DNA of 64,000 bases, taken from the sequence record OZ035790.1; one strand, written 5' to 3'. This document shows, one piece after another, positions 1 to 64,000 of this stretch. The stretch comes from Felixounavirus LF110P4. Numbering within the stretch: position 1 is the stretch's first letter; every line of letters begins with the position of its first letter. Both the position numbers and the translations under genes were made by a program. The notes under the pieces were generated by a model, which was not told the origin of the DNA, did no database searches, and saw nothing but the letters and a program-made list of their open reading frames with translations.

Positions 1-854
1 CTCACTCTAATAAGACTGCTGCACATGCAAGAGGAATCTCTTTTGTGTATGGCTCAAATGGACTGGCAACATTTACCTATGCCTATGACAAAGACGGCAG
101 ATATGCTGGAGAAGCACAGATTTATACAACTGCCTTTAAACCAACCCCTTCAGATATTGGTGCATACACTAAAGCTGAAACTGACCAGAAGATTGCACAG
201 GCAGTAAGTGACTCTACAGACCTTAATAAAATCTATCCAGTAGGTATTGTAACGTGGTTTAACAGCAACGTTGACCCTAATACAGCACTTCCTGGTCTAA
301 CTTGGACGTACCTGAACAATGGTGTTGGGAGAACTATTAGAATTGCAGCAGCAAATGGTTCAGATGTTGCTACAACTGGTGGTTCAGATTCTGTGACGTT
401 AGCTGTTGGTAACTTGCCATCACACACCCATAGTTTCTCTGCTACCACTTCATCTTTTGATTATGGTACGAAGGGGACTAACAGTACGGGTGGTCACACT
501 CACTCCGTAAGTGGCACAACAAGTGCTGCTGGCAACCACGCTCACCACTTAGGTCTGCTATTAGTTAACGGTGGTGATGCTCTGTACGGGTATACAACCG
601 TTGGTAACAGTCTGCCTAGAACACTTGACTGGCTTGACAGAAGAGACAATAAATTTCCTAACACTAACACGACTGGTAACCATACACACACATGGTCTGG
701 TACTACAAGTGGTGCTGGTGACCATTCCCACTCTGTAGGTATTGGTGCTCACAGCCATACAGTTAGTGGTAACACTGGTAGTACGGGTTCTGGTTCAGCG
801 TTTAGTGTTACTAACCAGTTCTACAAGTTAATGGCTTGGGTGAGGACTGCTTAA
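1..854 (+). CDS. tail fibre protein, C-terminal part (5' end outside window)
   Basis: Frame 3 is open from the window edge; Gly/Ser/Thr-rich with repeated [20 protein letters not shown] / [20 protein letters not shown] His-x-His motifs typical of distal tail-fibre tips. Confidence 0.6.
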
Positions 855-861
855 TCCCTTG

Positions 862-890
862 TTGACTGATTGTTAAGATGGTGTTAATAT
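862..890 (+). promoter_or_regulatory. sigma70-like promoter (TTGACT-17-TAATAT)
   Basis: Consensus-like -35 and -10 hexamers with 17 bp spacer upstream of ORF 934. Confidence 0.45.
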
Positions 891-933
891 TCTTTATGGG
901 TATTCTCACCATCTTGGCTGATGAGGTGATTAA

Positions 934-1128
934 ATGCCTACAATCCTAGCAATTCTTCTAAAAAATCTAGGTAGCTTCTTCTGGAAACTCATTTTATCCC
1001 TTCTAAGTGAATACATGATTGAGAAAGTGTTCTTTAAGCTTGCAAGATACCTTGCGAGTAAAACAGACACACCTATTGATGATGAGTTCGTAGATAACTT
1101 AGAAAAAGCTTTTAAGGGGGAGAAATAA
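934..1128 (+). CDS. hypothetical protein (64 aa)
   Basis: ORF co-directional with neighbours, preceded by promoter-like site. Confidence 0.35.
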   Translation: MPTILAILLKNLGSFFWKLILSLLSEYMIEKVFFKLARYLASKTDTPIDDEFVDNLEKAFKGEK

Positions 1129-1494
1129 ATGAAGTGGCTAGAGGAAGCTTTTAAAAATAATATTGGTGCAATTGTAGTTGGTATTTTTAGTGTTATTGGG
1201 ATGTATACCACCATGCAAGTTTCGGATGGTAAGCAAGAAGTGTCTGTCACAACAAAGTTACAGCAGCTAGATAATTACAGCAAAGCTAATTACTCAGCTA
1301 TTCGTGATTTACAGTCTGACATGAGACTGATTCAGCTAGGGATGGAGAACCAGAAAGTTCAGTTAGAGAATGTTAAGGGTGAAAACGCAAAACTTACCAA
1401 AACTCTTGATAAATTCTCTGACAGTGTAAATAATCTGGCTCAATCAGTATCAGCCCTCCAAGCTATTACTGAGAAGAACACAAAAGAACACTGA
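1129..1494 (+). CDS. hypothetical membrane-anchored coiled-coil protein
   Basis: N-terminal hydrophobic helix (IGAIVVGIFSVIGMY) followed by heptad-like region; lies after the tail-fibre gene. Confidence 0.4.
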   Translation: MKWLEEAFKNNIGAIVVGIFSVIGMYTTMQVSDGKQEVSVTTKLQQLDNYSKANYSAIRDLQSDMRLIQLGMENQKVQLENVKGENAKLTKTLDKFSDSVNNLAQSVSALQAITEKNTKEH

Positions 1495-1506
1495 AAATAA
1501 AATTTT

Positions 1507-1540
1507 AAGGCTCCTTTTTACGGGAGCCTTTTTTGTTTTT
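1507..1540. terminator. bidirectional rho-independent terminator
   Basis: Hairpin AAGGCTCC...GGAGCCTT followed by T-run, between convergent ORF 1129-1494 (+) and thyA (-). Confidence 0.6.
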
Positions 1541-2438
1541 ACTTACCTACTGACAAAGGTGCTTCAATCTTTCCTGCATGTTTGTAGTTGTTGATGCCAC
1601 CAATAAAGTCACTTGCAGTAAGATGTTTAAGGTCACTTAGAGTGTTAAGCTGTACACCAATCTCAAAAGTAGGTGCATGGAACTCTTCATTGTTCATCAG
1701 TTCATAAACCTGCTTCATATGGTTCTGATAAATTTGAGTATCTCCAAAGACACCTATCAAGTATCGTGGAGTGTATCCAGTCATCTTACAAAGAACTTCT
1801 AAGATAAAGCCATAAGACGCAATATTAAACGGAAGTCCTAAAAAGGTGTCTACAGAACGCTGATACCATTGTAAGTCAACTTCACCTTCGTTAGTGATAT
1901 AAATCTGAAACAGTACATGACAAGGTGCTAAAGCCATCGAGTTAGCTGCAATATCTGCTGCATTCCAAGCATTAACAAGCATGTAGCGGTCTGTAATATC
2001 ACCCTTCATCTTCGTTACTAAGGTCTCTAACTGGTCTACAACACAACCATTATGACCTTCAAAGTTTCTCCACTGAACCCCGTAGATTCTCCCACCTGCA
2101 TCTTCTAACCAGTCTTGTTCAGAAGAATAGTTAGAGCTTAACCAGCGTTTAAAATCATCTGACCAGATAGTCCAGCGTTCCCCATCATTTTCACCCCAAG
2201 TACGGTAACGGAGTTCGCCAAGTTTATTCTCACCATTCAGGAACCATAAAGCTTCCCCGATAACTTGCCGTGTAAACACCTGTTTAGATGTTAAGAGTGG
2301 GAAACCAGTACGCATATCAAAACGAAATTGTGGTGGAGCAAATGCAGAGATAACATCTCCAGTTCGTGTAGTACGCAGTTCACCAACGGATAAAACATGG
2401 TTCAGGATATTTTTGTAACTCAAATCAGCTTGTGACAT
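1539..2438 (-). CDS. thyA: thymidylate synthase (ThyA-type)
   Basis: 299 aa; conserved ThyA motifs including active-site region ALAPCHVLFQIY and C-terminal DTQIYQNH-like segment. Confidence 0.9.
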   Translation of the reverse strand: MSQADLSYKNILNHVLSVGELRTTRTGDVISAFAPPQFRFDMRTGFPLLTSKQVFTRQVIGEALWFLNGENKLGELRYRTWGENDGERWTIWSDDFKRWLSSNYSSEQDWLEDAGGRIYGVQWRNFEGHNGCVVDQLETLVTKMKGDITDRYMLVNAWNAADIAANSMALAPCHVLFQIYITNEGEVDLQWYQRSVDTFLGLPFNIASYGFILEVLCKMTGYTPRYLIGVFGDTQIYQNHMKQVYELMNNEEFHAPTFEIGVQLNTLSDLKHLTASDFIGGINNYKHAGKIEAPLSVGK

Positions 2439-2439
2439 A

Positions 2440-2985
2440 TCAAAAGTGTCCTTTTACTTGTGGAACATAAATCTCAAAGGTTGCTTTACCATCATCTGAG
2501 GGTCTTGACTGCACCTTTGCAAATACACGGCTATCATACAGTTTATCGAAGAAGTTTTCAAAAGGTAAATGTACAGTGACCTCTTCAGTAACTTTATGGA
2601 AAACAGTATGGAACACTACATCAGCATATGGTAAAGCATTGACAAGGACACCTGCACCACCAATTACAAAGACATCTTCATCAATAGAGCTATCAAGATA
2701 CTTCAAAAATGCTCCAAAGGATTCTTTGCTGGCCTTAGCATACATTACATCATCTTTGCCAAAATCTATGCCTAAATATGGTACAGAATTTGTTAAGATT
2801 AGGTTTGCACGTTCTGGTAATGGTTTGCTACCCAGAGTCTTAAAAGTCTCATTACCCATCACTACTAAGTTGTTTTTAGTGAGTCTCTTAAACTCTTGCA
2901 TATCTTGCTTATGTCGAGGCCACGGCATACCAGTTGGAGTACCAAATTCACCGTTTTCACCACTTGCAAATATTAGCTTAATCAT
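2440..2985 (-). CDS. frd: dihydrofolate reductase
   Basis: 181 aa; GMPW substrate-binding motif near N-terminus and VIGGAGVLVNALPYADVV NADPH-binding segment; adjacent to thyA. Confidence 0.85.
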   Translation of the reverse strand: MIKLIFASGENGEFGTPTGMPWPRHKQDMQEFKRLTKNNLVVMGNETFKTLGSKPLPERANLILTNSVPYLGIDFGKDDVMYAKASKESFGAFLKYLDSSIDEDVFVIGGAGVLVNALPYADVVFHTVFHKVTEEVTVHLPFENFFDKLYDSRVFAKVQSRPSDDGKATFEIYVPQVKGHF

Positions 2986-3242
2986 TTTGTAAACCCTTTC
3001 TTAATGAACCAGTTGATGACACTCTTCACAACTTTACTACGATGGTAGATAAAATGTGGAGAGGGTTGGTATGAACCATAAGCCCAGAAAGCGATAATTT
3101 CATTACACCCTGTGCATCGGGTACTTTCTTCAGCAATATGACCGTTGACTATTTCACTTACCTCACCTTGTAAGTCTGTACACCCACAATGTGGGCATCG
3201 GATAGGTGTTCCATCAGACTCATAGCAGTGTTCAATTTTCAT
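2982..3242 (-). CDS. zinc-ribbon protein
   Basis: CPHCGC ... CTGC paired Cys motifs; start overlaps frd stop. Confidence 0.45.
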   Translation of the reverse strand: MKIEHCYESDGTPIRCPHCGCTDLQGEVSEIVNGHIAEESTRCTGCNEIIAFWAYGSYQPSPHFIYHRSKVVKSVINWFIKKGFTK

Positions 3243-3758
3243 TTACTTAACCTCAAAAACTGGCTCAAGAACCAATATAAAGTCTACACAGTCATCTTCT
3301 TCATCCAGAATACCATCAAAGTTCTTAGGAACGAAGTCGAAGAGGCTCATCACAAAGCAGTCAGAAGTGACCTTGATAGTTCCTCCCATGTTCTCTACAG
3401 TTAACACTGTACGACTTTCTTTTACCTCCCTCAGAAGATTACCCACAAAGTCATCTAAGAAGTACTTCATCAGTGACTTAAAACCTTTAGGATAATCTGT
3501 ACCAGAGTATGTTTCAATCTGAGGCACAAGCTTAACATTTATACTAGTCTTTGTTAAGAACGTGTTAGAGAACATACTATCAGGTAGTTTGCAAACAATC
3601 TTTCCAGTACCTTCATGTTCAATCTCAACAAAACCAGCTTCGTCGCCACATGTAACTATTTTAAAAGATGCTTCATTCTCATACTGTGAAGCCATAAACT
3701 TTTTAAGCATCTCTTTAAGGAAATCTGCATGAGCATCTTGTAAGTAGATATCAATCAT
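3243..3758 (-). CDS. hypothetical protein
   Basis: 171 aa ORF in minus-strand operon; no recognisable motif. Confidence 0.45.
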   Translation of the reverse strand: MIDIYLQDAHADFLKEMLKKFMASQYENEASFKIVTCGDEAGFVEIEHEGTGKIVCKLPDSMFSNTFLTKTSINVKLVPQIETYSGTDYPKGFKSLMKYFLDDFVGNLLREVKESRTVLTVENMGGTIKVTSDCFVMSLFDFVPKNFDGILDEEDDCVDFILVLEPVFEVK

Positions 3759-3771
3759 AGTTAATCACCTA

Positions 3772-4131
3772 TTATGGGAACAGACACTTAATGTCATCAT
3801 TTTTGAAAACGAAACTTGTGTAGTTGTGACCGTCAACATCCAGCCAAACAGCCTGAACATCTACACCATCAAGATTCTGGTAAAGCTCTTTGATGAAGTG
3901 GTCTTTCACAACCTGACTGCTAGTTGTTTCCAGTTTAATGTTTGAGATTGCTGAGCCTACAGCCATATAGCCCATGACACGTTTCTTCTCAGTGTGCTTA
4001 ATCTTACCATCTTTGTAAGCCATAATGAGATTGGAGAGAATCTTCACACCATAATACTTTTCAAGGTGAGTTGGTACGCCATAAAAGCCTAATGCGAAGT
4101 TTTCAGAGTGGATAATGTTTTCACGTTTCAT
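3772..4131 (-). CDS. hypothetical protein
   Basis: 119 aa ORF in minus-strand operon. Confidence 0.45.
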   Translation of the reverse strand: MKRENIIHSENFALGFYGVPTHLEKYYGVKILSNLIMAYKDGKIKHTEKKRVMGYMAVGSAISNIKLETTSSQVVKDHFIKELYQNLDGVDVQAVWLDVDGHNYTSFVFKNDDIKCLFP

Positions 4132-4132
4132 A

Positions 4133-4462
4133 TTAATCTGCCAACCTTAAATTGAAATTAACACCAAATTTTTCACATACTTCCAACATATACTCAAGGG
4201 AGACGTTACCAGTGAGATGGATTATGTTGGATACACGAGCCTGAGAGATACCACAAATTTTAGCAACTTGCTCTTGAGAAAGACCTCTGGATTTAATCTC
4301 TCTCTTAAAACGATGTGCAACGAAGTCTCTCATTTCGTCTACATCCATTGGACAAATATAACTCTCCATTTCAGCCTCTCTATCAGCCTCCCAATCATCT
4401 TGTGGGGCATAAGGGTCAAAAACCTCATTCATCTTTCTTCTTCCGTTTGCGTGAAGTGTCAA
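4133..4462 (-). CDS. helix-turn-helix DNA-binding protein
   Basis: XRE-type HTH-like segment GLSQEQVAKICGISQARVSNIIH. Confidence 0.5.
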   Translation of the reverse strand: MTLHANGRRKMNEVFDPYAPQDDWEADREAEMESYICPMDVDEMRDFVAHRFKREIKSRGLSQEQVAKICGISQARVSNIIHLTGNVSLEYMLEVCEKFGVNFNLRLAD

Positions 4463-4637
4463 TTAATGAATCTATGTTTGTAGCCCTAACCTTTTCACGT
4501 TCATCGTTAAGATAATCATCAAGAGCCTTTTCAATCTGTGAATCATCTTGACAGATGACTGTAAAGACTGTAAAGCCGTCTGTATCGTCAATTATCTTAC
4601 CATAACCGCTTCTGGGATGTAACTTTTTAAGAGCCAT
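4425..4637 (-). CDS. hypothetical protein
   Basis: 70 aa ORF, co-directional, short overlap with neighbour. Confidence 0.35.
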   Translation of the reverse strand: MALKKLHPRSGYGKIIDDTDGFTVFTVICQDDSQIEKALDDYLNDEREKVRATNIDSLIDTSRKRKKKDE

Positions 4638-4638
4638 A

Positions 4639-5022
4639 TCAGATACCTGTGCAGCTTCTGTTTTCTAAGAAATACTCAACACCATACATGGCTTTTTGCA
4701 TCAAATCTTCTTTAAACTGAATACGATGATTGAGCATAGTTTGTACATCAATATCGTCATGGTGTTTCTCTTTAATATTTGCAGATTGTAGGAAATACTC
4801 TGCAAGAACACGATACTGATAGTCAGTTACCTTATCAGTCATCTCTGTTAAAGACTCTTCAGAGATTGGTTTCAGTAGCTCACCATTAGCTAGAGCAACA
4901 CCTTTTACAATCTGGCAAGTATCTTCTGGAACACCTGACAAGTCCACATTTGGGAGTTCTGTTGCATTGACTGGTAAATTCATTGCCATAACCATTGCAG
5001 CAGCTAATAAAATCTTTTTCAT
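4639..5022 (-). CDS. secreted/periplasmic protein
   Basis: N-terminal signal peptide MKKILLAAAMVMAMNLPVNA. Confidence 0.5.
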   Translation of the reverse strand: MKKILLAAAMVMAMNLPVNATELPNVDLSGVPEDTCQIVKGVALANGELLKPISEESLTEMTDKVTDYQYRVLAEYFLQSANIKEKHHDDIDVQTMLNHRIQFKEDLMQKAMYGVEYFLENRSCTGI

Positions 5023-5039
5023 AATGACCTCAAAGTTAT

Positions 5040-5520
5040 ATTAAATTTTGTATTACATTGAGTATAAAAATAAGCTATAACACCTGACTTGTCAACAGAT
5101 TTTATAGCTTATTTGGCAGATTTTTTATAAGGCTACTGCCATCCTTCCATACCCTACCTTACCACACCTAACCATACCTAACCAAACTACACCATACAAT
5201 ACCTTATTAAAAGACCCTCTTAAAGACCTTTTAAAAAGGTAAGTCTCATTTTAATGTAGCTCCGATTAACTACCCACACCTTACCTCACCTGACCTGACC
5301 TGACCCTACCTAGCATTACCGTGCCACACCTCACTTAAAAACCCTCTTAGAAGACTCTTAAGTGATGTAATCGGATTTTAATGTAGCTCCGATTAACTAC
5401 CCGCACTTTACCAAACCTCACCCTACCCTACCAGACCTTACCTAACCGCGCCGTACCTCATTAAAAGACCCTCTTAAAGACCTTTTAAAAAGGAGCCTCC
5501 GAAGAGGCTACCTAGTCAAC
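5040..5520. repeat. repeat-rich intergenic region with conserved modules and hairpins
   Basis: C/A-rich (ACCTAACC-type) runs; modules AAAGACCCTCTTAAAGACCTTTTAAAAAGG (two copies) and hairpins with conserved loop TTTTAATGTAGC; 3' hairpin GGAGCCTCcgaaGAGGCT acts as terminator for minus-strand gene. Confidence 0.6.
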
Positions 5521-5961
5521 TTAGAAAGGTTTTCTACGTTGCTTGTTAATGTTAGCTTTCATAGCAGCTAAATGGTTTTGCTGTTCAATTAGTCGTGAAC
5601 GTTCTTGATGGCTAAGTACCATAGTGTTCACATTCTCAATCGCTTGAGTGGCTTGCTTTAAAGCACGACCAATCTTACCAGACATTTTACGTTTTGCAAT
5701 AGTTGCTTGATGCTTAGGTTCAACCACACGATAACCAACACCCATTGAAGCAACCAGATAAATCTTCTCTTCTTTAAGAAGCTTCTCAATAAACTTCTCA
5801 AGTCGATTTAAGCGTGTAAGCGCATAAGCCTTCATTTCATCTTCGTACTTAACAATGTCACCTTGATAAGTTGGCTTCACAATACCTAAGAAGGTGTCCA
5901 TCTCAGAATGTGATACAGTGTCACCGTAACTAAACTTTGCTGCTAATGCTTTTGTATTCAT
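5521..5961 (-). CDS. hypothetical protein
   Basis: 146 aa ORF, basic C-terminus. Confidence 0.45.
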   Translation of the reverse strand: MNTKALAAKFSYGDTVSHSEMDTFLGIVKPTYQGDIVKYEDEMKAYALTRLNRLEKFIEKLLKEEKIYLVASMGVGYRVVEPKHQATIAKRKMSGKIGRALKQATQAIENVNTMVLSHQERSRLIEQQNHLAAMKANINKQRRKPF

Positions 5962-5963
5962 AA

Positions 5964-6569
<606 letters not shown>

Positions 6570-6995
6570 TTAGTTGATTGTTAAGTTGTTTGTAAAGAAC
6601 CCTCAATAGAAGACTCTTTAGAAACTTGGTAGATTTTTAACGTGGCTACTACCATCCACCCACACTTTGCCATACCTCACCGCGCCTTACCCGACCTGGC
6701 TGCACCTTGCCTTGCCAAACATCACTTAAAAACCCTATGAGATACCCTATCGAGTATAATTTAAAGGCTCTTAAGTGATGTAAGTCTCATTTTAATGTAG
6801 CTGAGACTAACTACCCATACCCTACTTTACCTTGCCGTACCGTACTTTACCCGACCACACCGGACAATACTTAACCCTACCTCACCCGACCGGACATCAC
6901 TTAAAAACCCTCTTAGAAGACTCTTAAGTGATGCTGGTGAGTACCCGTTGGTCTATGCTGTTCAGTATACTCACCAAATTTTCTATGTCAACAAC
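6570..6995. repeat. second copy of repeat-rich intergenic module
   Basis: Shares CTCTTAGAAGACTCTTAAGTGATG and hairpin AGTCTCAttttaatgtagcTGAGACT plus C/A-rich tracts with region 5040-5520. Confidence 0.6.
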
Positions 6996-6997
6996 TT

Positions 6998-8137
6998 TTA
7001 TTCATAATCTCGTATAATGAGACCAACAGGGAACTGTAAAGAACCCTTACGAGTCATCTTCTGGAACTGAACCGTTAAAGGTTTCCCGATAAACTCTTCA
7101 GGATGCTCAGCAAGATACTGTTTCTTCTCATGAGTAGTCTTCCATGAGACATCTACAAAGACGTTAGGAAGAGTCTCTACAACGAACTTACCATGACCAC
7201 GTTTATCAGTCTTTACACCAGTAACTTTAAACTCTTCAGTGTGCATCTTCTTGTGCTTAATCAAGAAGTATGAACGGTGGCCACACTCATAGAAAGATTC
7301 TTCAGAGATTGAACGGTACATTGCACCTTCAAACTTAGCTTCAACCCACTTATCATGAGCTTCATCAAATTCTTCCCAAGAATTTACACGACGAGACTTA
7401 ACAGGAATAACTTTACAGCCATCTCTGAAGTCATTCAATGGTGAAGTCTCAATAATATCTCTACGCTCAGGCCACGTCTTAGTGCTGTCACAGATATCGT
7501 ACCAGTAAAACTTGAGTAAATGTCGGTCAGGATTGTCTTCATTTTTAATCATGGAGACAATATCTTCTAAGTCCAACCCGTGAGCATAGATTTCACCATC
7601 AAATTCATCAACGTCTTTATGGAGCCTCAACATTGCCATAATGTCAGGTATTAGCTCAGTAGGAATTTTATAAATAGTGTTCTCACGAGAATATGCTGTA
7701 AATACGCTGCCAATACTTAAGTGTCTTGAAATTCTACAACGGACACCATCAAGTTTTGGTTGAGCATCAGCAGGGAACTTCAGATACTTTGCATGGCTAA
7801 CCTTTGCAGCATCATGAGCAAGCTGTACACCTACCTTCTCAGTATTCTGTGCAGACTCTTTTGTGTAAGAATAACCTTTGCGGTCAACTTGCTTTTTATA
7901 CTTAGCAGCAACTTCAAAGAGGGCTTGCTGTTCAGTGTTACGCTCATTCTTTTTACCGATGTTTTTAGGTTCTGCTGTATACTCTTCAAACATCATCTTG
8001 CCATTTTCTTTACCGTAGGTTGTAATAACTTTGTCACCTACAGCAACGCATGACCAGACGTTGAAGGAACCGTCTTTATTTTGTTTGTACAGAATTGTCA
8101 TTTTTAACCTCTGAGTGATACCAAGTGTCACAAGCAT
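6998..8137 (-). CDS. ATP-dependent DNA ligase
   Basis: Nucleotidyltransferase motif I KLDGVR, motif III FDGEIY, motif IV EGAMY, motif V LIKHKK; true start may be internal Met. Confidence 0.65.
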   Translation of the reverse strand: MLVTLGITQRLKMTILYKQNKDGSFNVWSCVAVGDKVITTYGKENGKMMFEEYTAEPKNIGKKNERNTEQQALFEVAAKYKKQVDRKGYSYTKESAQNTEKVGVQLAHDAAKVSHAKYLKFPADAQPKLDGVRCRISRHLSIGSVFTAYSRENTIYKIPTELIPDIMAMLRLHKDVDEFDGEIYAHGLDLEDIVSMIKNEDNPDRHLLKFYWYDICDSTKTWPERRDIIETSPLNDFRDGCKVIPVKSRRVNSWEEFDEAHDKWVEAKFEGAMYRSISEESFYECGHRSYFLIKHKKMHTEEFKVTGVKTDKRGHGKFVVETLPNVFVDVSWKTTHEKKQYLAEHPEEFIGKPLTVQFQKMTRKGSLQFPVGLIIRDYE

Positions 8138-8294
8138 TACATGCGTAAAGCTCTAAGTCGTTTTTATCTGGTTTATGGAAACAGTTTGACCCACAACGAC
8201 ACCGGAATAACTTACCATCAACACGAAGAATGAATGTTTCAAGCTCACCATCTTCTGTAAGAACTGCGTTCTTAAATTTATCTTCTACAGTCAT
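8076..8294 (-). CDS. zinc-finger protein
   Basis: CRCGSNC ... CNAC Cys clusters. Confidence 0.4.
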   Translation of the reverse strand: MTVEDKFKNAVLTEDGELETFILRVDGKLFRCRCGSNCFHKPDKNDLELYACNACDTWYHSEVKNDNSVQTK

Positions 8295-8596
8295 TTTCTC
8301 TTACCACCAATCTCTACGTCAATAACTTGAACATCACCAGCAACATCAAACTTATGAATGATGCTTTCCACAGTGTAAGTCCAACCATCAATGCGAACCA
8401 ACTCACCTTCTCGTGGAACTATTGGATTACGTTGAGCTACGGTTGTAGTGGAGTGAACAACATCATAACAGTAGATATAGTTTACTAGAACTTCCATCTT
8501 GAGCACCTCACTCAATAACAGTAGTGTGTGATTGACCATTTTTGCCATAGCTATAAGATGTTGTTGTTTGAGAGTTTGGACACCTGACAACAACAA
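8291..8596 (-). CDS. hypothetical protein
   Basis: ORF overlaps lipoprotein gene; probable start at internal Met. Confidence 0.35.
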   Translation of the reverse strand: MLLSGVQTLKQQHLIAMAKMVNHTLLLLSEVLKMEVLVNYIYCYDVVHSTTTVAQRNPIVPREGELVRIDGWTYTVESIIHKFDVAGDVQVIDVEIGGKRK

Positions 8597-8765
8597 TGTC
8601 TCTGCTTATGGCATCACCATGTAACTTATAGACTCTGCAATCTTGCATCTCTGGTGGGAGGCTATAAGAAGCGTTTTTGTCCTCGTAAGAGGGATTACAG
8701 CCAGATAGAAAAATTACTCCAAGTGCAACCATTGCTTTCACACAACTCTCAACCTTATTGTTCAC
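8508..8765 (-). CDS. small lipoprotein
   Basis: Signal peptide with lipobox FLSGC. Confidence 0.5.
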   Translation of the reverse strand: MNNKVESCVKAMVALGVIFLSGCNPSYEDKNASYSLPPEMQDCRVYKLHGDAISRDIVVVRCPNSQTTTSYSYGKNGQSHTTVIE

Positions 8766-8897
8766 GATAGTCTACCTCTCTGTATGTTTTTAAATAGTGA
8801 GTGATGAGTTCTGGTAATTCACTACGTTTAACGTTTGAACGAAGAAGTGTCCAGTCAAAACCTTTACCAACCCTTCCCCAGAGACTGTACATTTTCT

Positions 8898-9131
8898 TCA
8901 TAGCAACTCCAGAATATCAATACGTTCACCTTTGAGTACTCCAGTACGGTCTTTTGCAATCTTACCTTCAACAATAAGAATGTGTGCAGACCTTAAAGTG
9001 TCACTGTTAAAGGCTTTTACGAACTTGCTAGGCATCACTACAATACACATCTCCTGAATCAACTCTGGAGTATAGCAGTTGTCGTGAAGTTGCTGAATAA
9101 CGTCTGCAAGTGTCATTTTTGATGTCTCCAA
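8898..9131 (-). CDS. hypothetical protein
   Basis: 77 aa ORF. Confidence 0.4.
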   Translation of the reverse strand: METSKMTLADVIQQLHDNCYTPELIQEMCIVVMPSKFVKAFNSDTLRSAHILIVEGKIAKDRTGVLKGERIDILELL

Positions 9132-9322
9132 TACTCAATGTCAATAAGTTCTTGTGCAATGCTTTTCAGATTACCTTTCAAGAAAACCTTCTCAGAACCT
9201 GAAAGAGATGAATTGTCAATTAACCTGTTCATTCTCTCAAACAACTTCTGCTTACGATTTTTGATAGTCTCCTTTGAAGCACCTTTCATCATCGCTGCAT
9301 GGGTTCTTCCACGATGGCTCAT
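9113..9322 (-). CDS. hypothetical protein
   Basis: 69 aa basic ORF. Confidence 0.4.
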   Translation of the reverse strand: MSHRGRTHAAMMKGASKETIKNRKQKLFERMNRLIDNSSLSGSEKVFLKGNLKSIAQELIDIEYWRHQK

Positions 9323-9373
9323 AAGCCCTCCTATACAAGATACAGTATAAGGTACTCTTCCCTGAGCACCTTG

Positions 9374-9889
9374 TCAACTTAGTTTTGCAAACTCTCCGTG
9401 GAGTTTCACAGCAGCTTCACAGTAAGCTTTATGGGCTTCTTCTTCCGTTGTGTATGTCCCTATATGTATAGTCTTGCCATTATGGTTAATCTGGGCTATC
9501 CACTTACCAGACTTGCTTCTACTTGTGCCTTTTAAGTTTTTTGATGTTCTAGGTTGTCTCCTGTTAGACATGTTCTGTTCTTTTGTGGCCTCTCTTAGAT
9601 TGTCCCAAGCATTATTCAAACCATCTCCATCTTTGTGGTCAATATGTTTATCAGGCCACTTACCTGTCATCCAGAACCAAGCAATTCGGTGATTACCTGT
9701 CCTGTACCCTAAAATCTGTGTGTGCATATACACACCAGACCTTGTGCGCTTAATTGCTCCAGCTTGGCTTCCAATAACCACCCTACTACTATGTGGAGGT
9801 CTGCCAATCCATGTTAAGACCCCTGTTTCGGGGTCATAATCTAACCAAGACTTTAACTGTTCATGTGTGAATCCACAATCTCTCATCAA
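9374..9889 (-). CDS. HNH homing endonuclease (HNH plus AP2-like domain)
   Basis: YDPETGVLTW N-terminal motif, HIDHKDGDGLNN HNH core, C-terminal HGEFA; paralog of ORFs at 19490 and 33197; start overlaps DNA polymerase stop. Confidence 0.75.
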   Translation of the reverse strand: MMRDCGFTHEQLKSWLDYDPETGVLTWIGRPPHSSRVVIGSQAGAIKRTRSGVYMHTQILGYRTGNHRIAWFWMTGKWPDKHIDHKDGDGLNNAWDNLREATKEQNMSNRRQPRTSKNLKGTSRSKSGKWIAQINHNGKTIHIGTYTTEEEAHKAYCEAAVKLHGEFAKLS

Positions 9890-12615
9890 TGCACCTCATA
9901 CCAGCTCTTACCAACCTTACCTGTGCCAGTTACAAGTGTCTCACTCTTCAAACCTAAATTCTTAGATGCCTGACCATACATCCAGTCAGTTATGGCTTTA
10001 ACTTCTTGAGTCATACTTTCTGGGCATTCCCAACTGTTTTCATCGTGGTATGCCAGCAAAAGCCTAGCACCAATTGCTGGTTTTCGTCCATTTAATTTTG
10101 TCAGTCCTTCTTCACATGCTCTTCTACAAGCAAGGTTAATTGCCTCATTTTGAATCTGAGCCTCCGAACCCATAAGCAAATAATTCAATAACTTATGTGG
10201 AGATTTGCACCACAACCAAGCTCCAGCAACTTTTACAAAGCCCCCTTTAGAGATTGCAGCAGTCTTACCAAACACCTCTTCAAGTGCCTTTTTAGTTGCT
10301 TTGTAGTCAGCTTCCAAATCATCCAGCAACTTCTTAATTTTAGGCAAACGGATAAAGTAAGTCTGCTTAGTCAGTGCACCTTCCTGAGTAGTTGCAGCTT
10401 TAATCGTCTTAGCAAACTTCTCATCACCTGCACCGAACAGCAGTGCATAGATACCGTTCTTAGCTTTCTTACGACCTTTGCTAATCTCATGAAGAAGGTT
10501 CTCATCCTGAGTAGCTCGACAAGTCAAGATGTCCTGCTCATCGTTCAAGCTAAAGTAAATACTGTTCAGTGTATGTGCATCAGTCCCTGAATAGACAACG
10601 TACAGGTCATTCTCAGAGTCATAGCGAAGGTACTTATCAATCTCTGGGTTGAGGTACTCATCAAAGTGTTTGCAGTAATAGCGTCTATCTTCTTGACGAA
10701 TAAACTCAATCTCTTCTTTACCTTGCGTTACCGCTTTGGTGAAGTCTTTGTCACCCATAAAGTTACAAAGGAGGACTAGCTGGGCTGAGTTCATGTCTAC
10801 AGAGACAACGTTAGTACCTTCTTCACAAATCCACACTGCCCTCATTGGTTCCCCATAGACAGCAGCACCAGACGGTACGTTTACAATACCGTACTGTGTC
10901 ATACGTCCAGTTGAAGTACCAAACACCATTGCACCAGCACTAAGGCGACCATCTGGACGAATCTGGTTCAACCAACCTTTTTCATCATCCTTTGAGTTCT
11001 CAATAGTTCTGCGTCGGTGCATCAAAGTGTAGTATTTAGCAATCTTCTGTCCAAGCTCACCTTCAATCGTATCGTAAGATGATTCAGTAAGTTTTGGTGA
11101 AGTACGGATTAAGCAAGGCTCAAGCAAATCTGTGTACTTCTTCACAGACCAGTTATGCTCAATGTACTGGACGCCTTCGTGTTCAACATAACTCAAACCA
11201 CACCGCTCAACCATTTCCTGCCACTTAGGATGCTTTGTAATCATCTTTTTATTGTCTTTGAAACGACAAACTTTGACAGGGCGACCATCAGAGTCTTTCT
11301 TGTAGTTCCAGTCATCTGGAATCCAACCAACTGATTTCAAGTAGTCTTTAACAACTGCTACCTGAGTCATACGAGAAACTTCAAACTCAATTGGTGTATA
11401 TGGTGCATCAATCAAACCTGTGTAGCGACTTGACTCAAGTTCAAAGTGGTTAACAACGTGGCTGTTATAGTACTTCACAGTTTTGACTGTTTTTACTGGC
11501 TTCCAGTCTTTGCATTTCTTACCAATCTTTGCGTTCAACTCATTGCAAATTGCACGAGCATCCTTCATTGCTACAAAGCCTTCCTTGTACTCTTCACCAG
11601 TTACAGTGTTGGTTGGTGTATAGCAATTCCTTTTTTCAATGTTAAAAATCTTTGTAGTTGGCTTACCAAATGGTTTGATTTCGTATGTCTGCATCTCGCC
11701 ATTACGTACCTGCTGACGATACTTTGTCTTAGGGTACTTGGTAATTCTTTTCAGTCCATCTGCATGACCAAATGTTTCAACATACTCATTCCAAGCTTTT
11801 GCAAACTCTTCTCCAGTGACTTTACCTTTGGTCTTAATAGTTGGAGGTAGATGCGGTTCAACTTCTGAAGCAAGTTCATTAGTCAACTTGTCAAGTTCCT
11901 TTACATGGAACTCCATAAGCTCTTTATCAGCTTTCCAACCATTGATAGCCTGTTGACTCATCCAGAAAGATGTTTCTTTAGCTCGCATGTAAGTTTCATA
12001 AGTGTCTATACCACACTTCTTAAGCTTGAGATACTCGTTATCAAGTGCCCGTTTAGTTTTGGCGTTAATACGGATATCTTCTACAACACGAGTGAAGATT
12101 TCTGCATTCCACACACCCCAATGCTCAATCTCTGGCTTACGAACACCAACACGAGCACCCCATGCAGCCAAACCATGAGCACCTTTATAACCCTTTGGAG
12201 TTGGTCTATCCATCCACTGAACACGAGACTGGATAAGAGAATCCTGAAAGTAATTACTCCACGGTTTACACTTTGGGTTATCAAAGTTCCATAAATCAGG
12301 TGCAATGTGATTAAAAACCCACCAGTCATAACCGAGACCGTTATGGATGCAAAGACGTTTTGCCTTTAACGCAAATTCAACACCTTCACGTAAACCACCC
12401 TTAATGTACTTGGTATACTTGTGACCGAGGATAGGTTCATCTGTAAAGACCCATACAGGTGGCTCTTCATCGTCAGATTTATAGTCTGCGAAAGCCATTA
12501 CGTGCACTTTAGTGAACTCAAGGAGTAAACCATCAGTTTCTGTATCACCAACTAAATGTAAGTTTTTAAAATCTACGTTTTCCATTTTTACTCCCTCTAA
12601 AATCATTAACCTCAT
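9886..12615 (-). CDS. DNA polymerase, family A (T7-like) with 3'-5' exonuclease domain
   Basis: 909 aa; exo I motif VGDTETDG, exo II HNGLGYD, C-terminal polymerase domain. Confidence 0.85.
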   Translation of the reverse strand: MRLMILEGVKMENVDFKNLHLVGDTETDGLLLEFTKVHVMAFADYKSDDEEPPVWVFTDEPILGHKYTKYIKGGLREGVEFALKAKRLCIHNGLGYDWWVFNHIAPDLWNFDNPKCKPWSNYFQDSLIQSRVQWMDRPTPKGYKGAHGLAAWGARVGVRKPEIEHWGVWNAEIFTRVVEDIRINAKTKRALDNEYLKLKKCGIDTYETYMRAKETSFWMSQQAINGWKADKELMEFHVKELDKLTNELASEVEPHLPPTIKTKGKVTGEEFAKAWNEYVETFGHADGLKRITKYPKTKYRQQVRNGEMQTYEIKPFGKPTTKIFNIEKRNCYTPTNTVTGEEYKEGFVAMKDARAICNELNAKIGKKCKDWKPVKTVKTVKYYNSHVVNHFELESSRYTGLIDAPYTPIEFEVSRMTQVAVVKDYLKSVGWIPDDWNYKKDSDGRPVKVCRFKDNKKMITKHPKWQEMVERCGLSYVEHEGVQYIEHNWSVKKYTDLLEPCLIRTSPKLTESSYDTIEGELGQKIAKYYTLMHRRRTIENSKDDEKGWLNQIRPDGRLSAGAMVFGTSTGRMTQYGIVNVPSGAAVYGEPMRAVWICEEGTNVVSVDMNSAQLVLLCNFMGDKDFTKAVTQGKEEIEFIRQEDRRYYCKHFDEYLNPEIDKYLRYDSENDLYVVYSGTDAHTLNSIYFSLNDEQDILTCRATQDENLLHEISKGRKKAKNGIYALLFGAGDEKFAKTIKAATTQEGALTKQTYFIRLPKIKKLLDDLEADYKATKKALEEVFGKTAAISKGGFVKVAGAWLWCKSPHKLLNYLLMGSEAQIQNEAINLACRRACEEGLTKLNGRKPAIGARLLLAYHDENSWECPESMTQEVKAITDWMYGQASKNLGLKSETLVTGTGKVGKSWYEVH

Positions 12616-12842
12616 ACATTACTGCAAAAAATTATAAAAAGCAAGTTGACAATGCACTTGACAAGGTGTTAATCTTTGCGAAGTGGGTTTTTACTTAAAA
12701 GGTTACTTAACAGTTTAACTATACAGATACTTTAAAACTCTTAAAAGATTATTTAATAGCTTTTAAAAAGCTTTAAAGTATAACGTATAGAATACGTTAA
12801 GATAAAAGATTAAAACTTAATAGTTACTTAAAAGAGGCTTAC

Positions 12843-13265
12843 ATGCAGAAAATGTTTGTTCACCCAGACATAGCTGACTTTGTTAGAGCTTTGCAGAAGT
12901 TGGAAGAACTTGACATTGCTGCTCAACGGGAATATGCTCACCATCACAGGAGAATGGTTGATATACAACATGAAATAGAGTTGTCTGAAAACTATGAAGA
13001 TGACTTAAAATGCTCTGTATTTGAGCATATGAAAGATGTTGCTACAGCAAGACGTAAAGCTAAAGACACAGTTGCTTTACTAGATTCTCTTAAAAAGAGG
13101 TTGCAAAGTGGTACAGACCTGTGTAATCTAGCGTCACTGATTAACGATGTTGAAACTTCTTGGGATAGGCACTATTATCCACGTTCTGAAAAGACACTTG
13201 ACTTTTCTTCATCAGAAAACTTAAAATGTTCTAGAAAGAAACTTAACCAACTGAGAGAGAAATAA
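12843..13265 (+). CDS. hypothetical protein
   Basis: 140 aa, first gene of plus-strand block. Confidence 0.45.
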   Translation: MQKMFVHPDIADFVRALQKLEELDIAAQREYAHHHRRMVDIQHEIELSENYEDDLKCSVFEHMKDVATARRKAKDTVALLDSLKKRLQSGTDLCNLASLINDVETSWDRHYYPRSEKTLDFSSSENLKCSRKKLNQLREK

Positions 13266-13266
13266 T

Positions 13267-14079
13267 ATGAATATCAATGTGGAACAGATGCTTGAAGAGA
13301 AAGGTGTTGATGAAGCATTCTTAATCAATGCCGTAGAAAGCATGGCTATGATTCTTCGTGGAAATAACTACACAGAACAGTTTATGCCTGCAAGCTACAA
13401 CTTACCTGAAGACAAGTCTGATAGTAGTGCTTTTGCAGAGCAGGTTAATATGATGCTGTGTGACAAAACGCTTGCTTTAGCATCTATCGTTGTAGGTGTC
13501 GATGCTCTTGCAGAGTTCATTTTTTATGAGATGCAGAAAAATGACTATATTGCCATGACATCTGAAGAAAAAGACTCGCTGCTGCTCTTAGATAATGATG
13601 AGCTAGTTGGCCTGTTAATTTCTTCAACGAGTGCTGTTATGGCTGCTCTTGAGAAGCGTATGAATGAGAAGTTGTCACGGTATGAAAAACTTGATTGGGG
13701 CGTAGAAGAATTAAACCCACGAATCAAAGAGATTATCCAGCAAACCAAAGCTTCTTTGGAAGAAGCTGTGAAAGATGATTATGTAGCTGGCATAGAACCA
13801 CTACAGGTGAAAGTTGCATTGATGATGCCAGCTATCTCTACGATGATGAATATCGTTGCATTAATCCAGCTTTCACAGATGATGGGTACAACCATCGAGT
13901 TCATTGAGAGTATGACTGGTGGTGTCAGTATGCAAGCAATCAATGATGTTTTGGTGAGCATTGGAGCTTCAATCATTGAAGAGAAACTGCGCATTAACTT
14001 TGGTGACGATTTTGTGAAGCAAATCGCAGCTATGGCTGAAAAAGAACACTCACAGATTACCACTGAACAACTGCACTGA
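13267..14079 (+). CDS. hypothetical protein
   Basis: 270 aa ORF. Confidence 0.45.
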   Translation: MNINVEQMLEEKGVDEAFLINAVESMAMILRGNNYTEQFMPASYNLPEDKSDSSAFAEQVNMMLCDKTLALASIVVGVDALAEFIFYEMQKNDYIAMTSEEKDSLLLLDNDELVGLLISSTSAVMAALEKRMNEKLSRYEKLDWGVEELNPRIKEIIQQTKASLEEAVKDDYVAGIEPLQVKVALMMPAISTMMNIVALIQLSQMMGTTIEFIESMTGGVSMQAINDVLVSIGASIIEEKLRINFGDDFVKQIAAMAEKEHSQITTEQLH

Positions 14080-14097
14080 GTTTTTATAAATATTACA

Positions 14098-14122
14098 AGC
14101 CTCCTTAGTTGGGGGCTTTTTA
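14098..14122 (+). terminator. putative rho-independent terminator
   Basis: Hairpin AGCCTCC...GGGGGCT followed by TTTTT. Confidence 0.45.
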
Positions 14123-14140
14123 GTAATTAAGGGAGATAGA

Positions 14141-14884
14141 ATGAGTAATATTATCGCATTTACTGGAAAGGCACGCTCTGGAAAAGACACCTCATGTTCT
14201 ATTGTGAAGAACATCTTAGAGGATGAGTACGGCTACAATGTTGCTGTAATGGCCTTTGCAGACAACCTTAAAATGTCTGCATCAAAGATATTTGACCTGA
14301 CTTGGAATGACCTGTATGGTGAAACTAAAGAGACTCCACAGGTATTTGACTTATCATATCCTGAACTGATGTTTAAAGTTACGGAAGCTATGGAGTTCAC
14401 CTTCAGAGATGAACGTTACCATATGGACTTCAAGCTTATGTCAGAGTTAACCGGACGATTAATCATGGAGCTTAAGAAGGTTGCTAAACCGACTCTATTG
14501 ACACGTCTGGGGTTTAGTAAAAAGTATAAATTCTCATCAAGACAAATTCAACAGATTTGGGGTACTGAAGTTGTCCGTAAAGTAATGGGCGACAAGTTCT
14601 GGTCTAAAGACCTTGAAAAAAGAATGGTTAGATTCCATGAAATGTGCTCACTTAGAAATCAATATGGTTTTGTCTTAATCAGTGATTTAAGATTTGACTC
14701 TGAAGCTGAATGGCTGAGTAGATTTGCACACCAAACTATTGAAGTAAAAAGAGACAATGTGGACAAAGTTTCATCACATGTTTCAGAAAATGGGATTTCT
14801 ACAAAATATGAGCGTGACATTATTCATAATAATGGTACTCTTGCAGACCTTGAGAACAAGCTAAGAGCCATCATTAAAGTTTAA
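14141..14884 (+). CDS. P-loop kinase, deoxynucleoside monophosphate kinase-like
   Basis: N-terminal IIAFTGKARSGKDT resembles Walker A of T4 gp1-type dNMP kinases. Confidence 0.5.
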   Translation: MSNIIAFTGKARSGKDTSCSIVKNILEDEYGYNVAVMAFADNLKMSASKIFDLTWNDLYGETKETPQVFDLSYPELMFKVTEAMEFTFRDERYHMDFKLMSELTGRLIMELKKVAKPTLLTRLGFSKKYKFSSRQIQQIWGTEVVRKVMGDKFWSKDLEKRMVRFHEMCSLRNQYGFVLISDLRFDSEAEWLSRFAHQTIEVKRDNVDKVSSHVSENGISTKYERDIIHNNGTLADLENKLRAIIKV

Positions 14885-14892
14885 AAGAGAGA

Positions 14893-15093
14893 ATGAAGAT
14901 GAGAGTAAAAGACAATTTTAAAGTTATTGACCACCGTTTAGTGGAACTCTCATCTCTTTCCAATGAGGTAATGATTGAACGTCTTAAGAGAGTTGAATCA
15001 CGAAGGAAAGAGATTGCAGATGAAATTCATGAACTGGACAAGATTGAAAACGGATTGAAGGCAGAACTACAACGAAGAGGTGCTAATGTCTAA
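14893..15093 (+). CDS. hypothetical protein
   Basis: 66 aa coiled-coil ORF. Confidence 0.35.
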   Translation: MKMRVKDNFKVIDHRLVELSSLSNEVMIERLKRVESRRKEIADEIHELDKIENGLKAELQRRGANV

Positions 15094-17071
15094 AGGTCGT
15101 AAATTGAAAGAGGCTGGTCAGTTTGTTGGTCATTGCGCATGTCCACGTTGTGGTTCATCAGATGCTGGTTCAATCTATCATCATGACGATGATTCTTATT
15201 CAATGACTTGCTTTAGTTGTAACAAAGGTTTCCCAGAGTGGGATTTTGATAAAGGACAAATCGTGAGCACTTATTCTACTGGTTCAGACAATAAAAACCG
15301 TACTTTCCGTGGAATGGATTTAGACGATGTAAAAGAAAACCTTGAAGCAATGGACTTAAAAGACAGGAAGATTCCTGCAAAAGTTCTTGAGCGATTGGGT
15401 ATCAAGGTTGACATTGACAGTGACGGTGAAATTGACGCACATTTCTACCCAACTTACAAACGCAATGAAGATGGCAAGCTAGAGCATGTTGGCTACCGTG
15501 TTCGGCACCGTTACCCAGAAGACCATCCAAAAGAGCACCTACGTGGTAAGTTAAAAGACTTTTCTGGTGGTGTTGGAGACATTAAAGGTGAGCTGGCAAT
15601 GTTCGGTTCATGGATTGCTCCAGAAGGTGGTAACCGTCTATTCATCTGGGAAGGTGAGATGGAATGTGCGACAGCAATCTATATGACTTCTCTTGCGATT
15701 AAAGACAAGTCTCGTCGTAAGAATTACTGTCACGTATCTGTTCCATCAGGTGCAAACATCAAGTCTATCAAAGATAACTATCAGTACATTACATCATTTG
15801 ATGAAATTTACTTGTGCTTTGATAACGATGAAGCAGGTGCTAAAGCCACTAAAGAGGCTGCTGGTATCCTACCTATTGAGAAGGTTCGTTTATTCCAGTA
15901 TCCAGAAGGTGTAAAAGACCTTAACGAATGGTGGACAAAGTTCTATAAAGAGAAAGACACAGTTCTGGAAGGATTTAAGCAGCGTATCTACAATGCACCT
16001 CGTTACTGTCCTGCTGGTATCAAGAACTTTGCAGACGGTTTTGAGGCAATGAAGAATCGTGGTCAGATTCCATTGATTCCTTTCCCAGAATCTTTCGGGG
16101 ATTTGAACAGACTGACTTATGGTGGTTACGGTTTAGGCGAGATTACGACTATTGCAGCACCATCTTCAGTAGGTAAGTCAGCTTACACTCGTGAGATGAT
16201 TTATTCAGCTTGGAAAGAGACTGAATACAACATCGGTGTAATTCCGGTAGAGGATACCTATGAAGAGTTGATGGAGATGCTCTGTGCAATCCACCTGAGC
16301 AAGCAGATTTCTGAGATTCCTTATGATGAACGAGATTGGGATGAATTAAAGGGAGCACACGCCGAGCTTTCAAAAGGTCGTCGCATTCATATCGTTGACC
16401 ATCAAGGGGCAATTGACCAAGATAACCTGCTGGAGTTTGTTGACTATCTTGTTAATAGTTTAGACTGTAAGATTATCATTCTTGACCCTATTACGTTGGC
16501 TCTGTCACGTTCTGATACGGATGAAGAAGAAGTCTTGTCTGAGTTATTGCGTCGTTGCAAACGCTACCAGTATGCGCAGGTAAACGTATGTCACGTTCGT
16601 AAGAGTGCAGGTGGTCAGAAAGCTAACTCTGAAGGTGGGGATATCTCTGAAGAGGATATCAAGGGTTCTGGTGCGTATTTCCAGATTTCCATGAATAATA
16701 TTTTGTTAATGCGTAACAAGGTTGACCCAGACCCTGTTAAGAAAAACTTGACAAAAATCAAGTTAACTAAGTGTCGTCGTCATGGTAAGTCAACAGGTAT
16801 TGCTGGTCATACTTGGTACAATCCAGATACAGGTCGTCTTATCAAAGCTTCTGGATGTGGTGTTGACATTGATGGTGCAGCAGAAAATATTCGTCAACAG
16901 TTTGGTATTGGCGAAGCTGAAGACCATTATGATGACTCTTTGCCACATTATGAGGATGAAGTGTTTGACCGTGAGACTGGTGAAGTCTATACTGAAGAGC
17001 AGCGTCAAAGCTCAACGATTCCACCTGTATTAAGTGAGGATGCAGATGACTGCCCGTTCGAAACTGAGTGA
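15080..17071 (+). CDS. DNA primase/helicase (T7 gp4-like)
   Basis: N-terminal Cys4 zinc motif (CACPRCGSSD ... CFSCNKG), TOPRIM-like region, Walker A APSSVGKS in C-terminal DnaB-like helicase domain. Confidence 0.8.
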   Translation: MLMSKGRKLKEAGQFVGHCACPRCGSSDAGSIYHHDDDSYSMTCFSCNKGFPEWDFDKGQIVSTYSTGSDNKNRTFRGMDLDDVKENLEAMDLKDRKIPAKVLERLGIKVDIDSDGEIDAHFYPTYKRNEDGKLEHVGYRVRHRYPEDHPKEHLRGKLKDFSGGVGDIKGELAMFGSWIAPEGGNRLFIWEGEMECATAIYMTSLAIKDKSRRKNYCHVSVPSGANIKSIKDNYQYITSFDEIYLCFDNDEAGAKATKEAAGILPIEKVRLFQYPEGVKDLNEWWTKFYKEKDTVLEGFKQRIYNAPRYCPAGIKNFADGFEAMKNRGQIPLIPFPESFGDLNRLTYGGYGLGEITTIAAPSSVGKSAYTREMIYSAWKETEYNIGVIPVEDTYEELMEMLCAIHLSKQISEIPYDERDWDELKGAHAELSKGRRIHIVDHQGAIDQDNLLEFVDYLVNSLDCKIIILDPITLALSRSDTDEEEVLSELLRRCKRYQYAQVNVCHVRKSAGGQKANSEGGDISEEDIKGSGAYFQISMNNILLMRNKVDPDPVKKNLTKIKLTKCRRHGKSTGIAGHTWYNPDTGRLIKASGCGVDIDGAAENIRQQFGIGEAEDHYDDSLPHYEDEVFDRETGEVYTEEQRQSSTIPPVLSEDADDCPFETE

Positions 17072-17327
17072 TAGTTATAAAAGAGAGGGGTTCACACCCT
17101 TCTTTGAAGAAAAAAGTTTAAATAAATTTCAGGAAGAGTGTTTGACAAAGATTGATAGGTTCTATAGAATGCTCTACATGAAATGTGATGGAGGTGTTGA
17201 GGTAGAAGAAAAGTTCCATCACAGCATAATCACAGTCACTATTACTACACCTAAACATAATATTGGTTGGCTGTTTGTAATAAAAGAAAATGTGTTTGAA
17301 TATCAAGTATATCGGAGAATATCATGA
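17034..17327 (+). CDS. hypothetical protein
   Basis: 97 aa ORF overlapping primase-helicase 3' end. Confidence 0.3.
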   Translation: MRMQMTARSKLSDSYKREGFTPFFEEKSLNKFQEECLTKIDRFYRMLYMKCDGGVEVEEKFHHSIITVTITTPKHNIGWLFVIKENVFEYQVYRRIS

Positions 17328-17480
17328 AACACTCTAAAGCATTTGAAAAAGTTTTTGGGGATTCCTTAAAAGCCACTGCTGGAAAACCAGCAAAATACTA
17401 TGAAGAAAAACGTGTAAGAACTGGAAAAACTGCACGTAAAGCAGCTTCTAAAGATAAGCACAACTTCCAGTAATTAGTGT

Positions 17481-17509
17481 TTGACAATAGAGTATCAACA
17501 AACTAGAAT
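17481..17509 (+). promoter_or_regulatory. sigma70-like promoter (TTGACA-17-TAGAAT)
   Basis: Hexamers with 17 bp spacer upstream of ORF 17546. Confidence 0.5.
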
Positions 17510-17545
17510 TGGTACTCTTCATAAATTGAGATAGAGGTTTAAATA

Positions 17546-18403
17546 ATGTCTAAAGTTGTTAAAATGAAAGCTCCGGTAGAGAAGTACAACGGTACTGAAC
17601 GCCAAACTCTGCGTTACCTGCTGAAAGATGTCTGGTTTTATTACCTGAACACTTCACCACGTCCGGGAAAAGGTAAATCCATTGATAAGAAATTCCCAGG
17701 AAAAGACTGTAACTACAGCGTATCAATTCTGGCAGAAGACGGTAACAAGCTCTTTAAAGAGTTTACTAAGTCTAAGAAGAACCCAGAAGGTTGGGATAAA
17801 GTTACTACTGAAGCAGTTGATGCAGATGACTTCGAAGAGAAGTTTGGTTGCAAACCACCATTTGAAGCAGACACTTACTACATCTTGAAAGTAAGTCGTG
17901 CAGCAGCTTATAAAGATGGTGCTGTGTGGACAGCTAAACAGTCATTCCCTGTAATGCTGATTGAAGAAGTAAATGGTAAACGTGTAGCTGTTAAACAGCC
18001 GATGAAGAAAATCAAAGCTCAAGCATCCGATAAACATGAAGATGACAAGAACTATGATGTAATTCATCCAGATATTGCAGTTGGTAACGGTTCTTTTGGT
18101 AGTGTGATTCTTTCTACTCACTTCTACACTTTTGAGAACAATGTTCTGACAAAACCTATTCAGGAACAGTTTATCATTGATACTCTTGTCCCTTACACTG
18201 GTGGTAATGGTGCTAACGGTGAACCTGAACTGGATGAAGATGAACTGGCTATGCTTGGTCTTGATGGTGTTGAAGATAACGGTGAAATCACTGAAGAAGA
18301 CGCAAAAGACCACAAACCTTCGAACGATTCTGATGATGGTGATGATGAAGATTTGCCAGACCCAGATGACGAAGAAGATGAAGACTTCGATACAGAAGAC
18401 TAA
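17546..18403 (+). CDS. putative single-stranded DNA-binding protein
   Basis: 285 aa with strongly acidic C-terminal tail (DDGDDEDLPDPDDEEDEDFDTED) as in T7 gp2.5-type SSBs; sits in the replication module. Confidence 0.4.
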   Translation: MSKVVKMKAPVEKYNGTERQTLRYLLKDVWFYYLNTSPRPGKGKSIDKKFPGKDCNYSVSILAEDGNKLFKEFTKSKKNPEGWDKVTTEAVDADDFEEKFGCKPPFEADTYYILKVSRAAAYKDGAVWTAKQSFPVMLIEEVNGKRVAVKQPMKKIKAQASDKHEDDKNYDVIHPDIAVGNGSFGSVILSTHFYTFENNVLTKPIQEQFIIDTLVPYTGGNGANGEPELDEDELAMLGLDGVEDNGEITEEDAKDHKPSNDSDDGDDEDLPDPDDEEDEDFDTED

Positions 18404-18420
18404 TCTCTAAAAGTTACTTT

Positions 18421-18450
18421 AAAGCCCTGTACTTAGTATGGGGCTTTTTC
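18421..18450 (+). terminator. rho-independent terminator
   Basis: Hairpin AGCCCT...GGGGCT followed by TTTTT. Confidence 0.5.
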
Positions 18451-18465
18451 ATATGGAGAGTCACA

Positions 18466-19512
18466 ATGGAGAAGTACACATTAAAAAAACTTCCCGATTC
18501 AGTTACACATGTCTTTATTGACTCTGACAGTATTGCCTATAAAGGTGCTTGTGTAGTTGAGAAAGCAAAATATAAATATGTCAATAAACTCACAGCAGAA
18601 GAATCTGAATCATTTGATAATGCAAAAGATGCTGCAAGATGGTTAGCAGACCAGAGAATCCTTGTAGAAGAGCTTGGCCTAGCATTTGATGAAGATGAAT
18701 GGGAAAGACAGACTTGGAAAGAAGCTAAGAGTGAAAAAGAAGCTATCATGGCTACTCAGCAGGTTCTTCAGGAATGGCTTAAGGTTGTTGGTAAAGAAAG
18801 AACTTGGGTAGGTTATTTAACAGAGAAAGGTGTGCATAAACATAAAGACATTAAAGGTCTTGAGCACCAATATCAAGGGAACCGTAAAGATGCTGTCACA
18901 CCAACACACTTAGTTGCTTGTCGTGAATACCTTCTGTCAAGACCAGAGTTCAAATTGATTCTTGATGGATTTGAAGCTGACTCTATCGTTATTGCTAAAG
19001 CTGAAAAGATGGGTAAAAAGGCTGCCTTAATGAGTATTGATAAAGACCTTCGCCAAGCTGAAGGGACTTACTGCATTGATATGACCTATGAAAAGTCGCC
19101 TTTGATTTTCATTGCTGATAACAACGTAGGTGAAATTTGGGATTGCCCAATAAAATCGACACCAAAAGCTAAGAAGACAGTTGGGGTAGGTTTTAAATTT
19201 CTTTGCTATCAAGCCGTGGCTGGTGATAATGCGGATAATTATTTTGGCTTAAAGGGTGTTGGCAAGGTTACTATAATGAAAGCCCTTGAAGGCAAAACCA
19301 CCTACAAAGAGTGTCTTGATGCAATTTATGAGCTTTATGCTAAGAAAGAGTCATACACTTATATCTCGTGGGATGGTCAAACAATTACCAGAACACCTTT
19401 AGAGTTAATGCAGCAACACTTTTTCTTAGCTTATCAGGAAAGAAACAAGAAAGATGATTTCACTTTTGATAAGTATGGATGGACACCAAATGTTAACCCA
19501 ACAAACTCTTAA
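18466..19512 (+). CDS. 5'-3' exonuclease / flap endonuclease (FEN family)
   Basis: Acidic metal-binding residues (FIDSDS, GFEADS) and helix-3-turn-helix region AGDNADNYFGLKGVGKVT. Confidence 0.55.
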   Translation: MEKYTLKKLPDSVTHVFIDSDSIAYKGACVVEKAKYKYVNKLTAEESESFDNAKDAARWLADQRILVEELGLAFDEDEWERQTWKEAKSEKEAIMATQQVLQEWLKVVGKERTWVGYLTEKGVHKHKDIKGLEHQYQGNRKDAVTPTHLVACREYLLSRPEFKLILDGFEADSIVIAKAEKMGKKAALMSIDKDLRQAEGTYCIDMTYEKSPLIFIADNNVGEIWDCPIKSTPKAKKTVGVGFKFLCYQAVAGDNADNYFGLKGVGKVTIMKALEGKTTYKECLDAIYELYAKKESYTYISWDGQTITRTPLELMQQHFFLAYQERNKKDDFTFDKYGWTPNVNPTNS

Positions 19513-19981
19513 AGAATACCTACACTATGACCCCGAAACAGGGGTCTTTACTTGGATTAAGAAGTCTGCTAGACACACAAAAATTGGCTCTGTTGCAGGT
19601 ACAAACTTAAGAGGGTACACCAGAATTTATTTGTTTGGTAAGGGTTATTATGCACATACTCTAGCTGTTCTGTATATGGATGGATACCTACCTGAGTGTG
19701 TTGACCATAAAAATCATGTAACACTAGACAATCGATGGGTAAATCTTAGGGCATGTACATTATCAGAGAACCAATGCAATAGGTTGCTCAATAAGAACAA
19801 TAAATCAGGTGTTAAAGGTGTGTACTACAAAAAACAGTATGGTAAGTGGTCTACACAGATAACTTTTAAGAAGAAAGTTTACTTCTTCGGAAACTATGAC
19901 ACTATTGATGAAGCAGCAGAGGTTGTAAATAGGGAACGCCAACGTTTACACAAAGAGTTTGCTAATAAAGGTGATGAATGA
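19490..19981 (+). CDS. HNH homing endonuclease (HNH plus AP2-like)
   Basis: YDPETGVFTW motif, HNH core CVDHKNHVTLDN, C-terminal HKEFA; start set at internal Met. Confidence 0.7.
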   Translation: MLTQQTLKEYLHYDPETGVFTWIKKSARHTKIGSVAGTNLRGYTRIYLFGKGYYAHTLAVLYMDGYLPECVDHKNHVTLDNRWVNLRACTLSENQCNRLLNKNNKSGVKGVYYKKQYGKWSTQITFKKKVYFFGNYDTIDEAAEVVNRERQRLHKEFANKGDE

Positions 19982-20478
19982 GAAAAATAAAAGGTTTTGG
20001 CAATTGCCCTGAATATGGACATTGGGTTTCACTATGTGGTGAAGTTGACCCAGCAAAGCACTTTGGTTTTGTCTACCTAGTATACTGCAAAAAGACCGGA
20101 CAGTACTATTTGGGTAAGAAACAGCTTAACAGTGTGACCAAAAGAAAAGTTGCTGGGAAGACTCGGAAGAAGGTAGTCACTAAGGAGAGTGATTGGATGA
20201 CTTATGAGACTTCTTCTGAGTATATTAAAAAAGATATTGAGAGCTTTGGAAAAGAATTTTTTGACTTTTACATTATCCAAACCTACTACACAAAAGGTGG
20301 CCTAGTCTATGGTGAAGCAAACCTTCAACATAAATTCGATGTAATGACAAAAAGGATTGACTCTAAGCTCAGACTCTTCTACAATGCCAACATTGCAGCA
20401 ATTAAGTTTATCACTAAAGAAACTTATGAAGATGCTGAAAAAAGAATCCATAAGGTAATGAAAGCGAATTGTGCTTGA
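19978..20478 (+). CDS. possible GIY-YIG family endonuclease
   Basis: N-terminal GFVYLVYCKKTGQYYLGKK resembles the GIY-(10 aa)-YIG motif. Confidence 0.35.
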   Translation: MRKIKGFGNCPEYGHWVSLCGEVDPAKHFGFVYLVYCKKTGQYYLGKKQLNSVTKRKVAGKTRKKVVTKESDWMTYETSSEYIKKDIESFGKEFFDFYIIQTYYTKGGLVYGEANLQHKFDVMTKRIDSKLRLFYNANIAAIKFITKETYEDAEKRIHKVMKANCA

Positions 20479-20484
20479 TAACTA

Positions 20485-20730
20485 TTGAGAGAGAATAAAA
20501 TGTTTAACAAAAGTAAAGCTGTGAGTCATGTAGCAAAGGTTGACAGCAAGATTGAAGAACTTGAGCGCATTCTTGCAAATGCCAGAGAGTCAATAATTAA
20601 AGAAGTTGAAGCTGTTGAATCTCAAATGCAACACCTAATGCTTAAACGTCAAGAGTTACGTGAGCATCTGGAATATATTGAAACACGAGAGCTAAAGGTT
20701 AACAGATTTTTAAGGAGTCCAAATGTTTAA
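20485..20730 (+). CDS. hypothetical protein
   Basis: 81 aa coiled-coil ORF. Confidence 0.4.
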   Translation: MRENKMFNKSKAVSHVAKVDSKIEELERILANARESIIKEVEAVESQMQHLMLKRQELREHLEYIETRELKVNRFLRSPNV

Positions 20731-21478
20731 CTCAAGAGAAGCAGTAAAAAACTGGAATCTTCGTTGTGGAAACACTCAAAAGCAACCTTACAGTGATGAG
20801 TATTGGGAATCTTTAAAATCCCAGTCTCTGTGTATGCTTGAAGAAGCAAAAGAGCTTGTAAAAGCAATTGAAGAGAAAGACCCCATTGAGACACTGGATG
20901 CTCAGGCAGATTTGCAATATGTTCTTGATGGTCTGATTTATCTGTCACAACATGACCATAACGGTGCTATGAAAGCTGTTTGCCATAATAATGACCTGAA
21001 GTACACAGATGACTATGAAGAAGCTTTAAAGCGTCTTGTAGATGTTGAGAAGCGTACTGGTCAAGAGTGTATCATCAGAATGTCAGTGGTTGATGGTAAA
21101 GAGTGGTATGCGATTGTCCGTGCAGCCGATGGGAAGATTATGAAGCAATCAAACCTCCCTAAAGTGCAGCTTGGTGAATACATTGTAGAGCTTGAAAGCC
21201 AAGAACTTTTTGTGGTAGTATCTGAGACATGCGTTATCTGCAAAGGTATTGTAGGTAGCTTAAAGGATTTGGGTGTAGATGGTTTTGTAGAAGTTAATCC
21301 AATTACCTCTAAAGCAGATAAAGATTTCTGTAAAGAGAATGGACTATGGATTGCAGATATTGTCTACTATGATGGTGAGCAGTTCCATGTAACCTCATAC
21401 CCGAAACTGAATTATGATGCTAATAACCTGAAGTGCTGGTTAAAAGGGGTTGGTTATAATGGATTCACAGAACATTAA
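20723..21478 (+). CDS. hypothetical protein, possible MazG-like pyrophosphohydrolase domain
   Basis: EEAKELVKAIEE ... DAQADLQYVLDGL resembles the EExxE...D motif of all-alpha NTP pyrophosphatases; weak. Confidence 0.3.
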   Translation: MFNSREAVKNWNLRCGNTQKQPYSDEYWESLKSQSLCMLEEAKELVKAIEEKDPIETLDAQADLQYVLDGLIYLSQHDHNGAMKAVCHNNDLKYTDDYEEALKRLVDVEKRTGQECIIRMSVVDGKEWYAIVRAADGKIMKQSNLPKVQLGEYIVELESQELFVVVSETCVICKGIVGSLKDLGVDGFVEVNPITSKADKDFCKENGLWIADIVYYDGEQFHVTSYPKLNYDANNLKCWLKGVGYNGFTEH

Positions 21479-21782
21479 TAAAGAGGGTGTGGCTCAGAAG
21501 AGCCACTTCTCAAACTACAATATTTCTATGACGGTGTTTATGAATGACCCGTTACTAGAAAAATATGGTGAGACTCCAGATACACTTCTGGACAATGAAC
21601 AAGTTTTAAAAGCAGTCCTGTACAAATATGGGATTGATATTGAGAAAGAGTATTCTTTTGAAATCTGCCAACACAGGAATACTTTCGGTAAAGTTGTGAT
21701 GGCTCCGCTCTTTATGGGTGTAGAAAGGACTGACTATGGTTGGCTGTATCTGAAAAGAAACTTGGAGAAATACCGTGTTTAA
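21450..21782 (+). CDS. hypothetical protein
   Basis: 110 aa ORF. Confidence 0.35.
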   Translation: MVIMDSQNINKEGVAQKSHFSNYNISMTVFMNDPLLEKYGETPDTLLDNEQVLKAVLYKYGIDIEKEYSFEICQHRNTFGKVVMAPLFMGVERTDYGWLYLKRNLEKYRV

Positions 21783-22110
21783 AGCAAAAAAGCTATCTTA
21801 TGATGATATCATTTCTGGCGCTAAATTAGGTGTTGACAGTCTCGGACAAGACGTTAAACACGGAGACACAGTGATGTACTGTGATGACCGAAGAGGAAGA
21901 AGTGCAATCTTGTTTGGAAAAGTTGTATGTAAAATACGCGGTAATTATGTTGTTTCAGATATGGATGTCAACGTCGCACAAAAGCTCAAAACAATCATGG
22001 ATAGCAAGATTTCATCATGGCTCTTAAATTGTATGCACGCATCGTCAATCACAAAGGTAAGTGATAAGTTTTACGATATGTGGCAGAATGAGCAAATTTT
22101 CAAGATTTAA
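21775..22110 (+). CDS. hypothetical protein
   Basis: 111 aa ORF. Confidence 0.4.
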   Translation: MFKAKKLSYDDIISGAKLGVDSLGQDVKHGDTVMYCDDRRGRSAILFGKVVCKIRGNYVVSDMDVNVAQKLKTIMDSKISSWLLNCMHASSITKVSDKFYDMWQNEQIFKI

Positions 22111-22115
22111 ACTAG

Positions 22116-22139
22116 GGAGCCTCTTCGGAGGCTCTTTTC
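22116..22139 (+). terminator. rho-independent terminator
   Basis: GGAGCCTCttcgGAGGCTC hairpin followed by TTTT. Confidence 0.6.
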
Positions 22140-22156
22140 ATCTGTAGGATTTAAAA

Positions 22157-24391
22157 ATGATTAAGACAATTAAAAAATCAAACGGTACAGTAGTAAGCTT
22201 TGACCCAGAAAGACTGAATAAATGGGCATCATGGGCAGATAAGCGTGGAATTATCTGGTCAGAAGTCACTATGGAAGCTATGAAACGTGTCTATGAAGGT
22301 TGCACTACAAAAGAGATGCACCAAGCCATGATTGATGTTTGTGTTGATAAACAAACTCAAGAGTACTCAGATATGGCTGGACGGCTACTTCTAGGAATTA
22401 TCTACAAAGAAGCCTTTGGAGGCTTTACTAAGGTTCCTACGCTGGTTACCTTCGTTAAAAATATGGAGAGAGCAGGACTTTGGGAGAAGATGGACTATTC
22501 TCAGGAAGAGCTTGAATACCTGCAAGGGTACATTGTGCACTCAAAAGATATCTCTTATGGTTATGCAGTCCTGAAACAGTTCAGAGACAAGTATGGTATC
22601 CGTGATATTAAAACTGGAAGACTTTTTGAGTCACCACAATTTATGTTTATGGGTATGGCTATGAAAGCCTTTGAGAAGCAACCAAAGCACCGTAGACTGC
22701 AAGATGTTATCAAGCTGTACACTTACCTATCTGACCTGAAGATTAACGCTCCTACGCCCTATTTAAACGGTTTAAGAGCAACTAAATCGGGCTATGCGTC
22801 ATGCTGTTTGATTAAGGCAAATGACACTGCTGAATCACTTGGTATTGCTGCAAAGGTTGCTTATGATATGACTACAAAGCAAGCTGGTATCGGTATGCTG
22901 ATGGAGACTCGCACTATTGGTGATGGTATCCGTCAAAACACTATCGAACACATGGGTAAACTGCCTTATTACAAGCTTGTACGTTCATCTGTAGAGGCAA
23001 ACAAACAGAAGAGTCGTGGTGGTTCAGCTAATAACTTCTACACTGCTCTAGACCCGCAGATTGAAGATTTACTGCGTTTGAAGCACCCTACAACGGTTCC
23101 TTCTAAACGTATTAATGAGATGGACTACTCATTCGGCACAAACGATTATTTCTGGCAGTGTGTTCAGTATGATACAGATTGGTTGCTATTCTCTTACAAA
23201 GATGCACCAAAACTCTATGACATGTTCTACACAGCATCTGCTGATGAGTTTGCTATGGCAGTTGGTCACGCAGTACATTCAGGAGTTAAGCACAGACGAG
23301 TCAAGGCTCGTGAAATTGCTAAGCTGTTTATTCAACAGCGTTATGCTACAGGTCGTGTGTATCCATTCTTCACTAACAATGCAAACACACATACACCATT
23401 TAAAGAACCATTGAAGATGTCAAATCTTTGTATGGAAATTGTGTTGCCAGTGTATGGTTTTGAGAAAGAGACAGACCTTTACAGAGACGATGCTGTGAAA
23501 GAGGATGGTGAGGTGGCTCTTTGCTTCCTAGCTAGTTTGGTTGCAGGGAGAATTTCAGAAGATGAATACGCTGACGTTGCTTATTATGCTCTTGCAATGG
23601 TTGACTCCGTTATTGACCTTATGGATTATCCGTATCCGTCGATGTGTAACCATGTTCAGAAGCGTCGTTCTGTTGGGATTGGCCTTACAAATGTGGCTCA
23701 TTACCTTGCGAAGAACTACGTGAACTACTCTTCACGAGCAGGTAAAACGAAACTTCATGAACTTGCAGAGATGCACTCTTACTATCTGCATGAAGCCTCG
23801 CTGAGACTTGCTAAAGAGCGTGGCGTTCCAGAGTACATGAAGTTCACTAAGTATCCTGAAGGCTGGGTTCCTCCAAAGACAGCTAACAAGAAGATTGATG
23901 AGAAGCATGATGCAAAACTGAGATATGATTGGGATGACTTAGCACAACGTATCAAAGAAAACGGTGGCATCCGAAACTCTGTACTTGAGGCTTATATGCC
24001 TAATGAGAGTTCTTCACTGGCAACTAATACGACAAATGGCTTGTACCCAATTCGTGACTTTATTTTAACTAAAAAGTCTGCAACTGGTAACGTGCTGTTT
24101 ATTGTTCCAGATTATGAAGAGTTGAAGTATGTATATGAAATTGCTTGGGGTATTGACACCTTTGACCTGATTGATTGTTATGCAATTGTTCAAAAGTTCA
24201 CTGGTCAAGCTATCTCTTCAGATTTCTATGTTGACTACGCAAAAGCTAAGAAGGTATCATTGGCTCAAGCTTTGAAGTACATGATTTATGCCAACTCGGT
24301 AGGTATGAAAACCATGTACTACCTTAACAGTCGCATTGGTGTAGGTAAATCTGCACTGCAAGATGCTTATTGCGAGGGCTGTGGTGTTTAG
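22157..24391 (+). CDS. nrdA: ribonucleotide reductase class Ia large subunit
   Basis: 744 aa; N-terminal ATP-cone, active-site NLCMEI motif. Confidence 0.9.
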   Translation: MIKTIKKSNGTVVSFDPERLNKWASWADKRGIIWSEVTMEAMKRVYEGCTTKEMHQAMIDVCVDKQTQEYSDMAGRLLLGIIYKEAFGGFTKVPTLVTFVKNMERAGLWEKMDYSQEELEYLQGYIVHSKDISYGYAVLKQFRDKYGIRDIKTGRLFESPQFMFMGMAMKAFEKQPKHRRLQDVIKLYTYLSDLKINAPTPYLNGLRATKSGYASCCLIKANDTAESLGIAAKVAYDMTTKQAGIGMLMETRTIGDGIRQNTIEHMGKLPYYKLVRSSVEANKQKSRGGSANNFYTALDPQIEDLLRLKHPTTVPSKRINEMDYSFGTNDYFWQCVQYDTDWLLFSYKDAPKLYDMFYTASADEFAMAVGHAVHSGVKHRRVKAREIAKLFIQQRYATGRVYPFFTNNANTHTPFKEPLKMSNLCMEIVLPVYGFEKETDLYRDDAVKEDGEVALCFLASLVAGRISEDEYADVAYYALAMVDSVIDLMDYPYPSMCNHVQKRRSVGIGLTNVAHYLAKNYVNYSSRAGKTKLHELAEMHSYYLHEASLRLAKERGVPEYMKFTKYPEGWVPPKTANKKIDEKHDAKLRYDWDDLAQRIKENGGIRNSVLEAYMPNESSSLATNTTNGLYPIRDFILTKKSATGNVLFIVPDYEELKYVYEIAWGIDTFDLIDCYAIVQKFTGQAISSDFYVDYAKAKKVSLAQALKYMIYANSVGMKTMYYLNSRIGVGKSALQDAYCEGCGV

Positions 24392-24446
24392 TTTTAACAA
24401 CTATGAGGGTCGTAAAAGACCCTCTAAAAATAACTTTGGAGAGACC

Positions 24447-24704
24447 ATGAAAGATTTAATAGAAAAACATGAGCGACCAATATACTTGCTCTACAAACCC
24501 CGCAAAACATTGTACTATGTGAGCAGCACAGGTATCATGATAAAGCAGAATGATGACTTATGGGTCACTGGAGCCTCTTACATCTCTACAGCAGATGGTA
24601 AAATCTACGCAAGACCTTATGAGATGTTTAACAAAGAGAATTGGGAAGTTTTAGACAGAAAACAAGCCTTAGAAATGATAAAGAAAGGAGAAATCACGCT
24701 ATGA
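24447..24704 (+). CDS. hypothetical protein
   Basis: Internal ATG with GGAGAG RBS; ATGA overlap with nrdB start. Confidence 0.4.
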   Translation: MKDLIEKHERPIYLLYKPRKTLYYVSSTGIMIKQNDDLWVTGASYISTADGKIYARPYEMFNKENWEVLDRKQALEMIKKGEITL

Positions 24705-25774
24705 TTAACCAGCACCCAATCTTTTTAGGTGGTGAGAGAAAAACTTTTGACTCACTCAATAAGCACTACCCAAAAATCTTTGAACTTTATAAACAACAAA
24801 AAGCACAAGACTGGTCAGAAGATGAGTTCCCTTTTGAACAATCACGTCTTGATTTTGAGAGTGTCCCAGCATCAATGTCAGGTGTAATGCTTGAGATTCT
24901 TAAGTGGCAATGGGAAGCAGACACTCAAGTTGCTAAGAGCTTGGCATTTGCCTTTGCACCTTTTATCTCTGATGACATTTATGCAACTGCAATTATGAAG
25001 CAGTCTGAGATTGAAAACCTACATGCTCTTACTTACTCAGAGATTGTAAGACAATGTATTAAAAACCCTGAAACAATCTTAGATGAGATTAACCAGAATG
25101 TTGCTGTGCAAGACCGATTAAAAACTGTGAATCGTGTTCTTGAAGAATTACTGGATGAAGGTATAAACTATCGTCTGAGTTATGTGCGTGACTCACTTCT
25201 GGACAAAGACCCTTTACACTTCCATAAAGTGATTCTGAAAGGTCTATTTGCAGTGACTGCACTGGAAGGAATATCTTTTATGGCATCCTTTGCATGTACT
25301 TTTGCACTTGATGCTCAAGATAAATTTCAAGGTATTGCTCAAGCTGTCCAGAAAATTATGCTTGACGAAATCCTTCACACTAAAATTGATATTGAAGTTT
25401 TAAAAGAAACTTTAAGAGATGATGAGTGGCAAAAAGCTTTCCAACAAATTCTTCCAGAGATTAAAGTAATCTTAGATGAAGTAGTTGAAAGTGAAGAGAA
25501 ATGGTCGTATTATATCTTCTCCGAAGGACGTGCTGTAGTTGGGTTAAATACAAAGCTTCTTCATGAGTGGGTTTACTATAATGCTGCCCCACTGTATGAT
25601 ATGTTTGGCATTCCCAGAGATTTTGTAGCTCCTAAAGAACCACCTTTGAAGTATATGATTAAGAAGATGGAAATTGATAAAGAGCAGAATGCTAATCAGG
25701 AGCAACAGAACGGTGCGTATTTATTGAATACTGTTGTAGATGATTTGAATAGTGGATTTTTAGAGGTTCCTTAA
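24701..25774 (+). CDS. nrdB: ribonucleotide reductase class Ia small subunit
   Basis: Ferritin-like di-iron protein; start chosen at ATG 24701 with AAAGGAG RBS. Confidence 0.85.
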   Translation: MINQHPIFLGGERKTFDSLNKHYPKIFELYKQQKAQDWSEDEFPFEQSRLDFESVPASMSGVMLEILKWQWEADTQVAKSLAFAFAPFISDDIYATAIMKQSEIENLHALTYSEIVRQCIKNPETILDEINQNVAVQDRLKTVNRVLEELLDEGINYRLSYVRDSLLDKDPLHFHKVILKGLFAVTALEGISFMASFACTFALDAQDKFQGIAQAVQKIMLDEILHTKIDIEVLKETLRDDEWQKAFQQILPEIKVILDEVVESEEKWSYYIFSEGRAVVGLNTKLLHEWVYYNAAPLYDMFGIPRDFVAPKEPPLKYMIKKMEIDKEQNANQEQQNGAYLLNTVVDDLNSGFLEVP

Positions 25775-26016
25775 TGACTTATGTAATTTACTCCAAAACT
25801 GGATGCCCTCAGTGTGAGACTGCAAAGAATTTTGCGAAAGCTCGTGGTATTGACCATGTTGTGAGAATGTTAGGGCAGGATTATGAACTGCCAGACCTGA
25901 TGGATATTGCACAGATGCCAGTTCGTCAGATGCCATTCATCATGAAAACTGACGGTCAAAACCTAAAACCTGTTGGGACGCTACAGAATTTTATGGCAGA
26001 GGTGAATAATGCTTAA
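25774..26016 (+). CDS. glutaredoxin-like protein (NrdH/Grx type)
   Basis: 80 aa with CPQC redox motif, immediately after nrdB. Confidence 0.6.
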   Translation: MTYVIYSKTGCPQCETAKNFAKARGIDHVVRMLGQDYELPDLMDIAQMPVRQMPFIMKTDGQNLKPVGTLQNFMAEVNNA

Positions 26017-26215
26017 ACGCATTTGGGAAGGTTTGGTTGTTGATGCACCAGCTATTGTGATTGGTATGCTGATTGTTAACCTATTTACTGACTTTGAACA
26101 AGGTTCATTGTTTGGAGCCATGTTACTATGGGTTATCTTCGAAATATTAGAGATACAGCTAGGCATCACTGAAAAACTAAGAAAACTCGTTTCAAAGTTT
26201 TCTAAAAAGATTTAA
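26009..26215 (+). CDS. small membrane protein
   Basis: 68 aa, hydrophobic core. Confidence 0.35.
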   Translation: MLKRIWEGLVVDAPAIVIGMLIVNLFTDFEQGSLFGAMLLWVIFEILEIQLGITEKLRKLVSKFSKKI

Positions 26216-26222
26216 AATGAAA

Positions 26223-26245
26223 GGGTCTCTTCGGAGACCTTTTTA
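26223..26245 (+). terminator. rho-independent terminator
   Basis: GGTCTCttcgGAGACC hairpin followed by TTTTT. Confidence 0.6.
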
Positions 26246-26263
26246 GCATGTAAAGGGGCAATA

Positions 26264-28408
26264 ATGAACAAAGTACAGATTATTAAAAAGAATGGCTCAC
26301 TTGAAGAACCTGATATCAAAAAAGTTTTAGCAGCAGTAACTAAGTCAGCTAACAGGGTTGGATATAAAGAACTCCCACCAGATGTTACCCAAGCTCTTGA
26401 GTCAGCATTTATGAGGATTCTGGTAAAGTCCACTAAACAGAATAATTTGCTAATTTCGGTAAATGATATTCACAGTATTGTTGAGGGTGCTTTGGCAGAA
26501 GTCAATCACGAAATCTATGAGTCTTACTCAACATATAGAAATTACCGTAAAGAAGTTGCTCAAAATTGGGATGAACTCTACCAGAAGACCAGAGATACAC
26601 TCTTCTTAGGTGACAGAGAGAATGCTAACTTTGACAGCAGTTTAATTTCTACAAAAGGTTCAATTATTCGTGGTTACCTGACTAAAGAAATCTTTAAGCA
26701 GTACCATTTAACACCAGAGGAACTTGAAGCCATTGAAAAAGGGTTTATCTATATCCACGATTTAAGAGACCTGATTTTTGGCGGCATTAACTGTTGCTTG
26801 TTTGACATTGGTAAAGTACTGAAAGGTGGCTTTGAGATGTCTGGCATCGAATACTGTGAACCGAAGTCTGTGCTGTCAGCCTTACAGGTTATTGGTGATG
26901 TAGTTCTTTCAGCAACTGCACAGCAATTTGGTGGATTTACTTTAGCAGAGATTGATAAGGTGCTTGTACCGTATGCTAAAAAGTCTCTACGCTACCATGC
27001 TGAGAAAGCAGCATCTTACGGTATTCCTAAAGAACATTACCACAATTATGTCATGGAGCAGCTACAGCTTGAATTAACTCAGGGTTTCCAGTCACTCGAA
27101 ATGAAACTAAATACTGTACCTTGTAGCCGTGGTGATTTTGCATTTACAACTTTGACATTTGGATTACTTGACTCAGATATGTCTAATGAAGACAACCGAC
27201 TGCAATACATGATTGCAAACACCATTCTTGATGTTCGCATGAATGGACAAGGTAAGAGTAAGAAGCCTGTTGTATTCCCTAAACTGGTTTATATTCATGA
27301 CCAGAAGAGACACGATGAGAATATCTGTCAAGGCCAACTGTACAGTAAAGCTATAGAGTGTTGCTCTAAAGCGATGTATCCAGATTTCTTAAGTGTATCT
27401 GGTCATGGTGCTGTAGCAGAAGCTTTTGAGCGTTCTGGCAAGGTAATCTCGCCGATGGGTTGTAGAGCCTTCTTATCTCCATATCTTAACGAGGATGGGG
27501 AAGAGTTCTACGTTGGTCGTGCTAACATTGGTGCTGTATCTTTGAACTTACCAATGATTTACCAGTATTCTAAAGAGAATGGTTTAGATTTCTGGAAAGA
27601 GCTTGATAAGTACCTAGAGATGATTCGCAACTTCCACAAGAAACGCTACGAAATGATTGCTAATATGCCAGCAAGTTCTAACCCTCTTGCGTTCACACAA
27701 GGTGGTCTGTACAAAGGAACTAAGAAACCTACTGACAAGGTTGGTTGGGATATTGTGAAGTCCTTCACAGCTTCTTTTGGTGTTACTGCGCTTGATGAGT
27801 TGTCTGTTCTTGCTGAAGGTAAACGACTTCATGAAGTTGGAAGCTATAGTTTTGCATATGATGTTCTGGCATACATTAACATGAAAACCGAAGAGTTTAA
27901 AAATGAAGATGGCTTCTTATATGCCGTCTATGGTACTCCAGCAGAATCACTATGTGGGACTCAGCTAAAACAGTTCAGAGATATGTTTGGGGTTATCAAA
28001 GGTGTTTCCGATAAGGAATACTTTACAAACAGTTTCCATATGAATGTTGTAGCAGACATCTCACCATTTGAGAAGCAGGACTTAGAAGAGCCATTCTTCC
28101 ATATCTGTAGAGGCGGTAGAATCCAGTATGTAAGAGTAGCTAACCCAGAAAACTTATCAGCACTTAAGAGCTGTATTACAAGAGGAATGTTGAAAGGTTT
28201 CTATCAGGGACTTAACTTTGACTTAGCAATCTGTGAACATTGTGGTAACAGGCCAAAGGCTGATGTTGAAGAATGTGAAGTTTGTCACTCACATGATATC
28301 TCTGTGATTAACAGGGTGTGCGGGTACTTGTCATTCACAAAAATTAAAGGTCAGTCTCGAATGAATGACGCTAAGATGGCAGAAATTAAGGATAGGGTTT
28401 CTATGTAG
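26264..28408 (+). CDS. nrdD: anaerobic ribonucleotide reductase (class III)
   Basis: 714 aa; N-terminal ATP-cone, C-terminal zinc ribbon and glycyl-radical motif RVCGYLS. Confidence 0.85.
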   Translation: MNKVQIIKKNGSLEEPDIKKVLAAVTKSANRVGYKELPPDVTQALESAFMRILVKSTKQNNLLISVNDIHSIVEGALAEVNHEIYESYSTYRNYRKEVAQNWDELYQKTRDTLFLGDRENANFDSSLISTKGSIIRGYLTKEIFKQYHLTPEELEAIEKGFIYIHDLRDLIFGGINCCLFDIGKVLKGGFEMSGIEYCEPKSVLSALQVIGDVVLSATAQQFGGFTLAEIDKVLVPYAKKSLRYHAEKAASYGIPKEHYHNYVMEQLQLELTQGFQSLEMKLNTVPCSRGDFAFTTLTFGLLDSDMSNEDNRLQYMIANTILDVRMNGQGKSKKPVVFPKLVYIHDQKRHDENICQGQLYSKAIECCSKAMYPDFLSVSGHGAVAEAFERSGKVISPMGCRAFLSPYLNEDGEEFYVGRANIGAVSLNLPMIYQYSKENGLDFWKELDKYLEMIRNFHKKRYEMIANMPASSNPLAFTQGGLYKGTKKPTDKVGWDIVKSFTASFGVTALDELSVLAEGKRLHEVGSYSFAYDVLAYINMKTEEFKNEDGFLYAVYGTPAESLCGTQLKQFRDMFGVIKGVSDKEYFTNSFHMNVVADISPFEKQDLEEPFFHICRGGRIQYVRVANPENLSALKSCITRGMLKGFYQGLNFDLAICEHCGNRPKADVEECEVCHSHDISVINRVCGYLSFTKIKGQSRMNDAKMAEIKDRVSM

Positions 28409-28415
28409 AATACAA

Positions 28416-28994
28416 ATGAATTACGAACTAATATATAATGCAATTATTAAAAAGGCACATTCTGAAAGGGGTGTGCCTCTCACATACTACAAATGTCAAG
28501 GTAAGGGTTATGAAAGACACCATATCATACCAGTATGTCTAGGTGGCGATAAAATTAGTGGAGATAACATTGCTTTACTTACACCTAGAGAGCATTATAT
28601 AGCTCATAAATTACTGGTTAAGATGTATCCAAACAATCATAAGTTATGGTTTGCATGGAGCAGGTTAGCTCATGATGGCCTAGATAGGAAAATATCATCC
28701 AGAGACTATGAAAAGGTAAGGGCTTTAAACTCGAAAGCTCTATCGATTGTGAATAAAGGTAGGGTTTTCACTGAAGAGCATCGAAGACGATTAGGAGAAG
28801 CTCAAATAGGTAATACAAAGTCAAAAGGTTGTAAAAGGTCTATGGAAACAAGGAAGAAGATGTCAGAAGCCGGAAAAAAGCCAAAGAAAAAGAAAACTTG
28901 CCCGCATTGTGGCATGACTGGTGGTGCTGGTAACATGACTCGATATCATTTTGACAATTGTAAGAAAAAAAAAATAACCTTATGTAAAACTTGA
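28416..28994 (+). CDS. HNH homing endonuclease
   Basis: HHIIPVCLGGDKISGDNIALLTPREH HNH core, basic repeat segments and C-terminal CPHCG zinc motif; inserted between nrdD and nrdG. Confidence 0.65.
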   Translation: MNYELIYNAIIKKAHSERGVPLTYYKCQGKGYERHHIIPVCLGGDKISGDNIALLTPREHYIAHKLLVKMYPNNHKLWFAWSRLAHDGLDRKISSRDYEKVRALNSKALSIVNKGRVFTEEHRRRLGEAQIGNTKSKGCKRSMETRKKMSEAGKKPKKKKTCPHCGMTGGAGNMTRYHFDNCKKKKITLCKT

Positions 28995-28998
28995 CAAG

Positions 28999-29385
28999 GT
29001 GGTGTGGGTCTTGATAGGCTTACATCACCTTTTTATTTGGAGTTACATTATGGACTTGTGGCTTTATGTAGCAGTTTGTGGGATTGTATGTCTGATAATC
29101 TTATTTATTCTTGGAATAATGCGATTTAGAGACATCATACAGTCAGATTTTTTGCCTGAGTTTGCCATGATGGTTGGAGTTATTGCACTTTGTGTCTTGG
29201 CGGTGTTCTATTCATACAAAACTGTGATATGGATGAAGTCAAACAATTGTGTAAAAACTCATCAACATCGTGAGGTTACTTATTTTGTGAGTGTACTTAG
29301 TGGGAACACCACTGTACTTGTCCCACAAACTTCTGTAGAGTATCTTTACACATGTGATAATGGTAAAACTATATGGTGGAATTAA
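28999..29385 (+). CDS. membrane protein
   Basis: Predicted transmembrane helices. Confidence 0.4.
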   Translation: MVWVLIGLHHLFIWSYIMDLWLYVAVCGIVCLIILFILGIMRFRDIIQSDFLPEFAMMVGVIALCVLAVFYSYKTVIWMKSNNCVKTHQHREVTYFVSVLSGNTTVLVPQTSVEYLYTCDNGKTIWWN

Positions 29386-29588
29386 CAATGGCAACACTCT
29401 TAAAGGTATTGACACCCACACTACACATAGTAATCTTCTTCTTTGGGGTTAGTGTTATGGTATGGGGTTTTTCAGACCCACAATGGAGTTTCTCATATCA
29501 TGGTCAGATGGATTTATGGTCATGCTTCAAACCATTTTTAGGGTTAGTCATAGCATTCAGTGCATTACCAACTAAGGTGAAATTATGA
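29373..29588 (+). CDS. small membrane protein
   Basis: 71 aa hydrophobic ORF. Confidence 0.35.
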   Translation: MVELTMATLLKVLTPTLHIVIFFFGVSVMVWGFSDPQWSFSYHGQMDLWSCFKPFLGLVIAFSALPTKVKL

Positions 29589-29980
29589 TTAAGTTGAGCC
29601 AAAAACAGTTAGAGTGGATTAAAGATTATGCCTCAGAGTGTGGCTCTTGTGAAAAGAATCACGTAAGATACTCAACATTCCACACGGTCTTCACATTGTA
29701 TATCGGCGACAATGTTCTAAGTGATTCTGTAGAAGATGGTGTAGCATTGCCTAATGAATTGCTTGACAAATTAGCTGTAGTCACTGGAACTTGGTCTGAA
29801 GAAGATGGTCACGAACTATCTGATGATGTTGTCTTCTACAGTCTTGAAAACATCATGAATCCAGAGTACATTATGCTAATGACTTGCGCACAAGATTGTG
29901 TACCATTACAAAACTTCATTAAAGAGCACTGTGAAGAATTTATTACTAAACAGGTTCCTTGTCAGGTGGTGTTTGAATGA
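29585..29980 (+). CDS. hypothetical protein
   Basis: 131 aa ORF. Confidence 0.4.
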   Translation: MIKLSQKQLEWIKDYASECGSCEKNHVRYSTFHTVFTLYIGDNVLSDSVEDGVALPNELLDKLAVVTGTWSEEDGHELSDDVVFYSLENIMNPEYIMLMTCAQDCVPLQNFIKEHCEEFITKQVPCQVVFE

Positions 29981-30276
29981 GTAAAACAATTCGAAGAAAA
30001 GGTTTAAAGAACGTTCATGGACTCTATGAGTGGAGAAATGAGGTACGTAACAGAGAAAATGCTTCAGATGTCTACTTCCATTCTGATATGATGTCCAGAA
30101 AAGGTGGCTCTTACGACTTCACAAGCCAGCCTTGTAGAGAGATTAAGAAGGCCACTAAACGTCTTACAAGAACACAAATAAGGCAGCTTTCTAAGACATC
30201 CTTCTTAGATGAAGATTTTGATATTGATAGCAAGTCTCCAAAGAAATCCGCTAAGAACACTTATATGTATTGGTGA
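29977..30276 (+). CDS. hypothetical protein
   Basis: 99 aa basic ORF. Confidence 0.4.
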   Translation: MSKTIRRKGLKNVHGLYEWRNEVRNRENASDVYFHSDMMSRKGGSYDFTSQPCREIKKATKRLTRTQIRQLSKTSFLDEDFDIDSKSPKKSAKNTYMYW

Positions 30277-30285
30277 GGTAACTAG

Positions 30286-30771
30286 ATGAATTACATGGAG
30301 ATTCGACCATTTGACACAGCTAATGGTGAAGGGGTTCGTGTAAGCCTCTTCGTAGCTGGTTGTAAGCATCACTGTGAAGGTTGCTTTAATAAGGAATCTT
30401 GGAAGTTTAATGCTGGTAAAGAGTTCACTTATGCAAACCTTTATGGCATCATTAAGTTAATGGATGATAATGCCATCAGTGGGCTGTCAATACTTGGTGG
30501 AGAACCTCTGGATGATAGAAACATTCAAGAGGTTACCAACATATGCAAACGTATTAAAACCGTTTACCCAGAAAAATCTATCTGGCTCTGGACAGGTTTT
30601 CAGTTACATGAAAAAATTCACCTTGATGTGATGAAATATGTTGACGTGGTGATTGATGGTAAGTATGATTCATCTAAACCAACAGTTAAACCGTATCGTG
30701 GTTCAGATAACCAAAACCTCTGGAGAAAAGAGTACGGATGGCAAGGTGATTGTCAGTGGAGAGCAGAGTGA
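30286..30771 (+). CDS. nrdG: anaerobic ribonucleotide reductase activating protein (radical SAM)
   Basis: CKHHCEGC radical-SAM cysteine motif near N-terminus, size about 160 aa. Confidence 0.8.
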   Translation: MNYMEIRPFDTANGEGVRVSLFVAGCKHHCEGCFNKESWKFNAGKEFTYANLYGIIKLMDDNAISGLSILGGEPLDDRNIQEVTNICKRIKTVYPEKSIWLWTGFQLHEKIHLDVMKYVDVVIDGKYDSSKPTVKPYRGSDNQNLWRKEYGWQGDCQWRAE

Positions 30772-30867
30772 TTATTCTGGCAAATGGACTAAGGTATAAC
30801 TCCAATTGGTATCACTGAAGAAGAACTTCATAAGTTCTGTATTAAACTTTAATGAGAGAGACTAAAA

Positions 30868-31134
30868 ATGGGAATTTTAGGTAATATGAAAGCTGGATTC
30901 TTAAAGGCACTGGAAAAAGCAGCAGCAATTGTTTCTATGACTGGAAAGCAGGTCGGTGTAGATGCTTCAGCGGTTGCACAGGTTCTTGCAAGCCAAATTG
31001 AACAGCAGCCTTACATCTACGTAGGACGTGGTAAAGGTGGTAAGAAACAAGCCCACCGCCAATCTGGTGCAGCAGCTATTAAACGAGCAGCTAAGAAAGC
31101 TCGTAACCGTAAACGTAACAAGAAGGTTAAATAA
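30868..31134 (+). CDS. hypothetical protein
   Basis: 88 aa with Lys/Arg-rich C-terminus. Confidence 0.4.
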   Translation: MGILGNMKAGFLKALEKAAAIVSMTGKQVGVDASAVAQVLASQIEQQPYIYVGRGKGGKKQAHRQSGAAAIKRAAKKARNRKRNKKVK

Positions 31135-31136
31135 CC

Positions 31137-31457
31137 ATGAGCAAAGTTTATAACACTCGTAAATTACAGATTTTCGTACTGTGCCAGTTTATGGCTAAAG
31201 AATGCAACTTCTACTATTGTGGTACAGGTTTTATTAGCGATGATGATGGCTCATACCTCCCATTCAAAGAAGCTGTAAAACTCTTTAATGAAGAGAAAAG
31301 CTCTAAGAAAGATATTGAAAAGGTTAAGCTAACCTACAGCAAGAAAGATAAGAAGATTATCTGCCTAGATAACTTTGTGAAAGTTACTGGAGAAGCAAAA
31401 GAGTTTATGGATGAGAGTGAGATTTCATTCACAAGCATCTTGAAAGTAGCTCAGTAA
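31137..31457 (+). CDS. hypothetical protein
   Basis: 106 aa ORF. Confidence 0.4.
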   Translation: MSKVYNTRKLQIFVLCQFMAKECNFYYCGTGFISDDDGSYLPFKEAVKLFNEEKSSKKDIEKVKLTYSKKDKKIICLDNFVKVTGEAKEFMDESEISFTSILKVAQ

Positions 31458-31508
31458 ACAGATACTATAAGGGGACTGTAAAGGTTCCCTTTTTATTTTG
31501 GAGGTAAA

Positions 31509-32024
31509 ATGTATCTGTCAAACCTGAAACGTTCGGTTGCAATGTCAGTTCTAAGACTCAGCTTTGATGAGCGTCAAGAGTTTATAGACTCCCACAAATA
31601 TGACCCTTCAAATTCTAATCACATGGTTCTTTGGAATCGTGATAACTTCCGTGAAAGAGCACTTGTCCGTTATTACCCACACTACACAATAGATAACCTG
31701 TATGAATGGTGTGTTGTGAAGAACACCATTGCAACACTGAACAATCTTTGCAGGTATACGGGTAAGCAAACATTTACATTAGGTCATCACAAACCTGTTA
31801 CAAAAGGTGGTGAACATCACTGTGCAAACTGGTTTATCCAAACTAAAGCTGATAACCAGAAGCAAGGAGATAGCCTCCTAAGTATCCCTAAGATGACCTA
31901 TGAAGAGCAAGAGAAATATATCAAAAATAATATGCCAGATGTGCTTGACAACAACTATACAGATTTGGCAATATCTCTCCTGTTGAAGTTCGAGACAGTT
32001 TATAGGGCAACTTATAATGGCTAA
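31509..32024 (+). CDS. possible HNH nuclease
   Basis: LGHHKPVTKGGEHHCANWFIQTKADNQ resembles HNH core. Confidence 0.45.
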   Translation: MYLSNLKRSVAMSVLRLSFDERQEFIDSHKYDPSNSNHMVLWNRDNFRERALVRYYPHYTIDNLYEWCVVKNTIATLNNLCRYTGKQTFTLGHHKPVTKGGEHHCANWFIQTKADNQKQGDSLLSIPKMTYEEQEKYIKNNMPDVLDNNYTDLAISLLLKFETVYRATYNG

Positions 32025-32295
32025 AGAAAAGTGGGAGATTTTAACATTAGTCAGTGAAGGAGGTAATGGTTGTGAAATGTACATGATACGTGGTCATGTT
32101 CCAGAGCCAATTGCACTTGAGATGGTAAACAACTTTACAGATGGTTCTTACAAAGACTTAGGCGAACCAACTGTCAAGCAACAATGGGTTAAACCTGTAC
32201 CAGACAGCACAGGTAACTGTAGTGTACTTTATCACGTTGTAGACCCTGCAAAATGCAAATCTGCAATGGCAGTAACAAACGTAACTTTTGATTGA
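32017..32295 (+). CDS. hypothetical protein
   Basis: 92 aa ORF. Confidence 0.4.
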   Translation: MAKEKWEILTLVSEGGNGCEMYMIRGHVPEPIALEMVNNFTDGSYKDLGEPTVKQQWVKPVPDSTGNCSVLYHVVDPAKCKSAMAVTNVTFD

Positions 32296-33188
32296 GAGAG
32301 AAAACTATGAAAACATCTATCCGTGTTACAGTTCATTCACCAACTAAAGGAACTCATGAAGAAGAGTTTAACATCATCCAATTTCCTTCTGGTGAGATTG
32401 GTGGACACTTTTCGCCAGAGTTTGTTGATTTCACTGCTTATGCAGCATCATCCATCAACAATGTGATTATGATTGTAAAAGGTTATGATAAGGACACTTT
32501 GTTTGCTGTGGCACTTGCTAAAGAAGCAATTGATGATTTAATTCCTCATGATTATGCTTTAAAGACTGTCATCTTTTACTACTTACCAAATGCACGTTAT
32601 GACCGTCACATGTTTAAAGGCGACGCAGCAGCTTTAAAGGTTTTTGCTAAACAGGTAAATGCAATGGGATTTGGTGCAGTCTGTGCAGTTGACCCTCACA
32701 GTTACGTTCCAGATAACCTGTTTAACTGCTTCCAGAGTATTCCTCAAAAGGAGATTGCAGTCCACTATGCAAATGACCCACTGGTTGATTACTTAGTAGC
32801 CCCAGATGCAGGTGCTGCTAAGAAGGTTGCAGAGACCGCTAAAGAGGTGGATAAACCATATATCACAATGTCTAAGGTGCGTAACCTTAAGACTGGTGAA
32901 ATTACTGGTATGCGAATCCTTGATGATGTTGATTTGACAGATAAAACCGTCATGATTCTGGATGATATCTGTGATGGTGGTCGAACCTTCATAGAAGCAG
33001 CTAAGCATCTTCGTGAAGCAGGTGCAAAACGTGTGGAACTCTATGTAACACATGGTATCTTCTCTAAAGATGTTGAAAACCTTCTTGACAATGGTATTGA
33101 CCACATCTACACTACAAACTCTTTAGGGGAAGCTAAAGACCGTGGTTTAACACATTATGGTCAAGTTACTGTAGCAAATTTGGACTAG
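32292..33188 (+). CDS. ribose-phosphate pyrophosphokinase-like protein (Prs family; possibly ADP-ribose pyrophosphokinase)
   Basis: Type I PRTase PRPP-binding loop VMILDDICDGGRT; about 300 aa. Confidence 0.7.
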   Translation: MREKTMKTSIRVTVHSPTKGTHEEEFNIIQFPSGEIGGHFSPEFVDFTAYAASSINNVIMIVKGYDKDTLFAVALAKEAIDDLIPHDYALKTVIFYYLPNARYDRHMFKGDAAALKVFAKQVNAMGFGAVCAVDPHSYVPDNLFNCFQSIPQKEIAVHYANDPLVDYLVAPDAGAAKKVAETAKEVDKPYITMSKVRNLKTGEITGMRILDDVDLTDKTVMILDDICDGGRTFIEAAKHLREAGAKRVELYVTHGIFSKDVENLLDNGIDHIYTTNSLGEAKDRGLTHYGQVTVANLD

Positions 33189-33196
33189 GTAACAGT

Positions 33197-33688
33197 ATGA
33201 ATAAGGGTTATTTTGAAAAATACCTAATATATGAACCAGATACAGGTTTATTAATTTGGAAAGTAACCCTTTGCAGTACCGCTATTGCTGGTAATGTGGC
33301 TGGCACAAGGTCTAAGAAGGGTTATATCCAAGTCCAGATAAATAAGAAGAGGTACTATGCACATAATATTGCATGGATTATGTCTGGGGGTGAGATACCA
33401 AGTGGATATGAGATAGACCACATAGACCTTGATAAAGCTAATAATAAGTTGGAGAACTTAAGACTTAGCACAAAGTCACAAAATCAGAGGAATAGGGGTA
33501 TACACAAGAATAATAAGACTGGTGTGAAGGGTGTAAGTTTTTGTAAACAAACAGGTCTTTACAAAGCAAGAGTCATGCTTTACCATAAAGAATACTTTTG
33601 TGGAAGATTTAAAACAGTAGAAGAAGCAAAAGAAGCTGTAATTAAAAAGCGAATAGAACTTCATGGTGAGTTTGCAAGACATAACTAA
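33197..33688 (+). CDS. HNH homing endonuclease (HNH plus AP2-like)
   Basis: YEPDTGLLIW motif, HNH core EIDHIDLDKANN, C-terminal HGEFA; lies between Prs-like and NAMPT-like genes. Confidence 0.75.
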   Translation: MNKGYFEKYLIYEPDTGLLIWKVTLCSTAIAGNVAGTRSKKGYIQVQINKKRYYAHNIAWIMSGGEIPSGYEIDHIDLDKANNKLENLRLSTKSQNQRNRGIHKNNKTGVKGVSFCKQTGLYKARVMLYHKEYFCGRFKTVEEAKEAVIKKRIELHGEFARHN

Positions 33689-33704
33689 GAGAGAGAGATA
33701 AAAT

Positions 33705-35486
33705 ATGAGTAAGTCACTTTACGCAGTACCAGCAGGTCTTAATGCAGATGCTTACAAGGCATCACATATATATCAGTATCCAGATGCTACACAGTATCTT
33801 ATGTTGAACCTGACACCACGTAGTGACAAATGGTTTAACAGCCCCTTAGCAATTGACGGTGTAGTGGCTTTTGGTATTCAACGTTTTGTTAAAGACTACC
33901 TGATAGACCACTGGAATGCCACCTTCTTTGAACGTGACAAAAAAGAAGCAATTGACGAAATCTTAGAAGTCATGAACGGTGTTCTGGGTAAAGATGCTAT
34001 TGGTCGAGAACATTGGGAAGCACTTCACGACTTAGGTTATCTACCAGTTGAAGTATACGCTGTAGAAGAAGGTACAGTTGTTCCTATGCGTGTACCAATG
34101 ATTGTCTTCCAGAATACTGTTTCAGGTTTCCATTGGGTAGCGGGGTATCTGGAAGATGCTTTCTCTGCTGAGATTTGGAAGGCTTGTACCATTGCAACTA
34201 TTGCATTGCACTACAAACGTATCTGTAAGAAGTGGTCTGACCTTACTTGTGACAACGACTTGCATTTGCCTTATCAGTGCCATGATTTTGCTATGCGTGG
34301 TATGTCCGGCTTTACCGATGACGCATTTAACGCTGTAGGCCACTTAACCAGCTTTAAAGGAACTGATAGCTTCCCTGCTGTGTATACGGCTAAACGAATC
34401 TATGGACAGTCTTACCCAATATCTGATATTGGTAGCTCTGTACCAGCCACTGAGCACTCTGTAATGTGTGCAAACATTGCTTGGGAAGGTGGTAATGAGT
34501 TGATTGAAGAAGAAAGACGCTTTAAAGGTGAGTTACAAACCTTCCGTCGTTTCTTAACAGAAACTTACCCAACTGGTATTGCAAGTATTGTTTCAGATAC
34601 TTATAACTTCTGGAGAACTGTGTCAGAAATCTTACCAGCACTCCGTAAAGAAATTATGGAACGTGATGGTAAACTGGTAATTCGCCCTGACTCTGGAGAC
34701 CCTGTACATATTGTCACAGGTTATAAAGCAATCCACTTAGAGTGTGCTAAAAAGGCTTATTACGAGCACCTAAGCAAGCTTGAAGCCAGCGACACAATGT
34801 TGAATGCTGTTCTGAACATGAAGCTTGAAAACATCAACTATGGTATTGCTGGATGGCTACTGTCAGAAGGCTACGAAATGGTTGTTGACAGAGAAGACTT
34901 TGAAGTTGCTGATACAGTGCTGTTGAAAAACGCTTATATGGTTGGTTCTGCAAACGTTGTAACACGTCCTGTAGCGGAGATTGATGGAGCTATCAAGACA
35001 CTGTATAACATCTTTGGGGGAACTATTAACTCTAAAGGGTTTAAGGTACTGGATGAGCACATCGGCCTTATCTATGGTGACTCTATCACGCTGGAACGTG
35101 CAAACGAAATCCTGAAGCGTCTGTATGAAATGGGTTTTGCAAGCTCTAACGTAGTATTTGGTGTAGGCTCTTACACTTACCAGTACATGACTCGTGACAC
35201 CTTTGCATTTGCTGTCAAAGCAACTCTTGCAAGCATTGGTGGTAAAGAGATTATGCTTGCAAAAGACCCTAAAACAGATAGTGGTGTTAAGAAATCTGCC
35301 TTTGGTGGTGTAGCACCTATGTGGGATGGTGAAAATCTGAAAGCTGTAGATGGCTATGGGTTCCAGAGCTTTGCAGATGCACTTGAACACCCAGCTTGTG
35401 CTTTACGTCTAGTCTTTAGTGACTCTGAGCAGTTCGGCTACACAACTCTTGGTGATATTCGAAATAATATTGACAAGCAGCTTTAA
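33705..35486 (+). CDS. nicotinamide phosphoribosyltransferase-like protein (NAMPT/NadV family)
   Basis: 593 aa; assignment to the NAMPT/NadV family is by recognition of the overall sequence, with no single diagnostic motif picked out. Confidence 0.7.
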   Translation: MSKSLYAVPAGLNADAYKASHIYQYPDATQYLMLNLTPRSDKWFNSPLAIDGVVAFGIQRFVKDYLIDHWNATFFERDKKEAIDEILEVMNGVLGKDAIGREHWEALHDLGYLPVEVYAVEEGTVVPMRVPMIVFQNTVSGFHWVAGYLEDAFSAEIWKACTIATIALHYKRICKKWSDLTCDNDLHLPYQCHDFAMRGMSGFTDDAFNAVGHLTSFKGTDSFPAVYTAKRIYGQSYPISDIGSSVPATEHSVMCANIAWEGGNELIEEERRFKGELQTFRRFLTETYPTGIASIVSDTYNFWRTVSEILPALRKEIMERDGKLVIRPDSGDPVHIVTGYKAIHLECAKKAYYEHLSKLEASDTMLNAVLNMKLENINYGIAGWLLSEGYEMVVDREDFEVADTVLLKNAYMVGSANVVTRPVAEIDGAIKTLYNIFGGTINSKGFKVLDEHIGLIYGDSITLERANEILKRLYEMGFASSNVVFGVGSYTYQYMTRDTFAFAVKATLASIGGKEIMLAKDPKTDSGVKKSAFGGVAPMWDGENLKAVDGYGFQSFADALEHPACALRLVFSDSEQFGYTTLGDIRNNIDKQL

Positions 35487-35500
35487 AAGTATATGATAAG

Positions 35501-35524
35501 AGGCTCCTACGGGAGCCTTTTTAA
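35501..35524 (+). terminator. rho-independent terminator
   Basis: AGGCTCCtacgGGAGCCT hairpin followed by TTTTT. Confidence 0.6.
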
Positions 35525-35539
35525 TTTCTGGAGAATGCT

Positions 35540-35884
35540 ATGGACAACCTTTCCATATGGTTTAACAAGAAACCTGTGCAACCGAAATACTTACAAGTTG
35601 CCTATACAGACATCCTTGAAGTTCTCGGTAAAGAAAAGTTTGAAAAGTTTTGTGAAGGTATCTACAATCACCACTGCCAATTTGCTACAAAAGAAGGTAT
35701 GTTTGTCATAGAACAGTTCTTTGGCAGAGACCCAGATGACTACGAAGAGATTAGCTTTGTAATGAAATACATGATAGAGTATATTGAAAATCGTGGATTC
35801 GAAGTTAATCCTGAATTTTATGAACATGAGGGTGTGCCTTTAGCAAAAGGTTTTGATGGCATACTCGTTAACTGGACTTGGTGA
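35540..35884 (+). CDS. hypothetical protein
   Basis: 114 aa ORF. Confidence 0.4.
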   Translation: MDNLSIWFNKKPVQPKYLQVAYTDILEVLGKEKFEKFCEGIYNHHCQFATKEGMFVIEQFFGRDPDDYEEISFVMKYMIEYIENRGFEVNPEFYEHEGVPLAKGFDGILVNWTW

Positions 35885-36225
35885 AAATTATGAAAATCAA
35901 AGAGATGAACATCAACATTGTCTTAGAAGAGCGTTGGGAGAACATCAAGAAACCTGAAAATGGTCATAAGTTCCTTAACAAAATCTTGGTAGCAGCTAAA
36001 GAAGAACTGACTGGAAAGGTTGCAGCAGCAATCACAATAAAGGTTTGTGTAAAAGGTCTTCCACAACATCACCAGTTTGCACTTGACGAGTTTAAAGAAA
36101 GCTTCTACAATCCAAACAAACAGATGCTTGAAAGTAACTTTGCAGTATCTACAAGTATCGTTCATGACAGAAGCTTTATCCTTTACAAAAATATGAGAGG
36201 TGAGTCATGCAAGCATATTGGATAG
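35878..36225 (+). CDS. hypothetical protein
   Basis: 115 aa ORF. Confidence 0.4.
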   Translation: MVKIMKIKEMNINIVLEERWENIKKPENGHKFLNKILVAAKEELTGKVAAAITIKVCVKGLPQHHQFALDEFKESFYNPNKQMLESNFAVSTSIVHDRSFILYKNMRGESCKHIG

Positions 36226-36383
36226 AAATTTTACTGTCACTTGGTAGTGTAGCAGTATTTGTTTACCTCCTTTGTAAGTACTTTGCAGAGCACAAAAAAT
36301 GTGACTACTGTAATGGAGAGGGGTACATAAGGGCAGGATGTTGCCCTATGTGTGGTGGTTCTGGTAAAATGTTTAATAAGTAA
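36207..36383 (+). CDS. small membrane-anchored zinc-finger protein
   Basis: 58 aa, below track threshold; N-terminal TM helix then CDYCNGEGY ... CPMCGGSGK (DnaJ-type CxxCxGxG repeats). Confidence 0.35.
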   Translation: MQAYWIEILLSLGSVAVFVYLLCKYFAEHKKCDYCNGEGYIRAGCCPMCGGSGKMFNK

Positions 36384-36411
36384 TTTAACAGTAAACTAAG
36401 AGGAAAGTATT

Positions 36412-38778
36412 ATGCGCATGGTAAACGACCACGCAGAAGTGATTAAGAGTTCAACTTCTTTAGAGACGTCTCAAGCACAGATTACAATGACACCTGAAAT
36501 GTTCAGCCTTTTGAGTTCTGGTGTATATACCTTTAAAGAGAGGGCAGTGATTCGTGAACTGTCATGTAACGCAGTAGATGCTCAGAAAGAAGCTGGAAAA
36601 GAGAACATCCCGTTCCATGTGCATTTGCCTACTCGTTTTGAGCCTTACTTTGAAGTTCGTGATTTTGGAACTGGATTGACTCATGATAAAGTTATGAGTT
36701 TGTATCTGAACTACGGAGCTTCTACGAAGAATGACTCTAATGATTACATTGGTGCAATGGGTATCGGCTCAAAGTCACCATTTGCAATTGCTCAGTCATT
36801 CACAGTATCTAGCTATGTTGATGGTGTTGTTAATAAGTACTCTGTTTATCTTGAGAATGGTATTCCTCAAGTAACTAAGCTGACAACTAACCCAACAAAA
36901 GAACCTAATGGTTTAGCTGTACGTGTGGCAGTTGCTGACCACCGTATCTCAAAGTTCTTTGAAGAAGCTGGTAATGTATACTCATACTTTGCTGTAAAAC
37001 CAGAAAGTAATATTGTGTACGACGATGTATTAGCAGATATGAACGTCATTGCCCGTGAAGAGGGTGTTTATGATGCCATGATTCATAAGCTAAGCTGGCG
37101 TTCTAGTGATAACAGGACAGAGTTTAATGTGGTGATGGGTAACATTGCCTACCCTGTTAACATGGAAGCATTACTTGGTGATGATTTCTTCAAAGTATTG
37201 CCAGAATTTTTCCGTAGGAGCGTAGACCTTGTAAACATCTACATGCCTATTGGTTCAGTTGCTATTGCAGCTTCTCGTGAAGCATTGCAGATGAATGATA
37301 CGACAAAAAATGTCATCATTGAGGCTACCAAAAAGATAACTGAAGCCATTACAAAGGATGTTATCAAGAAAGTTAATAACCAACCTACACTCATGGATGC
37401 TGCACAGGCTTATGCTGAGTTACGTTTGAACTCACGAGAGATGTTTAATGCTGTGTGTCCAAAGCTAGAGTGGGGCGGTGTTAAGCTTGATTCTCTGGAA
37501 GAAGAATTGCTAAACATTCGTCGTGGGATTATCTACGCAGAAGACGGCTCAGTCATTTATGAACGTGACGGTAAAGGTAATATTAAGGTTGATAGGAACG
37601 GAAACAACATCCCTAAAGTAGATTATCTTTATAACCCAGTTGCTTATGTCAAGTTCAACTCTTTAGAGAGTAAGATTCGTGCAACAGCACTTTCCTACAC
37701 TCAAGAGGCAAGTATGTTCAATATCTTTGGTGCAATGCGTAAAAGCCAAATTGAACAGTTTTTGTTCGTGATTAATGACCGTCGCAATAAAAACGGTACT
37801 GAGAAGACTGTAGGACGCAATCAAATCTTGCGTGGTGCATGTCGAGACTACGCTAACGAGTCAAGTCTGTTCCACAGATACAATGGTATTGTGTTTGTAT
37901 TCTCGACTGAAAAAGAGTTAGATGATTTAATCAATCTACACAAACTTGATAAAAGCTTGTTAAAGATTGTGAAAATGTCTGATAAGGAGCACCATTACCA
38001 GCGCAAAGAAGCTGTAAGGGGTGTGGTAAAACTCTGGAAAGCTGTTCCAGCAGAAGGTGTAGCTGCCTATAAAGAGGTTTCAGAGGACTTCGATACAATT
38101 GAAGAACCTCAGCTTTACATTAAGGCAGTTGGTGATACAGTTGATGGCGAATGTTTTTGCTCATCTCCAGAAGATGTAGCCAAGTCAGTTGCTAATGTTA
38201 CAGGGAAGACAGTCTATGTTTTCCGAAAAGCAAATTGGAAAAAGATACCAGAAGACTGGATTGAAGTAGATGAGAAACTCTTGAACGACAGCTTAACTGA
38301 TGTTCATTGGATTAATCATAACAGGTATATGACACGTATCTATATGAATGGTGTCCTTGACCTTACAAGCAGTTGGATTATTGCCAGAAACTTTACGTTC
38401 AATAACAGGAAGATTTCTCGTGGCTATTGCTATTCACGGGATACAAACAAAACTATCTTCCTAGAAGGAAATGAAGAGGCTGTAGAGGCAATGTTCGGTA
38501 AAATCCAATACGTTGCTGCACCATTTGCATACACTTATACCATTAGTGTATTGAAAACTTTGAAAGACTGTCTTGACAACGATACAAAGCTTTACAAGAA
38601 AATTAAGAAAGCTGGTGACCGTATGGTTATTAAGGTGACAAACTATCTTTCAAAAAGAAAACAAGAAAACTTCTTGCTTTCTCATTTAGATTGGAATAAA
38701 GTGTCACCCATCGAAGTGAGTAAGTTCTTAGGTTTTGATGTAAAATGTGTTCCAGAAGGGACTACAATTTACGATTAA
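36412..38778 (+). CDS. rIIA: rIIA-like protein (GHKL ATPase fold)
   Basis: 788 aa; Bergerat-fold motifs ELSCNAVDA (N box), DFGTG (G1), GAMGIGSKS (G2); immediately upstream of rIIB. Confidence 0.7.
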   Translation: MRMVNDHAEVIKSSTSLETSQAQITMTPEMFSLLSSGVYTFKERAVIRELSCNAVDAQKEAGKENIPFHVHLPTRFEPYFEVRDFGTGLTHDKVMSLYLNYGASTKNDSNDYIGAMGIGSKSPFAIAQSFTVSSYVDGVVNKYSVYLENGIPQVTKLTTNPTKEPNGLAVRVAVADHRISKFFEEAGNVYSYFAVKPESNIVYDDVLADMNVIAREEGVYDAMIHKLSWRSSDNRTEFNVVMGNIAYPVNMEALLGDDFFKVLPEFFRRSVDLVNIYMPIGSVAIAASREALQMNDTTKNVIIEATKKITEAITKDVIKKVNNQPTLMDAAQAYAELRLNSREMFNAVCPKLEWGGVKLDSLEEELLNIRRGIIYAEDGSVIYERDGKGNIKVDRNGNNIPKVDYLYNPVAYVKFNSLESKIRATALSYTQEASMFNIFGAMRKSQIEQFLFVINDRRNKNGTEKTVGRNQILRGACRDYANESSLFHRYNGIVFVFSTEKELDDLINLHKLDKSLLKIVKMSDKEHHYQRKEAVRGVVKLWKAVPAEGVAAYKEVSEDFDTIEEPQLYIKAVGDTVDGECFCSSPEDVAKSVANVTGKTVYVFRKANWKKIPEDWIEVDEKLLNDSLTDVHWINHNRYMTRIYMNGVLDLTSSWIIARNFTFNNRKISRGYCYSRDTNKTIFLEGNEEAVEAMFGKIQYVAAPFAYTYTISVLKTLKDCLDNDTKLYKKIKKAGDRMVIKVTNYLSKRKQENFLLSHLDWNKVSPIEVSKFLGFDVKCVPEGTTIYD

Positions 38779-38857
38779 AGTGTTTGACAAGGGGCTTCAA
38801 AGCCCCTTAAAATAGCATCACAAAATGATTTATTAACTAACAAGAGAGAGTAATAAG

Positions 38858-39967
38858 ATGACTACTAAAACTAAAGCACAGATTGACGCAGAAATTTACA
38901 AACTGGTTAAAGAAGGTAAGCTGACTAAAACAGCTATTGCACAGAAATTTAATACTTCAACCCGTTCAGTCGGTCGTGCTGTAGAGCGTCATGAAGCAAC
39001 CTTAAAAGGGAATAAGAAGGCAACTTCTACACCAGCTACGAAGACTTTGAAACAAGTTGCTAAGACCTTTAAGAAGAAAGCTGGAAAACCAGTTGAAAAG
39101 GTAGTTAAAGACGCTGTACAGAAAGCTCCAGTAAATAAACTGCACGAAGCTATGCAGAAAGATGACAAGATTGAGTACATGATTACTGGTGATTCTGTAA
39201 TTATGACTTATGGTTCAGAATCTGAAATTGTTGAGTCTACTCATCCGAACTATCAAGAGATTGTAGTTCATGTTGTGAAAGGTGAGTTCAAGAAAGCATT
39301 TGAACTGATGAACATTCGTAAGTCTATCGAAAACTTCACTCAGGGTGCTATCACAATCAAAGGCGACAAGCTATTCTACGGTGCTGTTGAGATGCGTTCT
39401 ACTCTGGTTGACCGTATTCTTCACATGATGAAGACTGGAGACAAAGGTTTTGAACGCCTTGTGATGTTCTTCGAAAAACTGATGGAAAACCCATCTAAAG
39501 ACTCTGTAGAACAACTTTGGGGCTTCGTATCTCACCTTGATGTCGAAATTGATGAGGAAGGCTACATCATTGGTTGGAAGAAAGTATCCACTCGTGAAGG
39601 CAAGCTGGTTGACTCCCACACCTACAAAGTACCTAATGATTTGGGTAACGTTGTAGAAATGCCACGTTGGATGGTTGATAATAACCGTAACGTGACTTGC
39701 TCTCAAGGTCTTCACGTTGGTGCTTGGGATTATGTTCGTTGCTTCTCAGGTGATACAATTCTGAAGGTTCGTGTCCATCCACGAGATGTTGTATCTGTTC
39801 CAACTGATTACAATGATATGAAGATGCGCTCGTCTCGTTATGAAGTTGCAGCAATCGTTGATAATCAACGTAAGGTACTGAAAGCGTGGGATGGCAAGAC
39901 TGAAGCTCTGCATGTCATCGTTGGCACTGCTGGTGAACTTATCTCTCAGCGTAAACGTGAAATCTAA
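38858..39967 (+). CDS. rIIB: rIIB protein
   Basis: Segments matching T4 rIIB: RSTLVDRIL, ENPSKDSV, MPRWMVDNNRNVTCSQGLHV, VRVHPRDVVSVPTDYNDMKMR. Confidence 0.85.
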   Translation: MTTKTKAQIDAEIYKLVKEGKLTKTAIAQKFNTSTRSVGRAVERHEATLKGNKKATSTPATKTLKQVAKTFKKKAGKPVEKVVKDAVQKAPVNKLHEAMQKDDKIEYMITGDSVIMTYGSESEIVESTHPNYQEIVVHVVKGEFKKAFELMNIRKSIENFTQGAITIKGDKLFYGAVEMRSTLVDRILHMMKTGDKGFERLVMFFEKLMENPSKDSVEQLWGFVSHLDVEIDEEGYIIGWKKVSTREGKLVDSHTYKVPNDLGNVVEMPRWMVDNNRNVTCSQGLHVGAWDYVRCFSGDTILKVRVHPRDVVSVPTDYNDMKMRSSRYEVAAIVDNQRKVLKAWDGKTEALHVIVGTAGELISQRKREI

Positions 39968-39983
39968 TAAGTAATTTCTTAAA

Positions 39984-40006
39984 AGGCTGCTTCGGCGGCC
40001 TTTTTT
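39984..40006 (+). terminator. rho-independent terminator
   Basis: GGCTGCttcgGCGGCC hairpin followed by TTTTTT. Confidence 0.6.
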
Positions 40007-40067
40007 ATTTGTATTTTGTGCAGAGTGCTGTATAATTGTTGTCACGATAAACTAAACAGGAGAACCA

Positions 40068-40616
40068 ATGAAGAAATTGATTCTAGGTTTGTGCTTAATG
40101 TTTACAGCACACTTATCTTATGCAGTTGACTGCCCAGAGCTATCAATTAGCCAAAAAGTAAACATGTTAAAAGCTTACCAGTATGGTGAGAATAACATGG
40201 GTAAAGGTTGGGGTATCACTCTAGCTGCTATAGCCTTACAAGAGTCAGAGTTAGGTCTGAAGGTAGAGAATAAAAAGACACATGATTATGGTATTTTCCA
40301 GAATCACTTGAAGACTGTTGTAAAGCGTAACAAAATTAGTCCTAATGTGGCTAAAAAGAAACTCTTAAAAGACTTTGACTATGCTGCAAAGGAAACGCAC
40401 AAAGAACTTGAATTTTGGACAAAGGTGCATGGTCAGCCAAAGTCAAAGAAGACTTTACAAAAAGTTTTAGCATCATATAATGCTGGGTATTCGTACAGAA
40501 TCCCTAAAGCTAAGAAATATTCTCAAGATGTCTATAACAACATGAAAGTCATCGCTCAATGTGAATTTGCAACAAACATTTCTAAGGTAAACCATGAAAA
40601 AATTAAGAAAGTCTGA
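40068..40616 (+). CDS. secreted lytic transglycosylase-like protein (SLT domain)
   Basis: Signal peptide MKKLILGLCLMFTAHLSYA; catalytic-type motif AIALQESELG and DYGIFQNH. Confidence 0.5.
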   Translation: MKKLILGLCLMFTAHLSYAVDCPELSISQKVNMLKAYQYGENNMGKGWGITLAAIALQESELGLKVENKKTHDYGIFQNHLKTVVKRNKISPNVAKKKLLKDFDYAAKETHKELEFWTKVHGQPKSKKTLQKVLASYNAGYSYRIPKAKKYSQDVYNNMKVIAQCEFATNISKVNHEKIKKV

Positions 40617-41289
40617 TGAAGTCCTGTGTCATGCTTATGACTTGCATCCTCATGAGTTTGGTCTTGATTCCTGTGTATGGACTCCAGAACAGTGCAGGGA
40701 TTTTGAAGACACAGCAAGAGAAGTTGTATGTTCACTTGAAGAGTTCCACACATCAGAGCCAATTGTGAATGTTGTAGATAAAGAGACTGGACAAACTATA
40801 GGGGTAAGTCGTGATAGTTTAGTCATAGTCAATAAAGACCTTGTAGAAAAAGGTAACCTCATCTTAGCAGATATTGATGGTGTTCTTACAAATTTTAATC
40901 ACGAAGATTGCTCAACGGAATTGACTGATGGGTCATTCTCACAGTACACTAATCTTCTTGACTCTGTAAGAGCAAAACCAACGTATGTTTTTAGTATTAT
41001 TGATGCAATTGCTAATCATGCTGCCATTGGACTCTTGACAGCGAGAGGTGAATCTCAGAGAATACCTACTGAGATGTTTTTAAGGCATAACATAGAGCAT
41101 GACTACATGCTTTTTATGCGTGGTTTTGGAACTAACTCTATAAGTGCAGAAAGTTTGAAAGTGAGGATGATTCAGTCTTGCATCCTGCCTTACTTTAATA
41201 TAGTATGTTTTATAGAAGACACAGAGAAGAATGTGCAGAAGGTGAACAGAATCCTTCCACACATTAAAACCATGTTAGTTAAACATTGA
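40594..41289 (+). CDS. HAD-superfamily phosphatase-like protein
   Basis: Motif I LILADIDGVLT (DxDGxT-like); weak. Confidence 0.35.
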   Translation: MKKLRKSDEVLCHAYDLHPHEFGLDSCVWTPEQCRDFEDTAREVVCSLEEFHTSEPIVNVVDKETGQTIGVSRDSLVIVNKDLVEKGNLILADIDGVLTNFNHEDCSTELTDGSFSQYTNLLDSVRAKPTYVFSIIDAIANHAAIGLLTARGESQRIPTEMFLRHNIEHDYMLFMRGFGTNSISAESLKVRMIQSCILPYFNIVCFIEDTEKNVQKVNRILPHIKTMLVKH

Positions 41290-41299
41290 GAGAAAACTT

Positions 41300-41764
41300 A
41301 TGAACAATATCATTACGGTAGCACTGGACGATACGGTAAACAAATCTGCAATAGTTCGTAAAATGATTCAAGGTAACTTTGAAGGTAAAATTTTTCGTGC
41401 TGTTAATGTAAAAGCTGATGGCAGCATTCGTGAATATCGTGCATTATTGAATGTTAAAAAACACGTAAAAGGTGCTGGTTCAACGACTGCACACAAAGAA
41501 AACCTGATGACTATCTATGATATGGGTAAGGCTTCAGAGTTAGGTGCTGAAGGTATCGTTAAAGAAGGTGCTCCGTATCGCTCTTTCAATCTGGAAACTA
41601 CTCTTATGCTTTCCTTTACAAGTGATTCTAAAACAATCACTTACCTCTTTACTGATGCTGCAACGGTATCTGCTATTAAGGATAGCACTGTCAAAGCTGG
41701 CGTAGTTGCTGCTGCAAAAGCTTCTTCGATGGCTGCGAATATCCTTGCTAAAGTCCTCGGTTAA
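41300..41764 (+). CDS. hypothetical protein
   Basis: 154 aa ORF. Confidence 0.4.
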   Translation: MNNIITVALDDTVNKSAIVRKMIQGNFEGKIFRAVNVKADGSIREYRALLNVKKHVKGAGSTTAHKENLMTIYDMGKASELGAEGIVKEGAPYRSFNLETTLMLSFTSDSKTITYLFTDAATVSAIKDSTVKAGVVAAAKASSMAANILAKVLG

Positions 41765-41775
41765 GGTTAAGATAC

Positions 41776-41798
41776 AGGCTCCTTCGGGAGCCTTTTTC
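41776..41798 (+). terminator. rho-independent terminator
   Basis: AGGCTCCttcgGGAGCCT hairpin followed by TTTTT. Confidence 0.55.
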
Positions 41799-41816
41799 AT
41801 TTTAGGAGATTGTTAA

Positions 41817-42164
41817 ATGACATTTAAAGAGTTCTGTCAAGCTACTTTCATAATTGTTTTCTTAGTTGGGGCAGGTGTCTGGGGAGGATACTCTTACAGA
41901 GACTACCAAGTTGCTGAAACTGAGCTAAACAATCAAAAGCTCATAAGTGTTGCTAAAGATGCTTATCAGGAAGGATTAGTCACACTGAGCACCAATTACA
42001 AAAATGATTTGAAAGATGTGCTTGCTAAGAATAAGCATACAAAAGAGGTACTAACATATGAAAAAACTAAGCCAGAGTTTTATAATGTTTGTGTTACTGA
42101 TAACTATGTCAGGGTGTTCAACGAACAAAGTGAGCAGTACATTCAAAAACTCCCAAGTAAGTGA
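41817..42164 (+). CDS. putative i-spanin (Rz-like)
   Basis: N-terminal TM anchor FIIVFLVGAGVWGG then periplasmic coiled-coil; a lipoprotein ORF overlaps its 3' end in another frame. Confidence 0.5.
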   Translation: MTFKEFCQATFIIVFLVGAGVWGGYSYRDYQVAETELNNQKLISVAKDAYQEGLVTLSTNYKNDLKDVLAKNKHTKEVLTYEKTKPEFYNVCVTDNYVRVFNEQSEQYIQKLPSK

Positions 42165-42327
42165 GAGTGATAAGTACACCCAAGAAGAATCACGGTATAT
42201 CATCAAAGGCAACACAGGCAGCGATGTAGCAGCAGCCCTTGAGTTCTATCGTGACGGCTTTTACCAGTGCACAATCAAAGCTAACAACCTTATTGACATG
42301 ATTTTATTAGGGAATAAGCAGCAATGA
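42058..42327 (+). CDS. putative o-spanin (Rz1-like lipoprotein)
   Basis: Lipoprotein signal with lipobox LITMSGC; gene starts inside the i-spanin gene out of frame. Confidence 0.5.
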   Translation: MKKLSQSFIMFVLLITMSGCSTNKVSSTFKNSQVSESDKYTQEESRYIIKGNTGSDVAAALEFYRDGFYQCTIKANNLIDMILLGNKQQ

Positions 42328-42593
42328 CAGAGACTCAAGACACTTTCTATGTAGAAGGTTACTTACTGTTACCACGACCAAAAGAAACTTATATGCGAAT
42401 CGACTTCTTGCCAACCATTATGGATAATGTGATGTGTCATATCTTTATGCAAGGTGTCACAGCACAACTTAAGCATGTTGGCAAAGAGTGCAAAATAAAG
42501 GTTGACACTCATCCAGAAATCAAAGAGAATCACTACACATGGTTCTTACCAGACTCTAAAGAAATCTTAGCAGTTCTCAAAACGAGGAAGTAA
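42324..42593 (+). CDS. hypothetical protein
   Basis: 89 aa ORF. Confidence 0.4.
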   Translation: MTETQDTFYVEGYLLLPRPKETYMRIDFLPTIMDNVMCHIFMQGVTAQLKHVGKECKIKVDTHPEIKENHYTWFLPDSKEILAVLKTRK

Positions 42594-42595
42594 CT

Positions 42596-42919
42596 ATGCA
42601 GATTAATGGAAGAGACTTTGTAGCTGTTTACTACGAGAAAGGTAAAGAAGTTGGTGTAGCACAAGTATCTTATGGCAATGGTAAGTGGCTATATGGAACA
42701 ATCGCAGTAGTAGGCACAAGAAGTGACACAAAGACTTTTAAAGATTGTGTTGAGCTTCTTGAAGAATCCATCCAGAATCATTGGTGTCTGATATGGATGA
42801 CTGACAATGAAGTGATGGAACGTTTCAAAAAGATTGATATCAACATTGATAGTATTGAGCATGTTGATTTATATGAACTAACCGAAAAGGTAAGCTATGA
42901 AAGCTCTAGAGGTAATTGA
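42596..42919 (+). CDS. hypothetical protein
   Basis: 107 aa ORF. Confidence 0.4.
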   Translation: MQINGRDFVAVYYEKGKEVGVAQVSYGNGKWLYGTIAVVGTRSDTKTFKDCVELLEESIQNHWCLIWMTDNEVMERFKKIDINIDSIEHVDLYELTEKVSYESSRGN

Positions 42920-43124
42920 TAAAGACACTGGAGAAGTTACATCAGCATGTGTTTTCGTTAGTAACGACACAGTGATACCATTTTACAATCTCGATAGTTT
43001 TAGTTTTACAGGGATAACTCCAGAAGAATACTTTGAAGACCTCACCTTTGCCAGAATCTCTATAGACACATTCTATAAATGCTTCTATGATGAAGGTAAA
43101 GAATTACGAGAAACTGAACTATAA
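42897..43124 (+). CDS. hypothetical protein
   Basis: 75 aa ORF. Confidence 0.35.
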   Translation: MKALEVIDKDTGEVTSACVFVSNDTVIPFYNLDSFSFTGITPEEYFEDLTFARISIDTFYKCFYDEGKELRETEL

Positions 43125-43136
43125 GGTATATATTAT

Positions 43137-43337
43137 ATGGCTGACTTCTGTAAAGACTGTTCTATCGAAATGTTCGGACGTGATACAGGTGACTTAAAAG
43201 GTCTTATCACTGAAGATGACTTTAAAGCTGGTTATGCAATGCCAGTAATCTGTGAAGGTTGTGGGTGTATCTGGGTAGACCACGAAGGGCAACGTGTAAA
43301 ACCTTCAGAAGATAAAGAATCTTGGGAGAGATGTTAA
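43137..43337 (+). CDS. zinc-ribbon protein
   Basis: CKDC ... CEGCGC Cys pairs. Confidence 0.4.
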   Translation: MADFCKDCSIEMFGRDTGDLKGLITEDDFKAGYAMPVICEGCGCIWVDHEGQRVKPSEDKESWERC

Positions 43338-44123
43338 ATGGGTATTGTAAAAATCATCAAAGGTGATATCTTTGACGCATTTGATAAAGGCAAATTTGAT
43401 ATCATTGGTCATGGTTGCAACTGTATGAATTTCATGGGTGCAGGTATTGCAGCAACTATTTCTAAGCATTATCCAAAAGTGTATGATACTGACACAGAAG
43501 TTTACCTGTTTGCAGGTGGCATTCGTCACAAACCCTGTGAAAATTTACTAGGTAATTTCTCTGTAGCACGTTTAAAACAAGGCCGTATAGCTAACCTTTA
43601 CACCCAACTTCATACTGGTAAAGATGCCCGATACAGTGCTTTAGAGTCATCTTTGAAACAGCTTAACAGATACTGTGAAGTTAACCAGTTGAAGAAAGTT
43701 GGTCTACCTATGATTGGTGCAGGTATCGGTGGACTTGACCCTCAAGCTGTCACAGTTATCATTAATCAGGTGATGAAGAGTGTAGATGTTTATCTGTATG
43801 TCTATGAAGCAAAAATGTATAATGAGTTACACTCAGGTTGGAAAAACTACTGTGAACCAGAATACTTTGCAGGTGTAGTTGTGTTCACAGATAACGCAGT
43901 TACCCTCTTCAGACGAAGAAAAGGTAAGATACATCAAAGTAACCCTCCGGTTGAAAAGATGTCTCTAAGTAACGCTCTAGTTACCCACCTGTCGAAGAGC
44001 AATCACAGAATTGCAGTAACATTTGGCAGTGATGCAGATGCTTATATCTATGCAAGAACTGATGAGGATATTGAGTTAATCTTCTCTTCACCAGAACTTA
44101 CCTTCTTAGACGCAAAGAACTAA
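43338..44123 (+). CDS. macro-domain-like protein (putative ADP-ribose binding/hydrolase)
   Basis: N-terminal KGDIFDA ... DIIGHGCNCMNFMGAGIAATI resembles the macro-domain Gly-rich ligand-binding loops; C-terminal about 130 aa unassigned. Confidence 0.45.
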   Translation: MGIVKIIKGDIFDAFDKGKFDIIGHGCNCMNFMGAGIAATISKHYPKVYDTDTEVYLFAGGIRHKPCENLLGNFSVARLKQGRIANLYTQLHTGKDARYSALESSLKQLNRYCEVNQLKKVGLPMIGAGIGGLDPQAVTVIINQVMKSVDVYLYVYEAKMYNELHSGWKNYCEPEYFAGVVVFTDNAVTLFRRRKGKIHQSNPPVEKMSLSNALVTHLSKSNHRIAVTFGSDADAYIYARTDEDIELIFSSPELTFLDAKN

Positions 44124-44189
44124 GAAACTTCGTAGTATATTCACAATAGACTAAGCCTTTCTTATCTGGTAAATTTTTCAGGTAAGGAG

Positions 44190-44370
44190 GGCTTTTTCAT
44201 TTCAGATTTGTGCAGGTAGAGTTCTGTAGAGAAATCTATAGAGAAAATTTTGAACTCCAAAGAGAAAATTCATTTTCAAACTGTGCAGGTAATCTCCAAA
44301 GGGTTTTTTCATTTTCAAAACGTGCAGAGAAAAATCAGGTCGGGCAAGAAAAATCATTTTAGAATTGTGC
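44190..44370. repeat. four dispersed copies of a TTTCATTTTCAnnnTGTGCAGGTA-like motif
   Basis: Copies near 44191, 44265, 44303 and 44349 at roughly 40-75 bp spacing. Confidence 0.55.
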
Positions 44371-44410
44371 AGGTAGGTGGGGGTAGGTGGGGGTAGGTGG
44401 GGGTAGGTGG
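44371..44410 (+). repeat. tandem 10-bp G-rich repeat (GGGTAGGTGG x4), G-quadruplex-capable
   Basis: Four perfect or near-perfect tandem units giving successive GGGGG runs separated by TAGGT. Confidence 0.7.
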
Positions 44411-44572
44411 GACTGTCGCCATTTCTCACAAGGCTACCACATCTGAAAATAAAAGTCAACAGAAAAATTTGTAGCGGATTGAAAAATAATTCTTGATTGT
44501 AGTTCTGTTTTGTGGTAGTCGCGCGCACCCGTTTCATTACAATTTTTGCAAAAAATATTTTTAAAAATTTTC

Positions 44573-44601
44573 TTGACTCTTTGAACTGGGTTATCTAATA
44601 T
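44573..44601 (+). promoter_or_regulatory. sigma70-like promoter (TTGACT-17-TAATAT) with upstream A/T tract
   Basis: Near-consensus hexamers with 17 bp spacer, AT-rich UP-like element upstream, 50 bp before ORF 44654. Confidence 0.55.
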
Positions 44602-44653
44602 TTGCATCAGACGGGGCGACAAGCTCAACAACCTTAAACTAGGAGATTCAAAA

Positions 44654-45037
44654 ATGGCATATCGTGCACCTAAATTCATCAACAAAGACAACTTTCGCAA
44701 CGCACTGGAGAAGTCACTTGATGAAAATTTTAAAGGTAACATTATCGTTGTTCACGCATTCAATTTTAAGTATGATGTAAACGGGAATAGAATCAACCAT
44801 TACACGGCAACCATGTTAGATGGTACACTTTCAAGTGAAAAAGTCGTACTAAATGCACTGGCAGGACGTGGAAAGGTATTAGTAAGATGTGATAAGAGAC
44901 GTTATCAGGGCGGTGCATATGGTTATGATGATGCTGTTTACCATCTTGAAAATATGGGCTATCAAGTAGAAAAAGCTGGAGCATCACAAATCATCGGCAG
45001 TGATGGTTATGTAACTATCTTCAAAATTAACAAATAA
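44654..45037 (+). CDS. hypothetical protein
   Basis: 127 aa; preceded by conserved leader CCTTAAACTAGGAGATTCAAAAATG. Confidence 0.45.
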   Translation: MAYRAPKFINKDNFRNALEKSLDENFKGNIIVVHAFNFKYDVNGNRINHYTATMLDGTLSSEKVVLNALAGRGKVLVRCDKRRYQGGAYGYDDAVYHLENMGYQVEKAGASQIIGSDGYVTIFKINK

Positions 45038-45124
45038 AGTACTTTACAAGGGGCTTATAGTTCGATAAAGTAAGCCCCAGATAAAGAGCTTTACCACTCA
45101 ATCCTTAAACTAGGAGATTCAAAA

Positions 45125-45667
45125 ATGAAATGTTATCACGGTACTACTCAAGAAAATTTCCTCAACCTGATTAATAACGGTGATAAACCATCAGGCGCAT
45201 GGAATTGTTCGGATATGGACGGCAATTTTTACGTGTATCCAGAAAATAAAATCTATGGCGACGATGATGAAGAGATAACATCGGAGGGCATTCAGCAAGC
45301 TCTAGGGAACGCCACTATTACGGCGGCCTTCCAGATGAAAACCCAAAATATTGTTATCTTAGAACTCGATATTCCAGATGATGAGCTAAATGATGATTAT
45401 TCTTGTGATAATATGTCGAGTGTAGCAAGTTTTACAGAGTACTTTGATGTAAACTGGATTAAAAAGGTCTATACAACAGAGTTTAACGCTATGTATTCGC
45501 CTTTTTGTCTTCCTTCACTGGATAACCCAAATATGAACTATCTTGATGAGACATTAGAACTACTTGCTAAAAGTGTTCAACAGTCGGACAGTATTCAGGT
45601 TTTTTGTGACATCATAGATACACTGACAGGAAACATTGCAGAAGAGGATTTAAAGAGCTTTTTCTAA
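45125..45667 (+). CDS. hypothetical protein
   Basis: 180 aa acidic protein; same conserved leader/RBS upstream. Confidence 0.45.
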   Translation: MKCYHGTTQENFLNLINNGDKPSGAWNCSDMDGNFYVYPENKIYGDDDEEITSEGIQQALGNATITAAFQMKTQNIVILELDIPDDELNDDYSCDNMSSVASFTEYFDVNWIKKVYTTEFNAMYSPFCLPSLDNPNMNYLDETLELLAKSVQQSDSIQVFCDIIDTLTGNIAEEDLKSFF

Positions 45668-45699
45668 AAACCTATGCAATCACCTTATAGACACTAATC

Positions 45700-45719
45700 A
45701 GCCCCTTGTAGGGGCTTTT
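45700..45719 (+). terminator. rho-independent terminator
   Basis: AGCCCCttgtaGGGGCT hairpin followed by TTT. Confidence 0.5.
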
Positions 45720-45733
45720 AGAGGGCTTAAATC

Positions 45734-45967
45734 ATGCTTACAACCGTTTACCTCATCCTTTCTATTTGTAACGGTCATTCATGCGATTTTAAAGGGCTTG
45801 AAGAGTTTACAGGAAGTAAAGAAAATGCTATTCAAGTTTGCCAGATAGCAAGGAAAGACTATCCCGCTAGTGATGATATACAATGTTACTTTAAGACAGA
45901 AGATGACGACGGAATCTATTTTGACAGTGTTGACGGTAAATATGAAATTATCATTGAAAAAGACTAG
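45734..45967 (+). CDS. hypothetical protein
   Basis: 77 aa ORF. Confidence 0.4.
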   Translation: MLTTVYLILSICNGHSCDFKGLEEFTGSKENAIQVCQIARKDYPASDDIQCYFKTEDDDGIYFDSVDGKYEIIIEKD

Positions 45968-46056
45968 ACAAGCCCAATAAAAGTCTGTAAATTGTCAATC
46001 AACGGGGAGGGAATGACCTTCCCCACTAAATAAAGTCCTAAACTGGAGTTATCAAG

Positions 46057-46320
46057 ATGGAAAACGTAGAATTAACCACACTTTTACAAATTGCAACTGA
46101 CAAAGAAGATGTAGCACTGTTTCACCGTATCGAAAGCGATTTATTCAATGGTGAAATCATCAAAGAATCTTATGAAGTTGTCGGATTCAAAGATGGTAAA
46201 GCGTTTGGCTTTTTTGACCTCGACAAAGGCAACGCTGTCACAAAGTATGATGTTGTATCTTGTGAGATTCTTACAAAATACAACGAAAAAAGGCTTGCAA
46301 CATACGCCAACATACAGTAA
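46057..46320 (+). CDS. hypothetical protein
   Basis: 87 aa; variant of the conserved leader upstream. Confidence 0.4.
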   Translation: MENVELTTLLQIATDKEDVALFHRIESDLFNGEIIKESYEVVGFKDGKAFGFFDLDKGNAVTKYDVVSCEILTKYNEKRLATYANIQ

Positions 46321-46386
46321 ATTACTAATCAACGGGAGGCGATAACCTCCCCACTAAATAAAACCCTTAAACTAGGAGATTCAAAA

Positions 46387-46635
46387 ATGGCAACTATCCG
46401 CGCTACTGTCAATGCCTATGGCTGTTATACTCTGGACGTTAAATTTGATATTGGTGGAACTGATGAGTGTTTTTCATTAGTGAAGACAGTTATCAAACAA
46501 GTTATTCCAGATTATAACCCTACTGATGACTTCTGGAAAGATGCTGTAAAAGAGGCATTAAACGACGAGCATCACTATCATTACTGGGGTGACTTGATTG
46601 TTTCCCTGTACTACAATAAACAAGGTTACAACTAA
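46387..46635 (+). CDS. hypothetical protein
   Basis: 82 aa; conserved leader CCCTTAAACTAGGAGATTCAAAAATG upstream. Confidence 0.4.
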   Translation: MATIRATVNAYGCYTLDVKFDIGGTDECFSLVKTVIKQVIPDYNPTDDFWKDAVKEALNDEHHYHYWGDLIVSLYYNKQGYN

Positions 46636-46673
46636 TCGACGCAACGGGGCTAAATAGCCCCAGATACCTCAAC

Positions 46674-46699
46674 AGCCCCTATTTAAAGGGGCTTTTTTA
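46674..46699 (+). terminator. rho-independent terminator
   Basis: AGCCCCTatttaaaGGGGCT hairpin followed by TTTTTT at end of plus-strand block. Confidence 0.6.
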
Positions 46700-48290
46700 C
46701 GTCTATTGAATCCTTATACAATCCCTTTCCAGAATCTTATCAGACCTTAAAAGCAATAACTCTATAGTCTACTCTATAACCTCTTATCAAATCAACTTAA
46801 ATAAAAGCCAATAACCCCCAGAAAGGGGATGGCCCATTTAAACGCTCTATAAAGCTCTATAACAGCCTTATCAACCTAACTTAAGGGATTGCATTAATCA
46901 ACCTTAAAAAGCTCTTTACAGGGCTTTATAGAGGCTTAAAAGAATCTTATAAGGGTGTAAGCTTATAGGCTGGTTAGTATCTTGTGAATGGTTAAACAAC
47001 CCCCTTGCTAGTCACTAAAAAGCATGTTATAGGGGCTATAAAGTTACTTCAAAGTTACGTAAAAGAGGCTATAAAGTTACGTAAATGCTAGCCCCCTTAA
47101 CATTTTCTTAACATTTTCTTAACAATTTCTTAACAAACCCTACATAGTTATGCTTGTTAGCAACTTGTTAGCACCTTGTTAAATCTCTGTTAAGACCACG
47201 TAAAAGCCTTGTAAGAGTCTTTGACATAGCCTTAAAAGCTCCTGTAAAGCCCTATAAAGAGCTATCTGTACAGTTGGGGGTAGATACTAGGGAGAGCCTT
47301 AAAAGAGCCTATAAAGAGCTATAGAGAGCTTTTAAGAGGTATGTTTAATAGTTCACTAAGAAAGGAAAGGGAACGGTAAGAAAAGAGATAGTGACCATGT
47401 TAATAGCTTGTTAAAAAGATTAAACACTTGTTAGAGGCTTGTTAATTATCTTAACAAAATAACTCTTTAAAATTAACTTGTTAGCTCTTGTTAGTCATCT
47501 GTTAAGATTCTGTAAAGCCTATTCAGCACTTGTTAGAAATCTGTTACAGCCTTGTTAGTTCTGTTAAGAATCTGTTAAGACCTTTGAAGAGTTGTTAAGA
47601 GCTTGAGAGAGTTGTTAAGAAATTGTTAAGGATATTTTAAAATTTTGCAAAGTACTTGTAAGGGAGCTGTTAAGGGCTACCAAGCAGATATACATCCTAA
47701 TCAGATATTTTTGAGTTCCTTCAAAGACCCTAAAAAATGACTTGATAGTCCTATTTTATAAAAATTTTAAGATTCTGAATAATTACCTATACAGTCTTTT
47801 AAAAATACAGGTAATAACAGGCTTAGAAGATACCTTGTTAGTACCGTGTTAGACCTTGTGAGATAAGGTCTGTAAAGATATTCCTGTTAAGTTTGTTAAA
47901 ACAGTCTATATAGAGGCTTAGTAATACCTAGTGAACACCTATAGAGGGTATCATAGCTGACATAGAGATTAAGAGGTGTATAGGAGCTTCTAAGAGGGTG
48001 TAGAGAGATGGTTAAGGTGATTGTATAGGCTGTTAAGAAGGCTTGTTAGAGGGCTAGTTAGAAGGGTTATACAGAGGGCTATTAAGACCACTAGATAGTT
48101 ACTAAGATACTATATAGTACTATATAACTATATAGAGAGTAAGATTAAGAAGGTTGTTAAGAAGGGTAGATATTTTGTTCACATATAATGGTGACCCAGA
48201 GGTTGGGACAACCGATAAAATTTTATAAAAAATATAAATTTCGTAAATTTTACTCAATAAAAAGCCCCCAATTAAGGAGGCTCTTAAGAT
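46700..48290. repeat. ORF-free iteron-rich region (about 1.6 kb)
   Basis: No ORF of 60 aa or more on either strand; more than 25 copies of TTGTTAG / CTGTTAAG-type motifs (dense 47100-47640), CTATAAAG(A)GCT and TATATAG repeats. Confidence 0.7.
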
Positions 48291-48293
48291 ATT

Positions 48294-48887
48294 TTAAATC
48301 AGTGTTTCCAGAACTGTTTTTAGGGATGACTTAGTTGTCTGATAAAAATGAGTAAATCCATTGTTGTTATCGAATATCTGCATCATGATATCATCTCCCT
48401 TGATTGGGTACACTCGGATATCATAGTGAAACCCATTAAAGACAGCAGAACCATTGCAGAATACACTAAAATCATCCACTGAGATATACTCTTCATGTCC
48501 TGTGATTTTTATACAGATACCTTTGCTCGGTCTCTTAGGGTTGATATCTTCCATCACAGACATATTCTGCCCACCAAGAGATACCATAGTGACCACTTTA
48601 CGGTTCTTCTGTTTGAAGTACATCTTAACTTTCTGTAAAGTGTCTTCATAGAACGGATAAGACCTTTCTACAAAGATTCCTTCAAGTGGCTCTTTACCAT
48701 TTTCAACTTCTCTGTTATGCCGTACTGCAAAGATAATTTGTTCGAACCAGTCAAGATTTTCTTCGGAGAGTGCTTCTCGAACATCACTCCAGTCAAGTAC
48801 TAGGTAGTTACCTTCAACTTCTTTTAAGTTATCTTTTTCCATAGCTATCACACCATTATCGTAAAACTTGGTAGGCTGGTACTGCAA
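48294..48887 (-). CDS. hypothetical protein
   Basis: 197 aa, last gene of minus-strand block. Confidence 0.45.
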   Translation of the reverse strand: MQYQPTKFYDNGVIAMEKDNLKEVEGNYLVLDWSDVREALSEENLDWFEQIIFAVRHNREVENGKEPLEGIFVERSYPFYEDTLQKVKMYFKQKNRKVVTMVSLGGQNMSVMEDINPKRPSKGICIKITGHEEYISVDDFSVFCNGSAVFNGFHYDIRVYPIKGDDIMMQIFDNNNGFTHFYQTTKSSLKTVLETLI

Positions 48888-49320
48888 ACTTGTTGCTGTT
48901 GTTCTTAATAAGGTCTTCTTCTGTTACTAAGAATGTAATCCCACATAAGTGCGTATAGTGGCTGTCATACTCAAATATTTTAAGTAAGTATTTACCATCA
49001 TGATAGACAGATTCTACTACACCTTTTGCAACAATCTTTCCAGTCTTGAAGTCTTTAAGACGGTATACATTACCAACTTTAGGGACTGTTTTCACTTCAG
49101 GTTCTTTTAGCTTCCCACCAGCTTCTACATCACCTAGTAAGTGAGAACTTTCAAACGCTACATATTGCATATAAGCTTCTGAGCATTCCCAGATAAAACA
49201 ATGTACAAGTACCTTAGCAGCATGTCTTGAGCAATTCAGCTTATCACAAATGTCATTGTACATTTCATCTTTAGTTGAGTTGTCAAGCATTGCTTTTTGA
49301 ACGACTTCTTTAATTTTCAT
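48856..49320 (-). CDS. hypothetical protein
   Basis: 154 aa ORF. Confidence 0.45.
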   Translation of the reverse strand: MKIKEVVQKAMLDNSTKDEMYNDICDKLNCSRHAAKVLVHCFIWECSEAYMQYVAFESSHLLGDVEAGGKLKEPEVKTVPKVGNVYRLKDFKTGKIVAKGVVESVYHDGKYLLKIFEYDSHYTHLCGITFLVTEEDLIKNNSNKFAVPAYQVLR

Positions 49321-49372
49321 TTCGCTACCTTCTAAGTTTCTACAAAGGGGCTATCAAGTAACCCCTAAGTTA

Positions 49373-49597
49373 TTACTCAGACTTTTCAGTCTTCTTATCG
49401 GATTTCTTACTAGTCTTCTTCTCAGCTTTCTGTTCAGGCTCCTTCTCAGAAGTTGCCTTAATAACCATATCAAGAAGCTCTGATAAGTCACTCTTCAGCA
49501 AAGTAACAGGCTGCTCGTTGTAGAAGTTTTTGTCAAGATAAACTTTGAACTCTTCTATAGAAGGAAATCCAAAAATTGGTACAGGTGTCTTAATCAT
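49373..49597 (-). CDS. hypothetical protein
   Basis: 74 aa, Lys/Glu-rich C-terminus. Confidence 0.4.
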   Translation of the reverse strand: MIKTPVPIFGFPSIEEFKVYLDKNFYNEQPVTLLKSDLSELLDMVIKATSEKEPEQKAEKKTSKKSDKKTEKSE

Positions 49598-49673
49598 TAC
49601 TTAGTCTCTCCATAGGCATCTTTTAAGATTGCCTTGTTAATCATTTCAGCGATTGCAAAACGAACACATACAG

Positions 49674-50207
49674 CTATAATTGTAGGTTGCATTCTTTACT
49701 TACCTCTTCAAGTTTAACCTCAGAGTCCTTAAGTCGTTTCTTATGAACTCTGAACCTCATTAGTGAGATGATGATACCAGCTAAAGGAACAGCATACAAG
49801 TACCAAACATCATGTACCTTTGCAGTAATCTGTGTAATGGTCAAGTCTTGAGCTATGTAGCTGATTGACGATACGGCTATCAATGTTGCTAAGAAGAACA
49901 CTAGTATCATAACAATATTCAGACAACCTCTGGCATGGTATTCATGCTTAATGCACTTGTTCTTTTCGTCAACAACCCTGTTGTAGTCGTTTGTAAAGTC
50001 TCTGTAGAAAGCTTTCAAGTATTCTTGACTGTATCCCTCAAAGCAACCTGTACCGTACCAATAATCACCACCAAAATGTGCTATGATACCGGTATCTCCA
50101 TTCGGTTTGGTTACTCTAAGAGAAGTATGATGACCAGTCTTCTGGTAATCTATTTTGTATCTTTCTTCGTAAATCATTTCCCAACCCCTCTCAATCGTTT
50201 GTTCCAC
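49674..50207 (-). CDS. membrane protein (holin candidate?)
   Basis: Two hydrophobic helices in C-terminal half followed by charged tail; holin role is speculative. Confidence 0.35.
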   Translation of the reverse strand: MEQTIERGWEMIYEERYKIDYQKTGHHTSLRVTKPNGDTGIIAHFGGDYWYGTGCFEGYSQEYLKAFYRDFTNDYNRVVDEKNKCIKHEYHARGCLNIVMILVFFLATLIAVSSISYIAQDLTITQITAKVHDVWYLYAVPLAGIIISLMRFRVHKKRLKDSEVKLEEVSKECNLQL

Positions 50208-50392
50208 TCAAGGTCAACAAGTCTTTGCAGGACTTTCCCTCTAGGTGTTACACCTTTTAAATCTGCATCGTAACAACGGTAAAAGTCACCTTCAGCGTGT
50301 TTACCATAGCATTTTCTGATACTCTGGCTTCTGCGATACTGCTCTAACAGGGATAGTTTGTAGTAATCTTCAACTGTAGTTAACTTTTTCAT
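50174..50392 (-). CDS. hypothetical protein
   Basis: 72 aa ORF. Confidence 0.35.
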   Translation of the reverse strand: MKKLTTVEDYYKLSLLEQYRRSQSIRKCYGKHAEGDFYRCYDADLKGVTPRGKVLQRLVDLEWNKRLRGVGK

Positions 50393-50934
50393 TCTTTCAC
50401 CATAGCGTTTCTGAACTGTCGTTGTGTTTCTCTTGTAATTTCGTTTGGAGTAAACCCTGCTTTTAGCATATCTCTGAAAAGAACTTCTAAATGGTTCCTT
50501 TCAATGGTGTAAATGGCATTCTGAATAGCTGTTTTGCGCTCCTTCAGGTCGCTGCTAATCTCTTCGCACTTGCTGGCAAGTTCTGTGTCAACTTTCTTAT
50601 AGACTGGCATAACATGTGCGTAGCAACCTTTATTAGTCTCCATGAAAAATTTAAAAGATTCTTCAGAGTCCTTTAGAGCAATTCCTATAAAGTTTTTGTA
50701 AGCACCTGTGAAAGATAAGGAATCAATCTCAGCAGTTGAGTATACAGTCCCTGCACATAGTCTTGCAGAAGTACTAAATGTGTGGTTTGGTGTTGTGTCA
50801 AAGTCTAAGTTCTTCAGTGGTCGGAAATATACTGTACCATTGTGCGAGATGTGTGTTACAACAGCCTCAACACTCTTTGAAGGATTCTGTTTAACATACA
50901 AAATAATTTTATCGTGTTCTTTCACTTTAGCCAT
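50389..50934 (-). CDS. hypothetical protein
   Basis: 181 aa ORF. Confidence 0.45.
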   Translation of the reverse strand: MAKVKEHDKIILYVKQNPSKSVEAVVTHISHNGTVYFRPLKNLDFDTTPNHTFSTSARLCAGTVYSTAEIDSLSFTGAYKNFIGIALKDSEESFKFFMETNKGCYAHVMPVYKKVDTELASKCEEISSDLKERKTAIQNAIYTIERNHLEVLFRDMLKAGFTPNEITRETQRQFRNAMVKE

Positions 50935-51006
50935 ATCTATTCTCCAGAAACTAAAAAGGGAACTACCTCTCGATAGCTCCCATCATAAGCAATATTGTAT
51001 ACTCGG

Positions 51007-51588
51007 TCAAGAGTATTTTTTAGGCAGCAATGCACTGCGCTTGTTACTCTCTTCACTCAATAGTGCAATGAAATCATCACTTTTACCTTTCCACGGGCTG
51101 AATGAAGGGATATGTTCGCGGATAGCCTCAATCACTGTTTTAAGTGCTGTGTTCTTCATCCACCAATCAGAATCTGCTGATGCTACCACGTAGTATCCAC
51201 CGTCATCAGTTAAAATTGGCTCTGAAATACATGGAGAAATCAAAGTGGTGATGATTGAACCATTGTTCATGTAGTATGTACGCTTCATAACCTTTTCAAG
51301 AAGCTTGTGAAGGTCACCAAACAGTGTTACAAGTTCTTTGTGGTCAATGTCTTTTTCGAGGTTTGCTCGATACTTCAATAGTGCAGCATCAACCTCTCTG
51401 TCATTGAACTTGAAATATTGAACCTCTTCAACAAGGCAAACACTGATATTGTTGACATTCATAGTCAACTTGCAAACTTTTGCAGGAGAGTTGATACTTG
51501 GTTGAAAAAGTGCAATACACCCTTCAATATTTCCAAAATGTTGTACCAGTGTTACTTGTGGAGTAATATTCTGTTGCTCTTCGGACAT
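51007..51588 (-). CDS. hypothetical protein
   Basis: 193 aa ORF. Confidence 0.45.
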   Translation of the reverse strand: MSEEQQNITPQVTLVQHFGNIEGCIALFQPSINSPAKVCKLTMNVNNISVCLVEEVQYFKFNDREVDAALLKYRANLEKDIDHKELVTLFGDLHKLLEKVMKRTYYMNNGSIITTLISPCISEPILTDDGGYYVVASADSDWWMKNTALKTVIEAIREHIPSFSPWKGKSDDFIALLSEESNKRSALLPKKYS

Positions 51589-51932
51589 TACAGTTTCCTC
51601 ATTAAATACTTTTTAAGTTGTGTGTTAGGTTTCTCAAAAACTTCTATAGAAGATATCTTGACAGATTCACCTCGCATACCAGTATGTTTGAATATGTAAT
51701 ACTCTAACATCCCTATGTACTTTGCTGGTAAGTCATGCTTGACATACACCGTTACAGAATCTTCAAATTCGACAACCTTCGTACCATCTTTGTAGTTAAA
51801 CTCTTTAGGATGGTTGTAGTTATCTATGTCGTACATTAAAAAGAGTCTTTTACGTTGTAAGTCAAGCTTATTTGTTAAAGACTCTTTGATATCTGAGAAG
51901 TTTTTGTAAACTGTGACATGGAGCTTACTCAT
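51588..51932 (-). CDS. hypothetical protein
   Basis: 114 aa ORF. Confidence 0.4.
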   Translation of the reverse strand: MSKLHVTVYKNFSDIKESLTNKLDLQRKRLFLMYDIDNYNHPKEFNYKDGTKVVEFEDSVTVYVKHDLPAKYIGMLEYYIFKHTGMRGESVKISSIEVFEKPNTQLKKYLMRKL

Positions 51933-52218
51933 CGTTAAACTCTCTGACGAAGAAATAGTTGACTTTATTATTACCTACCATAAGGTCAAAGCAGGTATTC
52001 TCAAAAGGTTTGTTGTAGGCATCATATGAAACGTATGGGTCAGATACTTGCTTAGTACTTAACTTCTTACTTGATGGGTTTAAGAGGCCACCATACAGCT
52101 TCTTGATAGCCTCTTCTACAACAGACCAGATAATTTCGTCAGTAATTTCTTCGTACAGGTCAAGTTCACGCTCTAGTGAGAAGTCACAAATAGGGAAAAC
52201 AACCTGTACTTTACTCAT
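51925..52218 (-). CDS. hypothetical protein
   Basis: 97 aa ORF. Confidence 0.4.
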   Translation of the reverse strand: MSKVQVVFPICDFSLERELDLYEEITDEIIWSVVEEAIKKLYGGLLNPSSKKLSTKQVSDPYVSYDAYNKPFENTCFDLMVGNNKVNYFFVREFNDE

Positions 52219-52625
52219 TAACGAATAACCTGTGAGACTTGAATTGCTTCAGTTACTGACAAGTCACCTACTTTCTCTTCTTTGATAAAAGTGAAGGTGA
52301 GTTCAACAGGTTCTTGCTCTTCTTGCTCTTCTTGCTCAACTGGAACACCATTAAGCTCATCAAAGATTGATTGAGTTGTCCAGTCTTCTCCACCATCTGG
52401 ATAGTGGATTACGTAGAGAGGGAACTCTGTGTTAAACCAACCAAATACAGGGCAGCCATCTTCATCATCTCGCACCCGATGAAGGGTGCTTCCAGACCCT
52501 GTAAAACGAAGGAATAAATCTCCGTTGCACTTGAATATTACTGCGTCGGCAAAACCGATGTCTTCTCGACCATCATGACCAAATGTGTCAACCTTTACTT
52601 GAATATCTCTAACATCTTTATTCAT
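52218..52625 (-). CDS. hypothetical protein
   Basis: 135 aa ORF with QEEQEEQE tract. Confidence 0.4.
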   Translation of the reverse strand: MNKDVRDIQVKVDTFGHDGREDIGFADAVIFKCNGDLFLRFTGSGSTLHRVRDDEDGCPVFGWFNTEFPLYVIHYPDGGEDWTTQSIFDELNGVPVEQEEQEEQEPVELTFTFIKEEKVGDLSVTEAIQVSQVIR

Positions 52626-53016
52626 AAAAACCTCTCTCTGCTTGTTCGATTTTTGCTCTTAAGGTTTCGCAATGCTGTAGATGGTAGTTAGCTTCTTGTT
52701 CATGTGTTGCTAACTGCCTTTCCAGAACAGATTTATAGTAACCTGCAAGTTGCTCTTTTGTCAATGGGTGCTCTGAAATAATATCAAGTCCACTTTCACC
52801 AAGAGGGTTGAATTGTCCATGTTCGTTGACATTGTAAGTCTCAAACTTGAACAGGCCATTGTTCACAGACTCAATAGGTGACAACTCAACAAGCTCTACA
52901 GTAAACCGTGTATATACCTTGTCACCTCTTGAAACCACATTGTTCCCGACAATGCGTACAAGCGAGCCATTACGAGTGTACTTAAAAGTTCCAAAGTCAC
53001 TAGCCCAAAGTTTCAT
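52618..53016 (-). CDS. hypothetical protein
   Basis: 132 aa ORF. Confidence 0.4.
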   Translation of the reverse strand: MKLWASDFGTFKYTRNGSLVRIVGNNVVSRGDKVYTRFTVELVELSPIESVNNGLFKFETYNVNEHGQFNPLGESGLDIISEHPLTKEQLAGYYKSVLERQLATHEQEANYHLQHCETLRAKIEQAERGFYE

Positions 53017-53030
53017 AGTTTTCTCCTTAG

Positions 53031-53059
53031 AAAATAAAAAAGGCTCCCGAAGGAGCCTA
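53031..53059 (-). terminator. rho-independent terminator (minus strand)
   Basis: GGCTCCcgaaGGAGCC hairpin with A-run on plus strand (T-run on minus) just downstream of lysozyme stop. Confidence 0.55.
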
Positions 53060-53067
53060 TGAAGATA

Positions 53068-53532
53068 TTACTTTGGATATAGATTGTCAAGATAAATGGC
53101 AGCTTCCATTCTACGTCTGTTTTTCAGGCCGTTTGAAGTGACCTTCTTACCTTTGACTGTAACCTTGTTCCACCATTGCATAGCTTCTGCACAACCGACC
53201 TTATTACCATCGTTGTGGCGCTTGATAAATGTAGAGTCCTGCATAGCTGTGATGCCAATGTTGTATGTTTCACTTACAAGTGCATCAAACTCGTTCTGAG
53301 AAGTTGGAACCTTGATGGATTTGTTCACTGCTGCAACGAACTTTTCAACATCTGCGAGAAGATACTGTTCAGCTTGTTCAGCGGTAATCTTCATACCCAT
53401 CTTAACAGGTTTGCCAGCAATACGGATTGTCCCGTACCCAATTGTGGGGATTCCAGCAGAATCTTCGTAAGCCTCTAGCTTAAGACCTTCAAAGAACTTA
53501 ATAGCTTCTAAACCTTTTCTTGAGAGTTGCAT
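53068..53532 (-). CDS. endolysin, T4-type lysozyme (GH24)
   Basis: 154 aa; N-terminal FEGLKLEAYEDSAGIPTIGYG matches the catalytic Glu/Asp/Thr region of T4 lysozyme. Confidence 0.85.
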   Translation of the reverse strand: MQLSRKGLEAIKFFEGLKLEAYEDSAGIPTIGYGTIRIAGKPVKMGMKITAEQAEQYLLADVEKFVAAVNKSIKVPTSQNEFDALVSETYNIGITAMQDSTFIKRHNDGNKVGCAEAMQWWNKVTVKGKKVTSNGLKNRRRMEAAIYLDNLYPK

Positions 53533-54665
53533 TATGCCCCTCCTACTGGGTTAACTGTAACTGTTGCCGCATTAGATGTTACAGAGCCACCTGCGCCAGT
53601 AACTACACAGGTGTAGCTTCCTGTATCAGCAGCGGTTGCACCTTCTTTGGTGTAAGTTGCAGTAGTTGCATCGAGGATGTCTTCCTCACCTTTCTTCCAC
53701 TGGTAACCTGTTGCACCTGTTGCCACAACATTCAGCGTTAAGGTCTCGCCTTCAGTGATTTCTTGATTGGTTGGCTGTTGAGTGATTACCGGAAGTGCAT
53801 TCACAGTAACTGTTGCTGCGTTAGATGTGACAGAGCCACCAGCACCTGTTACAACGCAAGTATATGAACCTGCATCTGCTGGTAGTGCACCAGACTTGCT
53901 ATAGGCAGCCTCTGTAGCAGAAGGAATGTCAGAGCCATCTTTCTTCCACTGGTAATCCGTTGCACCAGTTGCAGTCACTTCCAAACTGATGTTTCCACCC
54001 TCATTGATGGTCTGGCTAGAAGGTTGCTGTGTAATCACAGGCAGTGCGTTGACAGTAACTGTTGCCGCATCTGAGGTAACGCTTGTACCAGCCTCTCCAG
54101 ACACAACACAAGTATAAGAACCAGCATCAGAAGGTTCTACAGACTGTTTTGTGTAGGTTGCAGATGTGGCACTAGTGATATCCTCACCATCCTTTTTCCA
54201 TTGATATCCAGTGGCATTATTTGCAATAACGCTTAGGGTAAGTGTACCACCTTCATTTACTGTTTGATTGGTTGGTTGCTGAGTGATTGATGGTGGCTTG
54301 ATAGCATCCTTCAACTTAGCATTCAACATTGAGAACGGTTTAACTCTTGCCAGCCATTCACAATAAACTGTATCAACATCTTTACCATTGATAATTGCAT
54401 ATTGTAAGTCCATGAAGAAGTCAGAAGTTCTCATTTGAGCACCAACGCTGTAAAGCAACTCATCGCTAAATGGAACTTTGTAGTCTGGTTTGTAGTCAAA
54501 CTTCTCAACTTCTGCAATATCAGCTTCAGGCCAATATGAACTATAGGTAAGTGGTAAAATAGCCTCCTGATATGTTCTAAAATCATATCTCTTACCAACC
54601 TTTACATTTGCAACGAAGCCCTTCACAAACTCTTTGAAGTCTGGGTAAGTCTTTGCTTTAATCAT
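53532..54665 (-). CDS. Ig-like domain repeat protein (virion decoration or adhesin candidate)
   Basis: Three tandem repeats of about 85 aa, each with QQPTNQ..NEGG..L.V..TGATGYQWKKDG...AGSYTCVV; N-terminal domain paralogous to ORF 54662-55033. Confidence 0.55.
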   Translation of the reverse strand: MIKAKTYPDFKEFVKGFVANVKVGKRYDFRTYQEAILPLTYSSYWPEADIAEVEKFDYKPDYKVPFSDELLYSVGAQMRTSDFFMDLQYAIINGKDVDTVYCEWLARVKPFSMLNAKLKDAIKPPSITQQPTNQTVNEGGTLTLSVIANNATGYQWKKDGEDITSATSATYTKQSVEPSDAGSYTCVVSGEAGTSVTSDAATVTVNALPVITQQPSSQTINEGGNISLEVTATGATDYQWKKDGSDIPSATEAAYSKSGALPADAGSYTCVVTGAGGSVTSNAATVTVNALPVITQQPTNQEITEGETLTLNVVATGATGYQWKKGEEDILDATTATYTKEGATAADTGSYTCVVTGAGGSVTSNAATVTVNPVGGA

Positions 54666-55033
54666 TTCTTTTTAGCCTCTAAATGTGCGTTTAGTCTAAA
54701 ATAACCTTTGTGATGCGGAGATACATCACCAACAACAATACCTTTAACCTTATAACCTTTACCAATTACATACTGGATATCCATAAGGAATCTTCCAAGT
54801 CCAACAATATGGAACATTGGATATAATAGGTTCTCAGAATCTGGAATATTGATTTCAGGTTTGTAGGTACGCTGTTCGCTTGTTGGTGTAATATCTTCTT
54901 CAGGCCATTTGCTGAGTCTCCATGTCAAAGGTGTTGGGATAACATCATTAAGGTTGTACCTTTCACCATTTTGCACGGAATTGATATAGGATTGTAGGAA
55001 GCAATAAAAGTCTTTTGCACTCTTAGCTTTCAT
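54662..55033 (-). CDS. hypothetical protein, paralog of N-terminal domain of Ig-like protein
   Basis: Shares K(A)KxxxDF...YxxxxxxxxPL(T)...WPExDI...KPxxxxPxSxxLLY...FxMDxQYxI with the 53532-54665 product. Confidence 0.45.
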   Translation of the reverse strand: MKAKSAKDFYCFLQSYINSVQNGERYNLNDVIPTPLTWRLSKWPEEDITPTSEQRTYKPEINIPDSENLLYPMFHIVGLGRFLMDIQYVIGKGYKVKGIVVGDVSPHHKGYFRLNAHLEAKKK

Positions 55034-55080
55034 TAAATATCCTTATAAATAGTTAAAGGGGCATCAGCCCCTATTCACAC

Positions 55081-55671
55081 TTAAGCTTTGGTCTTAAGTA
55101 GGTTCTTAAGTTTTTTAAGATTCATACTCTCATCAAACTTAAAACCAAATCCATTGACATAATCAATGAACTCGGATTTCTTACTGAGTGACAATGCGTA
55201 ACTCATATCAAAGTTCTTACTTGTTTCTGCGTCTGGACTAGAGTTCACATCAAATGAAATTTCTGTAGGTTCTTGCTTACTTTTTCTCATATTGTCAACC
55301 AACAAACATGTATAGTTTGCTGGATAGAAGTTTACACTACCATCAACGTAGCTGTACTTATTATTATGGATAAGGTTTGAAAATACCTTAAGGAATGTTT
55401 CTGAGTCGTGGCAAACAAGTTTGAATTGGCTGCTCTCTCCAAGCGCAACTAATGAGTACGGACTTTCACTATCAAAGTCATAATTTGGATTCGATGCCGT
55501 CACTGTTACACGCATCAAGTTATTAGCAATAGTCTTCTGTTTAAAAGAATTTTGAACATAGTGAAGACCTCTATCACACTGATTGACTAGCTCTTTAAGT
55601 AGGTCATTTGCATATGGTGAATTAATTGATACAGAGCCATCACTATTGTAATTAAAACTTACTGTTAACAT
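55081..55671 (-). CDS. hypothetical protein
   Basis: 196 aa ORF. Confidence 0.45.
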   Translation of the reverse strand: MLTVSFNYNSDGSVSINSPYANDLLKELVNQCDRGLHYVQNSFKQKTIANNLMRVTVTASNPNYDFDSESPYSLVALGESSQFKLVCHDSETFLKVFSNLIHNNKYSYVDGSVNFYPANYTCLLVDNMRKSKQEPTEISFDVNSSPDAETSKNFDMSYALSLSKKSEFIDYVNGFGFKFDESMNLKKLKNLLKTKA

Positions 55672-55898
55672 TTTTCAGTTCTCCTGCGATTTATAATTTT
55701 GCTGCAATAGAGAAACGAAGTAAACTCACTGGAAGAAACCATTAAGTGTTGTTCACTAGATTGAGCCATTGCCCTGAAATACATTCCAGTCAAAGCATCA
55801 TAGTGACTATTCTTTCCAATTGAGGTTATATAGCCATGACTCTTTGCAGTTTGATATAAATCTATAATATCTGCGATTTCTAATTGGGAACTACACAT
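55665..55898 (-). CDS. hypothetical protein
   Basis: 77 aa ORF. Confidence 0.35.
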   Translation of the reverse strand: MCSSQLEIADIIDLYQTAKSHGYITSIGKNSHYDALTGMYFRAMAQSSEQHLMVSSSEFTSFLYCSKIINRRRTEKC

Positions 55899-56062
55899 AG
55901 ATAATCCTCTTGTCTTCTGTAATTTTGAAAGAACAGGTACAGACCAATTTCAGAGGATGAATAGTAGATTAACTCTACCCTTTTTGATTCCTTACAGTGA
56001 TTGGTATTCTTACCTTTCTTCGGTTTATTTGATTTTCTCATTAAGTCTCCTTTGTAGAACAA
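55880..56062 (-). CDS. hypothetical protein
   Basis: 60 aa basic ORF, first in minus block. Confidence 0.3.
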   Translation of the reverse strand: MFYKGDLMRKSNKPKKGKNTNHCKESKRVELIYYSSSEIGLYLFFQNYRRQEDYLCVVPN

Positions 56063-56290
56063 GGCAGACCTACAGCTTTAAGTAAGATGGTACAGTAATC
56101 CATACAACAAGTCAAGAACTATTGCAAGTTAAAAAAGTTGTTGACAAAGTACTTGACAAGGTGTAGGCTTATAAATACTTAGAAGATAACTTAAAAGGTT
56201 CCTCTAAAAAGGCTATTTAAACAGATATCTTTCTGGATATCTATCTTTTATCTTAAAAGCCTTTTAAGAGGTCTTATAAGAGGCATACCA

Positions 56291-56662
56291 ATGAAAAACA
56301 GAACAAACAAAGGCCAGTTTAAAAAAGGCCAATCTGGAAACCCATCTGGAAGACCAAAAGGCTCTCGTAACAAAAGCTCACTTGTAAAAGCTCAACTGAC
56401 CATTGATAATTCTGCTGAGTTTGCTGCAAAATTATTTGAGGCGATTGTTACAAGAGATGCCGCTAAGCTTGCAGAGTTCGGGTTAAACACAGATGATGTA
56501 ACCATCAAGAGCATGATTGAGGTCGGTAAAACCATCTTTACTCACTCAGCAGGTGAGATGAAAGCACTTGCAGCAGACACTAAGAAAACCCCTGATAATG
56601 GTGGTCAGCCACAGACAGATAACAAACCAACGTTCTCTGCTGTAGCGACTCTCAAAAAATAA
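56291..56662 (+). CDS. hypothetical protein with conserved GNPSGRPKG motif
   Basis: 123 aa; N-terminal KKGQSGNPSGRPKGS Gly/Pro/Arg-rich motif. Confidence 0.45.
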   Translation: MKNRTNKGQFKKGQSGNPSGRPKGSRNKSSLVKAQLTIDNSAEFAAKLFEAIVTRDAAKLAEFGLNTDDVTIKSMIEVGKTIFTHSAGEMKALAADTKKTPDNGGQPQTDNKPTFSAVATLKK

Positions 56663-56743
56663 TTTTAAAAGGTGTTGACAGACTCTACAAAGTTGCTCTA
56701 AAGTCTGTCACATCAAACAACAAATGAGAGAAGAGAGTAAAGT

Positions 56744-58159
56744 ATGAGCGAATTATTTAAACATGCGCACCTTCATGCAGGTCGAACTGAAAATGGTGCT
56801 GTAAACCATACTTCATCAATGTCTGCTCTTGTGGACTTTTACAAAGCTGCTGGTTCCAGCCGTAGCAATGTAGAAATCTTACCAGACTTGTTCTACAAAG
56901 CTTTGCGTGAGGATGTTGATGTTGCAGTTCGTATTTTGCTTCACATGCGAGATGTACGAGAAGGTATGGGTGAGCGTAAAGCTTTCATAACTGTTTTACT
57001 TCAAGCAATCGAAGACAAAGTTTTAGAGCCTACGCAGGTTCTTCGCATTATGGATAAGATTGCAGAACTTGGTCGTTTTGATGACTTCAAAATCTTCGTA
57101 GGTACTCGTTTCGAGACAGATGCCTTCAAACATTTAGAAGCAGCATTACTAGACCCTGCAACAGCAGGTTTGGCGGCTAAGTGGTTACCACGAGTCAAAC
57201 CACGTCATAAGCAGTTTGTAAAACGTTTCTGCAAGTTTGCCAACTTGAGTGAGAAAGAGTACCGCACACTGTTGTCTGCACTATCTGATACAGTTGAGCA
57301 AAAAATCTCTGCTAATGAGTTTGGTAAGATTGACTACAGTAAGATTCCTTCACTTGCTGCTGCACGTTACCAAAAACTGTTTAACCGTAAAGATGGAGAG
57401 CGATACAAAGCTTACATTGAATCCTTATCAAAGGGTGAGGCTAAGATTAATGCTGGTGCTGTTTACCCATACGATGTGATTAAATCTGTCAAGCATGGTA
57501 ATGCAGATGTTGCTAATGAGCAGTGGAAAGCACTACCAAACTGGATGGCAGAAGGTGAAAACATCTTGTGTATGTCTGATGTATCAAGTTCAATGTCTTG
57601 GGTGAATTTTGGCTCCATTACTGCTCTGGATATTGGTGTATCACTTGCCTTGTATGTAGCAGAACGCAATACAGGTTGCTTTAAGAATGAGTTAATGGTT
57701 TATTCAACAAACCCTCACTTCATCGAACTGAGTGGTGATTTACGAAACCGTCATCGTCAGGTGATGCGACACGTTGAATATGGCTCAACTAACTTACAAG
57801 CAGCTTTTGACCGCATTCTTGAAACAGGTAAAAGAAACAACTTGACTCAGAAAGATATGCCAAGTAAGCTTATCATCTTCTCCGATATGGAGTTCAATCA
57901 GGTTGATGGAGCTAACGGTCGTACAAACTTTGAAGCAATCCATAGTAAGTACAAAAAAGCTGGATACGAAATGCCACAACTGGTATTCTGGTACTTAGCA
58001 AACCGTAATGGGACTTGCGAAGTATCTGTTAAGGATAACGGTGTAGCAATGGTATCTGGTTTCTCTCCAGCCACTTTAAAAGCTCTACTTGGTGGTGAGA
58101 AGTTTGACCCAATCAGCGTAATGCTCAAAGCAGTAATGATTGACCGTTATATCTGGTAA
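56744..58159 (+). CDS. vWA (MIDAS) domain protein, candidate Ro60/TROVE-like RNA-binding protein
   Basis: 471 aa; helical N-terminal region of about 280 aa, then vWA-like domain with MIDAS DxSxS motif (CMSDVSSSMS) and downstream LIIFSDMEF; located directly upstream of tRNA cluster. Confidence 0.4.
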   Translation: MSELFKHAHLHAGRTENGAVNHTSSMSALVDFYKAAGSSRSNVEILPDLFYKALREDVDVAVRILLHMRDVREGMGERKAFITVLLQAIEDKVLEPTQVLRIMDKIAELGRFDDFKIFVGTRFETDAFKHLEAALLDPATAGLAAKWLPRVKPRHKQFVKRFCKFANLSEKEYRTLLSALSDTVEQKISANEFGKIDYSKIPSLAAARYQKLFNRKDGERYKAYIESLSKGEAKINAGAVYPYDVIKSVKHGNADVANEQWKALPNWMAEGENILCMSDVSSSMSWVNFGSITALDIGVSLALYVAERNTGCFKNELMVYSTNPHFIELSGDLRNRHRQVMRHVEYGSTNLQAAFDRILETGKRNNLTQKDMPSKLIIFSDMEFNQVDGANGRTNFEAIHSKYKKAGYEMPQLVFWYLANRNGTCEVSVKDNGVAMVSGFSPATLKALLGGEKFDPISVMLKAVMIDRYIW

Positions 58160-58177
58160 AAAGTTTTAAAAAGGGTA

Positions 58178-58206
58178 TTGACAATGTGTTTAATACCCTT
58201 TAATAT
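58178..58206 (+). promoter_or_regulatory. sigma70-like promoter (TTGACA-17-TAATAT)
   Basis: Consensus hexamers upstream of tRNA cluster; overlaps inverted repeat AAGGGTATT...AATACCCTT. Confidence 0.55.
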
Positions 58207-58324
58207 GTTCTACATAGAAACGAAATGAGGGCTTTTCTAAGATACTGAAAAATATTTTAAAAAAGTTCTTGACAACCACTAAAAAATAATGTTAAAGTGG
58301 TTACATAGAGTTTGAAAAGTTTAT

Positions 58325-58401
58325 CTCTGTTTAGCTCAGCTTGGTAGAGCGTTCCGTTTGGGGCGGTAAGGCCGGAGGTTCAAGTCCTCCAACAGAGACC
58401 A
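58325..58401 (+). tRNA. tRNA-Pro (anticodon UGG)
   Basis: Manual cloverleaf: acceptor CTCTGTT/AACAGAG, T-arm GGAGGttcaagtCCTCC, anticodon loop TTTGGGG, CCA encoded. Confidence 0.6.
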
Positions 58402-58408
58402 AATTAAT

Positions 58409-58486
58409 GTTCCAGTAGACAAAATGGTAAAGTCACCACTCTTTCAAAGTGGATATTTGAGGGTTCAAATCCCTTCTGGAACGCCA
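58409..58486 (+). tRNA. tRNA-Glu (UUC)
   Basis: Acceptor GTTCCAG/CTGGAAC, anticodon stem CCACT/AGTGG, loop CTTTCAA, T-loop TTCAAAT. Confidence 0.6.
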
Positions 58487-58493
58487 GTTTTGA

Positions 58494-58565
58494 CAGAAGA
58501 CCAATTACAGCAAACTTAATCTACTCATCTGAAAGTTAATCGGACAAAGAAGATATTTGGTCTGG
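58494..58565 (+). ncRNA. candidate structured RNA element 1 (bulged closing stem CAGAAGACCAA/TTGGTCTGG)
   Basis: 5' CAGAAGACCAATTACAGCAA and 3' TTGGTCTGG inverted repeat; member of a 4-copy family with covarying stem. Confidence 0.35.
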
Positions 58566-58576
58566 TCATTAAGAAT

Positions 58577-58653
58577 TGCGGGTATAGAGAAAGGGCGTCT
58601 CACATGTCTCATTAGCATGGTATCGGCAGGTTCGACTCCTGCACCCGCCTCCA
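58577..58653 (+). tRNA. tRNA with CAU anticodon (Met/fMet/Ile2 type)
   Basis: T-arm GCAGGttcgactCCTGC, acceptor TGCGGGT/ACCCGCC with 1-72 mismatch, anticodon loop CTCATTA; structure partly irregular. Confidence 0.45.
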
Positions 58654-58659
58654 AATTTA

Positions 58660-58724
58660 CAGAAGACCGTTTACAGCAATATTTATTAAGTTTTTAGCGG
58701 AAAAAATTGAAAGATACGGTCTGG
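58660..58724 (+). ncRNA. candidate structured RNA element 2
   Basis: 5' CAGAAGACCGTTTACAGCAA and 3' ACGGTCTGG; stem covaries (CGT/ACG versus CAA/TTG) relative to element 1. Confidence 0.35.
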
Positions 58725-58737
58725 TAATACTAAACAT

Positions 58738-58814
58738 GGTTAGGAAGCACATAAGGTATGTGCGGTCGCCTGTTAAGCGAATGGCACAGGGTTCGAATCC
58801 CTGACTAACCGCCA
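58738..58814 (+). tRNA. tRNA-Asn (GUU)
   Basis: D-stem GCAC/GTGC, anticodon loop CTGTTAA, T-arm CAGGGttcgaatCCCTG, CCA encoded. Confidence 0.6.
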
Positions 58815-58823
58815 AATTTAAAT

Positions 58824-58911
58824 GTGTCGTTATCCCGTAGATGGTAGCGGTGGGGACTGTAAATCCCTTGTCATTGAGACTCGGTAGGTTCGACTCCTAC
58901 ACGGCACACCA
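58824..58911 (+). tRNA. tRNA-Tyr (GUA), class II
   Basis: 88 nt with long variable arm; anticodon stem-loop GGGGActgtaaaTCCCT; T-arm GTAGGttcgactCCTAC. Confidence 0.6.
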
Positions 58912-58916
58912 ATAAA

Positions 58917-58994
58917 GGTTATGTAGTTTAATTTGGTTAAAATACTCCCCTGTCACGGGAGATGATGAGGGTTCAAATCCCTTCGTAACCGCCA
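58917..58994 (+). tRNA. tRNA-Asp (GUC)
   Basis: Anticodon stem-loop CTCCCctgtcacGGGAG; T-loop TTCAAAT; CCA encoded. Confidence 0.65.

Positions 58995-64000: not shown

What the first reader, a model, noticed from the sequence alone, without database searches (positions are those of the whole stretch)
5040..5520. Repeated intergenic module with covarying hairpins and C/A-rich tracts (copy 1)
A 480 bp gap inside a minus-strand operon contains ACCTAACC / CCTTACC-type runs (G/U-rich on the transcribed strand), two copies of AAAGACCCTCTTAAAGACCTTTTAAAAAGG, and hairpins with a conserved loop TTTTAATGTAGC whose stems covary (AATCGGA/TCCGATT here, AGTCTCA/TGAGACT in the second region). The covariation suggests a structured RNA or a protein-recognised palindrome.
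Basis: seen in the sequence. Interest (0 to 1): 0.55.

Follow-up and report, generated by a model that had tools for sequence, protein, structure and literature searches.

The report
Phage VIPR guide-RNA array
The gap holds three genes for VIPR guide RNAs, a phage RNA-guided DNA-silencing system first described in a 2026 preprint and aimed at a parasitic satellite element in E. coli. It is a real and remarkable element, but it is already known.

Summary
The window is a Felix O1-like phage. The gap 5023-5520, and a second gap at 6567-6997, consist on the minus strand of tandem units. Each unit has a spacer hairpin, then 11-16 pentamers NNGGY, then a ~35-nt tail forming a hairpin plus pseudoknot.

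This is the type II VIPR system of bioRxiv 10.64898/2026.04.26.720920. In that system the NN dinucleotides of each pentamer read double-stranded DNA with a one-base skip.

I reproduced that code independently. Four of the window's five guides match an ~11-kb satellite found in 464 of 5426 complete E. coli genomes, at 28/30, 21/22, 21/22 and 19/22 NN bases. They do so only with a 1-nt skip; other skips and order-shuffled guides reach 15-23.

One tail (5242-5275) is a broken hybrid. One guide (B2) has no target found.

Verdict: already known, and a correct rediscovery from raw sequence.

The parts
6964..6991 (-). Sigma-70-type promoter TTGACA-16-TATACT, directly after the DNA ligase stop and upstream of the first guide RNA. 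It probably drives vrRNA B1-B2, vipr and vap1.
   Evidence: 11 of 12 consensus matches. Function inferred.
6895..6933 (-). Spacer hairpin, type 2: CAUCACUUAA...UUAAGUGAUG, a 15-16 bp stem with G.U pairs.
6783..6898 (-). vrRNA B1: about 16 NNGGY units (6815-6898) plus a pseudoknot tail with hairpin AGUCUCA/UGAGACU (6783-6816).
   Evidence: The target matches 28/30 NN bases in the satellite gene.
6720..6780 (-). Spacer hairpin, type 3: the same outer stem as type 2 with a 41-nt insert.
6627..6723 (-). vrRNA B2: about 12 NNGGY units (6660-6723) plus a tail (6627-6661) with stem GGUAG/CUACC and pseudoknot GUGG/CCAC.
   Evidence: No target found.
5967..6551 (-). vipr: a 195-aa Cas7-like RAMP protein.
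5524..5961 (-). vap1: a 146-aa accessory protein.
   Evidence: 99% identical to the orthologue in phage SUSP1, at the same position (L021). No Pfam or PDB match. Role taken from the preprint.
5487..5509 (-). Terminator-like hairpin plus T-run after vap1. Its T-run overlaps the first spacer hairpin.
5461..5488 (-). Spacer hairpin, type 1: UUAAAAGGUCUU-UAAG-AGGGUCUUUUAA.
5369..5459 (-). vrRNA A1: 11 NNGGY units plus a junction pentamer (5401-5459), then a tail (5369-5402) with hairpin AAUCGGA/UCCGAUU.
   Evidence: Target 19/22 in the satellite.
5329..5367 (-). Spacer hairpin, type 2.
5242..5332 (-). vrRNA A2: 11 NNGGY units plus a junction pentamer (5274-5332), then a hybrid tail (5242-5275) whose hairpin arms do not pair.
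   Evidence: The closest relative has an intact tail on the same guide. Target 21/22.
5207..5234 (-).
5114..5205 (-). vrRNA A3: 11 NNGGY units plus a junction pentamer (5147-5205), then a tail (5114-5148) with stem GGCAG/CUGCC and pseudoknot AAGG/CCUU.
   Evidence: Target 21/22, lying 30-60 nt upstream of the first gene of the satellite's leftward operon.
5067..5095 (-). Sigma-70-type promoter TTGACA-17-TATTTT for the next gene (4639-5022). It marks the end of the VIPR locus and is not part of it.

Best explanation
Window 5114-6991, minus strand, is a type II VIPR (Viral Interference Programmable Repeat) locus of the SUSP1 clade. The reported gap is its downstream array of three guide-RNA (vrRNA) genes.

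Each unit is transcribed from the minus strand into an RNA of about 91-116 nt. The RNA consists of 11-16 pentamers NNGGY followed by a conserved hairpin-plus-pseudoknot tail.

Copies of the Cas7-like Vipr protein (ORF 5967-6551) assemble on the repeat tract and hold the GGY triplets. The exposed NN dinucleotides pair with double-stranded DNA that carries the same dinucleotides separated by one skipped base (NNxNNx...).

Binding blocks transcription of the target. Here the target is an ~11-kb chromosomal satellite of E. coli. Vap1 (ORF 5524-5961) enhances the effect.

Shown here:
- the anatomy of the units;
- the identity and fold of Vipr;
- covariation in the tail;
- the period-5 conservation pattern;
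- matches to the satellite that appear only under the 1-nt skip.

Taken from the preprint on the near-identical SUSP1 system: expression as ~100-nt RNAs, co-purification with Vipr, dsDNA binding, transcriptional repression, and the Vap1 effect.

Inferred: the promoter assignment; that the G.U-rich spacer hairpins between units mark processing or insulation sites; and one Vipr subunit per pentamer.
For: Protein:
- Vipr is 190/195 identical to PDB 36pp 'SUSP1 Vipr protein'.
- The family has more than 500 members of about 190 aa and no Pfam domain.

Synteny:
- Phage SUSP1 (L021) has the same gene pair. Its neighbour protein is 99% identical, with one tract upstream and three downstream, as the preprint reports.

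RNA:
- Over 890 pentamers from 70 unique vrRNAs in 26 loci, the NN positions carry 0.05 and 0.14 bits and the G, G, Y positions carry 1.06, 1.88 and 1.51 bits. Tracts have 9-20 units.
- In the tail, the pseudoknot helix is 100% paired and 3 of 4 pairs change on both sides. In the hairpin, 6 of 7 pairs change on both sides. Slid controls are 28-37% paired.

Targets:
- Matches are 28/30, 21/22, 21/22 and 19/22 NN bases at a 1-nt skip, against 15-20 at skips 0, 2 and 3, and at most 23, 18, 18 and 18 in 200 order-shuffles.
- Of 61 unique guides from related phages, 46 reach at least 80% at skip 1, against 2, 4 and 5 at skips 0, 2 and 3, and 4 when shuffled.
- The B1 site is in frame with the skipped base at the codon wobble position.
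- There is no self-target at skip 1.

System description.
Against: - There are no expression or binding data for this phage. The mechanism rests on one preprint, not yet peer reviewed, and one PDB entry for a 97%-identical system.
- Guide B2 has no target in 20 satellites, and no exact match in IMG/VR or the GTDB species representatives.
- The A2 tail hairpin is broken, so that RNA may be inactive.
- The A2 target site is not in wobble register.
- A terminator-like hairpin lies between vap1 and the downstream array, so how that array is transcribed is unclear.
- The closest relative of this gap was isolated on Salmonella, whereas the targets found are in E. coli.
- I found no homology between the satellite proteins and the 64-kb window, so I could not check the claimed helper-satellite relationship.
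Confidence: 0.93

Rival explanations
1. The region is cis-regulatory DNA or RNA of the operon. Palindromes such as ACCTTTTTAAAAGGT would be operators for the nearby HTH regulator (ORF 4136-4462), and the hairpins would be terminators or attenuators.
For: - A perfect 15-bp palindrome sits in each type 1 spacer.
- An HTH_3 protein is encoded 600 bp downstream.
- A terminator-like hairpin and sigma-70 promoters border the gap.
Against: - It does not explain the period-5 NNGGY tracts with hypervariable NN.
- It does not explain the pseudoknot covariation or the skip-1 matches to the satellite.
- The spacer stems rely on G.U pairs that exist only on the RNA strand.
- It could still hold as a secondary role of the spacers.
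Confidence: 0.03
2. It is a decayed, non-functional relic of a VIPR array: tandem-repeat junk kept by recombination, with no current role.
For: - One tail is a broken hybrid.
- Copy number varies from 1 to 3 in this gap among relatives.
- One guide has no target.
Against: - vipr and vap1 are intact and 97-99% identical to the tested system.
- GGY is kept while NN turns over.
- Four of five guides match the satellite at 86-95%.
Confidence: 0.03
3. It is a replication origin or priming zone. The G-rich transcript would form an R-loop, or the GGT array would act as primase or annealing-protein sites, next to the ligase and polymerase genes.
For: - The locus lies beside the DNA ligase gene and, 3 kb away, the DNA polymerase gene.
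- The non-template strand is G-rich.
- Some unrelated IMG/VR tracts are followed by iteron-like repeats.
Against: - The GC-skew minimum is at about 12.6 kb, not here.
- There are no iterons or AT-rich unwinding element.
- The NN positions carry sequence information that matches a foreign element, which an origin would not need.
Confidence: 0.01
4. It is a protein-titrating or attenuator RNA like the TRAP-binding trp leader or CsrB. The 11 evenly spaced GGU triplets would wrap a ring-shaped RNA-binding protein.
For: There are exactly 11 full NNGGY pentamers in each of the three tracts of this gap, spaced by 2 nt as in TRAP sites. The comparison with TRAP is from my own knowledge.
Against: - The unit number is not fixed. 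The second gap has about 16 and 12 units, and relatives have 9-20.
- No TRAP-like protein is present.
- The partner protein is a Cas7-like RAMP.
- The spacer dinucleotides are informative.
Confidence: 0.01

Closest known systems
Type II VIPR system of Escherichia phage SUSP1 (bioRxiv 10.64898/2026.04.26.720920; PDB 36pp)
   Same: - Vipr is 97% identical and Vap1 99% identical.
- Gene order is the same: vrRNA(s), vipr, vap1, vrRNA array.
- The YNNGG repeats, tail classes and pseudoknot are the same.
- The target is the same E. coli satellite family, read by the same 1-nt skip rule.
   Different: - The host phage is a Felixounavirus, not a Suspvirus.
- There are two upstream vrRNAs instead of one.
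- The set of guide sequences differs.
- One tail is a broken hybrid.
- Nothing has been tested experimentally in this phage.
Class 1 CRISPR-Cas effector backbones (Cas7/Csm3/Cmr4 on crRNA)
   Same: - The guide RNA has a variable part capped by a conserved structured handle.
- Protein contacts interrupt base pairing periodically.
   Different: - There is no repeat-spacer array and no cas1/cas2 or other cas genes.
- The guide information is non-contiguous: 2 of every 5 nt, reading 2 of every 3 nt of the target.
- It is phage-encoded and aimed at a satellite.
- It acts by repression rather than cleavage, according to the preprint.
TRAP-binding (G/U)AG repeats of the Bacillus trp leader
   Same: Triplets repeated about 11 times with 2-nt spacers on single-stranded RNA.
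   Different: The triplet is different (GGY), the unit number is variable, the spacers are informative, and the partner protein is unrelated (RAMP). The comparison with TRAP is from my own knowledge.
CsrB/RsmZ-type decoy RNAs with many GGA motifs
   Same: A small RNA with many copies of a short G-rich motif.
   Different: The GGA motifs of those RNAs lie in hairpin loops at irregular spacing and sequester CsrA. Here the motif has a strict 5-nt period in an unstructured tract, and the RNA guides DNA recognition.

Membership tests
VIPR system (type II, SUSP1 clade) | A Vipr protein: a small (~20 kDa) single-domain RAMP homologue, more than 90% identical to SUSP1 Vipr for clade membership. | tested here: met
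   [not shown]
VIPR system (type II, SUSP1 clade) | An adjacent vap accessory gene, giving a two-gene operon. | tested here: met
   ORF 5524-5961 lies directly downstream of vipr and is 99% identical to the SUSP1 orthologue. Its DNA-binding role was not tested: there is no Pfam or PDB match.
VIPR system (type II, SUSP1 clade) | vrRNA genes made of tandem YNNGG repeats (9-16 units) with conserved GGY and hypervariable NN, in the intergenic regions flanking vipr. | tested here: met
   Five tracts of about 11, 11, 11, 16 and 12 units. Information content is 0.05 and 0.14 bits at NN, against 1.06, 1.88 and 1.51 bits at G, G, Y over 890 pentamers.
VIPR system (type II, SUSP1 clade) | A conserved ~40-nt 3' tail with a hairpin and pseudoknot. 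| tested here: met
   An H-type pseudoknot is supported by changes on both sides in 9 of 11 pairs, with 91.9% of cells paired against 28-37% when slid. Exception: the window copy at 5242-5275 has a broken hairpin.
VIPR system (type II, SUSP1 clade) | NN dinucleotides match natural DNA targets with a 1-nt skip, and there is no self-targeting. | tested here: met
   Four of five guides match at 86-95% NN in E. coli satellites at skip 1 only. Of 61 related guides, 46 reach at least 80%. In the window itself the skip-1 maximum is 15-18. Guide B2 is an orphan.
VIPR system (type II, SUSP1 clade) | vrRNAs are expressed as ~100-nt RNAs that co-purify with Vipr, and the complex binds dsDNA and represses transcription. 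| not testable with these tools
   Shown for SUSP1 in the preprint. Predicted lengths here are 91-116 nt.
CRISPR-Cas locus | An array of identical 23-50-nt repeats separated by unique spacers, plus cas1/cas2 or an effector gene set. | tested here: not met
   The repeat search shows only the 127-nt modules and 5-nt periodicity. The neighbouring ORFs are a ligase, an HTH protein and unknowns.
Rfam RNA families | A match to any curated covariance model. | tested here: not met
   Nothing near a gathering score in 4500-7500, even at E <= 10.
TRAP-type attenuator RNA | Eleven (G/U)AG triplets and a TRAP protein. | tested here: not met
   The triplet is GGY, the unit number varies from 9 to 20, and no such protein is present.

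The most novel reading that the evidence does not exclude
Two details are not described in the text of the preprint.

(1) In these arrays each vrRNA is preceded by a conserved 12-16-bp hairpin that contains G.U pairs. Its loops vary while its stems are kept. It is absent from the satellite-borne vrRNAs. These hairpins could be the maturation signals of type II arrays, for example RNase III sites, playing the role that hammerhead ribozymes play in other VIPR types.

(2) The hybrid tail at 5242-5275 has an intact orthologue in the nearest relative. This suggests that arrays are remodelled by recombination or gene conversion inside the conserved tails, which may be how guides are gained, lost and shuffled without a Cas1-like integrase.
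Probability: 0.35. Interest if true: 0.45.

Novelty: already known. Interest (0 to 1): 0.33.

Why it matters
VIPR is a newly described way of reading DNA with RNA. It uses a non-contiguous code: 2 of every 5 guide bases read 2 of every 3 target bases. Its protein is a minimal Cas7-like protein, proposed to predate CRISPR.

This window adds an independent computational replication of the 1-nt skip code, using a different phage and 20 satellite copies. It shows that the system is standard equipment of Felix O1-like phages: 230 phage records match this gap.

It also maps four predicted silencing sites on a satellite carried by about 9% of complete E. coli genomes. It does not reveal a new kind of system.

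Tried and rejected
Ideas raised before the literature hit, each dropped for the reason given:
- A TRAP-like ring protein binding 11 GGU triplets: the unit number varies.
- A boxA/nut-like antitermination site and an ops-like GGTAG motif: these were resemblances only, and GGGUAG turned out to be the 5' strand of the pseudoknot.
- An R-loop or origin: the GC-skew switch is at 12.6 kb.
- T7-type primase sites (GGGTC/TGGTC): the base after GGT is not conserved.
- Two-tetrad G-quadruplexes: not needed once the code was found, and not tested.
- The spacers as an array of sigma-70 promoters: the scan finds only the two outer promoters, and the -10-like hexamers lack A at position 2.

Searches that gave nothing:
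- Rfam.
- Pfam on the neighbouring proteins, except the HTH protein.
- The Felix O1 genome paper, which lists other repeats only.
- The exact NNx pattern of guide B2 in IMG/VR and the GTDB representatives.
- tblastn of the satellite proteins against the window, and of Vipr and Vap1 against the satellites.
- The box motif AGGGTYTTTTAA, which is not a general promoter-like motif elsewhere in the window.

Full report
**What is there**

The window is a Felix O1-like myovirus (Felixounavirus). Window 4000-7000 matches 251 phage records, the best at 92-94% identity.

The reported gap lies between ORF 5521-5961 and ORF 4639-5022, both on the minus strand, and spans 5023-5520. A second gap of the same kind lies at 6567-6997, between the DNA ligase gene and ORF 5964-6566.

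Read on the minus strand, both gaps are tandem units; the period is 127 nt in the first gap. Each unit has three parts:
- a spacer hairpin;
- a tract of pentamers NNGGY;
- a conserved ~35-nt tail.

The reported gap has three tracts of 11 full pentamers each. The other gap has tracts of about 16 and 12. A scan of the whole 64 kb for the in-phase period-5 signal finds only these tracts: 8-10 of 11 positions, against a background that almost never exceeds 4.

The "hairpin" at 5242-5275 carries arms of two different types and cannot pair.

**How it was identified**

Rfam has nothing here. Pfam and PHROGs give no function for the neighbouring proteins apart from an HTH regulator. The Felix O1 genome paper does not mention these repeats.

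Comparison with 22 related loci showed three things. The flanking proteins are 99-100% identical. The tracts differ in length and in nearly every NN dinucleotide. The GGY triplets are kept.

It returned many unrelated viral contigs with the same degenerate tracts, so this is a general phage element.

A literature search for pentanucleotide repeats in phages then returned bioRxiv 10.64898/2026.04.26.720920. That preprint describes VIPR systems:
- A ~20-kDa RAMP protein (Vipr) and an accessory gene (vap).
- vrRNAs of 9-16 YNNGG repeats with a conserved 3' tail. The tail includes a pseudoknot in the SUSP1 clade.
- The NN dinucleotides pair with double-stranded DNA with one skipped base per unit.
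- The model system is Escherichia phage SUSP1, which is one of my related loci (L021).

**Membership tests**

*Protein.*
- ORF 5967-6551 (195 aa from its ATG) is 190/195 identical to PDB 36pp, "SUSP1 Vipr protein".
- An AlphaFold model built on 48 homologues has mean pLDDT 95.
- ORF 5524-5961 is 99% identical to its SUSP1 counterpart at the same position, so it is vap1.

*Repeats.* I used 70 unique vrRNAs (890 pentamers) from 26 loci. The two N positions carry 0.05 and 0.14 bits. The G, G, Y positions carry 1.06, 1.88 and 1.51 bits.

*Tail.*
- 18 distinct tails align without gaps.
- An H-type pseudoknot fits them. Helix 1 (GUAG/CUAC, GUGG/CCAC or AAGG/CCUU) is paired in 100% of cells, and 3 of its 4 pairs change on both sides.
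- In the 7-bp hairpin, 6 of 7 pairs change on both sides.
- Sliding the partners by 1-3 columns drops pairing from 92% to 28-37%.
- The changes come from a few paralogue classes, so the number of independent events is small.
- The satellite-borne copies add a further stem variant, GUCG/CGAC.

**Targets**

A BLAST of the locus against 5426 complete E. coli genomes found 62 chromosomes with a 70-nt match to a vrRNA tail. These matches lie in an ~11-kb island. The island encodes a serine recombinase, a baseplate protein, a tape measure protein, small unknown genes, and in many copies an HNH endonuclease and/or a Dam methylase. It sits at several integration sites. A conserved part of it is present in 464 genomes.

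I fetched 20 copies and slid the window's five guides over them with 0-3 skipped bases. In the first 14 copies the results at a 1-nt skip were as follows:

| Guide | Best NN match at skip 1 | Highest in 200 order-shuffles |
|---|---|---|
| B1 | 28/30 | 23 |
| A2 | 21/22 | 18 |
| A3 | 21/22 | 18 |
| A1 | 19/22 | 18 |

All other skips reach only 15-20. The six further copies gave the same sites for B1, A2 and A3.

The sites are placed as follows:
- The B1 site lies in the first gene of the satellite's leftward operon, in frame, with the skipped base at the wobble position.
- The A3 site lies 30-60 nt upstream of that gene's start.
- The A2 site lies in a 324-bp gene, not in wobble register.
- The A1 site is intergenic.

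Guide B2 has no target in the satellites, and no exact match in IMG/VR or the GTDB representatives.

Across 61 unique guides from the related phages, 46 reach at least 80% NN match at skip 1. Only 2, 4 and 5 do so at skips 0, 2 and 3, and 4 when shuffled. Under skip 1 no guide matches the window itself. This is an independent replication of the published code.

**Details beyond the published text**

*Spacer hairpins.*
- The other spacers form a 15-16-bp hairpin, CACUUAAGAGUCUUC-UAA-GAGGGUUUUUAAGUG. Both contain several G.U pairs.
- Among relatives the loops vary while the stems are kept.
- The satellite vrRNAs lack these spacers. They are therefore not part of what Vipr needs; processing or insulation is my inference.

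*Hybrid tail.* The hybrid tail of A2 is unique among 23 tail variants. The nearest relative carries an almost identical guide with an intact tail. The window copy therefore arose by recombination or conversion from the neighbouring unit, or by mis-assembly of the tandem repeat.

*Transcription signals.*
- A strong sigma-70-type promoter (6964-6991) precedes the upstream vrRNAs.
- A terminator-like hairpin (5487-5509) sits between vap1 and the downstream array. How that array is transcribed is therefore unresolved.

**Verdict**

The finding is real and non-random, and it is a VIPR guide-RNA array.

The system, including a 97%-identical protein with a solved structure, was described in 2026, so it is already known. 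The mechanism in this phage is inferred by identity to SUSP1 and by the target matches, not measured.

Noticed in passing
window 44124-44653 (+), especially 44190-44411: A 530-nt intergenic region holds four copies of a ~30-nt repeat (..TTCATTTTCAAACTGTGCAGGTA..). It is followed by a G-rich 10-nt tandem repeat, GGTAGGTGGG x3.5, at 44371-44411. The repeat is only half compatible with the YNNGG pattern. Function unknown.
   Followed up: partly
loci L023-L142 (IMG/VR): Degenerate GGTNN tracts are widespread in unrelated viral contigs. They are often in tandem with spacers, or lie just upstream of a ribosome-binding site and ATG. These are probably other VIPR types. One subgroup (for example L054, L068, L071, L082, L094, L139) has a tract ending in GGTAG followed by iteron-like direct repeats inside long open frames. 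I did not explain that subgroup.
   Followed up: no
L143-L156 (E. coli chromosomes), e.g. L144 14974-15075: In 10 of the 14 satellite copies scanned, the copy carries one vrRNA gene of its own: 9-13 units, a tail with pseudoknot GUGG/CCAC, and stem GUCG/CGAC or GGUAG/CUACC. None of the 14 has a vipr or vap1 homologue, so such RNAs would have to use the helper phage's Vipr.
   Followed up: partly
window 5242-5275 versus L157 1855-1880: The hybrid (broken) tail of vrRNA A2 is intact in the closest relative, Salmonella phage vB_Si_GLBO_sp7, which carries almost the same guide. That relative has one upstream vrRNA where the window has two.
   Followed up: yes
window 58300-63600 (+): A dense cluster of repeats with the GGTTCGAATCC T-arm signature, which is the tRNA gene cluster typical of Felix O1-like phages. 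No tRNA scan was run (22 tRNAs in Felix O1 according to PMC3185647).
   Followed up: no
window 12635-12669 and 56130-56164 (+): A 35-nt repeat containing two TTGACA motifs (TAAAAAGCAAGTTGACAATGCACTTGACAAGGTGT). The first copy sits at the divergent-transcription point where GC skew changes sign (about 12.6 kb). It could be an early promoter region or an origin.
   Followed up: no
window 44627-44659, 45098-45130, 46360-46392 (+): Three copies of CCTTAAACTAGGAGATTCAAAAATG, a conserved leader plus ribosome-binding site in front of successive genes.
   Followed up: no

What the first reader, a model, noticed from the sequence alone, without database searches (positions are those of the whole stretch)
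32292..35486. Prs-like and NAMPT-like gene pair split by a homing endonuclease: candidate NAD+ reconstitution (NARP1-type) counter-defence
A ribose-phosphate pyrophosphokinase-family protein (PRPP-binding loop VMILDDICDGGRT) and a NAMPT/NadV-family protein are encoded together, separated only by an HNH endonuclease ORF. Co-encoded Prs-like and NAMPT-like enzymes in phages have been reported to act as ADP-ribose pyrophosphokinase plus nicotinamide ADP-ribose transferase that rebuild NAD+ after host NAD+-depleting immunity; classical NAD+ salvage is the alternative.
Basis: partly seen in the sequence, partly recalled or inferred. Interest (0 to 1): 0.7.

Follow-up and report, generated by a model that had tools for sequence, protein, structure and literature searches.

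The report
Known phage NAD+ rebuilding operon (NARP1)
This is the two-enzyme phage pathway (NARP1) that rebuilds NAD+ after bacterial immunity destroys it, in a FelixO1-like phage closely related to the one where the pathway was discovered. A selfish homing-endonuclease gene sits between the two enzyme genes, so the finding is correct but already known.

Summary
Three same-strand ORFs encode a Prs-family protein (true start probably 32307, to 33188), an HNH_3/AP2 endonuclease (33197..33688) and a NAMPT-family protein (33705..35486).

The window is a Felixounavirus, 95-97% identical to dozens of GenBank phages. The two enzymes are orthologues of genes 79-80 of phage Bas63 (JohannRWettstein), the phage in which NARP1 was found: Namat 97% identical, Adps 78%. 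Bas63 was the in vivo model (deletion phenotype, ADPR-PP detection). The enzymology was done on SPbetaL1 homologues.

The Namat-like protein carries the published Namat signature (GSYTYQYMTRD, K42-W43 clamp loop) and the catalytic core. The Adps-like protein keeps the mutationally essential lysine.

The HNH gene is a 512-bp mobile cassette. It replaces a 40-bp intergenic hairpin, occurs in about 61 of about 260 related genomes (including FelixO1), is under purifying selection, and is more conserved across genera than its flanks.

The only possibly new point is a Macro-domain gene 7.85 kb downstream (43338..44123). It belongs to the same PHROG family as the validated ADPR-1''-phosphate phosphatase Adpp of the extended pathway NARP1-AP. 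A published scan limited to two genes either side of NARP1 would have missed it.

The parts
31469..31491 (+). Terminator-like hairpin plus T-run upstream of the gene block. It is the likely 5' boundary of the transcription unit.
   Evidence: Consensus scan. It folds at -11.9 kcal/mol, which is not significant against shuffles. A terminator is annotated at the equivalent place in AYO145A, Mordin and Moogle.
31509..32024 (+). ORF of 171 aa, function unknown (phrog_3500), with a weak degenerate HNH-like motif. It is conserved upstream of adps in all relatives. Membership in the pathway is not shown.
   Evidence: phrog_3500 4e-93; phrog_2214 HNH 2e-6; synteny.
32017..32295 (+). ORF of 92 aa, function unknown (phrog_4726). 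It overlaps the previous ORF by 8 nt and ends 11 nt before the adps ATG.
   Evidence: In Mordin two extra ORFs separate it from adps, so tight coupling is not conserved.
32307..33188 (+). adps: ADP-ribose pyrophosphokinase (Prs family), 293 aa. Predicted to convert ADPR + ATP into ADPR-pyrophosphate + AMP.
   Evidence: It is 78% identical to Bas63 gp79 and 36% identical/100 bits to the biochemically characterised SPbetaL1 Adps, against 29%/62 bits to E. coli Prs. K190 aligns with the essential K162 of SPbetaL1 Adps. It falls below all NCBIfam Prs equivalog cut-offs and has no Pribosyltran_N hit. dN/dS is 0.09-0.19.
33179..33690 (+). Mobile HNH cassette (512 bp). In HNH-minus relatives this interval is a ~40-bp spacer with the hairpin GGGGCTTAAAAGCCCC followed by ATTTT.
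   Evidence: In six HNH-minus relatives homology breaks at 33177/33178 (33173 in AYO145A, 33187 in Mordin) and resumes at 33691 in all six. The lost hairpin folds at -11.5 kcal/mol and is annotated as a terminator in AYO145A.
33197..33688 (+). Free-standing HNH_3 + AP2-like homing endonuclease gene, 163 aa.
   Evidence: Pfam and PHROGs. It is present in 61 phage records, one copy each, at the adps/namat junction in every record where I cross-checked the coordinates, and absent from ~199. It is 90-93% identical at the protein level across three genera where the flanks are 74-77%. dN/dS is 0.07-0.18, and dS is lower than that of the flanks.
33705..35486 (+). namat: nicotinamide ADP-ribose transferase (NAMPT family), 593 aa. 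Predicted to convert ADPR-PP + nicotinamide into NAD+ + PPi.
   Evidence: It is 97% identical to Bas63 gp80. The best PDB matches are the SPbetaL1 Namat crystal structures 9w5w/9w5x (E 3e-128, 46.7% identical), far above bacterial or human NAMPT. It has the SCH motif GSYTYQYMTRD at aa 488-498, the SCL residues K42-W43, and core residues D15, Y17, F195, R198, D221, H251, R327 and D329.
35498..35521 (+). Strong terminator-like hairpin directly after namat. A promoter-like site at 35470-35497 overlaps the namat 3' end.
   Evidence: -16.6 kcal/mol, z = -3.4.
43338..44123 (+). Macro-domain protein, 261 aa (the 'putative phosphatase' bas63_0095 orthologue). It is a candidate ADPR-1''-phosphate phosphatase (Adpp-like) acting in trans. 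Its link to NARP1 is not established.

Best explanation
The locus is a NARP1 (NAD+ reconstitution pathway 1) operon of a Felixounavirus. When a host NADase-type defence (SIR2, TIR or SEFIR effectors) cleaves NAD+ into ADP-ribose and nicotinamide, the Prs-family enzyme Adps (32307..33188) pyrophosphorylates ADP-ribose with ATP to give ADPR-PP. The NAMPT-family enzyme Namat (33705..35486) then joins ADPR-PP to nicotinamide to regenerate NAD+, which lets the phage replicate. Between the two genes sits a free-standing HNH homing-endonuclease gene. It is a selfish cassette that replaced a short intergenic hairpin, is co-transcribed with the operon, and is not part of the biochemical pathway. Shown here: orthology, the signature residues, and the anatomy, polymorphism and mobility of the cassette. 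Taken from published experiments on the orthologue or homologues: the chemistry and the counter-defence phenotype. Inferred: that this particular Adps allele and the HNH-split arrangement are fully functional.
For: The window is a Felixounavirus: 257 phage records match, the best at 95-97%. Bas63 is a Felixounavirus with the same gene order. Namat is 97% and Adps 78% identical to Bas63 gp80 and gp79. Published work on Bas63 shows that deleting genes 79-80 gives ~20-fold fewer plaques on SIR2-HerA and NAD+ depletion, that ADPR-PP appears only with these genes plus the defence system, and that the effect is independent of pncC/nadR. SPbetaL1 homologues convert ADPR to ADPR-PP to NAD+ in vitro. 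The Namat signature GSX-phi-X-phi-X-phi-TRD and the SCL Lys followed by a stacking residue (PMC12774641) are present as GSYTYQYMTRD and K42-W43. Of the 15 NAD+-contacting core residues, 13 are identical to the SPbetaL1 crystal structure. Adps keeps the essential Lys and is closer to SPbetaL1 Adps than to E. coli Prs. Both enzyme genes are intact and under purifying selection, with dN/dS 0.03-0.19. Both have GAGAGAGA Shine-Dalgarno-like motifs. The block is bracketed by terminator-like hairpins, with none between the genes.
Against: No enzyme from this phage, or from any Felixounavirus, has been assayed in vitro. The biochemistry comes from SPbetaL1 homologues that are only 36% (Adps) and 47% (Namat) identical. 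The Adps here belongs to a different allele class from Bas63 over its 5' half (48-78% nt identity in 63-nt bins), so substrate specificity for this allele is inferred. No published sequence signature separates Adps from Prs, and I built no formal tree. Namat retains PRPP-dependent NMN synthesis in vitro, so some classical salvage activity cannot be excluded. The HNH-split arrangement, which lacks the intergenic hairpin, has not itself been tested for counter-defence.
Confidence: 0.88

Rival explanations
1. Classical NAD+ salvage booster. The Prs-like enzyme makes PRPP from ribose-5-phosphate, the NadV-like enzyme makes NMN from PRPP and nicotinamide, and host NadR or PncC finishes NAD+. This raises NAD+ for phage metabolism in general rather than countering defence.
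For: This is how Pfam, PHROGs, NCBIfam and every GenBank record name the genes. The NAMPT-like protein passes the NCBIfam equivalog cut-off (469 against 405 bits). SPbetaL1 Namat can make NMN from PRPP in vitro.
Against: The Bas63 orthologues act independently of pncC and nadR and produce ADPR-PP in vivo. SPbetaL1 Adps was assayed with ribose-5-phosphate or ADPR and characterised as an ADPR pyrophosphokinase; the exact ribose-5-phosphate outcome is in a figure I could not read. SPbetaL1 Namat makes only NAD+ when both donors are present. The adenine-clamp motif is present. The Prs-like protein falls far below all Prs equivalog cut-offs, for example 91 against 297 bits.
Confidence: 0.07
2. The operon is impaired by the homing-endonuclease insertion, through polar effects, loss of the intergenic RNA element or altered Adps:Namat stoichiometry. 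NARP1 would then be weak or inactive in HNH-plus phages.
For: The cassette removes a conserved hairpin that all six HNH-minus relatives examined retain. No HNH-plus phage has been tested experimentally as far as the searched literature shows.
Against: Both flanking ORFs are intact with their Shine-Dalgarno-like motifs. namat shows the strongest purifying selection among HNH-plus genomes, with dN/dS 0.03-0.04. The arrangement persists in about 61 genomes of three genera, including FelixO1, which would be unlikely if it abolished a useful function.
Confidence: 0.05

Closest known systems
NARP1 of Escherichia phage JohannRWettstein (Bas63), genes bas63_0079 (Adps) and bas63_0080 (Namat), MZ501086 (Osterman et al. 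2024)
   Same: Same genus, same flanking genes from nrdG to rIIA, same gene lengths (293 and 593 aa). Namat is 97% identical, including the clamp loop and SCH motif. The C-terminal 113 aa of Adps are ~96% identical.
   Different: Bas63 has a 45-nt spacer with a hairpin between the genes and no HNH, whereas the window has the 512-bp HNH cassette. Residues 1-180 of Adps are only ~68% identical, a different allele class. Codon 2 of namat is Ser here and Thr in Bas63.
Salmonella phage FelixO1 ORF127-128-129 (prs / HNH / nadV), NC_005282
   Same: The three-gene arrangement is identical, with the HNH at the same junction and the same junction polymorphisms: a TAG stop for adps and an MSK start for Namat.
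   Different: FelixO1 carries the Bas63-class Adps allele (81.6% identical). Its HNH is 91% identical. It is annotated as classical NAD+ salvage.
NARP1 of Bacillus phage SPbetaL1 (biochemically and structurally characterised; PDB 9w5w/9w5x)
   Same: Same two-enzyme logic, the same catalytic residues and the same SCH signature.
   Different: Identity is only 36% (Adps) and 47% (Namat). The SPbetaL1 genes abut with no spacer. The SCL uses Arg40 rather than Lys-Trp. The Felixounavirus-group Namat has a ~90-aa insertion found in no other phage group in the phage records searched.
NARP1-AP of Vibrio phage Gary (Adps-Adpp-Namat; Osterman et al. 2026 preprint)
   Same: Three genes with the middle position occupied. 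The window phage also encodes a phrog_335 Macro protein homologous to Adpp.
   Different: Here the middle gene is a homing endonuclease, not a Macro phosphatase. The Macro gene lies 7.85 kb downstream and carries an extra C-terminal domain of about 100 aa.
Free-standing HNH homing endonucleases of T-even-type phages (intronless homing)
   Same: It is an intergenic insertion between conserved genes, shows presence/absence polymorphism at a fixed site, has sequence changes in the flanking target region linked to presence, and is more similar across genomes than its flanks.
   Different: The cleavage site and activity are unknown. Its domain make-up is HNH_3 plus an AP2-like DNA-binding module.

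Membership tests
NARP1 (Adps + Namat) | A Prs-family protein of the Adps clade rather than a cellular Prs | tested here: met
   It is 78% identical to Bas63 Adps, one of the clade-defining queries. It scores 100 bits against SPbetaL1 Adps and 62 bits against E. coli Prs. It falls below every NCBIfam Prs equivalog cut-off. No formal tree was built.
NARP1 (Adps + Namat) | A Namat homologue within 10 genes of adps (criterion of Osterman et al.) | tested here: met
   One intervening gene; 516 nt lie between the adps stop codon and the namat start.
NARP1 (Adps + Namat) | Namat selectivity-clamp helix motif GS-X-phi-X-phi-X-phi-TRD with aromatic X | tested here: met
   GSYTYQYMTRD at aa 488-498. phi3 is Met instead of the usual Asn/Val, as in Bas63.
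NARP1 (Adps + Namat) | Selectivity-clamp loop after the conserved TPR: third residue Arg, Lys or Tyr, with a stacking residue | tested here: met
   The loop reads S40-D41-K42-W43, identical to Bas63, for which the fourth residue was modelled as the stacking residue.
NARP1 (Adps + Namat) | Catalytic residues whose mutation abolishes the pathway (SPbetaL1 Adps K162; Namat R306, D215) | tested here: met
   Adps K190 aligns with K162. Namat R327 aligns with R306 and D221 with D215, and H251 lies in the ATEHS motif.
NARP1 (Adps + Namat) | Enzymatic conversion of ADPR + ATP to ADPR-PP, then ADPR-PP + nicotinamide to NAD+ | not testable with these tools
   Shown in vitro only for SPbetaL1 and Paenibacillus homologues. 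ADPR-PP was detected in vivo for Bas63.
NARP1 (Adps + Namat) | Rescue of the phage from NAD+-depleting defence | not testable with these tools
   Shown for the Bas63 orthologue against SIR2-HerA, not for this phage or for any HNH-plus relative.
NARP2 (Nampt + Nmnat) | Nampt-clade enzyme with an NMN adenylyltransferase partner and no Adps | tested here: not met
   Adps is adjacent, and the protein is closer to Namat structures (432 bits) than to other phage, bacterial or human NAMPT (355, 179 and 145 bits). No Nmnat is annotated in the part of the Bas63 record I read, genes 52-161. Not all window ORFs were scanned.
NARP1-AP (Adps + Adpp + Namat) | A Macro-domain ADPR-1''-P phosphatase within two genes of NARP1 | tested here: not met
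   The middle gene is an HNH. Of the nearest neighbours, the two upstream ORFs and the first downstream ORF gave no Pfam hit at E<=0.01 and the second downstream ORF (35878..36225) none at E<=0.1, so none is a Macro protein. Table S1 of the paper lists no Escherichia, Salmonella, Shigella, Citrobacter or Erwinia phages.
NARP1-AP (Adps + Adpp + Namat) | An Adpp-family (phrog_335, Poa1p-like) Macro protein encoded by the same phage | tested here: inconclusive
   The ORF at 43338..44123 is in phrog_335 (8e-114), like validated Adpp, with E 1e-14 to Gary Adpp. However, the family also occurs in T4-like phages, which I believe lack NARP1, and the fold is equally close to DarG and TARG1.
Free-standing HNH homing endonuclease | Complete HNH nuclease motif plus a DNA-binding module | tested here: met
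   HNH_3 matched 1-46/46 at E 5.5e-19, with an AP2-like C-terminal part. The ORF is a full-length 163 aa in all five HNH-plus genomes.
Free-standing HNH homing endonuclease | Presence/absence polymorphism at one site, and horizontal spread shown by higher similarity than the flanks | tested here: met
   It is present in 61 records and absent from ~199. Against FGS030 the HNH dS is 0.03 while the flanks are 0.23-0.24. Across genera it is 0.27-0.44 against 0.74-1.16 for adps.
Free-standing HNH homing endonuclease | Site-specific cleavage of the HNH-minus allele and gene conversion | not testable with these tools
   There is only indirect support. The adps stop codon (TAG against TGA/TAA) and namat codon 2 (AGT against ACT) are linked to HNH presence in 11 of 11 genomes.
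Cellular ribose-phosphate pyrophosphokinase (Prs) | Scores above the curated Prs equivalog thresholds and has the N-terminal Pribosyltran_N domain | tested here: not met
   The best equivalog score is 104.5 bits against a cut-off of 296. Only the broad TIGR01251 subfamily is passed, at 122 against 113 bits. No Pribosyltran_N hit was found.

The most novel reading that the evidence does not exclude
Felixounaviruses may run an extended, physically split NARP1-AP pathway. The Macro-domain protein at 43338..44123, in the same PHROG as the validated ADPR-1''-phosphate phosphatase Adpp, would convert the ADPR-1''-P made by RES-type (aRES) NAD+ phosphorylases into ADPR. That would feed the Adps/Namat pair 7.85 kb upstream and extend counter-defence to aRES. 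The published survey only looked within two genes of NARP1 and lists no enterobacterial phages, so this arrangement would have been missed.
Probability: 0.3. Interest if true: 0.45.

Novelty: already known. Interest (0 to 1): 0.2.

Why it matters
NARP1 is an important, recently discovered counter-defence: phages rebuild the metabolite that host immunity destroys. This window adds no new principle, because it is the same system in the same phage genus in which the pathway was discovered.

Three practical points follow:
- GenBank, PHROG and NCBIfam names for these genes ('ribose-phosphate pyrophosphokinase', 'nicotinamide phosphoribosyltransferase') are outdated for more than 250 Felixounavirus-group genomes used in phage therapy and typing.
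- About a quarter of these genomes carry a mobile HNH gene inside the operon that removes an intergenic hairpin. These are natural isogenic-like variants for testing whether operon architecture affects counter-defence strength.
- The distal Adpp-like Macro gene suggests that searches for pathway extensions restricted to immediate neighbours may under-count them.

Tried and rejected
1. I guessed the Bas63 accession. MZ501111, MZ501078 and MZ501083-85 were other BASEL phages; the right record, MZ501086, was found.

2. A MAFFT alignment of the window and Bas63 junctions was misleading because of the large indel. It was replaced by BLAST breakpoints and direct reading.

3. I looked for a published Adps-versus-Prs sequence signature and found none in the two papers. 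Adps membership therefore rests on orthology and relative similarity, not on a motif.

4. I looked for the Adpp residues that were mutated in the aRES preprint, to test them in the window Macro protein. They are marked only in a figure that is not held as text.

5. I considered that the upstream ORFs (171 aa and 92 aa) might be pathway members. I did not pursue this, because they have no informative domains and Mordin has two extra ORFs between them and adps.

6. I considered that the Macro protein is a DarG/TARG1-type glycohydrolase acting against DarT. By alignment it has Gln90 and Gly131 where TARG1 has its catalytic Lys84 and Asp125 (residue identities from my own knowledge of TARG1; alignment), as do the Adpp proteins. 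I rate this lower but have not excluded it.

7. I checked whether the ~90-aa Namat insertion is an intein or another mobile element. There is no evidence for that. In the phage records searched it occurs only in the Felixounavirus group (Felixounavirus, Mooglevirus, Suspvirus), always inside Namat.

8. I did not run the large representative-protein search, a metagenome scan or a genome-contig scan. Orthology to a characterised system was already decisive.


Full report
**Observation**

The ORF list for 30-38 kb shows three consecutive + strand ORFs at the reported coordinates:
- 32292..33188: 298 aa when counted from a TTG.
- 33197..33688: 163 aa.
- 33705..35486: 593 aa.

Pfam assigns them as follows:
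- ORF1: Pribosyltran plus Pribosyl_synth.
- ORF2: HNH_3 (full-length match, E 5.5e-19) plus a weak AP2 hit.
- ORF3: NAPRTase plus NAMPT_N.

PHROGs gives phrog_619, phrog_99 and phrog_448 with E-values from 1e-68 to 2e-201. The quoted PRPP-loop string VMILDDICDGGRT is present.

One correction applies. The Prs-like gene almost certainly starts at the ATG at 32307 (MKT...). That ATG sits 5 nt downstream of a GAGAGAGA Shine-Dalgarno-like motif. All annotated relatives start there, giving a 293-aa protein.

**What the window is**

The region 32000-35600 matches 257 phage records, nearly all Felixounavirus-group phages of Escherichia, Salmonella, Shigella and Citrobacter, with the best at 95-97% identity. 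A 25-kb stretch behaves the same way. The window is thus a Felixounavirus genome segment, with the usual nrd genes, rIIA/rIIB and a 26-tRNA array.

**Relation to the characterised system**

NARP1 was discovered in BASEL phage Bas63 (JohannRWettstein), using genes 79-80. The published evidence on that phage is (bioRxiv 10.1101/2024.02.11.579819):
- Deleting genes 79-80 gives ~20-fold fewer plaques on SIR2-HerA hosts and stronger NAD+ depletion.
- ADPR-PP appears only when both the genes and the defence system are present.
- The effect does not need host pncC or nadR.

I located the Bas63 record, MZ501086. It is a Felixounavirus with the same gene order as the window, from nrdG through several small ORFs, gene 79, gene 80 and further small ORFs to rIIA.
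- The window NAMPT-like protein is 97% identical to gp80 over all 593 residues.
- The Prs-like protein is 78% identical to gp79 over 293 residues with no gaps.

These are orthologues of the founding NARP1 genes.

**Signature tests for Namat**

The best PDB sequence matches are 9w5w and 9w5x (E about 3e-128). These are the SPbetaL1 Namat crystal structures; a tblastn of the 9w5x sequence retrieves SPbetaL1 at 100%. The next matches are much weaker:
- Another phage enzyme: 355 bits.
- A bacterial NAMPT homologue (7yqo, deposited as 'Pre-B cell enhancing factor related protein'; probably the Xanthomonas enzyme): 179 bits.
- Human NAMPT: 145 bits.

The structural paper (PMC12774641) defines two Namat-specific elements. 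One is the clamp helix motif GS-X-phi-X-phi-X-phi-TRD with aromatic X residues that stack on adenine. The other is a clamp loop whose third residue is Arg, Lys or Tyr. Mapping through the HMMER alignment gives these results:
- The clamp helix reads GSYTYQYMTRD at aa 488-498.
- The clamp loop reads S40-D41-K42-W43, identical to Bas63.
- Of the 15 NAD+-contacting core residues, 13 are identical: D15, Y17, F195, R198, D221, A248, R327, D329, G458, D459, G488, S489 and R497.
- The other two are conservative changes at positions the paper describes as making backbone or non-specific contacts.
- R327 corresponds to R306, whose mutation abolishes the pathway.

**Signature tests for Adps**

No published motif separates Adps from Prs, so the evidence here is comparative:
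- It is 36% identical (100 bits) to the biochemically characterised SPbetaL1 Adps.
- It is 29% identical (62 bits) to E. coli Prs.
- The essential Lys (SPbetaL1 K162, B. subtilis Prs K197) is conserved as K190.
- Its scores fall far below all NCBIfam Prs equivalog cut-offs.
- It has no Pribosyltran_N hit.

**The HNH gene**

In six HNH-minus relatives (Bas63, LF82P3, typing phage 1, REP7, AYO145A, Mordin), homology to the window stops at 33177/33178 (33173 in AYO145A, 33187 in Mordin). It resumes at 33691 in all six. The 512-bp interval replaces a ~40-bp spacer containing GGGGCTTAAAAGCCCC followed by ATTTT. That hairpin folds at -11.5 kcal/mol and is annotated as a terminator in AYO145A.

The HNH gene is found in 61 phage records, one copy each. 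In every record where I could cross-check the coordinates it lies at this junction (fetched examples are FelixO1, Moogle, phiSUSP1 and FGS030). About 199 records have the uninterrupted junction.

Two flanking polymorphisms are linked to HNH presence in all 11 genomes compared, spanning three genera:
- All five HNH-plus genomes have TAG as the adps stop codon and AGT (Ser) as namat codon 2.
- All six HNH-minus genomes have TGA or TAA, and ACT (Thr).

The HNH protein is 90-93% identical between genera whose flanking enzymes are only 74-77% identical. Its synonymous divergence is well below that of the flanks:
- Against FGS030: 0.03, compared with 0.23-0.24 for the flanks.
- Across genera: 0.27-0.44, compared with 0.74-1.16 for adps.

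Its dN/dS is 0.07-0.18. This is the pattern expected of an active, horizontally spreading, free-standing homing endonuclease. Its target probably spans the end of adps, the spacer and the start of namat. It is a passenger, not a pathway component.

The window holds two paralogues, at 19454..19981 and 9374..9889 (37-39% identical).

**Operon anatomy**

Terminator-like hairpins lie at 31469-31491 and, more strongly, at 35498-35521 (-16.6 kcal/mol, z = -3.4). There are none between adps, HNH and namat. The likely transcription unit is ORF171, ORF92, adps, HNH, namat. Both enzyme genes keep GAGAGAGA motifs upstream.

In HNH-minus phages the intergenic hairpin could attenuate or stabilise transcripts between the two genes. 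In this window that element is gone. Whether this changes the Adps:Namat ratio is unknown.

**Mechanism**

Host SIR2, TIR or SEFIR effectors cleave NAD+ to ADPR and nicotinamide. Adps transfers pyrophosphate from ATP to ADPR to give ADPR-PP. Namat couples ADPR-PP to nicotinamide to give NAD+.

- Shown here: orthology and signature residues.
- Shown in the literature for the orthologue or homologues: the chemistry and the phenotype.
- Inferred for this phage: that its Adps allele and the HNH-split layout work in the same way.

**Rivals**

Classical PRPP/NMN salvage is what all database names imply, and Namat can still use PRPP in vitro. The Bas63 data argue against it as the main role (pncC/nadR independence, ADPR-PP in vivo), as does the clamp motif.

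Impairment of the operon by the HNH insertion is unlikely. The ORFs are intact, purifying selection on namat is strong (dN/dS 0.03-0.04), and the arrangement persists in about 61 genomes including FelixO1.

**Beyond the finding**

A 2026 preprint (10.64898/2026.01.28.702374) describes a defence called aRES, which makes ADPR-1''-phosphate, a molecule NARP1 cannot use. It also describes NARP1-AP operons that add a Macro-domain phosphatase, Adpp. That survey scanned only two genes on each side of NARP1.

In this window the middle gene is an HNH, and the nearest neighbours gave no Macro hit in Pfam. However, 7.85 kb downstream (43338..44123) there is a 261-aa protein with these properties:
- A Pfam Macro domain at 29.4 bits, above the cut-off of 22.
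- Membership of phrog_335 at 8e-114. Validated Adpp of Vibrio phage Gary and three other NARP1-linked Macro proteins fall in the same PHROG.
- 28% identity to Gary Adpp across Adpp's whole length, E 1e-14.
- Eleven invariant columns shared with seven Adpp-type proteins.

Against a specific link to NARP1, the family occurs in 2876 phage records. These include T4-like phages, which to my knowledge lack NARP1. All Felixounavirus-group genomes carry both genes, so co-variation within the group is uninformative. The preprint's Table S1 lists no enterobacterial phages. A split NARP1-AP is therefore possible but unproven; I put it at about 0.3.

**Verdict**

The system is already known, as an orthologue of the founding NARP1 example in the same genus. 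The HNH-split layout has been present in public records since FelixO1. Interest is low, at about 0.2.

Noticed in passing
window 43338..44123 (+): A 261-aa Macro-domain protein in the same PHROG (phrog_335) as the validated ADPR-1''-phosphate phosphatase Adpp of NARP1-AP, plus an extra beta-rich C-terminal domain of about 100 aa with no detected homologue. It lies 7.85 kb downstream of namat, outside the two-gene radius scanned in the aRES preprint.
   Followed up: partly
window 32307..32750 (5' half of adps): adps is mosaic. Its 5' ~440 nt are only 48-78% identical (63-nt bins) to the Bas63/FelixO1/AYO145A allele class, while the 3' half is mostly 90-98% identical to that class (84-95% to Bas63 itself; the last bin abuts the HNH junction). 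LF82P3, typing phage 1 and REP7 carry the window-type allele. Two deeply diverged N-terminal Adps alleles therefore circulate within one genus.
   Followed up: partly
window ~34716..34985 (Namat aa ~338-427) and ~34476..34520 (aa ~258-272): The Felixounavirus-group Namat has an insertion of about 90 aa and a second of about 15 aa relative to SPbetaL1 Namat and cellular NAMPT. A tblastn of the 90-aa segment finds it only in 253 Felixounavirus-group records, always inside Namat. Its function is unknown, and the Namat structure paper does not discuss it.
   Followed up: partly
window 19454..19981 (+) and 9374..9889 (-): Two paralogues of the HNH_3/AP2-type endonuclease, 39% and 37% identical to the one in the NARP1 operon. 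The second abuts the 909-aa ORF at 9886..12615.
   Followed up: no
window 28365..28994 (+): A 209-aa ORF with a NUMOD3 motif and a weak colicin-DNase/HNH hit overlaps the 3' end of the 714-aa nrdD-like ORF (26264..28408). In Bas63 nrdD is instead annotated as two joined pieces with a homing endonuclease inside. This is a different mobile-element configuration at nrdD.
   Followed up: no
window 35543..35878 (ORF 35540..35884, 114 aa, phrog_20372): A presence/absence polymorphism of a small ORF just downstream of namat. It is present in the window, Bas63 and typing phage 1, and absent from LF82P3, REP7 and AYO145A.
   Followed up: no
window 31509..32024 (+): A conserved 171-aa ORF upstream of adps has a weak, probably degenerate HNH-like motif (phrog_2214, 2e-6, aa 58-124) but is fixed in all relatives. 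It appears to be in the same transcription unit as NARP1.
   Followed up: no
window 32294..32306 and 33688..33704: The same GAGAGAGA motif precedes the ATG of both adps and namat, and is conserved in HNH-minus relatives. It is probably the Shine-Dalgarno-like element of these genes.
   Followed up: no
window 58325..63585 (+): An array of 26 tRNA genes, typical of Felixounaviruses.
   Followed up: no

What the first reader, a model, noticed from the sequence alone, without database searches (positions are those of the whole stretch)
43338..44123. Macro-domain-like protein (candidate ADP-ribose binding or removal)
The N-terminal half carries macro-domain-like glycine loops (DIIGHGCNCMNFMGAGIAATI). 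Viral macro domains commonly reverse or sense ADP-ribosylation, so this could counter host ADP-ribosylating toxins or defence systems. The C-terminal 130 aa have no recognisable motif.
Basis: partly seen in the sequence, partly recalled or inferred. Interest (0 to 1): 0.55.

Follow-up and report, generated by a model that had tools for sequence, protein, structure and literature searches.

The report
Phage macrodomain enzyme, likely anti-DarT
This Felix O1-type phage gene really does encode an ADP-ribose-removing macrodomain, a relative of phage T4's newly named anti-DarT factor AdfM, so it is an expected counter-defence gene; the one unexplained part is an extra, fast-evolving tail domain.

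Summary
The ORF (43338-44123, +, 261 aa) is real, and its N-terminal 157 aa form a genuine macrodomain. Pfam Macro scores above threshold. An AlphaFold model (pLDDT 86) matches TARG1, DarG and Poa1p structures (TM 0.75-0.85). The window is a Felixounavirus, and about 200 sequenced relatives carry the gene, usually labelled "phosphatase".

The closest characterised relative is T4 Tk.4 (35% identity, E 6e-24). A 2025 preprint named it AdfM after its knockout sensitised T4 to DarTG2. DarG is the only defence-system or NCBIfam model hit, and only its macro half matches. The family has an invariant Gln where DarG and TARG1 have the catalytic Lys. Streptomyces SCO6735, a proven thymidine-ADP-ribose DNA hydrolase, has the same Gln.

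Most likely function: removing DarT2-type ADP-ribose from phage ssDNA. This is inferred, not shown.

The C-terminal ~100 aa fold as a separate beta-rich domain. It has no sequence or fold relative outside Ounavirinae phages and is not DarG's DarT-binding domain. It evolves 2-5 times faster than the macro domain. The gene is also a mosaic hotspot: phage Si3 has 94%-identical flanks but a 40%-identical allele.

The parts
43338..44123 (+). Whole gene: 261-aa two-domain protein (macrodomain plus lineage-specific C-terminal domain), stop codon included
   Evidence: ORF list. Full-length match to phrog_335 at E 8e-114. About 200 Felixounavirus records at 90-98% nt identity.
43324..43330 (+). Shine-Dalgarno-like GGGAGAG, 7 nt upstream of the ATG; the ATG abuts the stop codon of the upstream 66-aa ORF (43137-43337)
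   Evidence: Read directly from the sequence.
43338..43808 (+). Macrodomain, aa 1-157, TARG1/DarG/Poa1p (ALC1-like) class, Gln-type
   Evidence: Pfam Macro 29.4 bits, aa 25-141. AF2 model with pLDDT mostly 87-96 here, apart from the first residues and aa 131-150. Foldseek hits to TARG1, DarG and Poa1p at E 1e-10 to 1e-8, TM on target 0.75-0.85. DarG models match aa 5-162. T4 Tk.4 is 35% identical, E 6e-24.
43410..43451 (+). Motif 1: H25-G-C-N28-C-M-N-F-M-G-A-G-I-A38 (ADP-ribose-binding loop; invariant H25, G26, N28, C29, M33, G36 and A38 in the family)
   Evidence: Alignment A1. N28 aligns with PhiKZ AdfM N23, whose mutation reduces activity. The H-x-x-N spacing matches SCO6735 H24/N27 and the Poa1p H23-S-C-N-C motif.
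43593..43607 (+). Motif 2: N86-L-Y-T-Q90, invariant in the family; Q90 occupies the position of catalytic K84 of TARG1 and K80 of DarG
   Evidence: Profile-to-TARG1 alignment and alignment A1. Literature: SCO6735 Q85 is at this position and is essential.
43713..43733 (+). Motif 3: I126-G-A-G-I-G-G132, the phosphate-binding loop; G131 sits where TARG1 has D125
   Evidence: Alignment A1 and profile alignment to TARG1. Family member P0025's IGCGIGGG aligns with SCO6735's IGCGLAGG, which contains G128.
43809..43859 (+). Linker, aa 158-174: a helix followed by a low-confidence loop
   Evidence: AF2: helix 158-167, pLDDT below 50 at aa 170-172.
43860..44120 (+). C-terminal beta-rich domain, aa 175-261: six strands, a short helix between strands 3 and 4, and a C-terminal helix; orphan fold and sequence family, fast-evolving
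44153..44204 (+). Terminator-like hairpin plus T-run that ends the transcription unit (the unit starts after the hairpin at 41776-41793)
   Evidence: Pattern scan. This is a consensus match only.

Best explanation
The gene encodes an early-region, phage-borne 'orphan antitoxin' of the AdfM type. The N-terminal macrodomain binds ADP-ribose attached to a base in single-stranded phage DNA, most likely the thymidine adduct made by DarT2 toxins of DarTG2 defence systems. It hydrolyses the glycosidic link, releases free ADP-ribose and restores replicable DNA. Catalysis probably follows the water-mediated, glutamine-dependent route described for SCO6735, with Q90 positioned by N28, rather than the lysine route of DarG and TARG1. 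The C-terminal ~100-aa domain is an accessory module peculiar to Ounavirinae phages. I think it most likely mediates a protein contact, with the toxin or with a replication or host factor, that improves neutralisation, but this is the weakest step. What is shown here: the ORF, the macro fold, the class, motif conservation, homology to T4 Tk.4 and DarG, the domain architecture and the evolutionary pattern. What is inferred: the substrate (DarT2-modified DNA), the anti-defence role in this phage, the Gln mechanism, and any role for the C-terminal domain.
For: Macro fold and class: Pfam above threshold; AF2 pLDDT 85.9; Foldseek top hits TARG1, T. aquaticus and M. tuberculosis DarG, and Poa1p; family profile against PDB at E 9e-17 to 1e-11 for TARG1, SCO6735 (5E3B), Poa1p and DarG. 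DarG is the only hit in PADLOC (E 8.8e-15) and in NCBIfam (E 1.6e-14). The closest characterised homologue is T4 Tk.4: 35% identity, E 6e-24, sharing HGCNC, NLYTQ and IGAGIG, and each genome shows a single such gene. A tk.4 knockout sensitises T4 to DarTG2, and the gene was named adfM (preprint 10.1101/2025.11.20.689424). PhiKZ AdfM removes DarT2 ADP-ribose from DNA in vitro and rescues DarT2 toxicity (PMC13309987). The Gln at the catalytic-Lys position is not a defect: SCO6735 has Q85 there, cleaves thymidine-linked ADP-ribose from DNA, and loses all activity in Q85A (PMC9411070 and PMC9967889). Context fits an anti-defence gene. It lies in the early region after rIIA/rIIB among small unknown ORFs, with no adjacent toxin. 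It is a mosaic hotspot with two alleles only 40% identical in 94%-identical backbones, and both alleles keep all three motifs. The macro domain is under strong purifying selection, dN/dS 0.03-0.21.
Against: No biochemistry or genetics exists for this protein or for any Felixounavirus homologue. The evidence for T4 Tk.4 is genetic only and comes from a preprint. At 35% identity, substrate specificity could differ. This family lacks the Lys and the nearby Trp that DarG uses (K-x-x-W is present in PhiKZ AdfM). The Q90-to-Q85 equivalence rests on transitivity through TARG1, because I could not obtain a direct alignment of that segment with 5E3B. The same family is annotated Poa1p-like phosphatase and shares Poa1p's H-x-C-N-C motif, so a small-molecule substrate is not excluded. 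The C-terminal domain has no informative relative, and its net charge is not conserved across homologues (pI 4.6-9.1), so its role is conjecture.
Confidence: 0.55

Rival explanations
1. It reverses some other macromolecular ADP-ribosylation rather than DarT2's thymidine-DNA adduct. Candidates are protein Asp/Glu-ADP-ribose, phosphate-linked or base-linked RNA ADP-ribosylation by other host toxin or defence ARTs, or an ADP-ribose-derived immune signal. The anti-DarT2 role of T4 Tk.4 would then not transfer to this protein.
For: TARG1-class enzymes are promiscuous. SCO6735 also acts on Asp/Glu-linked protein ADP-ribose, and TARG1 acts on phosphate-linked RNA and DNA. Identity to T4 Tk.4 is only 35%. 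The extra C-terminal domain and the divergent alleles could reflect a different or additional target.
Against: DarG is the only defence model hit. The nearest experimentally characterised relatives (T4 Tk.4, SCO6735, DarG, PhiKZ AdfM) all act on or counter DarT2-type thymidine ADP-ribosylation. SCO6735 is inactive on 2'-OH RNA ADP-ribosylation, while its reported activity on phosphate-linked substrates is inconsistent within the same paper. T-even phages carry Tk.4 yet are still restricted by the mRNA ART CmdTAC (abstract of PMC11618068).
Confidence: 0.2
2. It is a metabolic enzyme for small ADP-ribose derivatives, either an ADP-ribose-1''-phosphate phosphatase or an O-acetyl-ADP-ribose deacetylase as the database labels say. 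It would clean up by-products of RNA repair or sirtuin reactions, or feed the phage's NAD+ salvage pathway.
For: Database annotations read 'phosphatase', 'O-acetyl-ADP-ribose deacetylase' and 'Poa1p-like'. The H-x-C-N-C motif is shared with yeast Poa1p, and Poa1p structures are among the top fold matches. The phage encodes a polynucleotide kinase 2 kb upstream (by annotation of relatives) and NAD+ salvage genes 8-11 kb upstream.
Against: These labels are propagated from domain names, not from assays. A housekeeping role does not predict the mosaic allele replacement or the fast-evolving accessory domain. The T4 orthologue shows a defence-specific phenotype. No Tpt1/KptA-type enzyme that would generate Appr>p appears in the annotation of the relative examined. 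Poa1p S30, mutated in PDB 6LFT, aligns with a non-conserved position, F32 here.
Confidence: 0.12
3. The macrodomain is mainly a binder or sequestering protein rather than an enzyme. It would shield ADP-ribosylated DNA or bind and inhibit the toxin, with the C-terminal domain supplying the inhibitory contact.
For: Catalytically dead DarG, TARG1 and especially SCO6735 still inhibit DarT in vitro. DarG neutralises DarT partly through a second, non-catalytic domain. This protein has a second domain and lacks the canonical catalytic Lys.
Against: All residues linked to catalysis in the Gln-type enzyme SCO6735 (His, Asn, Gln and the loop Gly) are invariant across the family, including the 40%-identical Si3 allele, which argues for retained catalysis. 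The C-terminal domain shows no similarity to DarG's DarT-binding domain.
Confidence: 0.08

Closest known systems
T4 Tk.4 = AdfM (anti-DarT factor, macrodomain), T-even phages
   Same: Homologous macrodomain: 35% identity over aa 3-157, E 6e-24. Identical signature motifs HGCNC, NLYTQ (Gln, not Lys) and IGAGIG. Phage-encoded with no cognate toxin, and the only such gene in each genome. Both hit the DarG models.
   Different: Tk.4 is a single 155-aa domain, whereas this protein has an additional ~100-aa C-terminal domain. The genomic neighbourhood differs: tk-vs in T4, spanins and small early ORFs here. The anti-DarTG2 phenotype is shown only for T4.
Streptomyces coelicolor SCO6735 (PDB 5E3B), Gln-type TARG1-like thymidine-ADP-ribose DNA hydrolase
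   Same: Second-best distinct PDB family for the profile, E 6.6e-16. It has Gln at the catalytic-Lys position, the same H-x-x-N spacing, and the G-x-G-[LI]-[AG]-G-G phosphate loop. It is a stand-alone hydrolase with no adjacent DarT.
   Different: SCO6735 is a cellular, DNA-damage-induced single-domain protein, not a phage protein. I did not obtain a direct residue alignment around Q85.
DarG2 antitoxin of DarTG2 (T. aquaticus 5M31/5M3E, M. tuberculosis 5M3I; NCBIfam NF048014, PADLOC PDLC02990)
   Same: Same macro subclass and fold (Foldseek E 5e-10, TM 0.82). It is the only defence or NCBIfam model hit. Both have a two-domain layout with the macrodomain first.
PhiKZ gp104 = AdfM of chimalliviruses
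   Same: Phage macrodomain of the DarG/TARG1 class. The conserved Asn (N23 there, N28 here) aligns. It has proven DarT2-adduct hydrolase and antitoxin activity.
   Different: Only 25% identity (E 4e-5). It is the Lys type (T-K-D-N-W), single-domain, and imported into the phage nucleus.
Human TARG1/OARD1 and yeast Poa1p
   Same: Best PDB sequence and fold matches. The H-x-C-N-C motif is shared with Poa1p.
   Different: The TARG1 catalytic dyad K84/D125 corresponds to Q90/G131 here. Both are eukaryotic cellular enzymes with other physiological substrates.

Membership tests
Macro domain superfamily (Pfam PF01661) | HMM score at or above the curated gathering threshold | tested here: met
   29.4 bits against a cutoff of 22, aa 25-141 covering model positions 2-117 of 118.
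Macro domain superfamily (Pfam PF01661) | Three-layer alpha/beta/alpha macro fold | tested here: met
   AF2 model with pLDDT 85.9. 239 PDB matches at E<=0.001, and all 50 listed are macrodomains or designed proteins with the same fold. TM on target 0.75-0.85 for TARG1, DarG and Poa1p.
Macro domain superfamily (Pfam PF01661) | Binds ADP-ribose | not testable with these tools
   Only the Gly-rich loops (MGAGIA, IGAGIGG) and the conserved Asn could be checked, and they are conserved.
AdfM, T4 Tk.4 type | Significant homology to T4 Tk.4, with mutual uniqueness | tested here: met
   35% identity, E 6e-24. One place per T-even record. One macro ORF in this window.
AdfM, T4 Tk.4 type | Shared active-site signature (HGCNC / NLYTQ / IGAGIG) | tested here: met
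   Visible in the pairwise alignment and invariant in alignment A1.
AdfM, T4 Tk.4 type | Stand-alone single-domain protein of about 155 aa | tested here: not met
   261 aa with a separate C-terminal domain.
AdfM, T4 Tk.4 type | Protects the phage against DarTG2 / removes the DarT2 adduct from DNA | not testable with these tools
   Requires a knockout plated on a DarTG2 host and an in vitro assay.
DarG2 antitoxin (NCBIfam NF048014 equivalog) | Equivalog score cutoff | tested here: not met
   53.9 bits against 250; only model positions 2-152 of 338 match. The PADLOC DarG model matches positions 5-148 of 329.
DarG2 antitoxin (NCBIfam NF048014 equivalog) | Catalytic lysine (K80 in T. aquaticus DarG) | tested here: not met
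   Invariant Q90 aligns with TARG1 K84, which is equivalent to DarG K80.
DarG2 antitoxin (NCBIfam NF048014 equivalog) | C-terminal DarT-binding domain | tested here: not met
DarG2 antitoxin (NCBIfam NF048014 equivalog) | Encoded next to its darT toxin gene | tested here: not met
   Nine neighbouring ORFs have no Pfam hit and only unknown-function or spanin PHROGs. The three neighbours scanned against PADLOC have no hit.
SCO6735-type (Gln-dependent) thymidine-ADP-ribose hydrolase | Gln at the catalytic-Lys position, plus the His/Asn pair and the loop Gly (H24, N27, Q85, G128) | tested here: inconclusive
   Q90 is equivalent by transitivity through TARG1. The H25-x-x-N28 spacing is identical. 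The loop Gly aligns directly for family member P0025. No direct alignment of the Gln segment with 5E3B was obtained.
Poa1p-like ADP-ribose-1''-phosphate phosphatase (source of the 'phosphatase' label) | Poa1p active-site residues (H23 and S30 are the mutated positions in PDB 6LFS and 6LFT) | tested here: inconclusive
   The H23 equivalent (H25) is invariant. The S30 equivalent is F32 here and is variable in the family. The roles of these residues were not checked in a paper.

The most novel reading that the evidence does not exclude
The orphan C-terminal domain is an independently evolved toxin-binding module. The protein would then be a phage-borne functional analogue of full-length DarG, neutralising DarT2 (or another ADP-ribosyltransferase) both by erasing the adduct and by stoichiometric inhibition. 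The two deeply divergent alleles that replace each other in otherwise near-identical Felixounavirus genomes (this window versus phage Si3) would be matched to different toxin variants.
Probability: 0.15. Interest if true: 0.6.

Novelty: new member of a known kind. Interest (0 to 1): 0.33.

Why it matters
Felix O1-type phages are widely used in Salmonella and E. coli typing, biocontrol and therapy. If this gene protects them from DarTG2 systems, it helps predict and engineer host range. It would extend the newly defined AdfM counter-defence family to a third major myovirus group. It would also provide a second natural example, after SCO6735, of a glutamine-type rather than lysine-type DNA ADP-ribosylglycohydrolase, in a system where genetics is easy. 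The fused, fast-evolving domain and the allele replacement offer a compact case for asking how orphan antitoxins diversify. In most respects, though, this is an expected gene in an expected place.

Tried and rejected

2. Homologues of the C-terminal domain elsewhere. The word-indexed search found none and Pfam found none. The exhaustive profile search found only family members and fragments, plus P0029. P0029 is a 2,374-aa repeat protein and an artefact: ten identical repeats score 6.9 bits each. BFVD returned only the family itself. The afdb50 library was unavailable. There is no paralogue in the window and no similarity to T4 tk.1-tk.3, vs or vs.1.

3. The C-terminal regions of the Pectobacterium-phage proteins P0010-12 were put into alignment A2, but they are not detectably homologous to this domain (E>=14 with an HMM built from the close group). 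The C-terminal AF2 run therefore rested on about 8 true homologues.

4. ORF 45125-45667 as an ADP-ribosyltransferase partner, suggested by its N-terminal 'YHGTT...FYVYP': no support from PDB or Pfam with either the single sequence or a 12-member profile, nor from PADLOC.

5. A second macro gene or a DarT in the window: none.

6. Direct residue alignment of the NLYTQ segment with SCO6735 (5E3B): not obtained, because the printed alignments were taken up by TARG1 and Poa1p entries.

7. Rfam on the downstream intergenic region: nothing significant.

8. Literature on the Felixounavirus gene itself: none found.

Full report
**Observation.** An ATG-to-TAA ORF lies at exactly 43338..44123 on the + strand and encodes 261 aa. 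A GGGAGAG ribosome-binding site lies 7 nt upstream, and the ATG abuts the stop of the preceding 66-aa ORF. A terminator-like hairpin follows at 44153-44194, and a similar hairpin at 41776-41793 marks the start of the unit. The gene is therefore the last cistron of a short + strand transcription unit.

**Where it comes from.** The window is a Felixounavirus, a Felix O1-like myovirus of the subfamily Ounavirinae. The gene matches 200 phage records by megablast, 199 over at least 80% of its length, at 90-98% identity for all but four. The best is Escherichia phage VpaE1_ev78 at 98.2%. Depositors call it 'phosphatase', 'hypothetical protein', 'macro domain protein' or 'O-acetyl-ADP-ribose deacetylase'. 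It lies in the early region: rIIA, rIIB, lysin, polynucleotide kinase, the i- and o-spanins, four small unknown ORFs, then this gene, then a ~500-bp gap. The same order holds in Suspvirus, and the immediate neighbourhood is similar in Mooglevirus.

**The N-terminal domain is a macrodomain of the TARG1/DarG/Poa1p class.**
- Pfam Macro scores 29.4 bits against a cutoff of 22.
- phrog_335 matches full length at E 8e-114.
- The single sequence finds OARD1/TARG1 and both DarG macrodomain structures in the PDB.
- A 26-sequence family profile finds TARG1 (E 9e-17), SCO6735/5E3B (6.6e-16), BT1257, Poa1p and DarG (1.6e-14 and 9.6e-12).
- An AlphaFold2 model built on that alignment has mean pLDDT 85.9. 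Foldseek places it on TARG1, T. aquaticus DarG, Poa1p and M. tuberculosis DarG at E 4e-10 to 1e-8, with TM 0.75-0.85 on the target.

**Active site.** The family alignment has three invariant blocks: H25-G-C-N28-C...M-G-A-G-I-A, N86-L-Y-T-Q90, and P-x-I-G127-A-G129-I-G-G. In the profile alignment to TARG1, Q90 falls on catalytic K84 and G131 on D125. So this is not a lysine-type enzyme like TARG1, DarG (K80) or PhiKZ AdfM (T-K-D-N-W). That is not a sign of inactivity. Streptomyces coelicolor SCO6735 carries Q85 at the same position, efficiently removes thymidine-linked ADP-ribose from DNA, and loses all activity in Q85A and Q85E. Its N27, H24 and G128 also matter (PMC9411070; review PMC9967889).

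The H-x-x-N spacing is identical here. N28 aligns with PhiKZ AdfM N23, whose mutation reduces activity. The phosphate loop of family member P0025 aligns directly with the SCO6735 loop that contains G128. I could not obtain a direct alignment of the NLYTQ segment with 5E3B, so the Q90 = Q85 equivalence is by transitivity through TARG1.

**Closest characterised relative.** tblastn finds N-terminal-only matches in about 2,500 further phage records, including T-even phages at a locus next to vs. In T4 that gene is tk.4, annotated 'phosphatase; contains A1pp phosphatase motif'. T4 Tk.4 is 35% identical over aa 3-157 (E 6e-24) and has the same HGCNC, NLYTQ and IGAGIG motifs. A 2025 preprint found tk.4 as the single hit in a transposon screen on a DarTG2 host. 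It showed that a clean knockout sensitises T4 to DarTG2 and named the gene adfM (10.1101/2025.11.20.689424). Independently, PhiKZ gp104, also named AdfM, removes DarT2's ADP-ribose from DNA in vitro and rescues DarT2 toxicity (PMC13309987). That protein is a more distant Lys-type relative, 25% identical at E 4e-5.

Of 5,027 PADLOC defence models the only hit is DarG (E 8.8e-15). The only NCBIfam hit is the DarG equivalog model (E 1.6e-14, 53.9 bits against a cutoff of 250). In both cases only the macro half of the model matches. The window has no other macro gene and no DarT-like neighbour.

**The C-terminal domain.** After a linker helix (aa 158-167) and a low-confidence loop, aa ~175-255 form a separate domain of six beta-strands and a C-terminal helix. 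The strands and that helix are reproduced in the full-length model and in a model of the domain alone (pLDDT 81.9, pTM 0.74); the full-length model adds a short helix at aa 205-208.
- It has no Pfam or PADLOC hit.
- It has no homologue outside its own family in an exhaustive HMMER search of 1.84 billion representatives. The one outside hit is an artefact of ten identical repeats.
- It has no BFVD relative except the family's own SUSP2 protein.
- In phage genomes it occurs in 246 records, all Ounavirinae-type, always as the tail of this gene.
- The equivalent ~100-aa tails of the Pectobacterium-phage relatives are not detectably homologous to it.
- Net charge varies widely among homologues, pI 4.6-9.1. 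This gives no support for ssDNA mimicry or for a conserved nucleic-acid-binding surface.

**Evolution.** Between genera the macro domain stays 76-80% identical while the C-terminal domain drops to 44-55%. In more distant relatives the figures are 43-50% against 10-25%. Nei-Gojobori dN/dS is 0.03-0.21 for the macro domain. For the C-terminal domain it is 0.12-0.23 within the genus and 0.4-0.8 between genera, where dS is near saturation. Both domains are therefore real, selected coding sequence, and the second evolves 2-5 times faster.

The gene is also a recombination hotspot. Salmonella phage Si3 (Felixounavirus Si3) and a metagenomic contig (P0009, a cluster of 96 sequences) are 94-95% identical in nucleotides to this window through all upstream genes, with upstream proteins 94-100% identical. 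Homology breaks just inside the 5' end of this gene, at about window position 43479. The encoded protein is only 39.8% identical, and weak homology (71-84%) resumes in the downstream spacer. The divergent allele keeps HGCNC, NLYTQ and IGAGIGG at the same positions, keeps the two-domain layout, and hits DarG even better (E 2.5e-16). Conserved catalysis combined with wholesale allele replacement is the pattern expected of a counter-defence gene.

**Mechanism and rivals.** I commit to this being an AdfM-type orphan antitoxin. Its macrodomain removes DarT2-type ADP-ribose from thymidines in single-stranded phage DNA by a Gln-dependent, water-mediated mechanism, and the C-terminal domain is an accessory, probably protein-binding, module (confidence 0.55). 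The rivals are:
- another macromolecular or signalling ADP-ribose substrate (0.2);
- the small-molecule 'phosphatase/deacetylase' role implied by the annotations (0.12);
- a mainly non-catalytic binder (0.08).

The phage also carries NAD+ salvage genes 8-11 kb upstream: a PRPP-synthetase-like gene at 32292-33188 and a nicotinamide phosphoribosyltransferase at 33705-35486. This shows a general investment in NAD/ADP-ribose conflicts but does not discriminate between the explanations.

**Novelty and verdict.** Macro domains are present in about 41% of myoviruses (PMC9503650). The T4 homologue's function was published in 2025, so a specialist would not be surprised. I found no paper that treats the Felixounavirus protein, its C-terminal domain or its allelic mosaic. 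I file it as a new member of a known kind (the AdfM family, Gln type) with a variant two-domain architecture. It fails the tests for being a DarG. Interest is modest (0.33). The only part that could raise it is the orphan C-terminal domain.

Noticed in passing
window 44124-44653 (intergenic, downstream of the gene): A structured non-coding spacer. It holds four copies of a ~28-34-nt direct repeat ending ...TTTTCATTTTCAAAnnGTGCAG (44188-44372, spacing 39-73 nt), then a 10-nt G-rich tandem repeat GTGGGGGTAG x4 at 44367-44416, plus AT-rich palindromes at 44532-44574. It is much less conserved than the upstream genes (71-84% against 94% in Si3 and L014). There is no Rfam match. Some relatives annotate small ORFs here, on either strand. 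Function unknown; it could hold promoter or operator repeats or a replication or recombination element.
   Followed up: partly
window 45125-45667 (+), 180 aa: A conserved protein of unknown function (phrog_3303) with an invariant N-terminal H-G-T-T motif and invariant K21, W26, S29, D32, Y36, P84 and D91-x-S-C. It occurs in 375 phage records, including Felixounavirus, Suspvirus, Kolesnikvirus, Pakpunavirus, Otagovirus and Vibrio phages. By eye the N-terminus recalls H-Y-E ADP-ribosyltransferases, but no sequence or profile search supports that.
   Followed up: partly
window 32292-33188 and 33705-35486 (+): NAD+ salvage genes: a PRPP-synthetase-like protein (Pfam Pribosyltran and Pribosyl_synth) and a nicotinamide phosphoribosyltransferase (NAPRTase and NAMPT_N). 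They are separated by a 163-aa ORF (33197-33688) at the position of an 'HNH homing endonuclease' annotated in a relative.
   Followed up: partly
window 58325-63585 (+): A cluster of 26 tRNA genes covering most amino acids, including two each of Met, Lys, Arg, Gln and Ser and three Leu. This is typical of Felix O1-like phages.
   Followed up: no
L015 (Salmonella phage Si3, NC_041922) 1985-2764; L014 6001-6780: A second allele class of the macro gene, 40% aa identity, sits in a backbone 94% identical in nucleotides. The breakpoint is just inside the 5' end of the gene, at about window 43479. How many Felixounaviruses carry each allele was not counted.
   Followed up: partly
P0019; hit H62, Vibrio phage Morian: Other architectures and contexts for Tk.4-type macrodomains. 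P0019 is a 339-aa protein that combines Pfam PF20274 with Macro. In Vibrio phage Morian the macro homologue lies next to a gene annotated ribose-phosphate pyrophosphokinase.
   Followed up: no
window 41817-42164 and 42058-42327 (+): An overlapping pair of ORFs in different frames, which relatives annotate as i-spanin and o-spanin. They lie in the same transcription unit as the macro gene rather than next to the endolysin and holin annotated elsewhere in a relative.
   Followed up: no

Follow-up and report, generated by a model that had tools for sequence, protein, structure and literature searches.

The window analyzed here (the whole stretch of 64 kb) belongs to the genome of a Felixounavirus (Ounavirinae, Felix O1-like myovirus); its G+C content is 39%, and many Escherichia and Salmonella phages are 90-95% identical to it. 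In this genome, a non-coding spacer of 530 bp separates a macro-domain gene and its terminator from a conserved sigma-70 promoter, and a G-rich tandem array is embedded in this spacer (Table 1). The location is the one given in the earlier note, i.e., between the macro-domain gene, which is recognized by the Pfam Macro profile and lies upstream, and the promoter of an accessory cassette (TTGACT-17-TAATAT), which lies downstream. The TTGAC and TA.TAT elements of this promoter are invariant in 14 aligned genomes, and the distance from the array to its -35 element is 161 nt. Judging from its position, it would drive a right-terminal cassette of five small genes (44654-46635), the function of which is unassigned. 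The terminator hairpin dominates the predicted fold of the whole spacer, and the z-score of this fold (-1.7) is terminator-driven.

Table 1. Features of the spacer harboring the decamer array and of its neighbors (positions in the 64-kb window).
Feature	Position	Strand	Evidence and remarks
Macro-domain gene	43338-44123	+	Pfam PF01661, E 8e-7; PHROG 335; labelled "phosphatase" in relatives
Intrinsic terminator of the macro-domain gene	44153-44204	+	17-pair stem-loop (44153-44194) followed by a T tract; annotated in phage ASO1A
Boxes 1-3	44197-44328 (starts 44197, 44270, 44309)	+	Consensus motif
Box 4, TCATTTTAGAATTGTGCAGGTA	44354-44375	+	Consensus motif; the array extends its GTGCAGGTAGGT core
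Perfect decamer array (GGTAGGTGGG)x4	44372-44411	+	Tandem Repeats Finder, G4 regex, G4Hunter, simulation, quadruplex-aware folding
Degenerate inverted copy of box 1 and flank	44421-44454	-	G-rich allele only; 13/1000 shuffles score as well; weak
Conserved block AAAAGTCAA.AGAAAAAT.TGTAG...AAAAATAATTCTTGAYT	44451-44498	+	Invariant-column runs in the alignment; directly after the variable G/C tract
Putative sigma-70-type promoter TTGACT-17-TAATAT	44573-44601	+	Preceded by an A/T-rich stretch; annotated as promoter in ASO1A
First cassette gene	44654-45037	+	127 aa, PHROG 4495 (no known function)

As for the cassette itself, a near-identical 5' leader with a ribosome-binding module (CCTTAAACTAGGAGATTCAAAA-ATG) precedes three of its genes (44632-44653, 45103-45124, and 46360-46386), and an intergenic element of about 95 nt (45023-45138) recurs several times in relatives with a different cassette gene content. 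Both look like repeated junction modules, which might let small early genes shuffle.

The position of the array with respect to the genome end can be derived from phage Pr103Blw, whose direct terminal repeat (DTR) of 581 bp was defined with PhageTerm (PMC8303462). The homolog of this DTR corresponds to positions 47107-47681 of the window, 2.7 kb downstream of the array; the latter is thus placed about 3.3 kb inside the right physical genome end, and the possibility that it represents a terminal repeat or a pac site was rejected. The DTR homolog, with its edges and flanks (46839-47181, 47560-47620, and 48027-48136), harbors dense tandem arrays of 10-12 bp with TGTTAAG/CTTAACA and related motifs, which are candidate terminase or concatemer-processing signals. 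T7-type terminal repeats are flanked by repeat arrays, of which those at the DTR edges are reminiscent.

The array was identified by Tandem Repeats Finder as a perfect repeat (period 10, 4.0 copies, 100% matches). The four tandem G-rich units that the earlier note had described were therefore found again, with coordinates one base off: read from 44371 to 44410 (GGGTAGGTGG), the sequence opens with a unit, AGGTAGGTGG, that begins with A, a trivial offset with respect to the perfect four-copy array. The runs of five G separated by TAGGT, which had also been described, are present in three cases, the last run being composed of three G. With its 40 nt, the array is the longest perfect tandem repeat (period 4-15) of the window; in 200 first-order Markov simulations the longest repeat measured 27 nt and the mean was 23 nt. 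The array is confirmed as a real feature and not a chance one.

Two ORFs (44250-44396 on the plus strand and 44202-44537 on the minus strand) overlap the array, but indels of 10 and 20 nt would frameshift them, and a coding role was discarded. The spacer is annotated inconsistently across the genomes of the relatives. No Rfam family (Rfam 15) was retrieved from the region 43900-44900 at E-values up to 10, and only tRNAs pass the Rfam gathering thresholds in the whole window; a ToxI-like antitoxin mimic, made up either of the box repeats of 36-45 nt or of the decamers, was set aside as lacking Rfam support. As to published work, the repeats listed in the Felix O1 genome paper do not include the decamer array; the main text of the PhageMaP paper on Bas63 is silent on the spacer; and the literature search retrieved neither a transcriptome nor a TSS map of a Felixounavirus.

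Upstream of the array, and partly overlapping it, the spacer harbors four boxes sharing the consensus ACTCCAAAGRG-W5-TCATTTTCAA-NN-TGTGCAGGTA and spaced by 73, 39, and 45 nt, the upstream part of each one being composed of ACTCCAAAGRG and an alternating A5/T5 run. In the 64-kb window the motif is confined to this spacer (4 matches vs. 0.16 expected). The boxes and their spacing are essentially invariant in Felixounavirus and in Suspvirus SUSP2, SUSP1 and Mooglevirus have a spacing of 75/41/45, and in the Erwinia phage phiEa21-4 (Kolesnikvirus) the boxes are recognizable as four repeats of 37-39 nt; as a whole, they are better conserved than the adjoining 3' end of the macro-domain gene. The four-box array was also seen in L030 (580-740), L013, and L015-L017. 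To judge by its layout, it looks like a set of iterons or operators. A search for the box motif in bacterial genomes retrieved five single matches from unrelated AT-rich MAGs, which is about the chance expectation. The possibility that the boxes are promoters was rejected by inspection, since no acceptable -10 element lies at the right spacing on either strand; a candidate leftward promoter based on the invariant TTGACT (reverse complement of AGTCAA) has a poor -10 element (TAGCCT or TAAGAG). A replication origin with iterons finds no support in the cumulative GC skew, which is lowest at about 12 kb and peaks at the DTR (about 47 kb). The skew points weakly, being confounded by transcription direction, to the divergent promoter region at about 12 kb as the likely origin, and a resemblance to DnaA boxes is found only in the boxes of the Erwinia phage. 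A weak fifth box-like sequence (TTTTTTATTTGTATTTTGTGCAGAGTGCTGTA, 39994-40032; BLAST E 0.26 vs. box 1 and its flank) follows the terminator of the gene at 38858-39967, which raises the possibility that the box originated from terminator tails or is connected with them. Within this otherwise strongly constrained control region, the decamer array occupies the sole fast-evolving, low-complexity segment.

To compare the copy number of the decamer among the relatives, 14 Ounavirinae were aligned, IMG/VR was scanned with a gapped pattern, and 50,697 phage records (INPHARED) were searched by BLAST with a 141-nt query. The variation across isolates that the earlier note had proposed to look for does exist, with 1, 2, or 4 copies, between conserved flanks (TTGTGCAGGT and TGTCGCCATTTCTC). 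In the alignment, the close relatives harbor two decamers and VpaE1 harbors one. The IMG/VR scan retrieved 11 contigs with the G-rich allele, ten of which have an insert of 15 nt (two copies) and one an insert of 5 nt (one copy), and none of which has three or four copies. A further scan, aimed at three exact copies, matched no viral contig, and its two metagenome matches turned out to be unrelated GC-rich or telomere-like repeats. In INPHARED, 139 records cover at least 80% of the query (best identity 85.1%); the sampled full-length matches occupy 120-121 nt or 111 nt of the record, which amounts to a deletion of 20 or 30 nt, and among the approximately 139 database phages with the G-rich allele, none of those that could be read or sized exceeds two copies. 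In summary, one copy is present in VpaE1 and in L027, two copies in every other G-allele genome read, and four in the window alone. The commonest two-copy allele is AGGTGGGTGCAGGTGGGGA, i.e., GTGCAGGTAGGTGG-GTGCAGGTGGGG, in which the second unit repeats the box core GTGCAGGT; the further sequenced variants are ...GGGGGTAGG... and ...GGGTGTAGG..., and the two-copy variants of the 20-mer include GGGGGTAGG and GGGTGCAGG. The nearest relative in this region, contig L021 (96.6% over 1.5 kb, gap included), has the allele AGGTGGGGGTAGGTGGGAC, which is shorter than that of the window by 20 bp, otherwise identical to it, and hence its exact two-copy progenitor. Every change in length observed in the G allele is a multiple of 10 bp.

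The array is probably a recent, isolate-specific slippage expansion in a low-complexity spacer, neutral or nearly so. The decamer would have originated when the fourth conserved box had its 3' core (GTGCAGGT) reiterated; this duplication would have been followed by the homogenization of the two units and then, in this lineage, by a single recent duplication of 20 bp, brought about by slipped-strand mispairing or by unequal exchange between the two decamers. The functional consequence would be none, or small. The perfect identity of the four units fits a recent event, and the existence of the two-copy progenitor in L021, together with the absence of three- or four-copy relatives from IMG/VR and INPHARED, argues in the same direction, as does the lack of a conserved G-quadruplex (G4), of a significant Watson-Crick structure, of an Rfam family, and of a conserved ORF. 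On the other hand, the flanks are under strong purifying selection, so that the spacer itself may be constrained, and the fact that all the length steps are of 10 bp could reflect selection on phasing. 

If the latter were the case, the tract would be a spacer setting the four boxes apart from the downstream block and the promoter, and the 10-bp units would alter the distance while keeping the helical phase (10 bp being about one helical turn), thus tuning factors bound at the flanks. The steps of 10, 20, or 30 bp among the alleles of the G clade, the strong conservation of both flanks, and the distance from GCAGGTAGGT to AAAAGTCAA, which is 52 nt both in the two-copy G allele and in the C-rich allele of Felix O1, are consistent with this idea. 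However, the length differs between genera, with values of about 46-48 nt for Suspvirus and Mooglevirus, 42 nt for VpaE1, and 72 nt for the window, no binding factor is known, and the slippage of a 10-bp unit gives 10-bp steps regardless of selection; we consider selection on phasing improbable.

It might also be argued that the true genome has two copies and that the additional 20 bp derive from a mis-assembly or from polymerase slippage during library preparation. The four-copy state is indeed unique among more than 150 relatives, its units are perfectly identical, and public records break or overlap in the spacer, suggesting that the region is troublesome for assemblers. Nevertheless, a 40-bp repeat is far below any read length, which makes a mis-assembly unlikely, and the natural one- and two-copy alleles show that the locus really slips, so that an artefact has very little probability. 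As regards the individual records, the ends of KhF1 (KT184313.1; L001 and L003) overlap in the spacer, Andreotti (MN850610.1) starts at the G tract, and the contig of FSL SP-107 (KC139638.1) ends in the spacer too; in addition, MN850637.1 ends inside one of the pentamer arrays described below. This suggests that sequence coverage falls, or assemblies break, at these G-rich repeats, and the array flags a spacer that assemblers handle poorly.

The claim of the earlier note that the array fits the canonical G4 motif was borne out by G4 prediction tools, which the note had suggested. The pattern G3+N1-7G3+N1-7G3+N1-7G3+ matches positions 44379-44411 on the plus strand, and this is the sole match on both strands of the 64 kb; the array is also the top G4Hunter site, with a score of 2.72 in the best 25-nt window (the next one in the whole stretch scoring 1.6) and of 2.23 over the 40-mer, above the usual threshold of 1.2-1.5. 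For the four-copy allele, the minimum-energy structure predicted by ViennaRNA with quadruplex energies, which relies on an RNA energy model, contains a G4 (-40.4 vs. -30.9 kcal/mol); with the same setting, a G4 is also predicted for Felix O1 when the minus strand of its allele is folded. The one- and two-copy alleles have neither a canonical G4 nor a G4 in the quadruplex-aware ViennaRNA fold, and they mostly score 1.2-1.6 on G4Hunter; the common two-copy alleles, with 1.2-1.56, are not above other loci of the same contigs. No significant Watson-Crick hairpin or cruciform was detected around the array for any allele or strand (z from 0.6 to -1.9 vs. shuffles). The G4-capable motif is not retained at the orthologous positions of the relatives; the window owes its canonical motif to the duplication of 20 bases, which is seen in no related phage.

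In place of the G allele, about 40% of the Felixounavirus records (a share estimated from partial BLAST coverage) harbor a plus-strand C-rich tract, as do the Suspvirus, Mooglevirus, and Kolesnikvirus genomes read; this tract lies about 20 nt further downstream than the G tract. In Felix O1 (L033) the tract, CCAGCCCAGCCCCTCTCCCCCTCTTACTCCCCCTCCCCCC (8183-8223), is a near-mirror homopyrimidine sequence, found at the same site in L012 and L014-L017; on its minus strand it contains (8192-8223) the only canonical G4 motif of the genome (86 kb), which also has its strongest G4Hunter window there (-2.64). With -1.6, the tract of phiEa21-4 ranks second behind an unrelated site, and the canonical G4 is absent from that genome. 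If read as sense RNA, the C-rich tract of Felix O1 would resemble a Rho-loading (rut-like), C-rich and G-poor stretch located just past an intrinsic terminator. Taken as a whole, the position tends toward strand-asymmetric G/C runs, with an inconsistent strand, strength, and presence of a true G4 motif; this inconsistency argues against a conserved G4 mechanism and leaves open a looser role, either as a spacer prone to non-B DNA or merely as a low-complexity one.

These data bear on the possibility that the G4 is functional, i.e., that the DNA or a read-through RNA folds and terminates, pauses, or insulates transcription, or that it marks a replication or recombination site, with the G/C-run tract being maintained on either strand. 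Such a function would agree with the top G4Hunter score and the only canonical motif of the window, with the G4 predicted in the fold of both the four-copy allele and the Felix O1 minus strand, with the absence of a competing complementary strand or hairpin, and with the C-rich tracts shared by Suspvirus, Mooglevirus, and phiEa21-4; moreover, the fact that the same position is the most G4-prone one both in the window and in Felix O1 is a hint of more than drift and, as such, an argument against a neutral expansion. However, the strand flips between the alleles, so that a single transcription-coupled mechanism cannot fit both; most of the phages with the G allele have two copies (VpaE1 has one), no canonical G4, and unremarkable scores; the tract of phiEa21-4 is not the strongest site of a genome in which the canonical motif is missing; and the four-copy state is unique among all the relatives examined. 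A functional G4 is therefore unlikely in our opinion. The view expressed in the earlier note, according to which the G4 could regulate or punctuate transcription, is unsupported as far as a designed feature is concerned, the four-run motif being present in this genome only and the other clades having a C-rich tract; most likely, the predicted motif is a by-product of the expansion rather than a conserved element. 

Returning to the neutral or nearly neutral expansion, if it had any effect, this would be that of a non-B-DNA or RNA obstacle, with a G4 forming on the non-template strand or in the RNA reading through the terminator. The structure might form when the duplex is opened by read-through from the macro-domain operon or by the negative supercoiling behind the strong early promoter located about 160 bp downstream, and the two transcription units would be slightly better insulated from each other.

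A bolder proposal is that the G/C-run tract is a selected part of a conserved non-coding module of the Ounavirinae (terminator, four phased boxes, tract prone to non-B DNA, conserved block, and early promoter) and behaves as a supercoil-responsive switch (G4, i-motif, or H-DNA, whichever strand is involved), insulating or timing the right-terminal early cassette or marking a replication or recombination site. We regard this proposal as rather improbable; if it were true, the four-copy allele would be a stronger version of the switch. More generally, if the G/C tract and the four boxes formed a structural control element, the natural one-copy, two-copy, four-copy, and strand-flipped alleles would provide a tractable system for testing non-B DNA in a lytic phage.

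The window harbors other G-rich repeats, namely five arrays of 12-17 in-phase (NNGGT)n pentamers on the minus strand (5129-5472 and 6640-6901), G-rich on the sense strand, each one preceded by AAGAGGGTYTTTTAAKT and followed by GGGTAG and a hairpin. The stems of these hairpins covary (AATCGGA/TCCGATT vs. AGTCTCA/TGAGACT; GGTAG/CTACC vs. GGCAG/CTGCC), the arrays follow an intrinsic terminator and precede the next TTGACA promoter, and the copy number of the unit of about 127 bp varies among relatives, up to six places per genome. They do not match any Rfam family, and in Felix O1 no array has six out of ten consecutive pentamers with GGT in phase. An oligomeric protein that binds nucleic acids would fit their regular spacing of 5 nt, which is kept up for about 60 nt. 

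The decamer array could in principle be a member of this family, binding an oligomeric protein or acting as a priming or recombination signal. In both kinds of array the sense strand is the G-rich one, the decamer array has TAGGT once every 10 nt, and the order of the elements (terminator, T-rich module, GTG.AGGT, GGT-rich array, and promoter) is shared. Nonetheless, the 530-bp spacer and the pentamer-array regions have no significant similarity, and the relatives harbor two decamers vs. 12-17 pentamers. In addition, only half of the pentamers of the decamer array fit NNGGT; at least six out of ten consecutive pentamers with GGT in phase are found only at 5129-5472 and 6812-6901, and the flanking AAGAGGGTYTTTTAAKT and GGGTAG hairpin modules are absent at the decamer array. 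We thus give little credit to the membership of the decamer array in the pentamer family.

A further explanation invokes an adaptive expansion, in which the array would work either as an RNA repeat titrating a host defence factor or as a Chi-like array (GTAGGTGG vs. GCTGGTGG) attenuating RecBCD coming from the right end. The selection of a non-coding repeat expansion has a precedent in phages (PMC3475682). As for the RNA, the unit of 10 nt differs from the 36-nt one of ToxI, the type III antitoxin RNA, and neither an antitoxin nor any other Rfam RNA matches the array at E-values up to 10. As for Chi, the array offers GTAGGTGG, identical to the octamer 5'-GCTGGTGG-3' at 6/8 positions and lying on the strand read by RecBCD when it enters from the right end, 3.3 kb away; however, a Chi octamer with two mismatches is not known to be active, and the plus strand of the window has no true Chi site. 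Since the relatives also manage on one or two copies, a decoy or mimic seems extremely unlikely. Only two true Chi octamers occur in the window, both on the minus strand; counted inward from the left genome end, they lie at 2.0 kb (49115) and 6.7 kb (53836), on the strand that RecBCD would read when entering from that end; about 0.65 are expected from the composition, and their presence is not significant alone.

The comparative data show how weakly a function is supported by a motif match found in one genome only. The allele with the additional 20 bp, unique to this genome among those examined, could be used as a strain marker, and the four-box array, shared by four genera, and the (NNGGT)n arrays are more intriguing features than the decamer array.

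Lastly, the array can be compared with known systems. As in promoter or non-template-strand G4s such as that of Neisseria pilE, it has four G-runs of at least three residues, short loops, a high G4Hunter score, and no competing hairpin, and it lies on the non-template strand, upstream of a predicted promoter. Unlike them, its motif is not conserved in the relatives, the sister clades have their G-runs on the opposite strand, its folding is predicted only, and it lacks an associated sRNA or promoter known to open the duplex.

In the Pectobacterium phage phiTE, the unit of the pseudo-ToxI repeat resembles the 36-nt unit of the antitoxin RNA, and the repeat expanded under experimental selection (PMC3475682). 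The likeness consists in a non-coding tandem repeat of a lytic myovirus, the copy number of which increased with respect to the wild-type state, probably by strand slippage; the differences lie in the 10-nt unit, which matches no RNA family, and in the lack of evidence of selection.

The homopurine-homopyrimidine mirror repeats forming H-DNA or i-motifs are comparable to the C-rich allele of the Felix O1 type, which occupies the same position in an AT-rich genome with strand-asymmetric G/C runs; in contrast, the window allele, about 20 nt upstream of the C tract, has T and A interspersed on the G strand and is not a mirror repeat.

Slippage-made VNTRs or minisatellites, such as the bacterial contingency loci and the intergenic repeats of phages, differ from the array in that the latter bears no sign of high-frequency switching or of a copy-number phenotype and is expanded in one genome. 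Like them, it is non-coding and composed of identical units arranged head-to-tail, it has one, two, or four copies among close relatives, and one duplication of a two-unit block explains its expansion. The array is a new instance of this ordinary kind, a slippage-made repeat that happens to match the G4 motif.
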